Positions 1-64,000 are shown, counted from the first letter of the stretch. The stretch is DNA of 64,000 bases from Steroidobacteraceae bacterium (GCA_050179155.1 JBFXFJ010000005.1:108012-172011); one strand, 5' to 3'. A program made the numbers and translations. Notes: generated by a model not told the origin, from the letters alone.

Positions 1-2
1 CC

Positions 3-755
3 GCGCTCGCGGCGCCACCGGCGGCCGCCGTCACGCGCCAGGAGCAGGCAATCCAGGACGCGATGCTCGTGCTCCGGGAAGTACAGGCGATGCCGGACCA
101 GCGGATACCCGACCAGCTGCTGGCGCGAGCCGAGGGCATCGTGATCCTGCCCGCCAACGTCAAGTTCGCGCTGATCGGCGGCGCGCGCTTCGGCGGCGGC
201 GTCATGCTGGTACGGACCGAGAACCGCCAGTGGAGCAATCCGGTCTTCGTGAAAGCCGGCGGCGGCAGCGTCGGCTTCCAGTGGGGCGGCCAGGTCGCGG
301 ACATCATCCTGGTCCTGACGACGCGGCGCAGCATCGAAGGCATCACGGACGGCAAGATGACGCTCGGCGCCGACGCGTCGGTCGCCGCGGGCCCGGTGGG
401 ACGCACGGCAATGGCCTCGACCAGCCTGAACTTCGATTCCGAGGTGTACGCCTATTCGCGGACCAAGGGCCTGTTTGCCGGCGTTTCGCTCGAGGGCAGC
501 GGTATCTTCATCAATGACAAGTACAACCGCCGCTTCTACGACGACAAACGCAGCACATCGGAGATACTGACGACGACCAGCGCCCCGGCGCCGCCGGCCA
601 ATGACCTCGTGACCGAGGTTGCGCGGCTCACCGAAGGCGCGACGCAGAGCGTCGCGAGCGAGGCGGCGGAGCCGAAGGATCCGGCCTCGACGCGGCCGGT
701 GGAGCCGCGCACCTATCCGATGCCGGACGAACAGCCCGGCACCGAGCCGCGCTGA
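3..755 (+). CDS. SYLF (DUF500/Ysc84-like) lipid-binding domain protein, 5' partial
   Basis: The frame is open from nt 3 to the window edge. The translation (GIVILPANVKFALIGGARFGGGVMLVR...GFQWGGQVADIILV...TLGADASVAAGPVGR...YAYSRTKGLFAGVSLEGS) matches the SYLF/DUF500 repeat pattern. The tail is low-complexity and Pro/Glu-rich. Confidence 0.7.
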   Translation, partial: ALAAPPAAAVTRQEQAIQDAMLVLREVQAMPDQRIPDQLLARAEGIVILPANVKFALIGGARFGGGVMLVRTENRQWSNPVFVKAGGGSVGFQWGGQVADIILVLTTRRSIEGITDGKMTLGADASVAAGPVGRTAMASTSLNFDSEVYAYSRTKGLFAGVSLEGSGIFINDKYNRRFYDDKRSTSEILTTTSAPAPPANDLVTEVARLTEGATQSVASEAAEPKDPASTRPVEPRTYPMPDEQPGTEPR

Positions 756-778
756 CGCAAGACCGCAGGGGGTCCGGC

Positions 779-1636
779 TTGAAGATCGGCGTGATCGGCC
801 TCGGGACGATGGGCGGTCCCATCGCGCGGCGCATCGCGCGTGCGGGCCACGAGATCCTCGCCTGGAACCGCACGGCCGGACGGGCGGACGGCCTGCCGCG
901 CGAATCAGCGGTCAGCGTCAGGAGCGCGGCCGAGGCTTGCCAGGCCGAGATGGTCCTGACGATCCTGTCCGATGATGCCGCGGTCGAGGCGGTCCTGTTC
1001 GACGGCGGCCGGCTGATCACGGCCGGCATGCCCGGCCTGATCCACGTCTGCCTGAGCACGATCAGCGACGGCCTCGCGCGCCGCCTCTCCGCGGCGCACG
1101 AGGCCACCGGCCAGTCCTACGTGTCCGCGCCGCTGTTCGGTCCGCCCGACGCAGCTGCGGCCGGGCGCCTGCTGGTGATCGCGGGCGGCCCCCGCCAGGT
1201 GGTCGAGCGCATCCGCCCGGTGCTCGAGACGCTAGGCCGCGTGCAGCACATCAGCGACGACCCGACGGCCGCCAACGTCGTCAAGTCGGCAGGCAACTTC
1301 CTGATGGCGGCCGTGGTCGAGAGCCTGCGCGATTCGATGCAGGTCGTGCACGCCGCGGGCGTCGATCCGCGCGAGTTTGCGGGCATCGTCACCCAGTCGC
1401 TGTTTCCGACCCCGGTCTACCAGTACCTGGGCGGGATGCTGGCGACGCGCCAGGCCCGGGGCGGCGCGCGCGTGCCGAATCCGTTCCTGCGCGGCGCGGA
1501 GCAGTCGGCGGCGACGGCACGCGCGCATGGCGTCAGCGCCCCGCTCGCCGATCTCATCTCACGTCAGGCGCCGGCAGCCCCTGAAACGCCGAGTCCTGCC
1601 GGGCAGGCGACGCCGATGCCACCGATCCCGCAATAG
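779..1636 (+). CDS. NAD(P)-dependent oxidoreductase, 3-hydroxyisobutyrate/6-phosphogluconate dehydrogenase-like
   Basis: N-terminal Rossmann motif [19 protein letters not shown], length about 285 aa, TTG start. The last roughly 24 codons overlap the convergent msrA 3' end. Confidence 0.8.
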
Positions 1637-2226
1637 CCGTCCGGATTCTTTGCGAGGTACTGCTGGTGGTAGTCCTCGGCGTAGAAGAATTCGGGCGCCG
1701 GCAGTATTTCCGTCGTGATCGGCCGGCCGTGTCCCGCGGCATCGAGCGCGTGCTGGTACGCCAGCCTTGATTCCCGGGCGGCTTCCAGTTGCGCATCGCC
1801 GACCGCGAAGATCGCCGAGCGATACTGGGTGCCGACGTCGCCCCCCTGGCGCATCCCCTGGGTCGGGTCGTGCGATTCCCAGAAGATGCGCAGCAGTTCT
1901 CCGTAGCTGACCTGCTTCGGGTCGAACACGATGCGCACGACCTCGGTGTGCCCCGTCATGCCGCTGCAGACTTCCTGATACGTCGGATTCGGCGTGAAGC
2001 CGCCGGCGTATCCCGCCGCAGTGGAATGGACGCCCGGCAGCTCCCAGAACAGCTGCTCGGCGCCCCAGAAGCAGCCCATGCCGAACATCGCCAGTTCCAT
2101 TCCCGCCGGAAAGGGCGGCGACAGGCGGTGGCCGTTGACGAAATGCCGCTCCGGCACGGCCATCGGCGTGCCGCGTCCCGGGAGCGCCTGTGCCGCCTTC
2201 GGCATCGTGGTGCTGCGTACCGCCAT
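1564..2226 (-). CDS. msrA: peptide-methionine (S)-S-oxide reductase
   Basis: Motifs [40 protein letters not shown], and a C-terminus [14 protein letters not shown] moved the start to the ATG at 2226, immediately after the marC stop. Confidence 0.9.
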
Positions 2227-2228
2227 GT

Positions 2229-2789
2229 TCAGCTCCCGGCCAGTTCCCGGACCCCGTTGATGACGAACTGCACGCCGATGCAGATCATCAGGAATCCCAT
2301 GATGCGGGCGATCGCGCCGATGCCGGCGCTGCCCAGCTTGTGCGCGAGCTGCTCGGCGGCGCGCAGCACGAAATAGCACACGAGCGCGGCGACGCCGATG
2401 CCGATGATCACGCCGACATGCTCGATGATGATGCGCATGCCCTGTTCCTCGTGGCGGATCGTCGAGGACATCGAGATCACGGTCGCGATCGAGCCCGGAC
2501 CGGAAAGCGACGGCATCGCGAGCGGCGAGAACGAGATATCGGCCTTGGACTGCGCCTCGAGCAGCGCCTCGGCGGACATCTGCGGCGCCGGGTCCGGGAA
2601 CAGCATCCGGAATCCCAGGAAAGCGATCACCAGGCCGCCGGCGATGCGCAGGCCCGGGATGGAAATGCCGAATACCTGCATGATCAGCGTGCCGAGCAGC
2701 AACACGGCGGTGCCGACCGGATTGATGATCGGCAGCAGGGTCATGACCGTCAGACCCACGTAACTGAGGAAATCGGCGGCGAAGTTCAT
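2229..2789 (-). CDS. MarC family (UPF0056) integral membrane protein
   Basis: 186 aa, multi-pass and hydrophobic. It has the N-terminal [15 protein letters not shown] and [18 protein letters not shown] motifs typical of the MarC/YhgN family. Confidence 0.8.
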
Positions 2790-2814
2790 CGTCCGGCTAT
2801 CTTACAATGCGCGC

Positions 2815-3417
2815 ATGACCGCATCGGCCAGCACGCCCCGGGTCCGGCTGACCCGGCTGATCTACCTGCTGGTGCTGGCGGCGGCGGCCTTGAGCGAGGG
2901 CCGCGCGGTCCAGGGCGACGCCGGCCTGCTGGCCCAGGCGGCGGGATTCCTGCTGGTCACGGCGGCCGTGCTCGGGCGGCTGTGGGCCACGCTGTTCATC
3001 GCCGGCCGCAAGGATGAAGCACTGGTGCGCGAGGGGCCCTACTCGGTCTGTCGCCACCCGCTGTATCTCTGCTCCGTGATCGCGTCGCTCGGAATCGCCC
3101 TGACGACCCGCTCGGTCGCGCTGATGGTGGCGCTGCCTGCGCTCACCGGCGTCATCGCGGGGATTGCGGCGCGGCGCGAGGACCGCGCGCTGTTGCAGGC
3201 GCATCCCGACGACTGGCCTCGGTACCGCGATGCGGTGCCCGGCTTCCGCCCGGCGTGGGCGCAGCACCGGATGCCGGACCGCGTTTCCGTGCCGCCCGCG
3301 ATCTATCGCAAGGCCTTCCTCGATGCAGCCTCGTTCCTTGCGCTATGGCTCGCCGTGCTGCTGCTCGAGACGCTGCGCGCCGGCGGCGCCTGGCCGGCAT
3401 TGTTCCGCCTGCCCTGA
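2815..3417 (+). CDS. ICMT/PEMT-family membrane methyltransferase
   Basis: 200 aa and hydrophobic. The motif LVREGPYSVCRHPLYL is typical of isoprenylcysteine carboxyl / phospholipid methyltransferase family proteins. Confidence 0.65.
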   Translation: MTASASTPRVRLTRLIYLLVLAAAALSEGRAVQGDAGLLAQAAGFLLVTAAVLGRLWATLFIAGRKDEALVREGPYSVCRHPLYLCSVIASLGIALTTRSVALMVALPALTGVIAGIAARREDRALLQAHPDDWPRYRDAVPGFRPAWAQHRMPDRVSVPPAIYRKAFLDAASFLALWLAVLLLETLRAGGAWPALFRLP

Positions 3418-3426
3418 CGGCGGCCC

Positions 3427-4065
3427 ATGCAAAAGCTCAAGTCGGATCTGTTCGGCTCGGTCTGGCGCGACGGTGAGCGCGGGCGGGAGTCGGTGCTGCG
3501 CGACACGGCCAGCGCGCGCTGGTGGCTCGCCTGGCTCGCGCGCCGCCTCTGCCGCCGCGAGGCACAAGCGCTCGCCCGGCTCGACGGCATCATCGGCACG
3601 CCGCGCCTGCTCGCGGAACACGCGGGCGGGCTGCAGCGCGAATGGATCGAGGGGCGGCCGATGCAGGTTGCGCGGCCGCGAAATGCGGATTATTACCGCG
3701 CCGCGCGACGCCTGGTCTCGGCACTGCACCGCCGGGGCGTCGCGCACAACGACCTCGCCAAGGAAACCAACTGGCTGGTCACCCCCACCGGCTTGCCTGC
3801 GATCGTGGACTTCCAGCTCGCGCTCGTGTCGCGCCGGCGCGGCAGGCTCTTTCGTTCACTCGCGCGGGAGGACCTGCGCCACCTGCTGAAGCACAAGCGC
3901 AGCTACTGCCCGGATCGCCTCACCGCGCGGGAGCGGCGGATCCTCGCGCGACCGGCGGCGATCTCGCGACTGTGGATGGCCACGGGCAAACCGGTCTACA
4001 GCTTCATCACGCGGCGATTGCTTGGCTGGGCGGACCGGGAGGGTGCGGAGGATCGGCGGTTTTGA
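3427..4065 (+). CDS. small protein-kinase-like fold protein (LPS-kinase/RIO-like)
   Basis: 212 aa with a catalytic-loop-like GVAHNDLAKETNWLV followed by IVDFQLA (DFG-like). It lies 9 nt after the methyltransferase gene. Confidence 0.5.
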   Translation: MQKLKSDLFGSVWRDGERGRESVLRDTASARWWLAWLARRLCRREAQALARLDGIIGTPRLLAEHAGGLQREWIEGRPMQVARPRNADYYRAARRLVSALHRRGVAHNDLAKETNWLVTPTGLPAIVDFQLALVSRRRGRLFRSLAREDLRHLLKHKRSYCPDRLTARERRILARPAAISRLWMATGKPVYSFITRRLLGWADREGAEDRRF

Positions 4066-4079
4066 GGTATCTTGACGTC

Positions 4080-4334
4080 ATGGCCACTTGCCACGAACAC
4101 AACCTCCGCTCCCCGCCGCCATCGGCACGCCCCTTCGGCATCAGGGTCAGCCTGCTCCCGGGCGACCCGTTTGCGCGCCTGGTCGGCGCCGACTGGCAGA
4201 AGCTGCACTGGTTCGCCACCGAGCGCGAGCGCGATGCGGCGCTCGCGGACATGGCGAGCCTCCATCCCTACTCGCGCCGCGGCGACGAGCCCGCGGTCCG
4301 ATTCGAGAGAGTCAGCGAGGATGCGCCGCGCTGA
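4080..4334 (+). CDS. hypothetical 84-aa protein
   Basis: ATG at 4080 inside the longer shadow ORF 3522..4334, with high third-position G+C. It lies 14 nt downstream of the kinase-like gene. I recognise no family. Confidence 0.4.
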   Translation: MATCHEHNLRSPPPSARPFGIRVSLLPGDPFARLVGADWQKLHWFATERERDAALADMASLHPYSRRGDEPAVRFERVSEDAPR

Positions 4335-4340
4335 GCGGCA

Positions 4341-6572
4341 TCAGCGGATGCGTCCGAGCAGCAGGTAGAAGCTGCGGTCGCCGCCCTCGTCGAAGCCGGC
4401 GGCGAGGTACACCGGGCCGAGGAAGGTGTCGAACCCGAGGAATGCCGATCCGTTCACGCGCGCGGAACCGAAACTGATGTCGGCGCGCCGGTCCCATACA
4501 TTCCCGAGTTCGAGCGACAGCCCGAGATAGGTCGGCACGTTCAGGAAGCCCTCGTCGCCGCTGCCGATGCGGCGATAGACAATGCTGCGCGCAATGGCGA
4601 AATGCGGGCCGCTGATCGAATCCGGCGAGAGTCCTGACAGGTTGAACAGGCCGCCGAGCGTGTAGAAGTCCTGCACCGATTCAGGCCCCGACACGTTGGC
4701 GCCGCCGCTCGCCGACAGCACCAGTGTGCTCCGGCCGAAGGAGCGCGCCAGCGTCCAGTCGGAGGAAATGCGGTCGGCATCCGCCTCGGCGCCGAGGCCC
4801 TCCCGCGGGCCGTTCCACTGCAGCGTGAACAGCTCGCCGTGCCGCGGGAAATAGACGTCGTCCAGCCGGTCGATGCTGAGACGCGCGACGAACTCGCCGC
4901 GATCAAAGTCCGTGCGCGGCGGCAGGTCCGGATCGTCCGGATCGCCGACCAGCAGGTGCCGGCTGCCCTCGCCCCACAGCACGCCCGCGCGCAGTTCCCC
5001 CCAGCTGCCGAACTGGCGCCCGATGTCGAACCCGGCTTCACGGTTGCGGATCCGGTAGGTCGCGAGGCGTACGTCATCCTCGAGGATGTCGAAGTTGCGC
5101 CGCTCGATCAGCAGTTTCGGCGCCACGAACCAGTCCGACGTGTAGCCGATCGGCTGGTAGAACTCGGTCTTGAGTCGCGGGCTGGCACCGACCCGCAGGT
5201 CGGTCTGCCACTCGGCGCCATAGGCGTTGACTTCGGTCACCAGCGCGCGCACGCCGGCATTGAAGCTGTTGGAGCCTTCGAAATCATCCTGCAGCTCGAG
5301 CCCGAAGCGCAGGTAGTTCGGGCCCCAGCTCTTGCGGCGGGCGCTGACTTCGACACCGCTCTGATCGCCGTCGCGGACGACCTTGTAGTCGAGCGATTCA
5401 AAGTTGCCGTCGCCGTAGAGCCGGGAGACGCGCCGTTCCATCGCCACGGGGTTCAGGGGCTTGCCGACCGCCGGCGTGAATTTCGCAACGATGCGCTCGC
5501 GATACCGCTCGGAGCGGGGATCGGTGCGCACGAACCGCACGGTGGGCGGCGCGGTCTCGCGCGCCGAGCGCGCCGCCAGGTAGCCCTGCCAGCCCGCCTC
5601 GTCGATCCCGAGCGCGGCGAGCCGGGCCGATTGCCCCCGCGTCGCCGCCTCGCCGTGCCCGATCGTCTTGTCGACCTCCGAGAAATCCATCGACAGCAGG
5701 TTGCCAAGTGGCGGCTCGATCAGCAGGTCGCCGGGCTCCAGCAGCGCGCGCTGACGTTGCGTTTCCCGCTGGATCATGATGGTCAGCATCTGGTTCGACA
5801 CCGCGAGCGCCGAATTCAGCTCGCGCCGGCCGACCGGCTGGAAGCCGACATCCACGGCGATGACGACGTCCACGCCCATTTCCTTCGCGATGTCGACCGG
5901 CAGGTTCTCGACCAGGCCGCCGTCGACCAGTAACCGCCCCTCCAGCTCGACCGGCGCGAACACGCCCGGCGCCGACAGGCTGGCGCGCAGCGCCTCGGCC
6001 AGGTCGCCGCGCGCGAGCACCTTGCGCTCGCCGGTCTCGAGGTCGGTCGCAATGGCGCGAAAACGCGTCGGCAGCCGGTCGAAATCGTCGATTCCCGCGA
6101 CCGCGACCGTCTCCCGCCGCAGGATCTGCGTCAGTCGCTGCCCCTGTATCAGCCCGCGCGGCACGCGGAAGCTGCCGGATTTGACGCCGAGAGGGAATCG
6201 CACCAGGAACTCGCGGTCGTCCTGTTTGCGGCGAAAGTTCAGGTCGCCGCGCGGCGGGCGGTCGCGGAACGCCGAGTTCCAGTTGAGCGTGCGCACCAGG
6301 GCCTCGATCTCGGCAGACGTCATGCCCGAGGCATAGAGGCCGCCGATCACCGCGCCCATGCTGGTGCCGGCGATCGCGTCGATCGGGACCCGTTGCTCCT
6401 CCAGCACCTTCAGCACGCCGACGTGCGCGAGTCCGCGCGCGCCGCCGCCGGAGAGCACGAGGCCGACGCGCGGCCGGTCCGCAGCTTCCGCGGCCGGATC
6501 CTGGGCGGCGGCTGGCGCCACCAGCAGCAGGCAGCAGGCCCACATACAGATGCGCGGCAAGAAGTGCTTCAT
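4341..6572 (-). CDS. patatin-like phospholipase with C-terminal Omp85/surface-antigen beta-barrel (PlpD-like, type Vd secretion architecture)
   Basis: Signal peptide MKHFLPRICMWACCLLLVAPAAAQ; patatin motifs GLVLSGGGARG and GTSMGAVIGG, with DGG later in the sequence. The C-terminal ~400 aa are beta-strand-rich and end in ...FYLLLGRIR. Confidence 0.85.
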   Translation of the reverse strand: MKHFLPRICMWACCLLLVAPAAAQDPAAEAADRPRVGLVLSGGGARGLAHVGVLKVLEEQRVPIDAIAGTSMGAVIGGLYASGMTSAEIEALVRTLNWNSAFRDRPPRGDLNFRRKQDDREFLVRFPLGVKSGSFRVPRGLIQGQRLTQILRRETVAVAGIDDFDRLPTRFRAIATDLETGERKVLARGDLAEALRASLSAPGVFAPVELEGRLLVDGGLVENLPVDIAKEMGVDVVIAVDVGFQPVGRRELNSALAVSNQMLTIMIQRETQRQRALLEPGDLLIEPPLGNLLSMDFSEVDKTIGHGEAATRGQSARLAALGIDEAGWQGYLAARSARETAPPTVRFVRTDPRSERYRERIVAKFTPAVGKPLNPVAMERRVSRLYGDGNFESLDYKVVRDGDQSGVEVSARRKSWGPNYLRFGLELQDDFEGSNSFNAGVRALVTEVNAYGAEWQTDLRVGASPRLKTEFYQPIGYTSDWFVAPKLLIERRNFDILEDDVRLATYRIRNREAGFDIGRQFGSWGELRAGVLWGEGSRHLLVGDPDDPDLPPRTDFDRGEFVARLSIDRLDDVYFPRHGELFTLQWNGPREGLGAEADADRISSDWTLARSFGRSTLVLSASGGANVSGPESVQDFYTLGGLFNLSGLSPDSISGPHFAIARSIVYRRIGSGDEGFLNVPTYLGLSLELGNVWDRRADISFGSARVNGSAFLGFDTFLGPVYLAAGFDEGGDRSFYLLLGRIR

Positions 6573-6680
6573 AGGGGCGGAGGAATCCTAGCACGCGGTC
6601 GATTGCGGGCCGGTTTCCGCGCCGCGCGGCAGGCCTGTATCTTAGTGTCCGGCGGCAGCGACCTGCCGGCAGGTGCCTTG

Positions 6681-7730
6681 ATGGAACCGCACTTCGACGC
6701 CATTACCCCGGAGCGGCTGCCGGAGCTGCTTACGTCGATGCCGAAGGCCGAGCTGCATGTCCACATCGAGGGGACACTCGAGCCCGAGCTGATCTTCGCG
6801 CTGGCCCGGCGCAACCGCGTGGACCTGCCCTACGCCGGCGTCGAGGACCTGCGCGCCGCCTATGCGTTCACCGGCCTGCAGAGCTTCCTCGACATCTATT
6901 ACGCCGGCGCCAGCGTGCTGCTGCACGAGCAGGACTTCGAGGACCTGGCAAGCGCCTACCTCGAGCGCGCTGCGGCGGACGGCGTGGTGCGCGCCGAGAT
7001 CTTCTTCGACCCGCAGACGCACACCGCGCGCGGCGTGCCCCTCCGGACGGTCATCGACGGACTGTCGCGCGCTATCGGGCGGGCGCGCGACCGCGACGGT
7101 GTGGACGCCGCGCTGATCCTGTGCTTCCTGCGGCACCTCAGCGAGGACGAGGCCTTTGCCACGCTCGAGCAGGCGCTGCCGTTCAGGGACCGTTTCATCG
7201 GCGTCGGCCTCGACAGCAGCGAGCGCGGCCATCCGCCGGAAAAGTTCGCCCGCGTCTTCGCGCGCTGCCGCGAACTCGGCCTGCGCCTCGTCGCCCACGC
7301 CGGCGAGGAAGGGCCACCCGCCTACATTACCGGCGCGCTCGACGTGCTGCGGGTCGAGCGCATCGATCATGGCGTGCGCTGCGTCGAGGACCCCGCACTG
7401 GTGCGGCGCCTGGCGCGCGATCGCATCCCGCTGACCGTGTGCCCGCTTTCCAACGCCAGGCTGCGCGTCTTCGCATCGCTCGCCAGCCACAATCTCCCCG
7501 CGCTGCTGGCCGCGGGCCTTTGCGCGACCGTCAACTCCGACGATCCGGCCTACTTCGGCGGCTACATCAACCGCAATTTCCGCGAGACCTTCGCGGCGTT
7601 GCCGTCGCTGACGGCGCGCGATGCCTGGCAGCTCGCTGCCAACAGCTTCGAGGCGAGTTTTGCGGACGCCGCGGACAAGCGCCGCTGGCACGATGCCCTG
7701 GACGCGTCATTCGCCTCGGCCGGCGCCTGA
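6681..7730 (+). CDS. add: adenosine/adenine deaminase family protein
   Basis: Start moved to the ATG at 6681. Motifs LPKAELHVHIEGTLEPELIF, HAGEEGPPAYI and SDDPAYFGGY. Confidence 0.85.
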   Translation: MEPHFDAITPERLPELLTSMPKAELHVHIEGTLEPELIFALARRNRVDLPYAGVEDLRAAYAFTGLQSFLDIYYAGASVLLHEQDFEDLASAYLERAAADGVVRAEIFFDPQTHTARGVPLRTVIDGLSRAIGRARDRDGVDAALILCFLRHLSEDEAFATLEQALPFRDRFIGVGLDSSERGHPPEKFARVFARCRELGLRLVAHAGEEGPPAYITGALDVLRVERIDHGVRCVEDPALVRRLARDRIPLTVCPLSNARLRVFASLASHNLPALLAAGLCATVNSDDPAYFGGYINRNFRETFAALPSLTARDAWQLAANSFEASFADAADKRRWHDALDASFASAGA

Positions 7731-9035
7731 GGCTCGAGCGTCGCGGTCGTAACGCAGCCTGCCCATCAGGTAGGTGCGAGCGACGGCCCGGTCATCGCCG
7801 AGCGTCATCAGCAGGAACAGTATCTCGGCGATATCCCGGGCCGCGGCCGTGCGCCGCGCCAGCAGCGGCGTGGCCGCCGGGTCGAGCACGATGAAGTCGG
7901 CCTCCCGCCCGGTCGCGAAACTGCCGATGCGGCCGTCGAGGTCCAGCGCGCGCGCCGCGCCGAGCGTCGCCAGGTAAAAGGCGTCGAGCGGCGACAGGCT
8001 GTGGCCGCGCAGTTGCGCCACCTTGTAGGCGTCGTGCAGCACGCCGAGCATGCAGAAGGTGGTGCCGCCGCCGACATCCGTGCCGAGCGCAACCGGCACG
8101 CCGGCAGCCGTCACGCGCCGCAGGTCGAACAGACCGCTGCCCAGGAACAGGTTGCAGGACGGACAGTGCACGAGCGCCGCCCCGGTCTTGGCGAGGCGCG
8201 ACAGGTCCGCGTCATCCAGCCAGATGCCGTGCGCGAGGGCCGTGCGCCGGCGCAGCAGCCCGTAGTGATCGTAGATGTCGAGATAGCTGCGCCGCTCCGG
8301 GAACAGTTTGCGCGCCCAGGCGACTTCTTCCTCGTTCTCCGCGACGTGCGTGTGGACATAGACGTCGGGACGTTCGCGGGCCAGGCGGCCGGCAGCGGCA
8401 AGCTGTTCCGGCGTCGAACTGGGCGCGAATCGCGGCGTGATCGCGTACTGCATCCGGCCGCGGCCATGCCAGCGCGCGATCAGCGCCGCCGAGTCCGCAT
8501 AGCCCGACGCGGCCGTGTCGCGCAGGTCCCCGGGGCAGTTGCGGTCCATCAGGGCCTTGCCGGCGATGAGCCGCATGTCCCGCGCCAGGCCCGCCTCGAA
8601 GACCGCGTCCACCGAGGCCGGATGGACGCTGCCGACCACGAGCGCCGTGGTCGTGCCGTTGCGCAGCAGCTCCTCGATGAAGAACCCGGCAACGCTGCGC
8701 GCGTGGGCCTCGTCGGCAAAGGCCCGTTCGGCCGGAAACGTGTACTGCTCGAGCCAGTCCAGCAGCCGCCGGCCGTGGGAGCCGATCACGTCCGTCTGCA
8801 CGAAGTGAGTATGCGCATCGATGAAACCCGGGACGATCAGCCGGCCCGTGCAATCGGTGACCGCGGTCGAGGCTGCCAGCGCCGGGCCGAGATCGCGCGC
8901 GTCGCCGAGGCCCTCGACGTGTCCATCCTCGACGATCAGCAGGCCGTCCTCGCGGTATTCGAAGGCGCCGGCGCCGCCGGACCCGCCCGGGTCGTCCAGG
9001 AAATGCAGGATCGGGCCGCGAAATGCCTGTTTCAT
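7707..9035 (-). CDS. guaD: guanine deaminase
   Basis: Start moved to the ATG at 9035 (MKQAFRGPILHF). Motifs PGFIDAHTHFVQTDVIGS, HVAENEEEV and GTDVGGG. The 3' end overlaps the convergent add by 24 nt. Confidence 0.85.
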   Translation of the reverse strand: MKQAFRGPILHFLDDPGGSGGAGAFEYREDGLLIVEDGHVEGLGDARDLGPALAASTAVTDCTGRLIVPGFIDAHTHFVQTDVIGSHGRRLLDWLEQYTFPAERAFADEAHARSVAGFFIEELLRNGTTTALVVGSVHPASVDAVFEAGLARDMRLIAGKALMDRNCPGDLRDTAASGYADSAALIARWHGRGRMQYAITPRFAPSSTPEQLAAAGRLARERPDVYVHTHVAENEEEVAWARKLFPERRSYLDIYDHYGLLRRRTALAHGIWLDDADLSRLAKTGAALVHCPSCNLFLGSGLFDLRRVTAAGVPVALGTDVGGGTTFCMLGVLHDAYKVAQLRGHSLSPLDAFYLATLGAARALDLDGRIGSFATGREADFIVLDPAATPLLARRTAAARDIAEILFLLMTLGDDRAVARTYLMGRLRYDRDARASGAGRGE

Positions 9036-9081
9036 GGGCGCAAGCTTAAACGGATTCCGACTGTGTACAATCGGTGCACGC

Positions 9082-9435
9082 ATGAGTCGCCTGACGACGC
9101 ACGTCCTGGATCTCACCAGCGGCTCGCCTGCCGGGGGCATGACCGTCGAGCTGGCCGCGATCGACGGCGCGGCCCGCCGCATGGTCGCGAGCGTGAAGAC
9201 CAATCGCGACGGCCGCTGCGATGGCGCGCTGCTCGAGGGCGGCCGGTTCACCGCCGGCGTCTGGCAGCTCGAGTTTCACGTTGCGGCCTACTTCAGGGCG
9301 CGCGGCGTGCCGGTCGGGGAGCCGCCCTTCCTCGACGTCGTGACCGTGCGATTCGGCGTGGCGGATCCCGGCCAGCCTCATCACGTGCCGCTTCTCGTGA
9401 CGCCGTGGAGCTACTCCACCTACCGCGGCAGCTAG
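9082..9435 (+). CDS. uraH: 5-hydroxyisourate hydrolase (transthyretin-like)
   Basis: 117 aa: MSRLTTHVLDLTSGSPAGGM... with the diagnostic C-terminal tetrapeptide YRGS. Confidence 0.9.
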   Translation: MSRLTTHVLDLTSGSPAGGMTVELAAIDGAARRMVASVKTNRDGRCDGALLEGGRFTAGVWQLEFHVAAYFRARGVPVGEPPFLDVVTVRFGVADPGQPHHVPLLVTPWSYSTYRGS

Positions 9436-9446
9436 GGACCCCTGCC

Positions 9447-10904
9447 TTGCACGGCGAACGCACGATCCGCTTCCTGCTGGACGGCGAGGTCCATACCGTC
9501 GCCGGCATTCCCCCGACGACGACCGTGCTCGAATATCTGCGCGAGCGCCTTGGCCGCACCGGCACCAAGGAAGGATGCGCGGAGGGCGACTGCGGTGCCT
9601 GCACGGTGGTCCTGGCCGAGATCGCGGGCGACGGTATCCGTTACCGGGCCATCAACGCCTGCATCCGGCTGCTGCCGACGCTGGACGGCAAGGCGCTGTT
9701 CACGGTCGAGAGCCTTGCATCGGCCGATGGCGAACTGCACCCGGCGCAGCGCGCAATGGTCGAGTGCCACGGCTCGCAGTGCGGGTTCTGCACGCCGGGT
9801 TTCGTCATGTCGCTGTTCGCGCTCTACCGCACGAACCGCAGTCCCGGCGCGGAGGATTTCCGTCATGCCCTTTCCGGAAACCTGTGCCGCTGCACGGGCT
9901 ACCGGCCGATCCTGGATGCCGCGCGGCACATGTTCGAATACCCGGACGACGGCCAGGCCGCGCGCGAGGCCGGGTTGCGCGAGCAGCTGCTCGCAATCCG
10001 CGTGAGCGGCGAGAAACGGCTGAATGCGGCGGGCCAGACCTGGATCGCGCCCGTCACGGCCGCGGGACTCGCCCAGGCACTCGCCTCGCGTCCGGACGCC
10101 ACGATTCTCGCCGGCGGCACCGACGTCGGCCTGCGGGTCACGAAGGAGCACGAGGACCTGCCGGAGGTCATCTATCTCGGCAACGTCGCGGAACTCGCGA
10201 CCATCGCCGCGCAGGACGAATACCTGGAGATCGGCGCCGCAGTCAGCCTGACTGACGCCTTCGCGGCGCTGATTGCGGAGTATCCGGACCTCCAGGAGAT
10301 GAGCCGGCGTTTCGCCTCGCCTCCGATCTGCAACGCCGGAACACTCGGCGGCAACGTTGCGAACGGTTCGCCGATCGGCGATTCGATGCCCGCATTGATC
10401 GCGCTCGGCGCAACCGTCGTGCTGCAGGGCGCCGACGGCGCGCGCAGCCTGCCGCTCGAGGACTTCTACCTCGATTACATGAAGAAGGACCTGCGGCCGG
10501 GCGAGTTCGTCGCCGCCATCCGGGTTCCCCGGGCGCGCCCGGGACGGATCCTGCGCTGCTACAAGATCGCGAAGCGCTTCGACCAGGACATCTCGGCCGT
10601 CTGCGGCGCCTTCGCCGTCGAACGGGAGGCGGGGCGCGTGCGTACGGTGCGCGTGTGTTTCGGCGGCATGGCGGCGACCGTGCGACGGGCCATGGCCTGC
10701 GAAGCCGCGCTCGCCGGAACCGGGCTCGAGCCGGCTGCGATCGGCCGGGCGATCGCGGCACTGGCCACGGATTTCCAGCCGATCACCGATTTCAGGGCTT
10801 CGCAGGCATACCGCCTGCAGGTCGCCGGCAGCCTGCTGCAACGCTTCGCGAACGAGGTCCTGCAACCGGATGGCAACGCGAGCGTGTGGTGCCATGCCGG
10901 CTGA
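9447..10904 (+). CDS. xdhA: xanthine dehydrogenase small subunit (2Fe-2S + FAD)
   Basis: TTG start, followed by IRFLLDGEV; motifs GCAEGDCGACTV, CHGSQCGFCTPGF and the FAD-domain GGTDVGL. The upstream part of ORF 8001..10904 is a shadow of guaD and uraH. Confidence 0.85.
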   Translation: MHGERTIRFLLDGEVHTVAGIPPTTTVLEYLRERLGRTGTKEGCAEGDCGACTVVLAEIAGDGIRYRAINACIRLLPTLDGKALFTVESLASADGELHPAQRAMVECHGSQCGFCTPGFVMSLFALYRTNRSPGAEDFRHALSGNLCRCTGYRPILDAARHMFEYPDDGQAAREAGLREQLLAIRVSGEKRLNAAGQTWIAPVTAAGLAQALASRPDATILAGGTDVGLRVTKEHEDLPEVIYLGNVAELATIAAQDEYLEIGAAVSLTDAFAALIAEYPDLQEMSRRFASPPICNAGTLGGNVANGSPIGDSMPALIALGATVVLQGADGARSLPLEDFYLDYMKKDLRPGEFVAAIRVPRARPGRILRCYKIAKRFDQDISAVCGAFAVEREAGRVRTVRVCFGGMAATVRRAMACEAALAGTGLEPAAIGRAIAALATDFQPITDFRASQAYRLQVAGSLLQRFANEVLQPDGNASVWCHAG

Positions 10905-13236
10905 CCCCGGTGCACGCGACCGGACGCTCGTCCGCGGCGTCGGCGCGGCAGAGCCGCATGAAAGTGCCCGCCTGCACGTCACGGGCGAGGCACTCTACAC
11001 CGACGACGTGGCGCTGCCCGACGGCAGCCTCCATGCAGCGATCGGCATCGCGGCATGCGCTCATGCCCGCATCCGCCGGATGGACCTGGACGCAGTCCGC
11101 TCGGCGCCTGGCGTCGTCGTGGTGCTGACGGCTGCGGACATTCCGGGCGAGAACAACCATGGCCCGGTGGTGCATGACGACCCGATCTTCGCCGTGGATA
11201 TGGTCGAGTACGCGGGCCAGTCGCTTTTTGCGGTGATCGCGAAGTCGGTGCGCGCGGCGCGCAAGGCCGTGCGGCTGGCGCGGATCGAATATGAGGAACT
11301 CGAACCGGTTCGCGACGCGAAATCCGCGCTCGAACGCCAGTCATTCGTGTTGCCCACCCGGACGATCGCCCGCGGCGATCCGCCGCTTCGCATCCGCACC
11401 GCGCCCCGCCGGTTGCACGGCGCGCTCGCCCTCGGCGGGCAGGAACACTTCTACCTCGAGGGCCAGGTCGGCGTCGCCCTGCCCGGCGAGGACCGCACGA
11501 TGCTGGTGCTGAGCTCGACCCAGCATCCGAGCGAGGTGCAGCGCCTGGTCGCGCACTGCCTCGGCCTCGACGCCAAGGACGTCGTCGTCCAGTGCCGGCG
11601 CATGGGCGGCGGCTTTGGCGGCAAGGAGACGCAGCCGGCGCTGGTCGCCTGCATCGCCGCACTCGGCGCCCGGAAAACCGGCCGGCCCGTGAAGCTCCGT
11701 CTCGATCGCGATGCCGACATGCTGATCACCGGCAAGCGCCATCCATTCGAGCTCGATTACGAGGTCGGATTCAGCGACGACGGCGTCATCTCCGGCATCC
11801 GCCTGACGATGGCCTCCAACTGCGGCCGTTCCGTGGACCTGTCGGACGCGGTCAACGGGCGCGCGATGTTCCATGCGGACAACTGCTACTTCCTGTCCGA
11901 CGTCGAAATCGTTTCGCACCGCTGCAAGACCCACCAGCCCTCGCACACCGCGTTTCGCGGCTTCGGCGGCCCGCAGGGCATGATGCTGATCGAGTCCGTC
12001 ATTGACGACATCGCCCGCACGCTGGGCAAGGATCCGCTCCAGGTCCGCCGCGCGAATTTCTATGCCGGGGCCGGCCGCAACGTCACCCCCTACGGCATGA
12101 CGGTCGAGGACAACATCATCGCGCCGATCGTGGACGAGCTCGTGCGGCGCGCAGATTACGAGGGTCGTCGCGCACAGATCGAGGCCTTCAATGCCGCGAA
12201 TGCGGTGCTGAAGCGCGGCATCGCGCTGACGCCGGTGAAGTTTGGCATTTCGTTCACGGCCACCCATCTCAACCAGGCCGGCGCGCTGCTGCACGTCTAT
12301 ACCGACGGCTCGATCCTGCTGAATCACGGCGGCACCGAGATGGGCCAGGGCCTGCACACCAAGGTGGCGCAGGTCGTCGCGCAGGAACTGCAGGTGGACC
12401 TCGGGCGCATCCGGTGCAGCGCCACCGACACGAGCAAGGTGCCGAATACCTCGGCGACGGCGGCTTCCGCCAGCAGCGACCTCAATGGCAAGGCCGCGCA
12501 GGCTGCCGCCCGCACGATCCGTCAGCGGCTGACCGATTTCGCGGCGGCGAAGTACGGCGTGCCGGCCGGCGAGATCGCATTCCAGGCCGGCCGGGTGATC
12601 GTCGGCGGGCAGGCAAGCCTCGCGTTCGACGAATTGGTCGGTCTCGCCTACCACGCCCGCGTTCCGCTCTCGGCCACGGGGTTCTATGCGACGCCGAAGA
12701 TCGGATATGACCCGAAGTCGATGACGGGCCGGCCCTTCTACTACTTCTGCTACGGCGCTGCGGTCTCGGAGGTCGTGATCGACACGCTGACGGGCGAATC
12801 GAAGCTGCTGCGTGTCGACATCCTTCACGACGTCGGCGAATCGCTCAACCCGGCGATCGACATGGGCCAGGTCGAGGGCGGCTTCATCCAGGGTGTCGGC
12901 TGGCTGACCAGCGAGGAACTCTGGTGGGATGGCCGTGGCCGGCTCAAGACCCACGCGCCATCGACCTACAAGATCCCGACCGCATCCGACTGGCCGCGCA
13001 CGTTCAATGTCGACCTGGTCCCCTGGGGCCGGAACCAGGAAGACAGCATCTACCGGTCGAAGGCCGTCGGCGAACCGCCGTTGATGCTGGCGATGTCGGT
13101 GTTCTTCGCGATCCGCGACGCCATCGCCGCCGGTGCCGGGGGCGGCCTGCCGAGGCTTGATGCGCCGGCGACACCGGAGCGCATCCTCGGCGCACTCGGG
13201 GAACTGCGCGAGCGCAACGCCGGCGCGGCGCGCTGA
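10870..13236 (+). CDS. xdhB: xanthine dehydrogenase molybdopterin-binding subunit
   Basis: 788 aa with motifs HESARLHVTGEALYTDD, GGGFGGKE and TAFRGFGGPQG. The start could alternatively be the ATG at 10894, and it overlaps the xdhA stop. Confidence 0.9.
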   Translation: MATRACGAMPADPGARDRTLVRGVGAAEPHESARLHVTGEALYTDDVALPDGSLHAAIGIAACAHARIRRMDLDAVRSAPGVVVVLTAADIPGENNHGPVVHDDPIFAVDMVEYAGQSLFAVIAKSVRAARKAVRLARIEYEELEPVRDAKSALERQSFVLPTRTIARGDPPLRIRTAPRRLHGALALGGQEHFYLEGQVGVALPGEDRTMLVLSSTQHPSEVQRLVAHCLGLDAKDVVVQCRRMGGGFGGKETQPALVACIAALGARKTGRPVKLRLDRDADMLITGKRHPFELDYEVGFSDDGVISGIRLTMASNCGRSVDLSDAVNGRAMFHADNCYFLSDVEIVSHRCKTHQPSHTAFRGFGGPQGMMLIESVIDDIARTLGKDPLQVRRANFYAGAGRNVTPYGMTVEDNIIAPIVDELVRRADYEGRRAQIEAFNAANAVLKRGIALTPVKFGISFTATHLNQAGALLHVYTDGSILLNHGGTEMGQGLHTKVAQVVAQELQVDLGRIRCSATDTSKVPNTSATAASASSDLNGKAAQAAARTIRQRLTDFAAAKYGVPAGEIAFQAGRVIVGGQASLAFDELVGLAYHARVPLSATGFYATPKIGYDPKSMTGRPFYYFCYGAAVSEVVIDTLTGESKLLRVDILHDVGESLNPAIDMGQVEGGFIQGVGWLTSEELWWDGRGRLKTHAPSTYKIPTASDWPRTFNVDLVPWGRNQEDSIYRSKAVGEPPLMLAMSVFFAIRDAIAAGAGGGLPRLDAPATPERILGALGELRERNAGAAR

Positions 13237-13241
13237 TCCGC

Positions 13242-14438
13242 ATGGCCATCGAAGCCTATGTCCTCGACTGGCTGAACCTGGTGTTGCGCTGGGCGCACGT
13301 GATCACCGGCATCGCCTGGATCGGCTCGTCCTTCTACTTCATGTGGCTCGATGCGCGGCTCAACGTGCCGCCGCGCAATCCCGAGGGCCCGGACGTCGCC
13401 GGCGACCTGTGGGCGGTCCACGGCGGCGGCTTCTATCACGCGCAGAAGTACAGGATCGCGCCTGGCGAGCTGCCCGAGCCGCTGCACTGGTTCAAGTGGG
13501 AAGCCTACGCCACCTGGCTCACGGGCTTCCTGCTGCTGGCCGTCGTTTATTACGCGAACGCCGGGACGCTGCTCGTCGATCCGGCGGTGGCCGGCATCAG
13601 CGCCGGCACCGCGATCGTCCTGAGCCTCGCGCTGCTGCCCGCCGGATGGCTGCTCTACGACGCGCTCTGCCGCTTCGGACCGCGTGGCAGCGCGTTCGCG
13701 GCGCTGGGCGCGGCGCTGGTGCTCGGCCTCTGCTTTGGCGCCAGCCAGTTCTTTGGCGGACGCGGCGCCTTCATGCAGGTCGGCGTCATGCTGGGCACGA
13801 TCATGGCTGCGAACGTCTGGCGCGTGATCATCCCGTCGCAGAAGGCGCTGGTCGCCGCCAAGCTCGCGGGCAGCGCGCCCGATCCGGCGCTCGCTGCGCG
13901 CGCCAAGCAGCGCTCGGTGCACAACAACTACCTGACGTTGCCGGTCGTGTTCGTGATGATCAGCCCGCATTTCGCATTCGCGTATTCGCACCGCCATGGC
14001 TGGCTGGTCCTGTTCCTGATGTTCGTCGGCGGTGCGACGGTCCGGCACTGGTTCAACCTGCGCAACCAGGGACGTCCTCGCGCCGTGCTGCCGGTCGCGG
14101 CCCTTGCGCTCGGTGTCGCGCTCGCCATCGCGCTCACACCCCGCGATCCGGGGGACGCATCGACGCCGGCGCAGGAGGTTTCGTTCGCGCGCGTGAACCG
14201 GATCATCCACGCGCGCTGCGTGACCTGCCATTCGGCGGCGCCCGATCATCCGACCGCGCCGGTCGCGGCCGCCGGCGTCACCTTCGACACGCCGCGCGAG
14301 GTCAAGGCCTGGGCACCGCGGATCCACGAGCGCGCCGTCGCGACCCGGACCATGCCGTTGGCCAACCTTACGGGGATGACGGACGAGGAACGCGCGCTGA
14401 TCGCGCGCTGGTACGCGGGCGGCGCGCCCGCCGACTAG
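13242..14438 (+). CDS. puuD: urate hydroxylase PuuD (membrane protein with C-terminal cytochrome c domain)
   Basis: Multi-pass N-terminus (LRWAHVITGIAWIGSSFYFMWLD) plus a C-terminal haem c site CVTCHS. It starts 5 nt after xdhB, within the ureide pathway cluster. Confidence 0.75.
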   Translation: MAIEAYVLDWLNLVLRWAHVITGIAWIGSSFYFMWLDARLNVPPRNPEGPDVAGDLWAVHGGGFYHAQKYRIAPGELPEPLHWFKWEAYATWLTGFLLLAVVYYANAGTLLVDPAVAGISAGTAIVLSLALLPAGWLLYDALCRFGPRGSAFAALGAALVLGLCFGASQFFGGRGAFMQVGVMLGTIMAANVWRVIIPSQKALVAAKLAGSAPDPALAARAKQRSVHNNYLTLPVVFVMISPHFAFAYSHRHGWLVLFLMFVGGATVRHWFNLRNQGRPRAVLPVAALALGVALAIALTPRDPGDASTPAQEVSFARVNRIIHARCVTCHSAAPDHPTAPVAAAGVTFDTPREVKAWAPRIHERAVATRTMPLANLTGMTDEERALIARWYAGGAPAD

Positions 14439-14944
14439 CCGGGTCGCTGCAACTCGATTCCCGCGTCGCCGAACCGGAATTCGTCGCAGTTCGAGCCCGG
14501 ACCCGCGCGATCGATCACGAGGAACTCGCCCGTGCCGGCAAGCGCGATCAGCGGGTGATGCCAGGCGCCGCGGCGGTAGTTGACGCCCTGGTGTCCGTCC
14601 GTCACGAAGGCGCGCACGGCCGCCCGGTCCGGCACGGCGGCGGGGGGCGCCACGACGACCAGGAACCGCTCGCCCGATAGCGGCATGAAGAGCTGGCTCC
14701 CGAGTGGATGGCGTTCGAGCAGTTGGATCGGGAGCGGCAGCGAATATGGCGTGGCGCGATAGATGCTGACGCAGGGGCGCCCGCCCTCGGCCGCGACATC
14801 GATGCCGGCCAGGTCGCCGAACTGCCGCGTCGTGCCGTTGTTGATGAGCCCGGAGCGGCCGCGGGCCTCGACCACGTCGCCGAATTCCGCGAAGGCCGCG
14901 GCGGTCAGCGATTCCGCAATGAGGGTGCGCGGTATGGGGCTCAC
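14435..14944 (-). CDS. allA: ureidoglycolate lyase
   Basis: 169 aa with motifs INNGTTRQF, LERHPLGSQLFMPL and FLVVVAPP. Its GTG start overlaps the alc stop (GTGA). Confidence 0.8.
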   Translation of the reverse strand: MSPIPRTLIAESLTAAAFAEFGDVVEARGRSGLINNGTTRQFGDLAGIDVAAEGGRPCVSIYRATPYSLPLPIQLLERHPLGSQLFMPLSGERFLVVVAPPAAVPDRAAVRAFVTDGHQGVNYRRGAWHHPLIALAGTGEFLVIDRAGPGSNCDEFRFGDAGIELQRPG

Positions 14945-15930
14945 GACCGCGCGACCGTGCCGAAGAGCCGCAGCCTCGAGACGCCGCCGTCCGGGTGGAT
15001 GGTCATGCGCACGTGCGACACGGGCCCGAGATTCACGACCTGCGGCGAGAAATGATGCACGGCGTCGGCCGAGAGCTTCTGCTCCGGCAGCAGCACCGGC
15101 CAGTTCGCGCTCGCGGCCTCGAGCGCATCGTCGGCGACGCCATGCACGCTCGCCGCCTGCAGCGACACGCGATCCGGGAAGTTGCCGCGGAAGTGCGCGG
15201 TATCCACCTCCACCTCCCGGATCAGGCCGGGATGGCCGAGCTTCACGATCACCCAGTCGGCGCCGGGCTCGCGCCGGCGCCGCGTCTCCCAGCCATCGCC
15301 CATGTTCACGCCGCGGCCGGGACGGTTCAGGTTGCGGATGCTGCCGTAGTGCTGGTCGTTCGCGCAGAGCGCGACCCCGCCCCGCTCCACAGCAAACAGG
15401 TCGACGAGTTCGTCGTCGCGGACCGCGCTCCAGTCCGCCTGGACGACGCCCCAGGCGCGGAATCGCGCGATGCCGCCGTCCGGAATGATGTTCAGCCGCA
15501 GCGACCGCCAGGCCGGGCCATCATCGACCGGAAACAGGTTGTGGCGATTGCCGCCCAGTTCGCGCACCGGAACGATCGGGGTCCAGCGGGTGCCGGGCTG
15601 CAGCGGGTCCGGGTCCGCCGTGGCATCGACCGACGCGCGCGGCGGGTAGTTGCCGGTGAAATGGCGCGTGTCGAGATCGAGAAGTCTCACGACGCCGGGG
15701 TAAGCGAGCCGGACCACACATGAATCATGCCCCGGCGTGCGGCGGCGGCGCGTCTCCCAGCCGTCCATCCACTGGCCGTGCTCGTCGAAAGTGCCGGCGC
15801 GGAACACGGGCTCCGATGCTTGCAGCATCCGTTCTTTCGCGGCGAAGAATTCGTCGTTGGCCCACAGTGCCAGGGCGCCCTGCGAGCCATCCGCCAGGTT
15901 GACGAGGCCGGCCGGGATGTCGTCACTCAT
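14941..15930 (-). CDS. alc: allantoicase
   Basis: 329 aa with a duplicated allantoicase repeat: WMDGWETRRRR and MGDGWETRRRR. Confidence 0.85.
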   Translation of the reverse strand: MSDDIPAGLVNLADGSQGALALWANDEFFAAKERMLQASEPVFRAGTFDEHGQWMDGWETRRRRTPGHDSCVVRLAYPGVVRLLDLDTRHFTGNYPPRASVDATADPDPLQPGTRWTPIVPVRELGGNRHNLFPVDDGPAWRSLRLNIIPDGGIARFRAWGVVQADWSAVRDDELVDLFAVERGGVALCANDQHYGSIRNLNRPGRGVNMGDGWETRRRREPGADWVIVKLGHPGLIREVEVDTAHFRGNFPDRVSLQAASVHGVADDALEAASANWPVLLPEQKLSADAVHHFSPQVVNLGPVSHVRMTIHPDGGVSRLRLFGTVARS

Positions 15931-15986
15931 CGAATGAATATAAACTGCCGCGCACCGGCTGCCTAATCGAACCGATTCTCCCGACC

Positions 15987-16907
15987 ATGCAATCCGACTA
16001 TCCGCGCGACATGACCGGCTACGGCGCGAATCCGCCCGATCCGCAATGGCCGGGCGGCGCGCGGCTCGCGCTGCAATTCGTGCTCAACTACGAGGAAGGC
16101 GCCGAGCAATGCGTGCTGCACGGCGACGCCGCTTCCGAGACCTTCCTGTCCGACATCGCGGGCGCGAAACCCTGTGCGGGCGCGCGCCACATGAGCATGG
16201 AGTCGCTCTACGAATACGGCAGCCGTGCCGGCGTCTGGCGTCTGCTGCGCGCGTTCGAACGCCGCAAGCTGCCCCTGACGGTGTTCGGCGTCGCGATGGC
16301 GTTGCAGCGTAATCCCGAAGTGGTCGCCGCTTTCCAGGCTGCCGGGCACGAGATCGCAAGCCATGGCTGGCGCTGGATCGATTACCAGTCCGTCGACGCC
16401 GAGACCGAAAGGCAGCACATCGCGCTCGCAGTCGAGGCGATCCGGCAGCTCACCGGCGCGCCGCCGCTCGGCTGGTACACCGGGCGCGACAGCCCGAACA
16501 CGCGGCGGCTCGTGGTCGAGCACGGCGGATTCCTTTATGACGCCGATTCCTATGCCGACGACCTGCCCTACTGGCAGCGGGTCGGCGGCAAGGATCACCT
16601 GGTCGTGCCCTACACGCTCGACTGCAACGACATGCGCTTTGCGACGCCCTCGGGCTTCGCGACCGGCGACGAGTTCTTCTCGTACCTGCGCGACGCGTTC
16701 GACGTCCTCTACCGCGAGGGCGAAACCGCGCCCAAGATGATGTCGGTCGGCCTGCACTGCCGCCTCGCGGGCCGGCCGGCGCGCACTGCCGCGCTCGAGC
16801 GGTTCCTGGACCATGTGCAGCGGCATCAGCAGGTCTGGATCTGCCGCCGCGTGGACATCGCGCGCCACTGGATCACCCACCATCCCGCGGGCCGCCCGGC
16901 GCGATGA
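15987..16907 (+). CDS. puuE: allantoinase PuuE (polysaccharide deacetylase family)
   Basis: 306 aa with motifs DYPRDMTGYG, LALQFVLNYEEG and HGWRWIDY. It is divergent from alc. Confidence 0.85.
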   Translation: MQSDYPRDMTGYGANPPDPQWPGGARLALQFVLNYEEGAEQCVLHGDAASETFLSDIAGAKPCAGARHMSMESLYEYGSRAGVWRLLRAFERRKLPLTVFGVAMALQRNPEVVAAFQAAGHEIASHGWRWIDYQSVDAETERQHIALAVEAIRQLTGAPPLGWYTGRDSPNTRRLVVEHGGFLYDADSYADDLPYWQRVGGKDHLVVPYTLDCNDMRFATPSGFATGDEFFSYLRDAFDVLYREGETAPKMMSVGLHCRLAGRPARTAALERFLDHVQRHQQVWICRRVDIARHWITHHPAGRPAR

Positions 16908-17407
16908 CGGCCGTGGTGCGGTCGATCGAAGAGGCTAATTCGCTCGACCGCGCGGCCTTCGTCGCCCGCTTCGGCGGCATCTACGAGAAGTCCCCATGGG
17001 TTGCCGAGGAAGCCTGGGAACGCAGGCCGTTTGCCGATCGTGATGCGCTCGAGCACGCGATGCAGGACACCGTGCGGCAGGCCAGCCACGCGCGCCAGCT
17101 CGAACTCCTGCGCGCGCATCCGCGGCTCGGCACGCGGCTCGCGCTATCCGGGTATTCGCAGATGGAGCAGGCCGGCGCCGGGCTCGGCGAGCTGACCGCT
17201 GCCGAACGATCCGAGCTCGAGGCGCTCAACGAATCCTATGAGCGGAAGTTCGGCTTTCCCTTCATCTACGCGGTGCGCAACGCCAGCCTGCGCGCAATCC
17301 TCGAGAGCTGCCGGAGCCGGATCGGCGCCGACGCCGGTGCCGAGTTTGACGAAAGCCTGCGCCAGGTGTTCCGGATCGCGGCGTTTCGCCTCGCCGACTT
17401 CTGCTGA
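16904..17407 (+). CDS. uraD: 2-oxo-4-hydroxy-4-carboxy-5-ureidoimidazoline (OHCU) decarboxylase
   Basis: 167 aa with motifs FGGIYEKSPWVAE, LLRAHPRLG and KFGFPFIY. ATGA overlap with puuE. Confidence 0.85.
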   Translation: MTAVVRSIEEANSLDRAAFVARFGGIYEKSPWVAEEAWERRPFADRDALEHAMQDTVRQASHARQLELLRAHPRLGTRLALSGYSQMEQAGAGLGELTAAERSELEALNESYERKFGFPFIYAVRNASLRAILESCRSRIGADAGAEFDESLRQVFRIAAFRLADFC

Positions 17408-17416
17408 GCGGCGGTC

Positions 17417-19477
17417 GTGACGGATCTGAAGTGGTCGCCGTGGTTCCTGCTTGCCGTCCTGCTGGACAGCACAGGGTCCGCGGCCGCCACGGAGCCACTC
17501 GACGCGGTCATCGTCACGGCGACGCGCAGTCCGCTCGCGCTCATCGACTACCCGGGCAGTGCGACGCGCCTCGAGACCGGAGCCATCGAACTGACCGGCG
17601 CGACGCACCCCTCCGAGCTTCTGAACCGCGCGCCCGGCGCGATGGTCCAGCACGGCAGCGGCCAGGAATCGCTGACGGCACTGCGTTCGCCGGTGCTGAC
17701 CGGCGCCGGCGCCTGTGGCGCCGTGCTCGTGCTCGAAGACGGCATCCCGATCCGGCCCGTCGGCAGCTGCAACGTCAACGAGATGTTCGAGGTCAATTAC
17801 GAGCAGGCAGCCGCCCTCGAGATTCTGCGCGGACCCGGCAGCGCGCTCTACGGGTCAAGCGCGGTCCACGGCATCGTCAACGTGATCCCGCCGCTTCCGC
17901 GCGAGTTGCCCGCATTCGGCATCGCGATCGAGGCCGGCAGCGACGACTATCGCCAGGCACGGATGACTGCCTCGACGGATTCCGGCAGTCACGGATCCGG
18001 CATTGCGCTGCTCGCGACCCACGACGGCGGCTGGCGCGATGCGTCGGGCTTCAACGAACAGAAGCTCAATGCCGTGCGGGTCCAGCCTTACGCGTCGGGC
18101 GAACTGACCCTGCGCTTCGCGGCGACGCGGCTCGACCAGGAGACCGCCGGTTTTATCACCGGTGAGGACGCGTATCGCGACGCGACGATCGCGAGCTCGA
18201 ATCCGGATCCCGAGGCCTATCGCGATGCGCACAGCCTGCGCATGAGCGCGCGTTACCGCAACGAGTCCGGCCTCGAATGGCGCGGCTACCTGCGCAGCTC
18301 GCGCATGGATTTCCTCCAGCACTTCCTGCTGGGCCAGCCGGTCGAGGACAACGGCCAGGACAGCGCCGGGCTGCTGTGGTCGTTCGCACGCACCGGTGTC
18401 GCCGGCGGCGAGCTGGTCGTGGGCGCGGATGCCGAGGTCGCCGCGAGCACGCTCTCGCAGTTCCAGGAAGGCCCTACGACGGAAGGCACCCCGGCGCAGA
18501 ATGCCATCCGTCCGGCCGGCCGGCACTACGACTACGCGGTGGATTCTGCGCTGGCGGCGGGCTATGTGACCTGGCGGCGGCCGCTCGCGCCCGGCTGGTC
18601 GCTGGAAGCCGGCGCACGACTCGAATGGGTGCGGTATGACTACGACAACCGCATGATCGACGGCAACACGGACGAGGCAGGCGTCCCCTGCCCCGGCGGC
18701 TGCCTCTATTCGCGGCCCGCCGACCGCACGGATGAATTCACCAATTTTGCGCCGCGCTTCTCGCTGGTCTGGCGGCCCATCGAGGGCATCGCGAGCTACC
18801 TCGCGCTGGCTCGCGGTTTCCGCGCGCCGGAAGTGACCGAGCTCTATCGCCTGCAGCGCCAGCAATCGGTCGCCGACCTCGATTCAGAGCACGTGGACGC
18901 AGTGGAACTCGGACTGCGCTGGCGCGGTGCCGGCGCGCGCATCGACCTGGCTGCCTACGCGATGGACAAGGACAACGTGATCCTGCGCGATTCGGCCGGC
19001 TTCAATGTGAGCGATGGCAAGACGCGGCATCGCGGCATCGAATACGAATTCGACTGGAGTCCTGCCGAGGGCTGGTCAATCGCCGGCGCCGGCAGCTACG
19101 CGCGGCACGAGTACCGGTTCACGGCGGCCGTCGAACAGGGCGAGCAGATCACCTCGGGCGACGACATCGACACGGCCCCGCGCGAGCTGCATGCGCTGCG
19201 CCTGCGCCGCGAGTCGGGCTCGCTCGCGGCGGAACTCGAATGGCTGCACGTTGGAAACTACTGGGCCAATGCCGCAAACACGGCCCGCTACGGCGGTCAC
19301 GACCTCCTGAACCTGCGGCTGTCCTGGCAGCCGCGACCCGCCTGGTCGGTCACCGCGCGCGTGATCAACCTGTCGGATGCCGAGTTCGCGGATCGCGCGG
19401 ACTTCGCTTTCGGCAGCTATCGCTATTTCCCCGGACGCGACCGTGCGTTCTTCGTCGAATTGGGCTGGCATCAGTAA
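17417..19477 (+). CDS. TonB-dependent outer-membrane receptor
   Basis: Signal peptide, TonB-box/plug region (DAVIVTATRSP..., LRGPGSALYGSSAVHGIVNV), and a long beta-barrel ending ...FFVELGWHQ. It starts 9 nt after uraD. Confidence 0.85.
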   Translation: MTDLKWSPWFLLAVLLDSTGSAAATEPLDAVIVTATRSPLALIDYPGSATRLETGAIELTGATHPSELLNRAPGAMVQHGSGQESLTALRSPVLTGAGACGAVLVLEDGIPIRPVGSCNVNEMFEVNYEQAAALEILRGPGSALYGSSAVHGIVNVIPPLPRELPAFGIAIEAGSDDYRQARMTASTDSGSHGSGIALLATHDGGWRDASGFNEQKLNAVRVQPYASGELTLRFAATRLDQETAGFITGEDAYRDATIASSNPDPEAYRDAHSLRMSARYRNESGLEWRGYLRSSRMDFLQHFLLGQPVEDNGQDSAGLLWSFARTGVAGGELVVGADAEVAASTLSQFQEGPTTEGTPAQNAIRPAGRHYDYAVDSALAAGYVTWRRPLAPGWSLEAGARLEWVRYDYDNRMIDGNTDEAGVPCPGGCLYSRPADRTDEFTNFAPRFSLVWRPIEGIASYLALARGFRAPEVTELYRLQRQQSVADLDSEHVDAVELGLRWRGAGARIDLAAYAMDKDNVILRDSAGFNVSDGKTRHRGIEYEFDWSPAEGWSIAGAGSYARHEYRFTAAVEQGEQITSGDDIDTAPRELHALRLRRESGSLAAELEWLHVGNYWANAANTARYGGHDLLNLRLSWQPRPAWSVTARVINLSDAEFADRADFAFGSYRYFPGRDRAFFVELGWHQ

Positions 19478-19508
19478 AAGGGGTGCGTCCCCTCTTGCGT
19501 CCCCTTTT
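19476..19508. terminator. bidirectional hairpin between convergent TBDR and aguA stops
   Basis: aaaagggg (19476-19483) pairs with cccctttt (19501-19508). A/T runs on both sides allow it to act in both orientations. Confidence 0.5.
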
Positions 19509-30184: not shown

Positions 30185-30212
30185 CGTCTTCGCCGCAGCG
30201 CGGGCGGAGCCA

Positions 30213-31253
30213 TCAGACCCGCGTGGTCCAACCCGCCGGCGTCGGGACCTCGCCGAGTTGCATTGAAACCAGGGCGCTGCGCAGGCGCCGCGTGTGGGGC
30301 CCGATCTCGCCGGTCCCGACCGGGTACTCGCGCCCGCCGCTTCGCACCAGCGTGCCGACCCCGGCCAGCACGGCCGCGGTCCCGGACAGCGCCGCCTCCC
30401 CGTCCCTGACCCAGTCCAGCATCTCGTCGACCGTGAACACGCGCTCCTCGACCTTGAAGCCAAGCTGCGGCGCGATCGTCAACAGGGAATCGCGGGTCAC
30501 GCCGTGCAGGAACGTGGTGTCGAGGCTGCGCGTCAGGATCTTCCCTTCGCGGATCAGCAGGAAGTTCGCGGCACCGGTCTCCTGCACCGAGCCGCCCGGG
30601 CAGAAAACGACCTGATCGGCCTGATGCTGCTGCCGCGCCATGATCGTCGGGCCGAGAGCGGCGGCGTAGTTGCCGCCGGTCTTGATCATGCCCATCTGGG
30701 AGGCCGTGCGAGTCGCCTGCTCCTCGACGTAGATGCGAAGCGGCTTCGGGCCCTTGGTGAAGTAGTCCCAAACCGGGCTCGCGAGCACGATCAGCATCGC
30801 CTCGGTCGCAGGCGAAGTTGCCCCGCCAATGCCCGCACCCGTGCCAAACAGCATCGGGCGCAGGTACAGCGCGCCCGGCGGCTCCGGGACTTCGTCGCGG
30901 ACGCGGTCGACGACCGCTTTCACCATGTCGGCAAGTTGCGCCGGGTCCGGCACCGGCAGCACGAGGCCGCGGGCGCTCTGGCACAGGCGCGCAACGTGGC
31001 GGTCCAACCGGAAGATGTTGATGCTGCCGTCTGCCCAGCGATAGGCCTTGAACCCCTCGAAGCAGGTGCTGCCGTAATGCAGGCCGTGGATTGCCGGCGA
31101 CAGCTCGATCGGCCCGTATTTGCGCAGTTCCTGCGGCGACCACCTGCCGTCGCGCCAGGTCGCGAGCGCCATCGTGCTGGCCAGCACGGTGCCAAAGGCC
31201 GGTCGGTTCGCGGGATCGGATGGGCTGCGGGCCTGCATGACCTGTGCGTTCAT
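30213..31253 (-). CDS. ilvE: branched-chain amino acid aminotransferase (long, class IV)
   Basis: 346 aa with motifs LHYGSTCFEGFKAYR, IFRLDRHVARL and GGNYAAAL. Confidence 0.85.
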   Translation of the reverse strand: MNAQVMQARSPSDPANRPAFGTVLASTMALATWRDGRWSPQELRKYGPIELSPAIHGLHYGSTCFEGFKAYRWADGSINIFRLDRHVARLCQSARGLVLPVPDPAQLADMVKAVVDRVRDEVPEPPGALYLRPMLFGTGAGIGGATSPATEAMLIVLASPVWDYFTKGPKPLRIYVEEQATRTASQMGMIKTGGNYAAALGPTIMARQQHQADQVVFCPGGSVQETGAANFLLIREGKILTRSLDTTFLHGVTRDSLLTIAPQLGFKVEERVFTVDEMLDWVRDGEAALSGTAAVLAGVGTLVRSGGREYPVGTGEIGPHTRRLRSALVSMQLGEVPTPAGWTTRV

Positions 31254-31260
31254 GGGTTGG

Positions 31261-32499
31261 TCATTCCTGTATGAAGATCGTGGCGGGGTGTTCGAGGCGC
31301 TCCTTGAGCGCCTGGATCATGGCGGCGGCGTCGAAGCCGTCGACGAACCGGTGATCGAACGACGAGGAGAGGTTCATGATGCGGCGCACGGCGATCGCGC
31401 CATTGGCAACGACCGGCCGCTCGACGGCCTTGTTGACGCCGATGATCGCGACTTCCGGCGCATTGATGACCGGGGTCGAGGCGATGCCGCCGAGCCGGCC
31501 GAGGCTCGTGACCGTGATCGTCGAACCGGTGAGCTCATCGCGCGTCGCCTTGTTGCTGCGGGCCGCCTCGCTGACGCGGCGCATCTCCGCGGCGAGGTCG
31601 GCGAGCGAGCGGGACTCGGCGTTGCGCACGACCGGCACCTTGAGGCCGTCCGGCGTCTGGGTTGCGACGCCGACATGGACGGCGGCATGCCGCACGATCA
31701 GGTTGCGCTCGGAATCATAGATGGCGTTGCACTGGGGGAAGTCCTCCAGCACCCGCGTCAGGGCCGCCACCAGGAACGGCAGGTAGGTGAATGACGGGGC
31801 GCCCTTCGGCTGGCGACCGTTCAGGTACTGGCGCAGGGACTCGAGTTCCGTGACGTCCACTTCCTCGACATAGGCGAAGTGCGGGATGTTGCGCTTGGCG
31901 GCGCTCAAGCGCTCCGCAATCACGCGGCGCACGCCGATGACCTTGATTTCCTCGGTGCCGCTGCGCACCGCGCGCACGGCCGGCCTGGCCACCGAACCGG
32001 ACTTGCCGGCGATGACCGACTCGATGTCCTGCGCGGAAATGCGCCCGCCGGGGCCGGTGCCGTTGACCGTCGCAAGATCGACGCCGGCGACATGCGCCTT
32101 GCGCCGCGTAGCCGGCGAAGCCATCACGCGCGACGCGCCTGCGGCAGCCGGGGCCGTCGGCGGGGAAGCAGCCGCTGCTGCAGCGACCGGCGCTGCGGCC
32201 TGCACGACGGGCGCGGGTTGCTTCGCTGGCGTCGCCGGCATTTCAGCAGGCGCCGCGCCGGATGTGTCGAATGCGATCAGTTCGGAACCGACCGCGACCA
32301 TGTCGCCCGGCTGCCCGGTAATGGCCACGACTCGCCCGCTGACCGGCGCCGGGATCTCGACCGCCGCCTTGTCGGTCATGACCTCGGCGATGATCTGGTC
32401 TTCCTTGACCGTGTCGCCGACCTTGACCTTCCACTCGACGACTTCGGCCGAGACCGTGCCTTCCCCGAGGTCCGGCATCTTGAAGACGAAACGGCTCAT
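31261..32499 (-). CDS. bkdB: branched-chain 2-oxoacid dehydrogenase E2 (dihydrolipoyl transacylase)
   Basis: Start at the ATG at 32499. Lipoyl domain FKMPDLGEGTVSAEVVEWKV...EVMTDKAAVEI, an Ala/Pro linker, and the catalytic SFDHRFVDG. Confidence 0.9.
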   Translation of the reverse strand: MSRFVFKMPDLGEGTVSAEVVEWKVKVGDTVKEDQIIAEVMTDKAAVEIPAPVSGRVVAITGQPGDMVAVGSELIAFDTSGAAPAEMPATPAKQPAPVVQAAAPVAAAAAASPPTAPAAAGASRVMASPATRRKAHVAGVDLATVNGTGPGGRISAQDIESVIAGKSGSVARPAVRAVRSGTEEIKVIGVRRVIAERLSAAKRNIPHFAYVEEVDVTELESLRQYLNGRQPKGAPSFTYLPFLVAALTRVLEDFPQCNAIYDSERNLIVRHAAVHVGVATQTPDGLKVPVVRNAESRSLADLAAEMRRVSEAARSNKATRDELTGSTITVTSLGRLGGIASTPVINAPEVAIIGVNKAVERPVVANGAIAVRRIMNLSSSFDHRFVDGFDAAAMIQALKERLEHPATIFIQE

Positions 32500-33512
32500 G
32501 AAGTCTCCATCGCGGCCTTGAGCGCCTTGGCGACGCGCGCCTGCCCGGGAAAATACTCCCATTCGAAGGCATGCGGATAGGGCGTGTCCCAGCCGGCCAC
32601 GCGCAGGATTGGCGCCTGCAGGTTCCAGAAGCACTGCTCCTGGATGGTTGCCGAAAGCTCGGCGCCGAAGCCTGCGAATCGCGTGGCCTCGTGGACGATG
32701 ACGCAACGGCCGGTCCGGGCGACCGAGCTGCAGATCGTGTCGGTATCCAGCGGCACCATCGTGCGCACGTCGATGATCTCCGCGTCGAGTCCGAGGCCGC
32801 GGGCCGCGGCCTCGCTGACATGCACCATCGTGCCATAGGTGATGATGGTGAGGTCGCTGCCGGGACGGACGATTTCGGCCTTGCCGAGCGGCACGCTGTA
32901 GTGGCCTTCCGGCACCTCGCCCTTCGGGTGCGCGCTCCAGGGCACGGCCGGCTTGTGCGGATCGCCGTCGAAGGGGCCGTTGTAAATGCGCTTGGGCTCG
33001 AAGTAGATGACCGGATCGTCGTCCTCGATCGCCGCAATCAGCAGGCCCTTGGCATCGTAGGGGTTCGACGGCATCACCACCTTGAGGCCCGCGACGTGGG
33101 CGAACAGCGCCTCCGGGCTCTGCGAATGCGTCTGGCCGCCGCGGATGCCGCCGCCGCAGGGCGTGCGCACGGTCACCGGCGCGAAGAACTCGCCGGCGCT
33201 GCGATAGCGCAGGCGCGCAAGCTCGCTGACGATCTGGTCATAGGCCGGATAAATGTAGTCGGCAAACTGGATTTCCGCGACCGGTCGCAGCCCGTTGACG
33301 GCCATGCCGATCGCGGCGGCCAGGATGCCGCCTTCCGCGATGGGCGTGTCGAGCACCCGGCTCTCACCGTACTTGCGCTGCAGGCCCTCGGTGCAGCGGA
33401 ACACGCCGCCGAAATAGCCGACGTCCTCTCCGAGGACGACGACCGAAGGGTCCCGGCCCAGCATGATGTCCATGGCCGAGTTCAGCGCATGGATCATGTT
33501 CATCTGCGCCAT
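32496..33512 (-). CDS. bkdA2: 2-oxoisovalerate dehydrogenase E1 beta subunit
   Basis: 338 aa: MNMIHALNSAMD..., VLGEDVGYFGGVFRCT. ATGA overlap with bkdB. Confidence 0.9.
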   Translation of the reverse strand: MAQMNMIHALNSAMDIMLGRDPSVVVLGEDVGYFGGVFRCTEGLQRKYGESRVLDTPIAEGGILAAAIGMAVNGLRPVAEIQFADYIYPAYDQIVSELARLRYRSAGEFFAPVTVRTPCGGGIRGGQTHSQSPEALFAHVAGLKVVMPSNPYDAKGLLIAAIEDDDPVIYFEPKRIYNGPFDGDPHKPAVPWSAHPKGEVPEGHYSVPLGKAEIVRPGSDLTIITYGTMVHVSEAAARGLGLDAEIIDVRTMVPLDTDTICSSVARTGRCVIVHEATRFAGFGAELSATIQEQCFWNLQAPILRVAGWDTPYPHAFEWEYFPGQARVAKALKAAMETS

Positions 33513-33516
33513 GGTC

Positions 33517-34758
33517 TCAGTCTCCCGCCAGCTCGGCGCGCAGGTCGGCAGCCTGCCGGCGCAGGTGCGCGGGCATATCGCGGAAGACGTCCTCGAACAT
33601 CAGCTGCGGATCGAGCCGCGGCGCATCGGTGAGCGTGCCGTAGCTGACCGCCTCCTTCCAGGATTTCGCAAAATGTTCTTCCAGCTCGGTGGTGAGCGCG
33701 GCGTGGCGCTCCTCGGACCACTCGCCGAGCCCGATCAGGTGGTTCTTGAGGCGCTCGACCGGGTCGCCGAGCGGGAAGCGCTCGTAGTCGTCCTTCGGGC
33801 GGTAGCGCGCCGGGTCGTCGCTGGTGGAATGCGCCGCGGCGCGGTAGGTGACGTGCTCGATCAACGTCGGGCCGGCACCGGTGCGCGCGCGTTCCGCCGC
33901 CCACTGCGTCACGGCATGCACGGCCAGGAAGTCGTTGCCGTCCACGCGCACGCCGGCGATCCCGAATCCCGGCCCGCGCGCCGCAAACGTCTGGCGCTCG
34001 CCGCCGGCGTGGCCCTGGAACGTGGAGATCGCCCACTGGTTGTTGACGACGTTCAGGATCACCGGCGCCTTGTAGACGGATGCGAACAGGAGCGCATGGT
34101 GGAAGTCGGCCTCGGCGCTCGAGCCCTCGCCGAGCCAGCTGACTGCGATCGCGTCCTGGCCCTTGATCGCCGCCGCCATCGCCCAGCCGACGGCCTGCGG
34201 GAACTGGGTCGCGAGATTGCCGGAGATCGAGAAGATGTTGCCCTCGCGCCAGTGGTACATCACCGGCAACTGGCGGCCCTTGCACATGTCGCGCGTGTTG
34301 GAGAGCAGCTGGCACATGAGGTCGAGGATCGGCCGGCCGCGCGCGACGTACAGGCCCTGGTTGCGGTACGAAGGAAACAGCATGTCCGAGGGCCGAAGCG
34401 CCATCGCCATCGCGACCGACACGGCCTCTTCGCCCAGCGAGCGCATGTAGAAGGAGATCTTTCCCGAGCGCTGGATGCGCTGCATGCGGTCGTCGAATAC
34501 GCGCGTCAGCAGCATGTGGCGCAAGCCGACCTGCAGTTCCTGCGGATCGAGGTGCGGGTGCCAAGGACCAACCGCCAGGTACCGGTCATCCAGGACGCGG
34601 ACCAGTTCTTCGGACAGGAATCGCACTTCGCTCGAAGGCGCAGAAGCATCCGGCCGTGCCGTCTTGCCCGCGGGCGACAGCTTCAGGTAAGCGAAATCGG
34701 GCGCTTCACCCGGGCGCGCCGGGGTCCTCGGCACATGCAGTCGGGACTGGCTGACCAT
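33517..34758 (-). CDS. bkdA1: 2-oxoisovalerate dehydrogenase E1 alpha subunit (TPP)
   Basis: Start at the ATG at 34758, preceded by AAGGAG. TPP-binding region GEGSSAEADFHHALLFASVYKAPVILNVVNNQWAIST. Confidence 0.9.
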   Translation of the reverse strand: MVSQSRLHVPRTPARPGEAPDFAYLKLSPAGKTARPDASAPSSEVRFLSEELVRVLDDRYLAVGPWHPHLDPQELQVGLRHMLLTRVFDDRMQRIQRSGKISFYMRSLGEEAVSVAMAMALRPSDMLFPSYRNQGLYVARGRPILDLMCQLLSNTRDMCKGRQLPVMYHWREGNIFSISGNLATQFPQAVGWAMAAAIKGQDAIAVSWLGEGSSAEADFHHALLFASVYKAPVILNVVNNQWAISTFQGHAGGERQTFAARGPGFGIAGVRVDGNDFLAVHAVTQWAAERARTGAGPTLIEHVTYRAAAHSTSDDPARYRPKDDYERFPLGDPVERLKNHLIGLGEWSEERHAALTTELEEHFAKSWKEAVSYGTLTDAPRLDPQLMFEDVFRDMPAHLRRQAADLRAELAGD

Positions 34759-34885
34759 GGGCTCCTTACGGCGCAGGCGGGCCTCGGAAACAGGCCGGTA
34801 TGCTACGCGCCTGGTCCGTCGAAACAGGGCTTTCTTGTGCTGTAATGCAAAAAGATGAAATAATAATTCGTTAATTGGTGAAAAT
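34759..34885. promoter_or_regulatory. divergent bkdR / bkdA1 control region
   Basis: A 127-nt stretch that is unusually A+T-rich for this window (..aatgcaaaaagatgaaataataattcgttaattggtgaaaat..), between an Lrp-type regulator gene and the bkd operon. Confidence 0.5.
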
Positions 34886-35371
34886 ATGAAAAATACAGTA
34901 CGAAACCCGATCGACGCCCTGGATCGCCGCATCCTGGACGCGCTGCAGCGCGACGGGGCGCTTTCGGCCGCCGACGTGGCTTCCAAAGTCGGCCTCTCGA
35001 CGACCACCTGCTGGCGGCGCATCCAGCAGCTCGAGCAGGACGGCGTGATCAGGAAGCGCGTCGCGCTCCTCGACCGCGAAGCGCTCGGTCTCGACGTGAT
35101 GGTCTACGTCAACGTGCGGCTGTCCACGCAGGGGCGCGATGCGCTCGCGCAGTTCGAGAAAGCGATCCGCGACCGCCCCGAAGTACTCGACTGCTGCACG
35201 CTGACCGGCGAATGGGATTTCTGCCTGCGCATCGTCACGCATGACATGAAAGAGTACGAAGCGTTCTTCCTCGACCACCTTTCCAAGATCCCGAACGTGC
35301 AATCGGTCAATTCGTCCATCGTCGTCACCGTGATCAAGGAGTCGACAGTGCTGCCGCTGGCGCGGGAGTAA
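34886..35371 (+). CDS. bkdR: Lrp/AsnC family transcriptional regulator (BkdR-like)
   Basis: 161 aa with the HTH region LDRRILDALQRDGALSAADVASKVGLSTTTCWRRIQQLEQDGVI and a C-terminal RAM domain. It is divergent from the bkd operon. Confidence 0.85.
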   Translation: MKNTVRNPIDALDRRILDALQRDGALSAADVASKVGLSTTTCWRRIQQLEQDGVIRKRVALLDREALGLDVMVYVNVRLSTQGRDALAQFEKAIRDRPEVLDCCTLTGEWDFCLRIVTHDMKEYEAFFLDHLSKIPNVQSVNSSIVVTVIKESTVLPLARE

Positions 35372-35373
35372 CC

Positions 35374-35389
35374 AGGTATCACTTTTGCA
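35374..35389 (+). promoter_or_regulatory. possible sigma-54 type -24/-12 element
   Basis: aGGtatcacttTTGCa: GG (35375-6) and GC (35387-8) have the canonical spacing, about 70 nt upstream of the OMP gene ATG. Sequence match only. Confidence 0.25.
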
Positions 35390-35457
35390 ACTTTCATTTT
35401 GCAGTGCACAGTCGCGAAGGAAAAGGATTCTTCCCCCTACCCTCTTGGAGAATTCTG

Positions 35458-36078
35458 ATGAACAAGGTTACGTTGGCGGTCGCGGCGGCCCTCGCGCTCG
35501 TCGCAACACCGGCGCTGGCGGCCGATGAGGCTGGTTTCTACGCCGGCGTGGGCGCCGGCATTTTCAACGTCGACATCGACGACGACGCAGTCGACGACGC
35601 CATTGACGACGCGCTTGGCGACGACGATACGGGTTTCCGTGTTTTCGGCGGCTGGCAGTTCAACCAGTATTTCGGCATTGAAGGCGGCTACGACGGCGGC
35701 GCAGGCATCGACGGGACGGTCGGCGACATCGCCGTCGACGGCATCGAAGCGGACTTGGATGTCGACGTGTCGGGCTTCGACCTCATGCTGGTCGGCACGC
35801 TGCCGATTGGCGATGCGTTCTATGGGTTCGCGAAGGCCGGCGTCCTGTTCTGGGACATAGAGGCCGACGCCGTGATTCGTGAAGACGACGGCGAAGGCGG
35901 CGTAATCACGACGACAGAAAGCGGCGATGACAGTGGTGAGGACCCGGCCTTTGGCGTGGGTTTCGGCATGAACCTGGGTGAAAATGCCCGAGTGCAGGTT
36001 GAGTACACCGACTACCATTTCACGTCGGATGTCGACGGCAACTTCATTTCCGGCAGCTTCGTCTGGCGCTTCAAATAA
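35458..36078 (+). CDS. small outer-membrane beta-barrel protein, very acidic loops
   Basis: Start at the ATG at 35458, after GGAG. Signal peptide MNKVTLAVAAALALVATPALA, alternating beta-strand pattern, Asp-rich loop DIDDDAVDDAIDDALGDDD, and C-terminus ..GSFVWRFK. Confidence 0.6.
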   Translation: MNKVTLAVAAALALVATPALAADEAGFYAGVGAGIFNVDIDDDAVDDAIDDALGDDDTGFRVFGGWQFNQYFGIEGGYDGGAGIDGTVGDIAVDGIEADLDVDVSGFDLMLVGTLPIGDAFYGFAKAGVLFWDIEADAVIREDDGEGGVITTTESGDDSGEDPAFGVGFGMNLGENARVQVEYTDYHFTSDVDGNFISGSFVWRFK

Positions 36079-36110
36079 GCCGCGGGCCGGATAGTCGCGA
36101 GTTGGACGAG

Positions 36111-36140
36111 AGGCCCGCCGCAAGGCGGGCCTTTCCTTTT
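36111..36140 (+). terminator. rho-independent terminator
   Basis: Perfect 9-bp stem aggcccgcc / ggcgggcct with loop gcaa, followed by ttcctttt. Confidence 0.8.
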
Positions 36141-36202
36141 GTGGCCGCGCCGCCTGGCGCATAATTCCGGGCAAAAGGCTATCGACCTGGAAGGAACGAT
36201 GC

Positions 36203-36916
36203 ATGACAAACCCTGAGCTGCTATACCGAGTGGCACGCATTGCATTGGTCACTGCGAGCCTGGCAATGCCATTTACGCTCGCCCACGCTGCCGACGACGC
36301 ATTACCTGAGGTCACCGATGACGGCCTGCATCTGCAGAAATCCCGCGACGCGCGCGTTGTCTATGTCCGCCCCGGCGCGACGCTCGAGCCGTACAAGCGG
36401 GTTGCCATCCTGGAATGCTACGTCGAGTTCGAGAGGGACTGGCAACGCCGCTATAACCAGTCGGCCTCGATCGGCGCCCGCCTGACCGATGCGGACGCCG
36501 ACAAGATCAAATCGGCGATCGCTGCCGAGTTCAAGAAGGTCTTCACGGACGAATTGCAGACCAAGGGCGGCTACCAGGTCGTCGACGTGGCCGCGCCCGA
36601 TGTGATGATCCTGCGCCCGGCGCTGGTCAACGTGGTCGTGACGGCGCCCGACATCGCCAACAGCGGCATGACCCGCACGATCGTCTCATCCGCCGGGCAG
36701 ATGACGCTGTTCCTCGAGTTGTACGACTCGGTGAGCAGCCAGATCCTGGCACGGATCATCGACCCGAAAGCCGATCCGTCCGGATTTGCACAGCGCGCCA
36801 GCCGCGTAACGAACAAGGCGGCAGCCGACGAGATGCTGCGCGAGTGGGCGCAGAAGCTGCGCAGGCATCTGGATGCGGTGAACGGCGCGCAGGCGGCCGT
36901 TCCCGCAGAGAGCTGA
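36203..36916 (+). CDS. secreted protein, DUF3313-like
   Basis: 237 aa with a signal peptide ending ..LAHA. Size and sequence pattern are reminiscent of DUF3313 proteins. This assignment is from memory, not from a search. Confidence 0.45.
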   Translation: MTNPELLYRVARIALVTASLAMPFTLAHAADDALPEVTDDGLHLQKSRDARVVYVRPGATLEPYKRVAILECYVEFERDWQRRYNQSASIGARLTDADADKIKSAIAAEFKKVFTDELQTKGGYQVVDVAAPDVMILRPALVNVVVTAPDIANSGMTRTIVSSAGQMTLFLELYDSVSSQILARIIDPKADPSGFAQRASRVTNKAAADEMLREWAQKLRRHLDAVNGAQAAVPAES

Positions 36917-36920
36917 CCAG

Positions 36921-36937
36921 CGCCGGGACGCCCGGCG
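36921..36937. terminator. GC hairpin between convergent stops
   Basis: cgccggg-acg-cccggcg (7-bp stem), located exactly between the stop at 36916 and the stop at 36938. There is no U tract. Confidence 0.35.
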
Positions 36938-39193
36938 TTACTGGCAACTGGCCGGCGTCAGCGAGTCGATCCAGGCGCCGATCAACTGCACGCCGGCATC
37001 ATCCACCCTGTTGCTGGCGATCGGCGGCATCATGTCCGGATCGTTGCGGCGATTCATGCGCGCGAGCAGCACCGATCGGGCGTCATCGCCGGGCGCGATG
37101 ATGCGCGCATTCGCGATGCCGAGGTCTCCGCGCGACGGCGCAACGTCACAGGCCCCGGTCTGCGCGAGCGGCGTGTCGTGGTGCAGATCGAGGTTGACGC
37201 CGGTAGGTCCGCCTGCCCGATGACAGTTCGCGCAATTCGTGTGCAGGTAGCTTCGCGCGCGTGCGGTGAGGCTTTGGCTGGTATCTGCGGGATCCGCGTA
37301 GGCAGGCGGATTGGCGGCCACCGGTGGCGACAGCACGTTGACGGCGTTCAGCGTCGTAATCTGGTTTGCCGTCCGTCCGGTCTGCGGATAGGTGTGGTTG
37401 CCGTTCTGCTGGGCAGTCTCGAGCCCCAGGCTGAAGCCCGCGGCCTGCGTGTGACACTGCATGCACTGCGCTTCGCTCGGGAAAATCCAGGTCTGGCCGC
37501 CGACATTGACCGTGCCGCCGCCTGTCACGCGCATCGCCTCGGTCTGCGCCTGGTTCCACTGGTAGGTGTATCCCGCCCAGACGCCGTCCGGATGGCGCAT
37601 GAAAAGCCGCGTCTCGACCAGCTGGTTGCCGACGCGAAAATGCTTGACCAGCACCGTGCCGTTCGGGGGTTGCCAGTCGCCGCTGCCCTGCACCGCAATG
37701 TTCACGCCGTTCGGCAGGCCGATCCAGCGTTCTTTCGACGCGCCATCCGACCAAAAGGCCGCATTTGGGCGGTACGGAATCAGCGACAGCAGTGGCGGTG
37801 CACCGGCGGAACTGGTGTTGACGCAACCGGTCTGCGATAGCTGCTGCGGCACGTTGTCGCCGCCGCCGCCGGCCTGCGTGAACACGAGCCGGAAGAGCTG
37901 GCCGCGGACAAAATCCACGGCATACAACTCGCCGGTCGTGCTTTCGCCGAAGGCAGAGATATTGAGCAGGCCCGGCGCGCCCGGCGGCGCCTGGCCCGGC
38001 TCCACGTGCCGGGTAATCGTGTAGCTGCCACCGGCGGCCGGCGCCAGCGATGCGATCATGCCGCTCTCGAAGTCCGCAAAGACGTAACGACCGAAGATCT
38101 CCGTGGTCTGCGTGCCGCGATAGACATAGCCGCCGGTGATCGCCGCGCCGAATGCGTGGCTGTACTCGGCGACCGGATCGATCAGGTCCGTCGTCTGGCA
38201 GTTCGAAGGTGGCTCGAAGCAGTGCGCACCCTCGCGGTGGTCCCAGCCGTAGTTGCCGCCGCGGGTCAGGATGTCGATTTCCTCCCACGAGCCCTGGCCG
38301 ACATCGGCAACCCATTGCATGCCGGTCTGGCGGTCGAAACTCCAGCGCCAGGGATTGCGCAGGCCGAGCGCGTAGATCTCGGGGCATTCCTGTGAACCGC
38401 TGCCATTGACGTTGCAAAGCGCATTGCCAACGAATGGATTGTTCGGCGGGATACCGTACGGCAGCTCCGCAGAATTGACGTCGATACGCAGCATCTTGCC
38501 GAGCAGGCGCATCGGGTTCTGGGCGTTCTCCTGCGGGTCGCCGCCGCCGCCACCGTCCCCGAGTCCGAGGTAAAGGAATCCATCCGGCCCGAAATGGAGC
38601 TGGCCGCCGTTGTGGTTGTCGGCCGGCTTGTTGACGGTCAGCAGAACCCGTTCTGAACTCGGGTCCAGGGTGAGCCCGCCGTCCGGACTCGTGAACTCGG
38701 ACGTGATCGAGCGGAACTGCGGGTCGTTGTAGTTGATGTACACGCGGTTGGTCGCCGGGAAATCCGGGTGGAATGCGAGTCCCAGCATGCCGCACTCGCA
38801 TTGCCCGAGCCGGACCACGCGGTCGCGGATGTCGAGGAACACCTGCGTCGTCGTCACAGTCGGGTTGTTGGCGAACACCCGGATGATTCCGGGCTTCTCG
38901 AGCACGAACCAGCGCGTATCGTCGTCGGGGGCCTGGAGCATCTGCACAGGTTCGGTGAAGGCGGGCAGGCTCGGAAATACCTGCTGAACCGAAACCGTGG
39001 AAGTCCCCGTCCCGCGAACCGGCGCAACACAAGTCGTATTGTTGGGCCGCGAGTCGAGCCCGGAACCCGGTGGTGGCGGCGGCGGCGGCGGCGGTGGATT
39101 TCCGCCGCCTCCTCCACCTCCGCTACCGCATGAAAGCAGGAAGGCGGCGACGCACACCGGCAGGATCGCCTGAATCAACCTGCTGAAATGCAT
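36938..39193 (-). CDS. lipoprotein: PQQ-dependent sugar (sorbosone/glucose) dehydrogenase beta-propeller fused to a C-terminal dihaem cytochrome c domain
   Basis: Start at the ATG at 39193. Lipobox LLSC, then a G7-N-P10 linker. GSDH motifs GLAFHPDF, NHNGGQLHFGPDGFLYLGLGDGG and ALGLRNPWRWSFD. Two haem c sites, CMQCH and CANCH. Confidence 0.8.
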   Translation of the reverse strand: MHFSRLIQAILPVCVAAFLLSCGSGGGGGGGNPPPPPPPPPPGSGLDSRPNNTTCVAPVRGTGTSTVSVQQVFPSLPAFTEPVQMLQAPDDDTRWFVLEKPGIIRVFANNPTVTTTQVFLDIRDRVVRLGQCECGMLGLAFHPDFPATNRVYINYNDPQFRSITSEFTSPDGGLTLDPSSERVLLTVNKPADNHNGGQLHFGPDGFLYLGLGDGGGGGDPQENAQNPMRLLGKMLRIDVNSAELPYGIPPNNPFVGNALCNVNGSGSQECPEIYALGLRNPWRWSFDRQTGMQWVADVGQGSWEEIDILTRGGNYGWDHREGAHCFEPPSNCQTTDLIDPVAEYSHAFGAAITGGYVYRGTQTTEIFGRYVFADFESGMIASLAPAAGGSYTITRHVEPGQAPPGAPGLLNISAFGESTTGELYAVDFVRGQLFRLVFTQAGGGGDNVPQQLSQTGCVNTSSAGAPPLLSLIPYRPNAAFWSDGASKERWIGLPNGVNIAVQGSGDWQPPNGTVLVKHFRVGNQLVETRLFMRHPDGVWAGYTYQWNQAQTEAMRVTGGGTVNVGGQTWIFPSEAQCMQCHTQAAGFSLGLETAQQNGNHTYPQTGRTANQITTLNAVNVLSPPVAANPPAYADPADTSQSLTARARSYLHTNCANCHRAGGPTGVNLDLHHDTPLAQTGACDVAPSRGDLGIANARIIAPGDDARSVLLARMNRRNDPDMMPPIASNRVDDAGVQLIGAWIDSLTPASCQ

Positions 39194-39212
39194 GCCTGAC
39201 ACTCCCTGGCCC

Positions 39213-40364
39213 TCAGCGGATGGCACGTAATTGACCCGCAGCGCGCTCCAGAGTTGCATCGTCCTTAGCAAAGCAGAAGCGGATCAGCCGCGCACGCGGC
39301 GGTTCGTTGCAGAATGGCGACAAGGGTATCGCAGCCACGCCGTGACGGCGCGTCAATTCCACGCAGAACTCGGTATCCGGCAGGTCCGAGACCGCCGAAT
39401 AGTCTGCCAGCTGGAAATACGTCCCCGCTGCCTTCGTGACGGCGAAACGCGAGCCCTGCAGCAACGAGATGAACCGGTCGCGTCGTTCCTGGTAAAACGC
39501 CGCGAGCCCGTCCGGGAAACCCGGTGCCTCGCGGATGAACTCCGCAATGGCGTACTGCATCGGGGTTGATACTGAAAAAGTCAGGAACTGGTGCACCTTC
39601 CGGAACTCGGTCGTCAACTCAGGCATCGCCAGGCAGTAACCGACTTTCCAGCCGGTCGCGTTGAAGGTCTTGCCGAACGAGAACACGCTAAACGCGCGCT
39701 CGCGCAGCCGTCGGTTTGATAGCGCACCCAGATGGCGGCGGCCGTCAAATACGAGGGAATCATAGACTTCGTCGGAAAGCACGTAGGCATCCCGCGATTC
39801 GAGAAGGTCCGCGATGCGGTCCCAGTCGCCCGCATCCAGCACCGCACCGGCGGGATTGAGCGGCGTATTGACGATGAGCAGCCGCGTGCGCGTATTGATC
39901 GCCGCGGCGAGCCGGTCGAAGTCGATGCCGAAATCGGGAGGTGCGAGCGGTACGTGGACGAGCCTGGCACCCGCAAGCTGCGCGGCCGGACCGTAGGAAT
40001 CGTAGCTTGGGTCCAGCACGATGACCTCGTCGCCGGCGCGCACGATCGCATGGATGGCGGCGAACAGCGCCTCGGTAGCGCCGGCCGTGATCGTCACTTC
40101 CTGCGCAGGATCGATCGCCCAGCCGTGGCGGCGCGCGGCCTGTTCCGCAATCGCCTCGCAGAGCGCCGGCAGCCCGGCCATCGGCGCGTACTGGTTGTGG
40201 CCCGCAGCTAGGTGCTGCTTCACCAGCTCGCGCAGGCGCGCGGGTGGCTGGAAGTCCGGAAATCCCTGGCCGAGGTTGATCGCGCCGGTCTCGGCCGCGA
40301 GCCGCGACATGACCGTGAAGATGGTCGTGCCGACGCCCGGCAGCTTGCTCTGCGGCGGCTGCAT
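39213..40364 (-). CDS. ybdL: class I/II aminotransferase, YbdL (methionine aminotransferase)-like
   Basis: Start at the ATG at 40364. Collinear with E. coli YbdL as I recall it: NLGQGFPDF, NQYAPMAGLPAL, SFGKTFNATGWKVGYC and RFCFAK. Confidence 0.85.
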   Translation of the reverse strand: MQPPQSKLPGVGTTIFTVMSRLAAETGAINLGQGFPDFQPPARLRELVKQHLAAGHNQYAPMAGLPALCEAIAEQAARRHGWAIDPAQEVTITAGATEALFAAIHAIVRAGDEVIVLDPSYDSYGPAAQLAGARLVHVPLAPPDFGIDFDRLAAAINTRTRLLIVNTPLNPAGAVLDAGDWDRIADLLESRDAYVLSDEVYDSLVFDGRRHLGALSNRRLRERAFSVFSFGKTFNATGWKVGYCLAMPELTTEFRKVHQFLTFSVSTPMQYAIAEFIREAPGFPDGLAAFYQERRDRFISLLQGSRFAVTKAAGTYFQLADYSAVSDLPDTEFCVELTRRHGVAAIPLSPFCNEPPRARLIRFCFAKDDATLERAAGQLRAIR

Positions 40365-41206
40365 CAGAGATTGGCTGCGAGTGCCTGCTGCACGTCCCGG
40401 TCGCGCCGTTTCTGCTGGCGCTGCATGTAGAGGCCCGCGACGACGATACCGATCGCGACGATCAGCACCAGGATCGTCGCGAGCGCGTTGATATCCGGAC
40501 TGACACCGAGCCGCACCTTGGAGAAGATCACGATCGGCAGCGTGCTCGAGCCCGGGCCCGTGACGAAGCTCGTGATCACGAGGTCGTCCCAGGACAGCGT
40601 AAAGGCCAGCAGCCAGCCCGCGAGGATCGCGGGCAGGATGATCGGCAGAGTAATGAGGAAGAAGACCTTGGCCGGCCGCGCGCCGAGATCCATAGCCGCT
40701 TCCTCGAGCGATTCGTCGAGCGCCGCGAGACGCGACTGGACGACCACCGTCACATAGGCCATCGAGAAGGTCATGTGCGCGATCACGATGGTCGTGATGC
40801 CGCGCCCCTCGGGCCAGCCGATCGCCTGCTCCATGGCGACGAACAGCAGCAGCAGTGACAGGCCGGTGATGACTTCCGGCATCACCAGCGGCGCGGTCGC
40901 CATGCCGGTCAGCAGCGCGCGGCCGCGGAAGCGGCCGAAGCGGGCGAGCGCGAGTCCGGCGAGCGTGCCGAGGATGGTCGCCCCGGTCGCGTTCATCGCT
41001 GCGATCTTGAACGACAGCCAGGCGGCGTCCAGCACCTGCTCGTTCCGGAACAGCGCGCCGTACCACTTGGTGGAAAAGCCGCCCCATACCGTGACGAGCC
41101 GCGACTCATTGAACGAGTAGACGATCAGCGACAGGATCGGGATGTAGAGAAACAGGAATCCCGCGACCATCATCGCCGGCACGAAGATCGGGCGGCTGCG
41201 CCTCAC
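40364..41206 (-). CDS. potI: putrescine/polyamine ABC transporter permease
   Basis: A GTG start at 41206 overlaps the potH stop (GTGA). Six TM segments and the EAA-loop region EEAAMDLGARPAKVFFLITLP. Confidence 0.85.
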   Translation of the reverse strand: MRRSRPIFVPAMMVAGFLFLYIPILSLIVYSFNESRLVTVWGGFSTKWYGALFRNEQVLDAAWLSFKIAAMNATGATILGTLAGLALARFGRFRGRALLTGMATAPLVMPEVITGLSLLLLFVAMEQAIGWPEGRGITTIVIAHMTFSMAYVTVVVQSRLAALDESLEEAAMDLGARPAKVFFLITLPIILPAILAGWLLAFTLSWDDLVITSFVTGPGSSTLPIVIFSKVRLGVSPDINALATILVLIVAIGIVVAGLYMQRQQKRRDRDVQQALAANL

Positions 41207-42147
41207 CGGTGCGCCCCAAGCTGCTGGCCCTGCGAACGCTGCAGGATCATGATCGGCACCACGAGCAGCAGCAACATGGCAATCGCGACCGCGCTCGCGA
41301 TCGGCCAGTCGCGATTGTTGAAGAACTCCTCCCACAGCACCCGCCCGATCATCAGCGAGTCCGGTCCGCCGAGCAGCGCCGGGATCACGAACTCGCCGAC
41401 GGCCGGTATGAACACGAGCATGCAGCCGGCGATGATGCCGCCCATGGTCAGCGGCACGGTGATGCGGAAGAACGCCTTGACCGGGCGGCAGCCGAGGTCG
41501 GCCGCGGCCTCGAGCAGCGACAGGTCCAGTTTCTCGATCGCCGTGTAGAGCGGCAGCACCATGAACGGCAGGTAGGAATAGACGATGCCGAGGTAGACGG
41601 CAAAATCCGTCTGCAGCATGACGATCGGCTCGTCGATGACGCCGAGCCACATCAGGAAATTGTTGATTACGCCGTTGTTCTTGAGGATGCCGATCCAGGA
41701 ATAGACCCGGAGCAGGAACGAGGTCCAGAACGGCAGCATTACCAGCAACAGCAGCAGGTTTCGCCACGCGGGCTTGCTGCGGGCGATGCCGTAGGCCATC
41801 GGGTAGCCGATCAGCAGGCAGAACAGCGTGGACACGCCCGCGGTCCGGATCGAGTTCAGGTAGGCATTGCGATACAGCGCATCCTCCCAGAGGAAGGCGT
41901 AATTCGCCAGGTTGACCCTGAACTCCATCACCTGCGCGGATGCCCAGGTGACGAGCGGCTCGTAGGGCGGCATCGCCATCTGCATCTGCGAGACGGAAAT
42001 CTTGAGCACGATCAGGAACGGCACCAGGAAGAACAGCAGCAGCCACAGGTAGGGCACGCTGATGACCGCGGTCCGGCCGCTGTAGCCGCGGCGGCGCAGG
42101 CCCTGTCTCGCCCAGCGCCAGGGTCCGTGCGCGCGGATCCAGGCCAT
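41203..42147 (-). CDS. potH: putrescine/polyamine ABC transporter permease
   Basis: PYLWLLLFFLVPFLIVLKIS and EAAADLGCRPVKAFFRITVP. I chose the ATG at 42147; the alternative is the GTG at 42204, which overlaps the potG stop. Confidence 0.85.
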   Translation of the reverse strand: MAWIRAHGPWRWARQGLRRRGYSGRTAVISVPYLWLLLFFLVPFLIVLKISVSQMQMAMPPYEPLVTWASAQVMEFRVNLANYAFLWEDALYRNAYLNSIRTAGVSTLFCLLIGYPMAYGIARSKPAWRNLLLLLVMLPFWTSFLLRVYSWIGILKNNGVINNFLMWLGVIDEPIVMLQTDFAVYLGIVYSYLPFMVLPLYTAIEKLDLSLLEAAADLGCRPVKAFFRITVPLTMGGIIAGCMLVFIPAVGEFVIPALLGGPDSLMIGRVLWEEFFNNRDWPIASAVAIAMLLLLVVPIMILQRSQGQQLGAHR

Positions 42148-42200
42148 CAGCTCCGCCAGCAGGAACGGCGGCTGGCCCGTGCCCGCGCTGCGCAACCGCT

Positions 42201-43346
42201 TCACTGCGTGACCACCACCGGACTCGAGGAATCCCACGACAGCCACACCGGATCGTCCCAGCGGATGCGGTCGCCGCTGCCCTGCCGCAGCGTGTTCGGC
42301 TGGGTCACGCGCACCTGCCGGCCGCTGGCCAGGCGCACCAGATAGACCGACTGGTCGCCGCGATAGGCAACTTCCGACACCACGCCCTCGATCCGGTTGT
42401 CGTCGCCGCCCTCCGGGCGTTCCCGCGAAACCTGGATCTTCTCCGGCCGCAGCGCGACCCACACGGTCGCGTCCGGCGCGGCGCTGACGCCGTGGCCAAT
42501 GTGGAAAGTGCCGCCGAGTTCGTCCGACGCCACGCGCACGTAGTCAGGCTCGTCCTCGACCAGCCGGCCCTCGAACATGTTGACCGAACCGATGAAATCC
42601 GCGACGAAGCGCGACGTCGGATACTCGTAGATGTCGCTCGGCGTGCCCACCTGCACGATCGCGCCGTGGTTCATCACGCCGATGCGCGTGGCAAGGGTCA
42701 TCGCCTCCTCCTGGTCGTGCGTCACGACCACGAAGGTGACGCCGATCGTCTCCTGGATGTTGATCAGTTCGAACTGCGTGTGCTCGCGCAGCTTCTTGTC
42801 GAGCGCGGCGAGCGGCTCGTCCAGCAGCAGCAGCTTGGGACGCTTGACCAGCGAGCGCGCGAGCGCGACCCGCTGGCGCTGGCCGCCGGACAGCTGGTGG
42901 GGCGCGCGGTCTGCGTACTGTTCCATGCGCACCAGTTTCAGGATCTCCGCGACGCGGTCGATGATCTCGCCTTTCGGCAGCCGGTCCTGGTTCAGGCCGA
43001 AAGCCACGTTCTTTCGCACGCTCATGTGCGGGAACAGCGCGTACGACTGGAACATCATGTTGACCGGCCGCTCGTAGGGCGGCATCGCCGTCACGTCCGC
43101 GCCGTCGATCCAGATGGACCCGGCGGTCGGCGTCTCGAACCCCGCCATCATCCGCAGCAGCGTGGTCTTGCCGCAGCCGGATCCGCCCAGCAGGCAGAAG
43201 ATCTCGCCGCGATAGATATTGAGTGACACGTCGTCGACGGCGACGAATTCGCCGAACTTCTTCGTGACCTTGTCGATCCGCACGTAGGGCTCTGCGCCCG
43301 GATTCTTCCAGGGCTCGTTGCGTTGCTCCGGTCGCGCGTTGGCCAT
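42201..43346 (-). CDS. potG: polyamine ABC transporter ATP-binding protein
   Basis: Walker A GGSGCGKTT, signature LSGGQRQR, Walker B LLLDEP, and a C-terminal TOBE-like domain. Confidence 0.9.
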   Translation of the reverse strand: MANARPEQRNEPWKNPGAEPYVRIDKVTKKFGEFVAVDDVSLNIYRGEIFCLLGGSGCGKTTLLRMMAGFETPTAGSIWIDGADVTAMPPYERPVNMMFQSYALFPHMSVRKNVAFGLNQDRLPKGEIIDRVAEILKLVRMEQYADRAPHQLSGGQRQRVALARSLVKRPKLLLLDEPLAALDKKLREHTQFELINIQETIGVTFVVVTHDQEEAMTLATRIGVMNHGAIVQVGTPSDIYEYPTSRFVADFIGSVNMFEGRLVEDEPDYVRVASDELGGTFHIGHGVSAAPDATVWVALRPEKIQVSRERPEGGDDNRIEGVVSEVAYRGDQSVYLVRLASGRQVRVTQPNTLRQGSGDRIRWDDPVWLSWDSSSPVVVTQ

Positions 43347-43358
43347 CGGGTCAGCCGG

Positions 43359-44489
43359 TCATTGCCCGGTCCGGAAGCGTGTCCAGGCGCGATTCAGTTC
43401 GCGGCTGAACTCCGGCGACTCGGCGAGATCCGGTTGCAGGCGCGCGCGAACCTCCGCGCTCGGGTAGATCGCCGGATCGTCGCGCACCTGCGCGTCGACC
43501 AGCGGCAGCGACGCGGCATTGCCGTTTGCAAACCGGGTCTTGTTCGAAACCCTGGCGATGACGGCCGGATCCATCATGAAGTTCAGGAACTCGTGGGCGT
43601 TGCCGGGATGGGGCGCATCGGCCGGTATCGCAAACAGGTCGAAATAGTTGATCGCGCCTTCCTTCGGGATCGCATAGGCGACCCGGACCGGATTCGCCGC
43701 TTCGGCGCCGCGATCCCGCGCCTGCAACACGTCGCCGTTCCAGCCGACCGCCACGCAGATCTCGCCCGAGGCGAGATCGTTGATATACGAGGACGAGTGG
43801 AGATACTTCACGTACGGCCGGACCTTCATCAGCGTTTCCTCGACGACCGCGAGGTCTTCCGGCTTCTCGCTGTTCGGGTCGAGGCCCTTGTAGATCGAGA
43901 CCGAGGCGAAGATATCGGTCGGCGAATCGAGCATCGCGATCCCGCATTTTGCGAGTTTCGCCGCATTCCCGGGCTCGAGGACCGCGCTCCAGCTGTCGAT
44001 CGTTTCGGTGCCGAGCGCCTTCTTGACCAAGTCGACGTTGTAGCCGATCCCGACCGTGCCCCATAGATAGGTGATCGCGTGCTCGTTTCCCGGGTCGTGC
44101 AGCGCCGTGCGCTCCATGATGTCCCGGTCCATGTTGACGAGGTTCGGGAGGCGGGACTTGTCCAGCTTCAGGTAGACGCCGGCCTCGATCTGGCGCTCGA
44201 GGAACGGGGCAGTCGGCACGACGACGTCATATCCCGAGCGGCCTGCCAGCAGCTTGGTCTCGAGGACCTCGTTGGAGTCCATGACGGCGTAGGTGACCTT
44301 GATCCCGGTCGCCGCCTCGAAGTCGGCGACCGTCGTGTCGCCGATATAGTCGGACCAGTTATAGACGAACAATTCCTTCTGTTCCGCCGCAGCCGGCGAC
44401 CCGGCGCCATCGCCTTCATCTCCGCCGCCGCAGGACGCCAGCAGCGCGAGGGCGGCCAGGCAGGACAGGTACCGGGAAACACCGCGCAT
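43359..44489 (-). CDS. potF: polyamine (putrescine/spermidine) ABC transporter periplasmic binding lipoprotein
   Basis: Start at the ATG at 44489, after GGAGG. Lipobox LLASC and PotF/SpuD-like sequence (LFVYNWSDYI, YLWGTVGIGYN). Confidence 0.85.
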   Translation of the reverse strand: MRGVSRYLSCLAALALLASCGGGDEGDGAGSPAAAEQKELFVYNWSDYIGDTTVADFEAATGIKVTYAVMDSNEVLETKLLAGRSGYDVVVPTAPFLERQIEAGVYLKLDKSRLPNLVNMDRDIMERTALHDPGNEHAITYLWGTVGIGYNVDLVKKALGTETIDSWSAVLEPGNAAKLAKCGIAMLDSPTDIFASVSIYKGLDPNSEKPEDLAVVEETLMKVRPYVKYLHSSSYINDLASGEICVAVGWNGDVLQARDRGAEAANPVRVAYAIPKEGAINYFDLFAIPADAPHPGNAHEFLNFMMDPAVIARVSNKTRFANGNAASLPLVDAQVRDDPAIYPSAEVRARLQPDLAESPEFSRELNRAWTRFRTGQ

Positions 44490-44565
44490 GAATGCCTCCA
44501 GCATCGGGAAACCGTGCGGTCGATACTACCGCGGGCGCGACTTCGCGCCCACTGCCCGGTGCCCG

Positions 44566-45951
44566 TCAGCCGGCACCGATGTCCGCGGCGGTCAGGTCGA
44601 GGCAGCGGCGCGCCTTTTCGATCATCTCGTCCACCTCGCTGCGCTCGATGACGAGTGGCGGCGCCATGATCATCGTGTCGCGGGTCGCGCGCATGACCAG
44701 GCCGTTGTTGAAGCAGTGGTCGCGGCAGATGAGGCCGGTCGCGCCACGGTTGCGGAAGAAGGTCCGGCTGCCCTTGTGCGCCACGAGTTCGAGCGCACCG
44801 ATCATGCCGACGCCGCGGACCTCGCCGACCAGCGGGTGATCGGCCAGTTCGCGCCAGCGCCGCTGCAGGTAGGGCCCGATGTCGTCGCGCGCGCGCTCCA
44901 CGAGCTTCTCGCGGCGCATGATGCCGAGGTTCTCGATCGCCACCGCGCAGGCAACCGGGTGCCCTGACCAGGTGAACCCGTGATTGAACTCTCCGCCCTT
45001 GTCGACCAGGACCTGGGCAACCCGGTCGGAAACCATGGCGCCGCCCAGCGGCTGGTAGCCGGACGTGATGCCCTTGGCGATGGTCATGAAGTCCGGCTCG
45101 AAGCCGAAATGCTCGCAACCGAACCAGCGGCCGGTGCGCCCGAAGCCGCAGATCACCTCGTCGGCGATCAGCAGGATCCCGTATTCGCGGCAGATGCGCT
45201 GGATTTCCGGCCAGTAGGTTTCCGGCGGGATGATCACGCCGCCGGCGCCCTGGATCGGCTCGCCGATGAACGCCGCGACCCGTTCCGGCCCCAGCTCCTC
45301 GATCTTCTCGGCCAGGCGCCGCGCCGCGCGCAGGCCGTACTCCGCAGGGTCAAGGTCGATGCCGTTCTCGTACCAGTACGGCTGCTCGATGTGGACGATG
45401 TCCGGGATCGGCAGCCCGCCCTGGGCGTGCATGGCCGACATGCCGCCGAGGCTCGCGCCCGCCATGGTGCTGCCGTGATAGGCATTCACGCGGCTGACGA
45501 TGACGCTGCGCTTCGGCTGGCCCATCAGGTCCCAGTAACGGCGCGTCATGCGCACGATCGTGTCGTTCGCCTCGGAACCGGAATTCGTGAAGAACACGTG
45601 GTTGAACTGCGGCGGCGTCAGCTCGGCGAGCAGCCTCGAAAGCTCGATCGCCGGCGGATGCGCGCTCTTGAAGAAGCTGTTGTAGAACGGCAGCTCGCGC
45701 ATCTGGCGCGCGGCAACGTCGGCGAGCTCGTTGCGGCCATAACCGATGTTGACGCACCAGAGTCCGGACATCGCATCCAGGACCTGGCGCCCCTCGGAGT
45801 CGTAGAGGTAGACACCCTCCGCTCGCGTGATGATCCGCGAGCCCTCGGCCGCCAGCGCACGGAAGTCCGTGAACGGATGAAGATAGTGCCGGGCATCGAG
45901 CTCCTGCCAGTCGCTGGTCGCTCGTTCCGTGATGCGGGGTTTTGCGCTCAT
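44566..45951 (-). CDS. spuC: class III aminotransferase, putrescine-pyruvate (SpuC-like)
   Basis: 461 aa with motifs HYLHPFTDF, GLWCVNIGYGR, DEVICGFGRTG and TIAKGITSGY. Confidence 0.85.
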   Translation of the reverse strand: MSAKPRITERATSDWQELDARHYLHPFTDFRALAAEGSRIITRAEGVYLYDSEGRQVLDAMSGLWCVNIGYGRNELADVAARQMRELPFYNSFFKSAHPPAIELSRLLAELTPPQFNHVFFTNSGSEANDTIVRMTRRYWDLMGQPKRSVIVSRVNAYHGSTMAGASLGGMSAMHAQGGLPIPDIVHIEQPYWYENGIDLDPAEYGLRAARRLAEKIEELGPERVAAFIGEPIQGAGGVIIPPETYWPEIQRICREYGILLIADEVICGFGRTGRWFGCEHFGFEPDFMTIAKGITSGYQPLGGAMVSDRVAQVLVDKGGEFNHGFTWSGHPVACAVAIENLGIMRREKLVERARDDIGPYLQRRWRELADHPLVGEVRGVGMIGALELVAHKGSRTFFRNRGATGLICRDHCFNNGLVMRATRDTMIMAPPLVIERSEVDEMIEKARRCLDLTAADIGAG

Positions 45952-45964
45952 GGGGCCTCGCCGT

Positions 45965-47299
45965 TCAGACGTTCAGCAACAGGTGCTCGCGTTCCCACGA
46001 GCTGATCACCCGCGAGAAGGTCTCGTACTCATTCTCCTTCACGGCACCATAGGCTGCCACGAATCGTTCGCCGAACAGCTCGACCAGCGGTTTGCAGCCT
46101 CGCAGCAGGGCCAGCGCGTCGGCCAGCGTCATCGGCAGCGCGAATGGCAGGTCGTAGGCCGAGCCGGTAATCGGCTCGGTCGGCTTCAGCCCTTCGATCA
46201 TGCCAAGGTATCCGCAGGCAAGTGACGCGGCGATCGCCAGATAGGAGTTCGCGTCGGCTCCGCCGAGGCGGTTCTCGACGCGGCGCGCCTGCGGCTCGGA
46301 GTGCGGAACCCGCAGTCCGGCCGTGCGATTGTCCAGGCCCCACTGCACGTTGATCGGCGCCGAGTTGTAGCGCGTGATGCGCCGGTAGCTGTTGACGTTC
46401 GGCGCGAACAGCGACATCGCCGCTGGCAGGTATTTCTGCAGCCCCGCGATGTGCGACTCGAACAGCGCCGTCGGCTTGCCTTCCGCATCGCTGAACACGT
46501 TGTCGCCGGTCTTCGAATCCACGATGCTCTGGTGGATGTGCATCGCGCTGCCCGGCTCGCCGGCCAGCGGCTTCGCCATGAAGGTCGCGTACATCTTGTG
46601 CCGGATCGCGGCCTCGCGCGCCGTGCGCTTGAACAGGAACGCCTGGTCGGCGAGGTCGAGCGCATCGCCGTGGTTCAGGTTGATCTCCATCTGCGCCGCG
46701 CCCGCCTCGTGGATCAGCGTGTCGATGTCGAGGTCCTGCGCTTCGCAGAAGGCATAGATGTCGTCGAACAGCGGGTCGAACTCGTTGACCGCCGCAATGC
46801 TGTAGGCCTGACGACCGATCTCCGGCCGTCCCGAGCGGCCGACCGGCGGTTTCAACGGGTAGTCGGCGTCGGTGTTCGGCTCGACCAGGAAAAACTCGAG
46901 TTCGGGCGCGACCACCGGCCGCCAGCCGCGCGCCGCGTAGAGCTCGAGCACGCGGCGCAGGACGTAGCGCGGCGCCATCGGTACCGGGCGGCCATCGTCG
47001 TAAGTGCAGTCATGGATCACCTGCGCCGTCGGCTCCGCGGCCCAGGGGACGACGCGGATGGTCCGTGGATCGCCGGTCAGGACCACGTCGATCTCCGACG
47101 GGTGGATCGAGCTGTCGTCGTCCGGATATTCGCCGGTCACGGTCTGCAGGAAGATGGATTCCGGCAGCCGCATGCCCTCATCTTCGGCGTACTTCGCCGC
47201 CGGCATGATCTTGCCGCGCGCGACGCCCGCCATGTCCGGGACGATCGCCTCGACCTCGGTGATCGCATGATCCTTCAGGAACTGGTGGATGTCGCTCAT
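45965..47299 (-). CDS. puuA: glutamine synthetase family protein, gamma-glutamylpolyamine synthetase-like
   Basis: Start at the ATG at 47299 (ATGA overlap with the upstream gene). Motifs APELEFFLV, GSAMHIHQS and NSYRRI. Confidence 0.85.
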   Translation of the reverse strand: MSDIHQFLKDHAITEVEAIVPDMAGVARGKIMPAAKYAEDEGMRLPESIFLQTVTGEYPDDDSSIHPSEIDVVLTGDPRTIRVVPWAAEPTAQVIHDCTYDDGRPVPMAPRYVLRRVLELYAARGWRPVVAPELEFFLVEPNTDADYPLKPPVGRSGRPEIGRQAYSIAAVNEFDPLFDDIYAFCEAQDLDIDTLIHEAGAAQMEINLNHGDALDLADQAFLFKRTAREAAIRHKMYATFMAKPLAGEPGSAMHIHQSIVDSKTGDNVFSDAEGKPTALFESHIAGLQKYLPAAMSLFAPNVNSYRRITRYNSAPINVQWGLDNRTAGLRVPHSEPQARRVENRLGGADANSYLAIAASLACGYLGMIEGLKPTEPITGSAYDLPFALPMTLADALALLRGCKPLVELFGERFVAAYGAVKENEYETFSRVISSWEREHLLLNV

Positions 47300-48054
47300 C
47301 GGGTCCGCCTCGTCGCGTATGCGCGCCCGGCCTCGCCAAAGGCCGCAAACAGCGCGCGGGAAAACGGGTTCTCCATGACCTTCCATTCCGGATGCCATTG
47401 CACGGCGAGCGCAAAGGCCGGCGCGCCATCGACGCGAAATGCCTCGACCACGCCGTCGTCCGCCTTCGCCTCGGCGACCAGCCGGCGGCCGAGGCGTTCG
47501 ACGCCCTGCGAGTGCAGCGAATTGACCCGGATGCGCCGCTCGCCCGCGAGGCAGTGCAGCAGGCCGCCCTCGGCGAGCTCGACGTCGTGCGCCGGCGCGT
47601 ACTGCGTCTCGAGCGGCTGCGTCGCATCCTCGCGATGGTCGAAGTGCCCCGGCTGTTCCTGCAGCTTCTGGATCAGCGAGCCGCCAAAGGCCACGTTCAT
47701 TTCCTGGAAGCCGCGGCAGATGCCGAATACCGGCAGGCCGGCGTCGACCGCGCCCTGGATCATCGGCAGCGTGGTCGCGTCGCGCTCGGGATCGTGCCAG
47801 GTCCCGGGTGCCGAGGCGGGCCCCTGGTAATGGTGCGGCTCGACATTCGACGGGCTGCCGGTGAACAGGATGCCGTCGAAGGACTCGAGCCACTCCTGCA
47901 GGTACCGCTCGCCGAGCGCAGGGACCAGCACGGGCACCGCATCGGCCGCCTGGGCCACCGCCGCGATGTACTTTTCGCCGACGCAGTGGAACCAGTGCGA
48001 GCCCAAGAGTCTGCGATCGGCGGGAATTCCGATGACTGGTTTCCGCATATGCAT
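47296..48054 (-). CDS. spuA: gamma-glutamyl-gamma-aminobutyrate hydrolase (class I glutamine amidotransferase, SpuA/PuuD-hydrolase type)
   Basis: 252 aa with motifs GIPADRR, PVFGICRGFQEMNV and SLHSQG..WHPE. Confidence 0.85.
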   Translation of the reverse strand: MHMRKPVIGIPADRRLLGSHWFHCVGEKYIAAVAQAADAVPVLVPALGERYLQEWLESFDGILFTGSPSNVEPHHYQGPASAPGTWHDPERDATTLPMIQGAVDAGLPVFGICRGFQEMNVAFGGSLIQKLQEQPGHFDHREDATQPLETQYAPAHDVELAEGGLLHCLAGERRIRVNSLHSQGVERLGRRLVAEAKADDGVVEAFRVDGAPAFALAVQWHPEWKVMENPFSRALFAAFGEAGRAYATRRTR

Positions 48055-48297
48055 CTGTTAATTATTTTGAACGGCCACCGGCGGGGTGGCCTGTCCGACG
48101 CCCATATTGTCTCACAATCCGGGGGCCAGGCGCCCCGCCGGATCCACGGGCAATAATGCATTCTGGCGGGCCGTATTGGGGCCTCCCGCGGGATTATGTT
48201 GCACTGCATAAGCCTTGCCGGGGTCGAGTGCGGGTGGTTATCCTGCCCCGCGGCCATCTCCGGCCTGCGCCACAAGATCTTAAACGCCAGGTGCGCT

Positions 48298-49677
48298 ATG
48301 GCCCTGCTCCGGGACGATTATTCGAATGCAGAGGCTTTCCTCGCGGCGCGGCCGGCGATCAAGGTCGTGGACCTGTTGCTGCCGGATCTCTGCGCCGTGC
48401 TGCGCGGCAAGCGCGTCGACCTCGCCGACCTGCCAGGCATCTACGAACGGGGCATGTTCCTGCCCGGCTCGATGTTCGCGCTCGACGTGCTGGGCGGCAC
48501 GATCCAGACCACCGGGCTCGGCTTCGACGAGGGCGACGCCGACCGGCCCTGCCTTCCGGTCCCGGGCAGCCTGTTCGCCTCCCCCTGGCTCGGGCCGGGC
48601 GTGGCGCAGCTGCAGGTGCAGATGCTGGACCATGACGGCCAGCCGTTCTACGGCGATCCGCGGCACCAGCTCGACAGCGTGCTCGAGCGCTTCGGCGCGC
48701 GTGGCTGGCGGCCGGTCGTTGCCATCGAACTCGAGTTCTATTTCGTCGATCCCGAGCGGACCGCCGATGGCCATGCACAGCCGCCGCGCTCGCGCCTCAC
48801 GGGGCGGCGCGAGAACCGCACGCAGATCAACTCGATGGCAGATCTCGATTCCGTCTCCGACATCCTCTCGGAAATCGCGGCGACCTGCGCGGAGCAGGAC
48901 GTCCCGACCGGCACGGCGCTCGCCGAATACGGCCCCAGCCAGTGGGAAGTCAACCTTCGCCACGTCGCCGATGCGCGCCTCGCCTGCGACCAGGCCATCC
49001 GCTTCAAGCGCATCGTCAAGGGCGTTGCGTTGCGCAACGGCCTCGAAGCCACCTTCATGGCCAAGCCCTATGGCGACATGGCCGGCAGTGGCATGCACAT
49101 CCACGTCAGCGTGCAGGACGAAAGCGGCCAGAACCTGTTCGCTTCGGCGGATGCCCTCGGCAACGAACTGATGAAGCAGGCCGCCGCCGGCCTGCTCGCG
49201 ACCATGGCGGACGGCATGGCCGTGTTCGCGCCGAATGCCAACAGCTATCGCCGCCTGCGTCCCGAGACCTACGTGCCGATGCACGCGACCTGGGGTTACA
49301 ACAACCGCGGCGTCGCGGTGCGCGTGCCGGTCTCCGGCCCCGAGGACCGGCGCGTCGAGCATCGGGTCGCGGGCGCCGACGCGAATCCCTACCTGGTCGC
49401 CGCGGTCGTGCTCTCGGGCATGCTGCACGGCATCGAGAAGAAGCTCGCCGCACCGGCGGCCCTCACCGGCAATGCCTACACGCAACGGCTGCAGGCGCCG
49501 CGCCTGCCCGGCGACTGGCCGACCGCGCTTGCGCGCTTCAGCGCGAGCAGCTTCCTGCGTGAGTATCTCGGCGACCGTTTCGTGCGCCTCTATGAATTGA
49601 CGCGCCGCGGCGAGATGCAGGACTTCAATTCGCGCCTCACCGCACTGGATTTCGCGTGGTACCTGGAAACGACATGA
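48298..49677 (+). CDS. glutamine synthetase family protein, second gamma-glutamylpolyamine synthetase paralog (SpuB-like)
   Basis: Start at the ATG at 48298. Motifs IELEFYFVD, GSGMHIHVS, NSYRRL and GADANPY. Confidence 0.85.
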   Translation: MALLRDDYSNAEAFLAARPAIKVVDLLLPDLCAVLRGKRVDLADLPGIYERGMFLPGSMFALDVLGGTIQTTGLGFDEGDADRPCLPVPGSLFASPWLGPGVAQLQVQMLDHDGQPFYGDPRHQLDSVLERFGARGWRPVVAIELEFYFVDPERTADGHAQPPRSRLTGRRENRTQINSMADLDSVSDILSEIAATCAEQDVPTGTALAEYGPSQWEVNLRHVADARLACDQAIRFKRIVKGVALRNGLEATFMAKPYGDMAGSGMHIHVSVQDESGQNLFASADALGNELMKQAAAGLLATMADGMAVFAPNANSYRRLRPETYVPMHATWGYNNRGVAVRVPVSGPEDRRVEHRVAGADANPYLVAAVVLSGMLHGIEKKLAAPAALTGNAYTQRLQAPRLPGDWPTALARFSASSFLREYLGDRFVRLYELTRRGEMQDFNSRLTALDFAWYLETT

Positions 49678-50954
49678 ACCCGAAGCCCGCGCACAGCTGG
49701 TACGAGGCAACTGCCCGGCGACCGGCACCTGCGCCCGCACTCGCCGGCGACACGGATGCAGATGTGTGCGTGGTCGGCGCCGGGATCGCGGGGTGCTCGG
49801 CCGCCCTGCACCTGGCGGAGCGCGGCTATCGCGTCGTGCTGCTCGAGGCAGAGCGCGTGGGATTCGGCGGCTCGGGGCGCTCGGGCGGGCAGCTGATCCC
49901 GGGTTATGCGAGCGGCCAGGCGAAACTCGCCGCGCAGATCGGCAAGGCCGACACGCGGCGGCTGTGGGATTTCACGGTCGAGGGCGTTGACCTCGTACGC
50001 GATCGCGTCGCGCGCCATCGCATCGACTGCGACCTGGCCTGGGGCCACGTGCACGCCGCCATCAAGCCGCGCCAGCGCGATGAGCTGAAGGAGTGGCAGC
50101 GCGAGCAGGAGGACGAATTCGGATATCAGTCCCTTCGCTTTCTTGAGCGCGCTGAAGTCGAGGACTGGATCGCAAGCAAGCGCTACTGCGCGGGCCTCTA
50201 CGACAGCCGGTCAGGCCACCTGCACCCGTTGAATTTCACGCTCGGCCTCGCCACGGCGGCGCAGGCGGCGGGCGTGCGCCTGTACGAGAACAGCCAGGTC
50301 ACGGCCATCGAATGCGGACCGGTCGTCACGGTGCGCACCGCCACCGGCTCCGTGCGCGCGAAGCACGTGGCGCTCTGTGCCAACATCGGCCACGGCGGAT
50401 TCGCGCCGGCACTTGCGCGCAAGACCATCGGCATTGCCTCCTACATCGTCGCGACGCAGCCGCTTGGCGCCGAGCGCGCCCGGGCGCTGCTTCGCGACAA
50501 CATCGCGGTCGCGGACATCAACTGGATCATCGATTACTACCGGCTGTCCGCGGATAACCGCCTGTTGTTCGGCGGGCGCGTGAGTTACTCAGGGATCGAC
50601 CCGATCGGCACCGAGCGCGCGACGCGCCAGCGCATGCTGAACGTGTTCCCGCAGCTGGCGGATGCGGAGGTCGAGTACTCCTGGGGCGGCATCATCGACA
50701 TCTCGATGAATCGCGCGCCGCATTTCGGCCGGCTCGAGCCGAACATCTATTTCCTGCAGGGCTTCTCCGGGCACGGCATGGTGCTGACCGGCATCGCCGG
50801 AAAGATCGTCGCGGAGACGATCGCGGGCCAGGCCGAGCGCTTCGACATCTATGCGCGCCTCAAGCACCACGATTTCCCCGGCGGAATGCTGCTGCGCCGG
50901 CCGACGCTGGTGCTCGCAATGCTGTGGTTCCGGCTCAGGGACCTGCTGCCCTGA
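49674..50954 (+). CDS. puuB: FAD-dependent oxidoreductase, gamma-glutamylputrescine oxidase-like
   Basis: The ATG at 49674 overlaps the upstream stop (ATGA). Dinucleotide fold [22 protein letters not shown]; DAO family. Confidence 0.8.
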
Positions 50955-51039
50955 CCGGGCCGCCCCCGCGACCGTCTGGCACAGTGATCGCGTTGCAGGC
51001 ATCCTACGCACGCTTCATCGGACTCGGAGATCACTGAAC

Positions 51040-52737
51040 ATGGCGACCAAGGCGGGCGGCGGCGCACTCAGCAACATCGAGATCGCCCAGCGGGCGAAGA
51101 TGAAGCCCATCGTCCCGCTGGCCGTGGAACGCCTCGGGATTCCCGCCGAACATCTGCAGCCCTTCGGCCACTACAAGGCCAAGATCTCGCTCGACTATTG
51201 CAACCAGCTCGACGGGCGCACCGACGGCAAGCTCATCCTGGTGACCGCGATCTCGCCGACGCCCGCCGGCGAGGGAAAGACGACGATGACCGTCGGCCTC
51301 GGCGACGCCCTCAGCCGCCTCGGCAAGAAGGCACTCATCTGCCTGCGCGAACCGGCGCTCGGGCCGGTGTTCGGCATGAAGGGTGGCGCGGCCGGCGGCG
51401 GCTATGCGCAGGTCGTGCCGATGGAGGACATCAACCTGCATTTCACCGGCGACTTCGGGGCGATCGCGATCGCGAACAACCTGCTCGCCGCGCTGATCGA
51501 CAACCACATCTACCACGGCAACGCGCTCAACTTCGACACGCGGCGCGTCAGCTGGCGCCGCGTGGTCGACGTCAACGATCGCGCGCTGCGCGAGATCACC
51601 ATTGGCCTCGGCGGGCCCGGCAACGGCTTCCCGCGCCAGGACGGCTTCGACATCGTCGTGGCCTCGGAGGTCATGGCGATCTTCTGCCTCGCGACCAGCC
51701 TCAGGGACCTCAAGGACCGGCTGGGCCGGATCGTCGTCGGCTGCACGCGCGACCAGAAGCCGATCCTGGCGCGCGATCTCAAGGCCCATGGCGCGATGGC
51801 GGCCGTGCTGAAGGACGCGTTCGCGCCGAACCTGGTGCAGACGCTGGAGAACAACCCGGCATTCATCCACGGCGGCCCGTTTGCCAACATCGCGCACGGC
51901 TGCAACTCGGTGATGGCGACGCGCACGGCCCTGAAGCTCGCGGACTACGTCGTGACCGAGGCGGGATTCGGCGCCGACCTCGGGGCCGAGAAGTTCGTTG
52001 ACATCAAATGCCGCAAGGCGGGCCTCAGGCCCTCGGCCGCGGTGATCGTCGCGACCGTGCGCGCCATCAAGTACCACGGCGGCGTCGAGGTCGCGGACCT
52101 CAGCAAGGAAAACATGAAGGCGCTCGAGGCCGGGATCGCCAACCTCGACCGGCACATCGACAACGTGCGCGACGTGTTCGGCCTGCCCTGCCTGGTCGCG
52201 ATCAACCACCGCGCCGACGACAGCGAGGCGGAACTACGCTGGCTGACGGACCGGGCCATGCACCACGGCGTGAAAGTGATGGTCGCGCGGCATTACGCCG
52301 AGGGCGGCGCGGGCGCGATCGAGGTCGCGAAGGAAGTCGTCCGCCTCTGCGAGCAGCCCAACTACTTCAAGTTCGTGTACGACGACAGCGCCACGCTGTG
52401 GGACAAGATGAAGGCGGTCGCGACGCGCATCTATGGCGCCTCGGAGGTGACCGCCGACAGCAAGGTCCGGGCGCGCATCCGCCAGCTGCAGGACGCGGGC
52501 TACGGTAATTACCCGGTGTGCGTGGCGAAAACGCAGTATTCGTTCTCGACCGACCCGAAGCTGCGCGGCGCACCGACCGGGCACTCCGTCAACATCCGCG
52601 AGGTCCGCCTCGCCGCCGGCGCCGAGTTCCTGGTCATGATTTGCGGCGACATCATGACCATGCCCGGCCTGCCCGCGGTGCCGGCTGCCAACAACATCGA
52701 CGTGGACGACAACGGCCGGATCACCGGCCTGTTCTGA
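51040..52737 (+). CDS. fhs: formate--tetrahydrofolate ligase
   Basis: Start at the ATG at 51040. Motifs [30 protein letters not shown] and [12 protein letters not shown]. Confidence 0.95.
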
Positions 52738-53347
52738 GCGCGACCCGGTCGATCCATTCCTCACACAGCGCGATCGCCTCGGCAGGCCGGAAGCCCTTCG
52801 GGTCCAGGCACCACTCGAGCCACAATCCATCGAGCAGCGCTGTCAGGCCGATCGTCGCGACGCGCGCGCGGCTCGCCGGTCGCGCCCGCTGCTTCAGTAA
52901 ATCGCGGAGCAAAAGGCCGGGCAATGCGCCATAGCCGCGGCCCTCTTCCCGGTGCGCGCGGCGAATCTCCGGCGACTGCCGGAACAGCCCCCAGAAAACG
53001 ACCCAGGCAGTCAGCACTCTCGGATCCAGGTTGGGGCGTGCGAACACCGCTTCGATGAACGCCGAGAGGCGCGCGCGCGGATCGCGCGGTGCGCGCTCGA
53101 CCGCCGCCTGGAACCCAGCCGCAAGCTGGCGGCTGAACTGGCGGTAGCTCGCCGCCACCAGCGCATCCTTGTTGGGAAAGTGATGGTTGATCAGCCCGAT
53201 CGAAACCCCGGCCTGCGCGGCAATGCGCCGCACCGACAACCCCTCGTGGCCATGCCGCTTCAGGCTCCCGATCGTGGCCTCGACCAGCGCCTGGCGGCGC
53301 TCGTCCGCGCTGCGGCGCGCATACCGCCGTTTCCCGGCCGCGCTCAT
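52721..53347 (-). CDS. TetR/AcrR family regulator (BetI-like N-terminus)
   Basis: HTH region [28 protein letters not shown]. Its start overlaps the stop of the upstream flavoprotein gene (ATGA). Confidence 0.85.
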
Positions 53348-54903
53348 GGCTTCTGCAGTGCGCGCGCCGCGAGCAGCCCCGACAGGCCGGTGAGTCCCGG
53401 GCCCGGATGCGTGCCCGCGCCGCAGAGGAAAAGCCCTGGCAATGGCATCGCGTGGCGCGCATGGCCCGCCACCGGGCGCATGAAGAGCAACTGGTCGAGC
53501 GCGACTTCGCCACGCGAGACGGCGCCTTCGGGCAGGCCGAACCGTGCCTCGAGGTCGCGGGGGCAGAGCACGGCGCGGTGCATGATGCGCGACGCGAATC
53601 CGGGCACTTCACGCTCGACGGCGGCGACGGCGCCATCGGCCATGGCCTCGCGTGCCCCGGCCCATTCGCCGTCGCGCAGCTCCCAGGGCGTGTACTGCAC
53701 GCGCAACATCGCCACCTGCTTGCCGGACGGCGCGAGGCCCGGCTGCGTGACGCTCGGGAAGCGCAGCTCGATCACCGGCTCGCGCGAGACGCGCCCGTAT
53801 TTCGCGTCATCGTGCGCCCGCTCCACGTGTCGCACCGACGGCGCGATCCAGAAGCTGCCGGCCGGCGGCCCGGCGCAGCCCGGGATCGCAGGCAGGCCAT
53901 CGAGCCCCAGCAATACGATGCTCGTGACGCCGCGGTGGCGGATATGGCGCACGGCATCGATGAATTCCGTGTCGAGATGCAGCGGGTCCAGCAGTTCGAG
54001 CAGCGTGCGGCCGACGCCGGCGCCGGAGACCACGTTCCGGCAGGCGATTTCCTCGCCCGAAGCGAGCGCTACGCCGGCGATGCGATCCTCGCGCACCAGG
54101 ATCCGGCGCACCTCGGCGCCTGTTTCAATTTGCGCGCCAGCGGCCCGCGCCCGGTCCGCGAGCGCCGTGACCAGCGCGATGCCGCCCGTCTGCAGGCGCA
54201 GGCGATCGCCGAACACACCGGGTGCGGCGCCAACCTGGCGGTGCAGGAGCGCGAGCGCGGTGCCGCCGCCCATCGGTCCCTGCGGCAGGTCGGCCGTGCC
54301 GATCGCCGCGAGCAGGCCCTTGAGGCGGTCGTTCTCGAACCAGTCGTCGAGCAGGTCCGCAAGCGCAATCGGCAGCGTGTGCAGGAACTCGGTCATGCCG
54401 CGGCGGCCCAGCGCGCGATAGCGCAGGCCAAGGCCCGCGAGCGACATCAGCTCGCCGCGGCCCGTCGCTTCGAGCGCGAGAGCCGGGCGGCGGAGCAGCT
54501 CTCCCAGGAAGCCCGCGAGCGCGTGCATCTCGGCAGCGAATGCCGGCCAGGCCGCGGCATCCTTCGCCGAGAAGCGCTGCAGCCCTGCCGCGGTCGCGGC
54601 GGGCGTGCGGCCGATGGCGAGCGGCCCGCCCTCCGCGAGGGCGACGGCGCAGGGATCGGGCGCGACGGCGGCGGGCAGCACGGCTCCCGTCGCGCGCAGC
54701 ACGTCCTCGTGCACGTGGCCGAGGTCGGCAGCGAGCGGTGCGGCACGGAACTTCGGCGCGAACTCGATCTCGCGCAGCGTGCCGCCAGGTTCATGCGCGG
54801 CCTCGAGCACGAGCACGCGCTGCCGGGCGCGCGCGAGCATCGTGGCCGCCACCAGCCCGTCCGCGCTCGCGCCGATCACGATGCTGTCGAAATCACGGCT
54901 CAC
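53344..54903 (-). CDS. NAD(P)/FAD-dependent oxidoreductase, phytoene desaturase (CrtI)/amine oxidase-like
   Basis: GTG start; FDSIVIGASADGLVAATMLARARQRVLVLE...PGG; C-terminal LFLCGAGTHPGPG. Confidence 0.75.
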   Translation of the reverse strand: MSRDFDSIVIGASADGLVAATMLARARQRVLVLEAAHEPGGTLREIEFAPKFRAAPLAADLGHVHEDVLRATGAVLPAAVAPDPCAVALAEGGPLAIGRTPAATAAGLQRFSAKDAAAWPAFAAEMHALAGFLGELLRRPALALEATGRGELMSLAGLGLRYRALGRRGMTEFLHTLPIALADLLDDWFENDRLKGLLAAIGTADLPQGPMGGGTALALLHRQVGAAPGVFGDRLRLQTGGIALVTALADRARAAGAQIETGAEVRRILVREDRIAGVALASGEEIACRNVVSGAGVGRTLLELLDPLHLDTEFIDAVRHIRHRGVTSIVLLGLDGLPAIPGCAGPPAGSFWIAPSVRHVERAHDDAKYGRVSREPVIELRFPSVTQPGLAPSGKQVAMLRVQYTPWELRDGEWAGAREAMADGAVAAVEREVPGFASRIMHRAVLCPRDLEARFGLPEGAVSRGEVALDQLLFMRPVAGHARHAMPLPGLFLCGAGTHPGPGLTGLSGLLAARALQKP

Positions 54904-54950
54904 TACGACGCCTCTGTTGCAGACTGCGGCCGGCGAGCGCGGGATCCGGC

Positions 54951-55006
54951 GGGGTTCCTCGCTCGCAAACTCCGCCGGAACTCACGAGTTTGCTCGCGAG
55001 GACCCC
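54951..55006. other. extended intergenic hairpin
   Basis: The arms ggggttcctcgctcgcaaactc and gagtttgctcgcgaggacccc pair over about 19 bp, with one bulge, a 2x2 internal loop and a 13-nt loop. It sits in the 257-nt spacer between the two flavoprotein genes. Confidence 0.4.
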
Positions 55007-55159
55007 GCCACCTCGCGCACGCCGGCCGAAACGGTGTCACCGGCAGCGCCCGCACGCCGCGCGCGGCCGGGATCCTGCGAGCGAGCGCGTAAGTTCGGGC
55101 GGCGCGAGCGAGCAGGGATCGCGGCCGCGATGCGCGGGCGCGGATGCTGCGGCACTGGC

Positions 55160-56743
55160 TCATGAGTCCGCCAGGATGCGCTGCGCGGCCAGCTTTCCGG
55201 GTGCGCCCATCACGCCACCGCCCGGGTGCGTGGACGAACCGCACTGGTAGTAGCCGGCGATCGGCGTCCGGTAGCCCGCCCAGCGCACCGCCGGGCGCAG
55301 GAAGAAGAGCTGCTGCAGCGCCAGCTCACCCTGGAAGATGTTGCCCTCGGACAGCCCGGTCGTCGCCTCGATGTCGGCGGGCGTCAGCACCTGCCGGTGC
55401 AGGATCGCGGACTTCAGGTTGGGCGCGTACTCCGCGAGCGTGTCCACCACGGCATCGCCGAAAGCCTCGCGCTTCGCGTCGTCCCATCCGCCGTCGATGT
55501 GGTACGGCGCGTACTGCACGAAGATGCTGGCGACGTGGCGCCCGGGAGGCGCCATGCCAGGGTCGATCATCGACGGGAAGACGATATCCATGTACGGCCG
55601 GCGCGAGAATCCGCCGTGCTTCGCGTCGTCGTAGGCTCGCTCGAGATAATCGACGCTCGGACTGATCGAGAATGCGCCGCGGTGGTGCACGCCGACGCCG
55701 GGCATGCAGGTGAAGTCCGGCAGTTCCGACAGCGCGAGATTGACCTTGCCCGAAGAGCCGCGGAAACGGAAGCGGCGTACCTGGCGGAGCAGTTCGTCCG
55801 GGAGCTCCCGGCTGTCGACCAGGTCGAGGAAGGTGCGCCGCGCATCGAGTGCGGAAACGACGACCGGCGCGCGGATCTCCTCGCCCGTGTCGAGCACGAC
55901 GCCCATCGCGCGGTGGCCCCGCACCAGCAGCTGCTTCACAGTCGCCGAGGTGCGCAGCACCGCCCCCCGCGCGCGCGCCGCCGCGGCGATCGCGTTGCTG
56001 ATCGTGCCATTGCCGCCCTTGCAGAAACCCCAGGCCCGGTAGGCGCCGTCGATCTCGCCCATGTAATGATGGAGGAGCACGTAGGCGGAGCCCGGCGAGC
56101 GCGGCCCCATGAAGGTTCCGATGATTCCGCTCGCCGCCTTGGTCGCCTTGAGCGGCCCGTATTCGAACCATTCGTCCAGGTAGTCGGACGAGCTCATCGT
56201 CATCAGCTTGTAGAGCGCGTGAAACCGCTCCGCTCCGAGCGACTGCAGGTGGCCGCCGAGCCGGAGCAATCCCTTCAGGTCGCCCGGCGACAGCGAGGTC
56301 GGGTCCGGCGGGATCATGGCGAGGATCGGCTTGACCGCCCGCGCCATGTGCGACATGAGCCGGCCGAACTCGGTGATCGCCTCGGCGTCGAGCGGCGAGT
56401 GCCGGTACAGCTCGCGCCGCGTGAGGTCGGCATCGCCCCACATCGCGTGGTAGTCGCCGTCCGGGAGCGGCGTGACCGTGCTCTCGAGCGGCAGGATCTG
56501 CATGCCATGACGCGGCAGGTCGAGGTCACGGACGATCTCGGGCCGCAGCAGGCTCACCACGTAGGAGTACACCGAGAACGTGAACCCCGGGAACACCTGT
56601 TCGCTCACCGCGGCGCCGCCCAGCAGCTCGCGGCTTTCGAGCACGACGACCTTCTTCCCGGCGCGCGCGAGGTAGGCCGCGTTCACGAGGCCGTTGTGGC
56701 CGCCGCCGATGACGATCGCGTCGTACCGGTTGGCCGTGCTCAC
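55160..56743 (-). CDS. NAD(P)/FAD-dependent oxidoreductase, phytoene desaturase (CrtI)/amine oxidase-like, paralog 2
   Basis: The GTG start at 56743 overlaps the GcvT-like gene's stop (GTGA). YDAIVIGGGHNGLVNAAYLARAGKKVVVLE...LGG; C-terminal YQCGSSTHPGGGV. Confidence 0.75.
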   Translation of the reverse strand: MSTANRYDAIVIGGGHNGLVNAAYLARAGKKVVVLESRELLGGAAVSEQVFPGFTFSVYSYVVSLLRPEIVRDLDLPRHGMQILPLESTVTPLPDGDYHAMWGDADLTRRELYRHSPLDAEAITEFGRLMSHMARAVKPILAMIPPDPTSLSPGDLKGLLRLGGHLQSLGAERFHALYKLMTMSSSDYLDEWFEYGPLKATKAASGIIGTFMGPRSPGSAYVLLHHYMGEIDGAYRAWGFCKGGNGTISNAIAAAARARGAVLRTSATVKQLLVRGHRAMGVVLDTGEEIRAPVVVSALDARRTFLDLVDSRELPDELLRQVRRFRFRGSSGKVNLALSELPDFTCMPGVGVHHRGAFSISPSVDYLERAYDDAKHGGFSRRPYMDIVFPSMIDPGMAPPGRHVASIFVQYAPYHIDGGWDDAKREAFGDAVVDTLAEYAPNLKSAILHRQVLTPADIEATTGLSEGNIFQGELALQQLFFLRPAVRWAGYRTPIAGYYQCGSSTHPGGGVMGAPGKLAAQRILADS

Positions 56744-57942
56744 GCCTTCTTCCTCGGCGGGTCGAAGAACGGCAGCTTGCGCACCCGGGCATGGGCGCGC
56801 AGCCGCCGGTGCTCGACCGTCACCTCGATCTCGACCGGCGTGTCCGCCGCGAAATGGGGCGTGGCGAGATGCGCGAGCACGAGGTATTTCTTCAGGAGCG
56901 GCGACCAGCAGCCGCTCGACGCATAGCCTACCTGCCGGCCCGCGCGGTAGATCGGCACACTGGCGCGCCAGGCGACGGCGGGAATCGCGGGAGCGAGGTC
57001 GACCGCCGCGTACAGCGCCTCGAACGAGTCCCAGTCCACCTCGATGCCCACGAAGCGCCAGGCGGGCCCGCGTTCCTTCTCGGCCAGCAGCGCCCGCCGG
57101 CCGTTGTACGGTGCCTTGTCGAGCGCGACCGACCAGTCGAGCGAGAGTTCGAAGGGCGTGGACTTCTGCGCCTCGATCACCGCGCGAAGGGCGGAGTGAT
57201 AATCGACGTCCAGCATCACCAGGCCCGCCTCGATCCGCGCGACATCGAGCGCCCAGATGCCGGCGGGCATGATGCCGTGCTCGCGGCCTGCGGCCATCAG
57301 CGTATCCCACACCGCAAGCGCACCATCCGCCGGAATCCACAGCTCATAACCGAGATCGCCGGTGTAGCCGGTGCGCGATACCTGGATGTCCACGCCCGCG
57401 ATGCGGTTGTCCATCACATGGAAGTACCCGAGCGCGTCCACCGGGTCGCGTGCGACGGCGTTCAGCACCGCCCTCGACAACGGACCCTGCAGCGCGAGGG
57501 CCCCGAGCGCCTCGGAAACCTCCTCGATCGCGACCTGCATGCCGAAAGCGTTGCGGTGCAGCCAGCGCAGGCACGGTTCCGCCGACGTCAGCCGGTAGCT
57601 CTGCTCGCCGAGCCGGCTGATGGTGCCGTCGTCGATCACCTTGCCGCGCGCGTCGCACCAGCTCGTGTACAGCACCTGGCCCGGCTGCGACTTGCCGACG
57701 TTGCGCGTCGCGACGCGGTCCAGCAGGCGCGTGGCATCGGCGCCGGTGATCCGGTACTTGTACAGCGGCGAGACGTCGATGAGCGCCGCGGCGCTGCGGA
57801 TCGCCGCATACTCGCGGTCGTGCGTGAACTCGTAACAGCTGGCGGCCGCGTAGCCGGACCAGCGGCGCCAGGTCTGCCCCTGGACCAGGCGGGCGGTGCG
57901 CGCGTGGAAGGGCGTGGTCTTGAGGCTGTGCGGAACGCGCAT
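56740..57942 (-). CDS. GcvT-family aminomethyltransferase-like (THF-binding fold) protein
   Basis: 400 aa with motifs AALIDVSPLYKYRITGADA, VSRTGYTGDLGYELW and LEAGL. Confidence 0.8.
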   Translation of the reverse strand: MRVPHSLKTTPFHARTARLVQGQTWRRWSGYAAASCYEFTHDREYAAIRSAAALIDVSPLYKYRITGADATRLLDRVATRNVGKSQPGQVLYTSWCDARGKVIDDGTISRLGEQSYRLTSAEPCLRWLHRNAFGMQVAIEEVSEALGALALQGPLSRAVLNAVARDPVDALGYFHVMDNRIAGVDIQVSRTGYTGDLGYELWIPADGALAVWDTLMAAGREHGIMPAGIWALDVARIEAGLVMLDVDYHSALRAVIEAQKSTPFELSLDWSVALDKAPYNGRRALLAEKERGPAWRFVGIEVDWDSFEALYAAVDLAPAIPAVAWRASVPIYRAGRQVGYASSGCWSPLLKKYLVLAHLATPHFAADTPVEIEVTVEHRRLRAHARVRKLPFFDPPRKKA

Positions 57943-58028
57943 CGGCGGCGGGGTGGACCGGTCCGGACGTTGTTGAACAAGCGTACAGCAGTTGCGGAGA
58001 GGCGGTCAACGCACTGCTTGATTTGCTG

Positions 58029-58044
58029 TTGAACGATCGTTTAA
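58029..58044. promoter_or_regulatory. candidate operator palindrome in the divergent control region
   Basis: ttgAACGATCGTTtaa, with a perfect 10-bp core palindrome at 58032-58041. The word tgttgaac occurs twice (57971 and 58027). Confidence 0.35.
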
Positions 58045-58092
58045 TTTAGCGTCCGGCGCCGGCCGGAAGCGCTGCGGCAAGGCTGGATCACC

Positions 58093-58986
58093 ATGCTCTC
58101 CTCCACCCCGTCCCGCGATCGGCTTTCAGTGCCGGAACGCCAGGCCCTGGCGCAGGCGGTGCATGAGAGCTACATGGAGGTCTTCCCGAGCGCGAGCGTC
58201 GAGCACCGGCTCCAAGTCCTCGAGCCGCGCTCCTACGTCGCGATCACCTGCTCGCCGACGCACGGGGTCGATGCGACCCTGGAACTGACCGGGCGGGTCG
58301 TCCGGCGCGGCTTCCGGGTCGTGCCGCACGTCGCCGCGAAGTCGGTGCGCGACCACGGGCATCTGCGCGATATCGTGCGCCGGCTCGCCGACCTGGGAGT
58401 GGACAGCCTCTTCGTCCCGGGCGGCGATACCGGGCGCCCGCTCGGTCCTTATTCGACCGCCGCGCAACTGTTGCGCGACCTCGCCGCGCTCGATCACCCC
58501 TTCCGGCACATCGGGGTCGCTGCGCACCCCGAAGGCCACCCGTCCGTCGACCCGGAGACGCTGCTGCAGGAACTTGCCGCCAAGCAGGCCTTCGCAAACT
58601 ACCTGGTGACGCAGATGTGCTTCAATGCGTCGGTGCTTGCCGCCTGGCTGCGCCTGATCCGCGCCCGCGGCATCACGATGACGGCATGGATCGGCCTGCC
58701 CGGCGTGTTCGACCGTGCGGCGCTGCTCGCGGCCTCGTTGCGCATCGGCGTCGGCGCTTCCCTGCGGCTGCTGCGCGACCGGGGCCGGCTCATCGGGCGG
58801 CTGTTCGGGCCGAAGGTCTATCGCCCGGATGCGTTCCTGCATGAACTGGCGCCGCAACTGGCCGACCCGGCGCAGGGGATCGCCGGATTCCACATCTTCT
58901 GCTTCAACCGGGTCGAACAGTCGGAGCACTGGCGCCGGCAGTTCGTCGCCGGGCTGCAGCAGGGCCACGCGGTGGCCGCGCCATGA
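58093..58986 (+). CDS. methylenetetrahydrofolate reductase family (MetF-like) protein
   Basis: 297 aa: MEVFPSAS..., YVAITCSP, VPHVAAK, GFHIFCFN. Confidence 0.7.
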   Translation: MLSSTPSRDRLSVPERQALAQAVHESYMEVFPSASVEHRLQVLEPRSYVAITCSPTHGVDATLELTGRVVRRGFRVVPHVAAKSVRDHGHLRDIVRRLADLGVDSLFVPGGDTGRPLGPYSTAAQLLRDLAALDHPFRHIGVAAHPEGHPSVDPETLLQELAAKQAFANYLVTQMCFNASVLAAWLRLIRARGITMTAWIGLPGVFDRAALLAASLRIGVGASLRLLRDRGRLIGRLFGPKVYRPDAFLHELAPQLADPAQGIAGFHIFCFNRVEQSEHWRRQFVAGLQQGHAVAAP

Positions 58987-60497
58987 CCCGGCCCGGCAGC
59001 AGGGACCGGCGCGTGGTTTCGGCGGTGCGCCAGTTGCCGTTCAGCCGTCTCGTCAATCCCTATGCGCCGATCGAGGTGCTCCGCGCCGACCAGGTGGAGG
59101 CAATCATCGATGCGGCGCTCACGATACTCGAGACGCGCGGCATGCGGTTCCTCGAGGCAGGCAGCCGCGAGACCTTGCGCGCGGCCGGTGCCGTATCCGA
59201 CGAAGCGAGCCGGATGATGCGATTCGACCGCGGGCTCGTGCTCGAAAAACTCGCGCTGGCGCCCGCCGGTTTCACGCTGCGCGCCCGCAACCGCGTCCGC
59301 GACCTTCGCATCGGTGGCCGGGACATCGTCTTCAGCTCGGTGGGCGGGCCGGCATTCTGCAGCGACCTCGACCGGGGCCGGCGTCCGGGCACGCACGCCG
59401 AGCTCTGCGACTTCCTGCGGCTGGTGCAGAGCCTAAATATCATTCATCAGGAAGGCGGCGGCGCCTTCGAGGCGATGGACCTGCCGCCGGAGTCGCGCCA
59501 TCTCGACCTTTACCTTGCGCAGTTCACGCTGCTCGACAAGAACTGCCAGGCCTATGCGCTCGGGCGGGAGCGCACGGTCGACTGCATCGAGATGACCTGC
59601 CTGGCGCTCGGCGTCGACCGCGCCGAACTGGCGCGCGACCCCGCCGTGATGGCGATCGTCAACACCAACTCGCCGCTGCAACTCGACGTCCCGATGACCG
59701 AGGCGGTGGTCGAGCTCGCCGGATCCGGCCAGGCCTGCTGCATCACGCCGTTCACCCTGGCGGGCTCGATGAGCCCGGCCACGATCGCGGGCACGCTCGC
59801 GCAGCAGACCGCCGAGGTGCTCGCGGTCGTGACCCTGGCACAGGTCGTGCGGCCGGGCGCCCCGGTCATCTACGGCTCGTTCGCCTCGAACGTGGACATG
59901 CAGAGCGGCGCGCCGGCGCTCGGCACGCCGGAATACGCCAAGGCCGCGCTGGCCAGCGGCCAGATCGCGCGCCGGCTGGGCCTGCCGCTGCGCTCGAGCA
60001 ACACGACCTCATCCAACTGCGTCGATGCGCAGGCGGCCTATGAGAGCTCGATGTCCCTGTGGGGCGCGATCATGGGCCACGCCAACCTCGTGTATCACGC
60101 CGCCGGCTGGCTCGAGAGCGGACTGACGGCCTCGTTCGAGAAGCTCATCACCGACGCCGAGATGCTGCAGATGATGGCCGAGTTCCTGCGGCCCATCGAA
60201 GTCAACGCCGGCGAACTGGCGCTCGACGCCATTGCCGAGGTGGAGCCCGGCGGCCATCATTTCGGCACGGCGCACACCCTCGCCCGCTACGAAACCGCGT
60301 TCTACATGCCGATGCTTTCGACCCGCCGGAACTTCGAGTCGTGGCAGGAGGCCGGGGGACTGGATGCCGCACAGCGGGCGAACGTCATCTGGAAAAGGCT
60401 GCTGGCCGACTACCAGCAACCGCCGCTGGACCCGGCCATCGCCGAGTCGCTGGCGGACTACGTGGCGCGCCGCAAGGACGACATCCGCAGGCGCTGA
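58983..60497 (+). CDS. trimethylamine methyltransferase (MttB) family protein, non-pyrrolysine
   Basis: 504 aa and uninterrupted. Motifs NTNSPLQLD, ITPFTLAGSMSPATIAGTLAQQTAEVLA and FASNVDMQSGAPALGTPEY. ATGA overlap with the MetF-like gene. Confidence 0.85.
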   Translation: MTRPGSRDRRVVSAVRQLPFSRLVNPYAPIEVLRADQVEAIIDAALTILETRGMRFLEAGSRETLRAAGAVSDEASRMMRFDRGLVLEKLALAPAGFTLRARNRVRDLRIGGRDIVFSSVGGPAFCSDLDRGRRPGTHAELCDFLRLVQSLNIIHQEGGGAFEAMDLPPESRHLDLYLAQFTLLDKNCQAYALGRERTVDCIEMTCLALGVDRAELARDPAVMAIVNTNSPLQLDVPMTEAVVELAGSGQACCITPFTLAGSMSPATIAGTLAQQTAEVLAVVTLAQVVRPGAPVIYGSFASNVDMQSGAPALGTPEYAKAALASGQIARRLGLPLRSSNTTSSNCVDAQAAYESSMSLWGAIMGHANLVYHAAGWLESGLTASFEKLITDAEMLQMMAEFLRPIEVNAGELALDAIAEVEPGGHHFGTAHTLARYETAFYMPMLSTRRNFESWQEAGGLDAAQRANVIWKRLLADYQQPPLDPAIAESLADYVARRKDDIRRR

Positions 60498-60521
60498 ATC
60501 GACCGGGACTGGAGGCTTGTG

Positions 60522-62042
60522 ATGCGACCGACCATCCATATCGTGGGCGACGAGCTGATCGGCAAGGTGCTGGCCGAGGCGAAACGCATCCTGGCCGAAA
60601 CCGGCATGGAGATCCGCGGCCTGCCGCTGCGCGAGCGCCTGCTCGCGCACGGACTGCCGGTCAGCGCGGGCGGCCGCGTGCTGTTTCCGCCGCAGGTCGT
60701 CGATTCCGCGATCGCGAGCGCGCCCAAGTCATTCACGCTGTACGACCGCGACGGCAACCCGCACGCCGAGATCGGCGGCTGGAACGTGCACTTCATCCCG
60801 GGCTCGAGCGGGCTCAAGATCATGGACCATCGGAGCCACGAGACCCGGCTCGCGAACTCGACCGATTTCGTCGAGTACGTCCGGCTGTGCGACGGACTGG
60901 CGCACATCCCCTATCTCGCGACCGCGTTCTCGACGAATGCCGACATCGAATCGCAGGTGTCCGACGCCTGGCGCCTGTACATGGTGCTGACGAACTCGAA
61001 GAAACCGGTCGTGTCGGGCGCGTTCAGCGAGCACGGCGTACCGCGCATGGCCGAGATGATGCAGGTCTTCCGCCGCGACCGCGCCGAACTGGTGGCGAAA
61101 CCGATGTCGATCTTCACGGTCACAGCGGCCGGCAATTTCCGCTTCGGCGAGGATTCCTGCCAGAACCTGCTCGACTGCGTCGAGGCCGGGATTCCGGTGG
61201 AGATCGTCCCGGTCACGCTGATGGGCCTGATCGCGCCGGTGACGCTGGTCGGCGCGCTGGTCTTTCACTGCATCGACGTGCTCGCCGGCATCACGATGGC
61301 GCAGATCATCCGCCCCGGCGCGCCCGTGCTGTTCGGCGGCGCACCCGCCACTTTCCACATGCGGGCCGCGAGTTCGCCGATGGCCGCGATCGAGGCGCAG
61401 CGCCTGAATGTCGCCTACGTGGCGGTCGCGAAGTCGCTCGGCCTGCCGACACAGGCCTACATGGCGCTCTCCGACGCCAAGTTTCTCGATGCGCAGGCGG
61501 GCGCGGAGACGATGTCCTCCGCATTGCTCGCGGCGCTCGCGGGCGTCAACTCGGTCTCGGGGCCGGGCATGCTCGACTACGTGCTGACTTTCAGCCTGCC
61601 GAAGCTCGTATTCGACAATGAAGTCTGCGGCCAGTGCCTGCACTTCGTGCGTGATGTCGGCGTGCTGGAGGACCTGCCGGCCGCCGGACTGGTCGAAGAC
61701 CTGACCGCCCAGGACCACCTGATCACCGCGCCGCACACGCTGAAATACTGGCCGCAGGAACTGTACCTGACCGACCCGGTCTTCGACCGCCTGAACCGCG
61801 AGACCTGGACCGAGGCCGGATCCATGGAACTGTATCAACGCGCCTGCGAGCAGGTGGAACACCGCCTCGCCGCCTATGCACCCGTGGAAACTGATGCCGG
61901 CGCCGATGCCGAACTGCGGCGGCTCGTCATGGCCGGGCTGCGCCAGCAGAGCGAGCTGCCGGTGCTGCCGGCGCCGCCCGCGCAAGCGCCGGCAGATCCT
62001 GCGCGCGGCCGGCGAACCCGTCCCGGCAGGCGACGCAACTGA
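60522..62042 (+). CDS. MttB family protein, divergent second paralog, non-pyrrolysine
   Basis: ATG at 60522, 6 nt after [23 protein letters not shown] and [19 protein letters not shown] are collinear with the first paralog. The C-terminal tail is Pro/Arg-rich. Confidence 0.8.
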
Positions 62043-62093
62043 AACCCGCGCGATCGTGCAAGATGCGCACCCCATGCGATACTGTCCGGCGCG

Positions 62094-62930
62094 ATGAACA
62101 CCAAGCCCGATGCTCAGGCCGTGCGGCGATTGCGGATCGGCGCAATGCACGGCGGACGGCTCACCGCGCGCGATGACGCCGTCGCCGTCGAGGAGCCGCT
62201 GGAGATACGCCTCGCCCTGCCGGGCGACGCGGGCCCTGGCCGCGCGGTTTCCATCACCATGCGCACGCCCGGGCAGGACGTCGAACTCGCGGTCGGCTTC
62301 CTGCACGGTGAGGGCATCGTCCGTTCGCGCGAGGCAATCGCCTCCGCGCGCCCTTGCGGGCCGACCGGAAACGTGGTGCGCATCGAGCTTGCATGGGATG
62401 CGCCACATGACCTGACCCGGCTCGACCGGAACTTCTACACGACCTCGAGTTGCGGGATCTGCGGCAAGGCCTCGCTCGAGGCCGTGCAGGAAATGCTGCC
62501 GGCGCGGCCGGTCGAATCGGCGCTGCGCGTGCCGGCAGGCCTGCTGGGTTCGCTGATCGAGCGCGCCCGCGGCGCCCAGGGCGTGTTTCGCGAAACCGGT
62601 GGCCTGCACGCCTCGAGCCTGTTTGACGCCGGCGGCCGGCTGCTCGAGACGTTCGAGGACGTCGGCCGGCACAATGCGCTCGACAAGCTGGTGGGCTCGC
62701 GGCTGCTCGCGGGCCTGCTGCCGCTCACCGACAACCTGCTGCTGCTCTCCGGCCGCGCGAGTTTCGAACTCCTGCAGAAAGCCGCGGCCGCGGGCGTCGC
62801 GGCGGTCGCCTCGATCGGCGCGCCGTCGAGCCTGGCGATCGACCTGGCGGAACGGACCGGCATCCTGCTGGTCGGCTTCCTGCGCGAGGAGACATTCAAT
62901 GTGTATGCGCACGGGGAGCGCCTGCAATGA
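62094..62930 (+). CDS. fdhD: formate dehydrogenase accessory sulfurtransferase
   Basis: Motifs SSCGICGK and GRHNALDKLVG; 278 aa. Confidence 0.9.
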   Translation: MNTKPDAQAVRRLRIGAMHGGRLTARDDAVAVEEPLEIRLALPGDAGPGRAVSITMRTPGQDVELAVGFLHGEGIVRSREAIASARPCGPTGNVVRIELAWDAPHDLTRLDRNFYTTSSCGICGKASLEAVQEMLPARPVESALRVPAGLLGSLIERARGAQGVFRETGGLHASSLFDAGGRLLETFEDVGRHNALDKLVGSRLLAGLLPLTDNLLLLSGRASFELLQKAAAAGVAAVASIGAPSSLAIDLAERTGILLVGFLREETFNVYAHGERLQ

Positions 62931-63424
62931 GCGCGCGCACGGGCGGCGGTAACCTCGGCGACTCCGACCGGGCCCGGGTGCTCGCGATCGTCGAGCGCCA
63001 CCGCCACCGCGACGGCCCGCTGCTCGAGATCCTGCACGAGGTGCAGCGCGCGCTCGGCTGCGTGCCGGGGCCTGCGATCGCAATCATCGCCCAGGCGCTC
63101 AACCTGTCGCGCGCCGAAGTGCATGGCGTCGTCACCTTCTATCATTTCTTCCGCGAGGCGCCACCGGGTGCGCGCGTGTTGCGACTGTGCCGGGCCGAGG
63201 CCTGCCAGTCGATGAACGGCCGCGCGCTCGAAGAGCACGCGACGCAGCGTCTCGGAATAAAGTGCGGCGAGACGACGCCGGACGGCCGCATTACCCTCGA
63301 GGCGGTCTATTGCCTCGGCCTGTGTGCCTGCGCACCTTCGGCCATGCTGGATGGCGAGGTTCACGGGCGTGTCACGCCACAAAGGCTCGACGAACTGCTC
63401 GCCGGCAAGGACGCAGTGCCATGA
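62927..63424 (+). CDS. fdsG: NAD-dependent formate dehydrogenase gamma subunit (NuoE-like 2Fe-2S)
   Basis: 165 aa with LLEILHEVQ and the Cys pattern CRAEAC...CLGLCACAP. ATGA overlaps on both sides. Confidence 0.85.
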   Translation: MSARTGGGNLGDSDRARVLAIVERHRHRDGPLLEILHEVQRALGCVPGPAIAIIAQALNLSRAEVHGVVTFYHFFREAPPGARVLRLCRAEACQSMNGRALEEHATQRLGIKCGETTPDGRITLEAVYCLGLCACAPSAMLDGEVHGRVTPQRLDELLAGKDAVP

Positions 63425-64000
63425 CGACGACCGTCTGGGTTCCGCGCGATGCCGGCGCACTGGCGCTGGGCGCAGAGGCTGTCGCCCGCGCACTGGCGAC
63501 CACGGCCGGCGCCGGCGTCCGGCTGCGCCGCAACGGCTCCCGCGGGCTGTACTGGCTCGAGCCACTCGTCGAGGTCGAGTGCGCCGCCGGACGGATTGCC
63601 TATGGCCCGGTAACCGCACGCGATGTCCCGGAATTGCTGCAGAACGGGATGCTGCAGGGCGCGGCACATCCATTGCGGCTCGGCCCGATCGACCAGCATC
63701 CGTGGCTCAAGTCGCAACAGCGCCTGACCTTTGCGCGCGTCGGCGGCATCGACCCGCTCGACCTCGATGCCTACGACCAGGCGGGCGGTTACCGCGGGCT
63801 GCGTCGCGCGCTCGAGATCGGGCCTTCGGCCACCGTCAAGGAAGTGCTCGAGTCCGGTTTGCGCGGGCGCGGCGGCGCCGCGTTTCCGACCGGCATCAAG
63901 TGGCAAACCGTGCTCGACCAGCCGCCGGGACAGCGTTACATCACCTGCAACGCGGACGAGGGTGACTCGGGCACTTTCTCCGATCGCATGCTGATGGAGG
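63421..64000 (+). CDS. fdsB: NAD-dependent formate dehydrogenase beta subunit (NuoF-like), 3' partial
   Basis: Not in the ORF track because it is open to the window end. My translation gives ...GLRGRGGAAFPTGIKW...ITCNADEGDSGTFSDRMLME. Confidence 0.85.
   Translation, partial: MTTTVWVPRDAGALALGAEAVARALATTAGAGVRLRRNGSRGLYWLEPLVEVECAAGRIAYGPVTARDVPELLQNGMLQGAAHPLRLGPIDQHPWLKSQQRLTFARVGGIDPLDLDAYDQAGGYRGLRRALEIGPSATVKEVLESGLRGRGGAAFPTGIKWQTVLDQPPGQRYITCNADEGDSGTFSDRMLME

Follow-up and report, generated by a model that had tools for sequence, protein, structure and literature searches.

MttB-superfamily genes in a methyl-oxidation island of a Steroidobacteraceae bacterium: probable distal part of an Mtg-type operon with a deleted corrinoid module

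Genetic composition of the locus

The analyzed stretch of DNA, here referred to as the window, comprises 64,000 nt of a Steroidobacteraceae bacterium (GCA_050179155.1 JBFXFJ010000005.1:108012-172011). On the plus strand fhs (51040..52737) encodes a formate-tetrahydrofolate ligase of 565 aa (PF01268, 865 bits; NF010030, 889 bits with a cut-off of 652). It is followed by four ORFs on the minus strand: a BetI-family TetR repressor (BetI-like; 52721..53347, 208 aa, TetR_N and TetR_C_6), two CrtI/amine-oxidase-like FAD proteins, here named flavoprotein B (53344..54903, 519 aa; matches to PF01593, PF01266 and PF13450) and flavoprotein A (55160..56743, 527 aa; full-length alignment to PF01593, 58 bits), and a stand-alone GcvT-family tetrahydrofolate (THF)-binding protein (56740..57942, 400 aa; PF01571, 209 bits, and PF08669).

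A divergent control region of 150 nt (57943..58092) separates these ORFs from three genes on the plus strand. They encode a MetF-like flavoprotein (58093..58986, 297 aa; PF02219 with 34 bits only) and two methyltransferases of the MttB superfamily, MttB1 (58983..60497, 504 aa) and MttB2 (60522..62042, 506 aa). Further downstream on the same strand an NAD-dependent formate dehydrogenase operon (62094..64000; PF02634 and PF01257) consists of fdhD (62094-62930), fdsG (62927-63424; NF004638, formate dehydrogenase gamma subunit, 229 bits with a cut-off of 198) and fdsB, which starts at 63421 and runs past the window end. The genes fdsA and fdsD lie just beyond, as read from the downstream genes in locus L001. 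Directly upstream of fhs a Puu-like (gamma-glutamyl-amine) cluster with an ABC transporter is located (41.2-50.95 kb), and no betaine-type transporter was found in the 64 kb window.

Gene calls and profile matches confirmed all gene identities and coordinates of a first-pass annotation of this DNA, including its view of the locus as a methyl-oxidation island, in which the MttB genes are coupled to a MetF-like gene, fhs and an NAD-type formate dehydrogenase. The relatives L087 and L102 even add folD. The arrangement, which lacks genes for a corrinoid protein, was identical in sequence across four independent assemblies (two NCBI MAGs and two Logan assemblies), ruling out an assembly artefact as its cause.

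The divergent GcvT/flavoprotein operon

The MttB operon and the GcvT/flavoprotein module, which is presumably oxidative and controlled by a BetI-like repressor, are transcribed in opposite directions. The repressor matched PF00440 and PF13977 (85 bits) and scored just above the cut-off of NF001978 (120.8 vs 118) and below that of TIGR03384 (119.5 vs 201.3). Its gene is the last of the minus-strand operon in the window as well as in L005, L087 and L186.

Flavoproteins A and B are CrtI-like in fold only. Both were rejected as CrtI phytoene desaturases by TIGR02734 (112.6 for A and 95.6 for B with a cut-off of 238), and by this low score flavoprotein B is not a carotenoid desaturase. The sole solved relative of B was CrtI (4dgk, E = 6e-9); A was related to the same structure (2e-13) and to 6-hydroxy-L-nicotine oxidase. 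The two genes are separated by a conserved, structured spacer of 256 nt (54904..55159, minus strand), which folds into two long hairpins (MFE -163.4 kcal/mol, z = -6.1 vs shuffles) and is ~89% identical to its counterpart in L087. This spacer is missing in L005 and L186, where the two flavoprotein genes overlap.

The GcvT-like protein was likewise rejected as the GcvT of glycine cleavage (TIGR00528, 144 vs 236; NF001567, 205 vs 300) and is judged to share the family fold without being the glycine-cleavage enzyme. Its best solved match was the C-terminal THF domain of trimethylamine N-oxide demethylase (9q5a, 2e-53), and domains of dimethylglycine and sarcosine oxidases (1pj5, 4p9s, 1vrq) followed at about 1e-23 to 1e-24.

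MttB1, MttB2 and the MetF-like enzyme

Both methyltransferases aligned with PF06253 nearly from end to end, MttB1 at positions 10-499 of 500 with 610 bits and MttB2 at positions 29-492 of 500 with 253 bits (cut-off 25), which assigns them by sequence to the MttB superfamily. The ORFs are unbroken and carry no in-frame TAG, as had been noted before, and the scores of 288 and 277 with TIGR02369 (trimeth_pyl equivalog, cut-off 525) reject a true trimethylamine methyltransferase; both proteins thus belong to the non-pyrrolysine branch. The annotated ATGA coupling of the MetF-like stop and the MttB1 start was verified, and the MttB2 start is preceded by a GGAGG motif 7 nt 5' of the ATG. The best solved matches of MttB1 were 4yyc (2e-103) and MtgB (9yce/2qne, 4e-87), that of MttB2 was glycine betaine methyltransferase MtgB (9yce, 1e-53). 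Both resemble D. hafniense MtgB only moderately, and neither is close to any biochemically characterised enzyme.

MttB1 and MttB2 share an identity of only 26% and probably act on different substrates. In L087, L102, L105 and L186 a single MttB is encoded, which has 80-84% identity to MttB2. Corrinoid operons with a single MttB contain the MttB2 type only, and MttB1 occurs without MttB2 in 17 of 54 loci. The pair is therefore not obligatory, each paralogue being found without the other, and the heteromeric MttB pair considered in the first-pass annotation is unlikely.

In 35 of 79 related loci the MetF-like gene immediately precedes MttB. The best solved relative of its product was S6MTHFR (7xg9, 5e-29, 105 bits, residues 16-284), a CH3-THF-oxidising type 4 MTHFR (PMC11868366), to which it is closer in sequence than to canonical bacterial MetF (about 1e-5, 28 bits). 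Type 4 enzymes are characterized by Leu48-Pro49 together with Arg78, by Phe215 and Cys219, and by Pro268-Phe269-Gly-Gly-Leu (PMC11868366). When aligned to 7xg9, the window protein kept only Pro49 and Phe269 of this signature; the other positions were substituted (Leu48 to Ser, Arg78 to Ser, Phe215 to Ala, Cys219 to Ile, Pro268 to Cys, Gly-Gly to Asn-Arg and Leu to Val). Since most of the signature residues differ, the protein is better regarded as a putative member of a MetF subfamily that is related to type 4 yet separate from it. Its predicted reaction is the oxidation of 5-methyl-THF to 5,10-methylene-THF.

Corrinoid partner genes in the window and in orthologous loci

For the region of about 10 kb around the MttB genes, the absence of a corrinoid protein, a second methyltransferase and an activase had been reported. 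This was borne out and can be extended to 64 kb: homologues of B12-binding, DUF1638, pterin-binding and RACo proteins were not detected by tblastn in the whole window, corrinoid-partner families were missing among the Pfam annotations of its remaining part, and neither a cobalamin riboswitch nor any other Rfam family was found in it. Additionally, none of the closest corrinoid-protein and RACo clusters inspected, which represent a partial set, could be traced to the assemblies of the window.

The orthologous loci are different. In Steroidobacteraceae, Woeseiaceae and other Gammaproteobacteria the usual form is a full operon with the order corrinoid protein, DUF1638, PF13769 small protein, pterin-binding methyltransferase, RACo/RamA activase, MetF-like and MttB, so that the MetF-like and MttB genes stand at its end. 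A survey of MttB1 orthologues yielded 80 species-level loci, 54 of which were evaluable (at least 6 kb of upstream sequence). Within these 54 loci a corrinoid protein was encoded in 27, RACo in 25 and the pterin-binding methyltransferase in 24. The partner genes typically formed one co-directional block ending with MetF-like, MttB1 and MttB2, and the pterin-binding methyltransferase and the activase, which in the relatives has a [2Fe-2S] RACo-type architecture, preceded the MetF-like gene in most orthologous operons. Of the 37 species-level loci in which an MttB pair is combined with 6 kb or more of upstream sequence, 26 encoded the corrinoid protein, as did five further loci found by look-up. 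The corrinoid gene is part of the same operon in L005, L007, L051, L087, L102 and L186.

Conservation of the gene neighbourhood was also observed for the divergent GcvT/CrtI/CrtI/BetI layout, which recurs in four relatives (L005, L087, L102 and L186), there together with one or more corrinoid genes. In L087, L102 and L186 it faces the genes for the corrinoid protein, DUF1638, the methyltransferase, RACo and MttB; a MetF-like gene belongs to the operon in L087 and L102 and is missing in L186. L005, whose MttB1 is 94% identical to that of the window, kept only the corrinoid protein, with an intact DxHxxG motif and a dN/dS of 0.14-0.15. Downstream, fhs is located directly 3' of MttB and beside folD in L087 and L102. 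These two loci also show the adjacency to fdhD-fds, which L005 lacks despite its close relationship. L087, L102 and L186 are without the Puu-like neighbourhood; in L005, L068 and a number of metagenome loci the module adjoins polyamine or amine catabolic genes.

The truncated MetF-like/MttB1/MttB2 operon is not restricted to the window. The same form, without a corrinoid module within 10 kb, was found in at least five other species, and several species have it in common, with 85-89% identity and the operator kept.

The deletion scar in the divergent control region

The divergent control region contains two palindromic operator-like boxes (57972-57989 and 58029-58044) and the remnant of a corrinoid-protein gene (about 58052-58077). 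The box TTGAACGATCGTTTAA is unique in the 64 kb window. In 15 loci it was found just 5' of the first operon gene, so that in full operons this operator stands before the gene for the corrinoid protein and in shortened ones before MetF-like. According to the alignment with L005, L087 and L102, what the window retains of the corrinoid gene is a homologous stretch of about 26 nt (codons 2-9), after which it jumps to the spacer between the corrinoid and MetF-like genes. Both operators remain and the body of the corrinoid gene is gone. The state of the window is hence visibly derived by deletion of the corrinoid gene. A stepwise loss can be followed among the relatives, from the full module in L087 over the corrinoid protein alone in L005 to none in the window. 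In L188 MttB1 is reduced to a fragment of about 100 aa, which shows that genes do decay at this locus.

The genes of the locus are under purifying selection. In pairwise comparisons with L005, which do not isolate the branch after the corrinoid deletion, dN/dS ranged from 0.09 to 0.33 for all genes, with 0.10 for MttB1, 0.22 for MttB2 and the highest value, 0.33, for the MetF-like gene.

Relationship to known methyltransferase systems

The first-pass annotation assumed that all non-Pyl MttB systems known so far come from anaerobes. This is outdated, since the aerobic Ruegeria pomeroyi DSS-3 possesses an MtgB/MtgC/MtgD, MetF2, RamA and DUF1638 system for glycine betaine, encoded by unlinked genes (Mausz et al., PNAS 2025, PMC12478193), in which the role of MtgB was derived from proteomics and not from genetics or enzymology. 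The orthologous operons resemble this system in PF06253 with two paralogues, PF02310/PF02607, PF00809, a DUF4445/RACo activase and DUF1638, and in a MetF paralogue feeding THF-linked C1 oxidation. The two hosts are alike in being aerobic Proteobacteria, and partner genes may be unlinked. MttB1 and MttB2 are compared with SPO2108 and SPO2134 of R. pomeroyi at the level of the part list. The window differs in that it holds, of the Mtg parts, the MetF-like and MttB genes only, and in its host, a gammaproteobacterium of soil or sediment compared with a marine roseobacter. Moreover, it carries the GcvT and two-CrtI-like module, whereas only 'predicted' dimethylglycine/sarcosine demethylation proteins are described for R. 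pomeroyi (PMC12478193).

The anaerobic systems, MtgB/MtgC/MtgA with RamA of D. hafniense and MtpB, MtcB, MtyB and MthB of E. limosum with the partners MtqC or MthC, MtqA or MthA, and RamQ, have a first methyltransferase of the same superfamily. The operons of the relatives share their three-component logic with an ATP-dependent activase, which differs in being of the [2Fe-2S] RACo type. Several MttB enzymes can share one corrinoid protein: in E. limosum a single corrinoid protein and a single second methyltransferase serve several MttB members (PMC12155760). A further difference is the fate of methyl-THF, which enters the Wood-Ljungdahl pathway in the anaerobes and is proposed to be oxidised to CO2 via MetF-like, Fhs and Fds in the window. 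This part resembles catabolic modules with a CH3-THF-oxidising MTHFR, namely ligM-metF-ligH of Sphingobium SYK-6 (S6MTHFR, 7xg9) and cmuAB-metF2-folD-purU of Methylobacterium CM4. There, too, a divergent MetF is linked to a demethylase producing methyl-THF and to formyl-THF/formate genes; most signature residues of the SYK-6 type 4 MTHFR, however, are changed in the window protein.

Putative function of the locus

Based on this comparison we consider it probable that the plus-strand genes are the distal end of a conserved Mtg-type operon of Gammaproteobacteria, which serves to demethylate a quaternary amine with the help of cobalamin and whose corrinoid module has been deleted here. By analogy with characterised homologues, an MttB enzyme would transfer one methyl group from the quaternary amine, most likely glycine betaine, to the Co(I) of a corrinoid protein, and the pterin-binding enzyme would pass it on to THF. 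The MetF-like flavoprotein would then convert 5-methyl-THF to 5,10-methylene-THF, and FolD (encoded elsewhere), Fhs and the Fds formate dehydrogenase would carry the carbon to formate and CO2. The remaining N-methyl groups may be removed oxidatively by the divergent operon, with the two CrtI-like flavoproteins oxidising the tertiary and then the secondary amine and the GcvT-like protein trapping the C1 unit on THF. Both operons are presumably governed by the BetI-like repressor via the two palindromic boxes. With this module deleted, the genome would have to provide the corrinoid protein, the second methyltransferase and the activase from other sites, comparable to Ruegeria pomeroyi and Eubacterium limosum.

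The first-pass annotation had proposed a new route in which MttB1 and MttB2, possibly as a heteromer, transfer the methyl group to THF without a corrinoid protein, second methyltransferase or activase, followed by oxidation by the MetF-like enzyme. The 64 kb without any partner gene agree with this, as do the truncated operon in at least six species, with promoter and operator kept and under purifying selection, and the partial search, in which no close corrinoid-protein or RACo homologue could be assigned to the genome of the window. However, the MttB-superfamily enzymes characterised so far all methylate a corrinoid (PMC12155760, PMC8604678, PMC12478193), and orthologues with 66-94% identity reside in operons with corrinoid machinery that is complete except in L005. 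The deletion scar and the normality of unlinked partners in the experimental models also argue against such a route, and its heteromer part conflicts with the separate occurrence of the paralogues. We therefore regard it as very improbable. Should the genomes with truncated operons truly be without partners, the MttB enzymes would act without a dedicated corrinoid protein, maybe on THF directly or on cobalamin held by a different enzyme, for example MetH, to which we give just as little credence. A remnant that ceased to work after loss of the corrinoid module and is heading for loss itself is only slightly less doubtful. Such decay would fit the stepwise loss among the relatives, the MttB1 fragment in L188 and the comparatively high dN/dS of the MetF-like gene, but the MetF-like, MttB1 and MttB2 ORFs are intact and translationally coupled, their dN/dS is 0.10-0.33, the sequence is identical in four assemblies and the truncated form with its operator persists in several species.

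More weight has to be given to corrinoid-dependent chemistry on another substrate, such as choline or phosphocholine, proline betaine, carnitine or trimethylamine, although this is still clearly less likely than glycine betaine. BetI-type regulators classically sense choline, and choline or phosphocholine could be degraded via dimethyl- and monomethyl-ethanolamine to ethanolamine, which would feed into the adjacent Puu-like genes. The Puu-like cluster and ABC transporter directly upstream, the amine catabolic neighbours in L005, L068 and some metagenome loci, and the distance of both MttB proteins from each other and from characterised enzymes point in the same direction. On the other hand, the Puu-like neighbourhood is not kept in L087, L102 and L186, the sole aerobic precedent is glycine betaine (PMC12478193) and known MttB substrates bear an acidic group (PMC12155760).

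The corrinoid-free reading would have implied new methyl-transfer biochemistry. Because the corrinoid genes were deleted from it, the locus only looks like a new B12-free pathway; the Mtg-type interpretation assigns it to an aerobic, B12-dependent demethylation route for glycine betaine and similar osmolytes, which was recognised only recently and the part list of which is already published (PMC12478193). This route extends to abundant Gammaproteobacteria of soil and sediment, namely Steroidobacteraceae and Woeseiaceae. Furthermore, the genes for B12 handling are modular, being present, partly present or absent at one chromosomal site among close relatives, which matters for the prediction of B12 dependence from gene clusters.

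The most interesting leftover of the analysis, and a testable by-product, is the unit of GcvT and two CrtI-like flavoproteins. It appears to be a three-gene unit that is widespread in soil metagenomes and has no characterised member, and is a candidate THF-linked N-demethylase. The GcvT-like protein resembles the THF-binding domains of the fused oxidative N-demethylases (dimethylglycine dehydrogenase/oxidase, sarcosine oxidase alpha and Tdm) and is encoded beside flavoproteins. In contrast to these, the THF domain in the window is a separate protein, and the flavoproteins, two in number, belong to the CrtI/amine-oxidase family and not to the DAO family.

Gene content of the MttB locus

The window has a G+C content of ~69% and its closest named relatives are Steroidobacteraceae. 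Annotation with Pfam and NCBIfam bore out all genes and coordinates named in the first-pass annotation of the region 52721-62042. On the minus strand, genes for a BetI-like TetR regulator, two CrtI/amine-oxidase-like flavoproteins (256 nt between them) and a GcvT-family protein were found. A divergent region of 150 nt separates the GcvT-like gene from a MetF-like gene (weak family match) on the plus strand, which is followed by MttB1 through an ATGA coupling and then by MttB2. Both MttB ORFs were full length and, as had been stated, uninterrupted. The gene fhs is located upstream and fdhD-fdsGB downstream, with fdsA and fdsD just past the end of the window. This combination of MttB and MetF-like genes with fhs and fds genes supports the proposed pathway logic from the methyl group to THF, formate and CO2.

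The partner genes of a corrinoid-dependent system had been described as missing near the MttB genes, and according to tblastn and Pfam this holds for the whole 64 kb. No match was obtained with the corrinoid protein, DUF1638, the pterin-binding methyltransferase and the RACo activase, or with PF13769, FolD and homocysteine methyltransferase queries. Pfam annotation of almost all other genes of the window revealed no B12-related gene, and an Rfam scan of the window gave no match and no riboswitch. The corrinoid-less arrangement was identical across four independent assemblies.

Orthologous operons in related genomes

A scan with MttB1, using one genome per species, yielded 80 loci with 66-89% identity, all from Gammaproteobacteria MAGs. 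Operon architecture was derived from tblastn synteny and Pfam. The dominant order on one strand was: corrinoid protein (PF02607 and PF02310), DUF1638, a small PF13769 protein, pterin-binding methyltransferase (PF00809), RACo-type activase with [2Fe-2S] and ASKHA domains, MetF-like protein, MttB1 and MttB2. Where at least 6 kb of upstream sequence was available, the corrinoid protein was present in 27 of 54 loci, RACo in 25 and the pterin-binding enzyme in 24; among such loci having the MttB1-MttB2 pair, 26 of 37 carried the corrinoid protein. Contig look-ups added further complete operons (L086, L088-L098, L105 and L188). Woeseiaceae operons had a homocysteine S-methyltransferase gene alongside.

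The divergent layout of the window together with the corrinoid module was found in three Steroidobacteraceae-type loci (L087, L102 and L186). Here, BetI, CrtI-B, CrtI-A and GcvT face the corrinoid protein, DUF1638, methyltransferase, RACo and MttB. PF13769 and the MetF-like gene were both present in L087 and L102 and both lacking in L186. L087 and L102 run on into fhs, folD and fdhD-fds. In the closest relative, L005, MttB1 was 94% identical and the corrinoid protein was located alone between GcvT and the MetF-like gene. This corrinoid protein has an intact B12-binding motif and is under purifying selection (dN/dS 0.14-0.15).

An equal part list is known from the aerobic system of Ruegeria pomeroyi, comprising MtgB (two PF06253 paralogues), MtgC, MtgD, MetF2, RamA and DUF1638, although its genes are scattered over the chromosome (PMC12478193). 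There, genetic evidence shows that both growth on glycine betaine and methionine synthesis depend on mtgC and mtgD, and co-located operons are reported for marine Gammaproteobacteria (PMC12478193). All characterised members of the MttB family are cobalamin dependent (PMC12155760, PMC8604678, PMC12478193).

Deletion of the corrinoid gene

The 150-nt region of the window aligns to the intergenic region between GcvT and the corrinoid gene in L005, L087 and L102. The alignment runs ~26 nt into the corrinoid gene, whose start codon is lost, and then jumps to the short spacer preceding the MetF-like gene, so that the window lacks ~0.68 kb, the main part of the corrinoid gene. The control region contains two conserved palindromic boxes, GTTGAACAAGCGTACAGC at 57972-57989 (box 1) and TTGAACGATCGTTTAA at 58029-58044 (box 2); a sigma-70 promoter scan of this region gave no match. 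Box 2 occurs only once in the window; in 15 loci it was found ahead of the gene that starts the operon. It precedes the corrinoid gene in L005, L007, L051, L087 and L102 and the MetF-like gene in the window, L006, L008, L009, L010, L012 and L024. Therefore the truncated operon is a recurrent derivative which kept the control region. Five species-level loci had the truncated operon; a corrinoid gene was not present up to 10 kb away, and the flanking genes were unrelated.

The first-pass annotation had proposed a new corrinoid-free route. This is not supported, since orthologous operons usually carry the corrinoid module and the window shows a deletion scar. The locus is probably a reduced form of the already known Mtg-type system. 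Simple decay of the remaining genes is argued against by the pairwise dN/dS values versus L005, which span the time before and after the deletion: 0.09 for fhs, 0.10 for MttB1, 0.11 for CrtI-A, 0.14 for GcvT, 0.17 for BetI, 0.22 for MttB2, 0.23 for CrtI-B and 0.33 for the MetF-like gene. It was also considered that the MetF-like protein replaces the second methyltransferase, and this was dropped because full operons encode both the PF00809 enzyme and the MetF-like protein.

As to supply in trans, several MttB enzymes of E. limosum share a single corrinoid protein and a single second methyltransferase (PMC12155760). Partners were sought via homologues of the corrinoid protein of L005 and the RACo of L087; among the best 120 clusters of each search, ten candidates were placed on contigs and all came from other genomes. 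The loci L012 and L188 (JAQBHG010000050.1 and JAQBHG010000049.1), which are found in one MAG (JAQBHG01), were rejected as proof of such a supply, as both contigs share their starting flank. The contig starts were identical over ~140 nt, with 90% identity over 242 nt, and because of this same flank the two loci are probably alternative alleles of co-binned strains.

Beyond the common flank the two contigs diverge. L188 has the complete corrinoid operon, in which a truncated stump of MttB1 precedes MttB2, and L012 has the truncated form with MetF-like gene, MttB1 and MttB2. Apparently, co-occurring strains are structurally polymorphic at a single chromosomal site.

MetF-like protein and MttB paralogues

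The best solved match of the MetF-like protein was S6MTHFR (7xg9, 5e-29), with canonical MetF at ~1e-5. S6MTHFR oxidizes CH3-THF, uses hardly any NADH and defines the type 4 family, to which the MetF from corrinoid-dependent chloromethane metabolism also belongs (PMC11868366). Of the S6MTHFR signature residues, Pro49 and Phe269 alone were kept in a pairwise alignment. Since most type 4 signature residues differ, the MetF-like protein represents a related but distinct subfamily. Its gene was located immediately 5' of MttB in 35 of 79 loci. This position and the precedent of MetF2 support a putative role in methyl-THF oxidation.

MttB1 and MttB2 share 26% identity. Solved relatives of MttB1 were a putative methyltransferase (4yyc, 2e-103) and the glycine betaine methyltransferase MtgB (4e-87), which was also the solved relative of MttB2 (1e-53). 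A heteromeric MttB pair had been suggested. Where enough sequence was available downstream, the tandem pair was indeed common (49 of 70 loci), but it was not obligatory, as each paralogue was found alone. The single-MttB operons L087, L102, L105 and L186 were all of the MttB2 type (80-84% identity), L188 retains only the MttB1 stump before MttB2, and in 17 of 54 loci MttB1 stood alone, with no MetF-like, MttB2 or corrinoid genes. Two substrate specificities therefore fit better than a heteromer.

The GcvT and flavoprotein module

The GcvT-like protein was most similar to the THF domain of trimethylamine N-oxide demethylase and, in second place, to those of dimethylglycine and sarcosine oxidases; both flavoproteins were only remotely CrtI-like. 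A metagenome scan with flavoprotein A identified 80 soil and sediment loci (L106-L185) with 63-82% identity. In nearly all of them the GcvT gene and the second flavoprotein paralogue adjoin flavoprotein A wherever the contig reaches. A general linkage of this module to MttB was rejected, as MttB or corrinoid genes were almost never nearby in the 80 metagenome loci. In L068, 3.7 kb separate the module from a full Mtg-type operon upstream of it. Minor neighbours were an amino-acid permease (9 loci), PurU (7), a Rieske oxygenase alpha subunit (5), an aminotransferase and an aldehyde dehydrogenase. We infer that the module may be a self-contained THF-linked oxidative N-demethylase, recruited beside the MttB operon in the clade of the window; the simplest candidate substrates would be dimethylglycine and sarcosine. 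A literature search for the combination of GcvT and CrtI-like proteins found no paper, and the three-gene module appears to be uncharacterised.

The folded structure of the 256-nt spacer between the flavoprotein genes (54904-55159, minus-strand transcript) consists of two long hairpins (MFE -163 kcal/mol, z = -6.1). Its identity to the spacer of L087 (L087:6835-7108) is ~89%, which exceeds the conservation of the neighbouring protein. The spacer was absent in L005 and L186 and matched no Rfam family. A REP/MITE-like insertion and an intercistronic RNA element are both possible explanations for it.

Other features of the window

In the window species MttB2 is followed by fdhD-fdsGBAD; in L005 this operon is absent there and rlmL lies directly next. 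L001 and L002, both assemblies of the window species, differ just past fdsD. Thus, even close relatives show rearrangement of their C1 genes at this site.

Directly upstream of fhs, a Puu-like gamma-glutamyl-amine catabolic cluster (41203-50954) encodes two glutamine-synthetase-type ligases, a peptidase C26 hydrolase, a DAO-type oxidase, a class III aminotransferase and a PotABCD-like ABC transporter. In L005 and L068, the GcvT/CrtI/CrtI module likewise has polyamine genes next to it. A purine/urate catabolism cluster (7707-17407) comprises an amidohydrolase, adenosine deaminase, a xanthine-dehydrogenase-type molybdoenzyme, membrane urate oxidase, OHCU decarboxylase, allantoicase and ureidoglycolate lyase, and is followed by a TonB-dependent receptor. 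The remaining content includes icd/aceK and a branched-chain keto-acid dehydrogenase; tRNA genes were not found in the 64 kb. Three tandem tyrosine recombinase genes (26076-28941), arranged like a 'recombinase in trio' element, adjoin an ORF of 587 aa with no Pfam match. They lie in a region of ~58% G+C (low-G+C stretch 23650-26100) compared to the background of ~69%; this is probably a mobile element.
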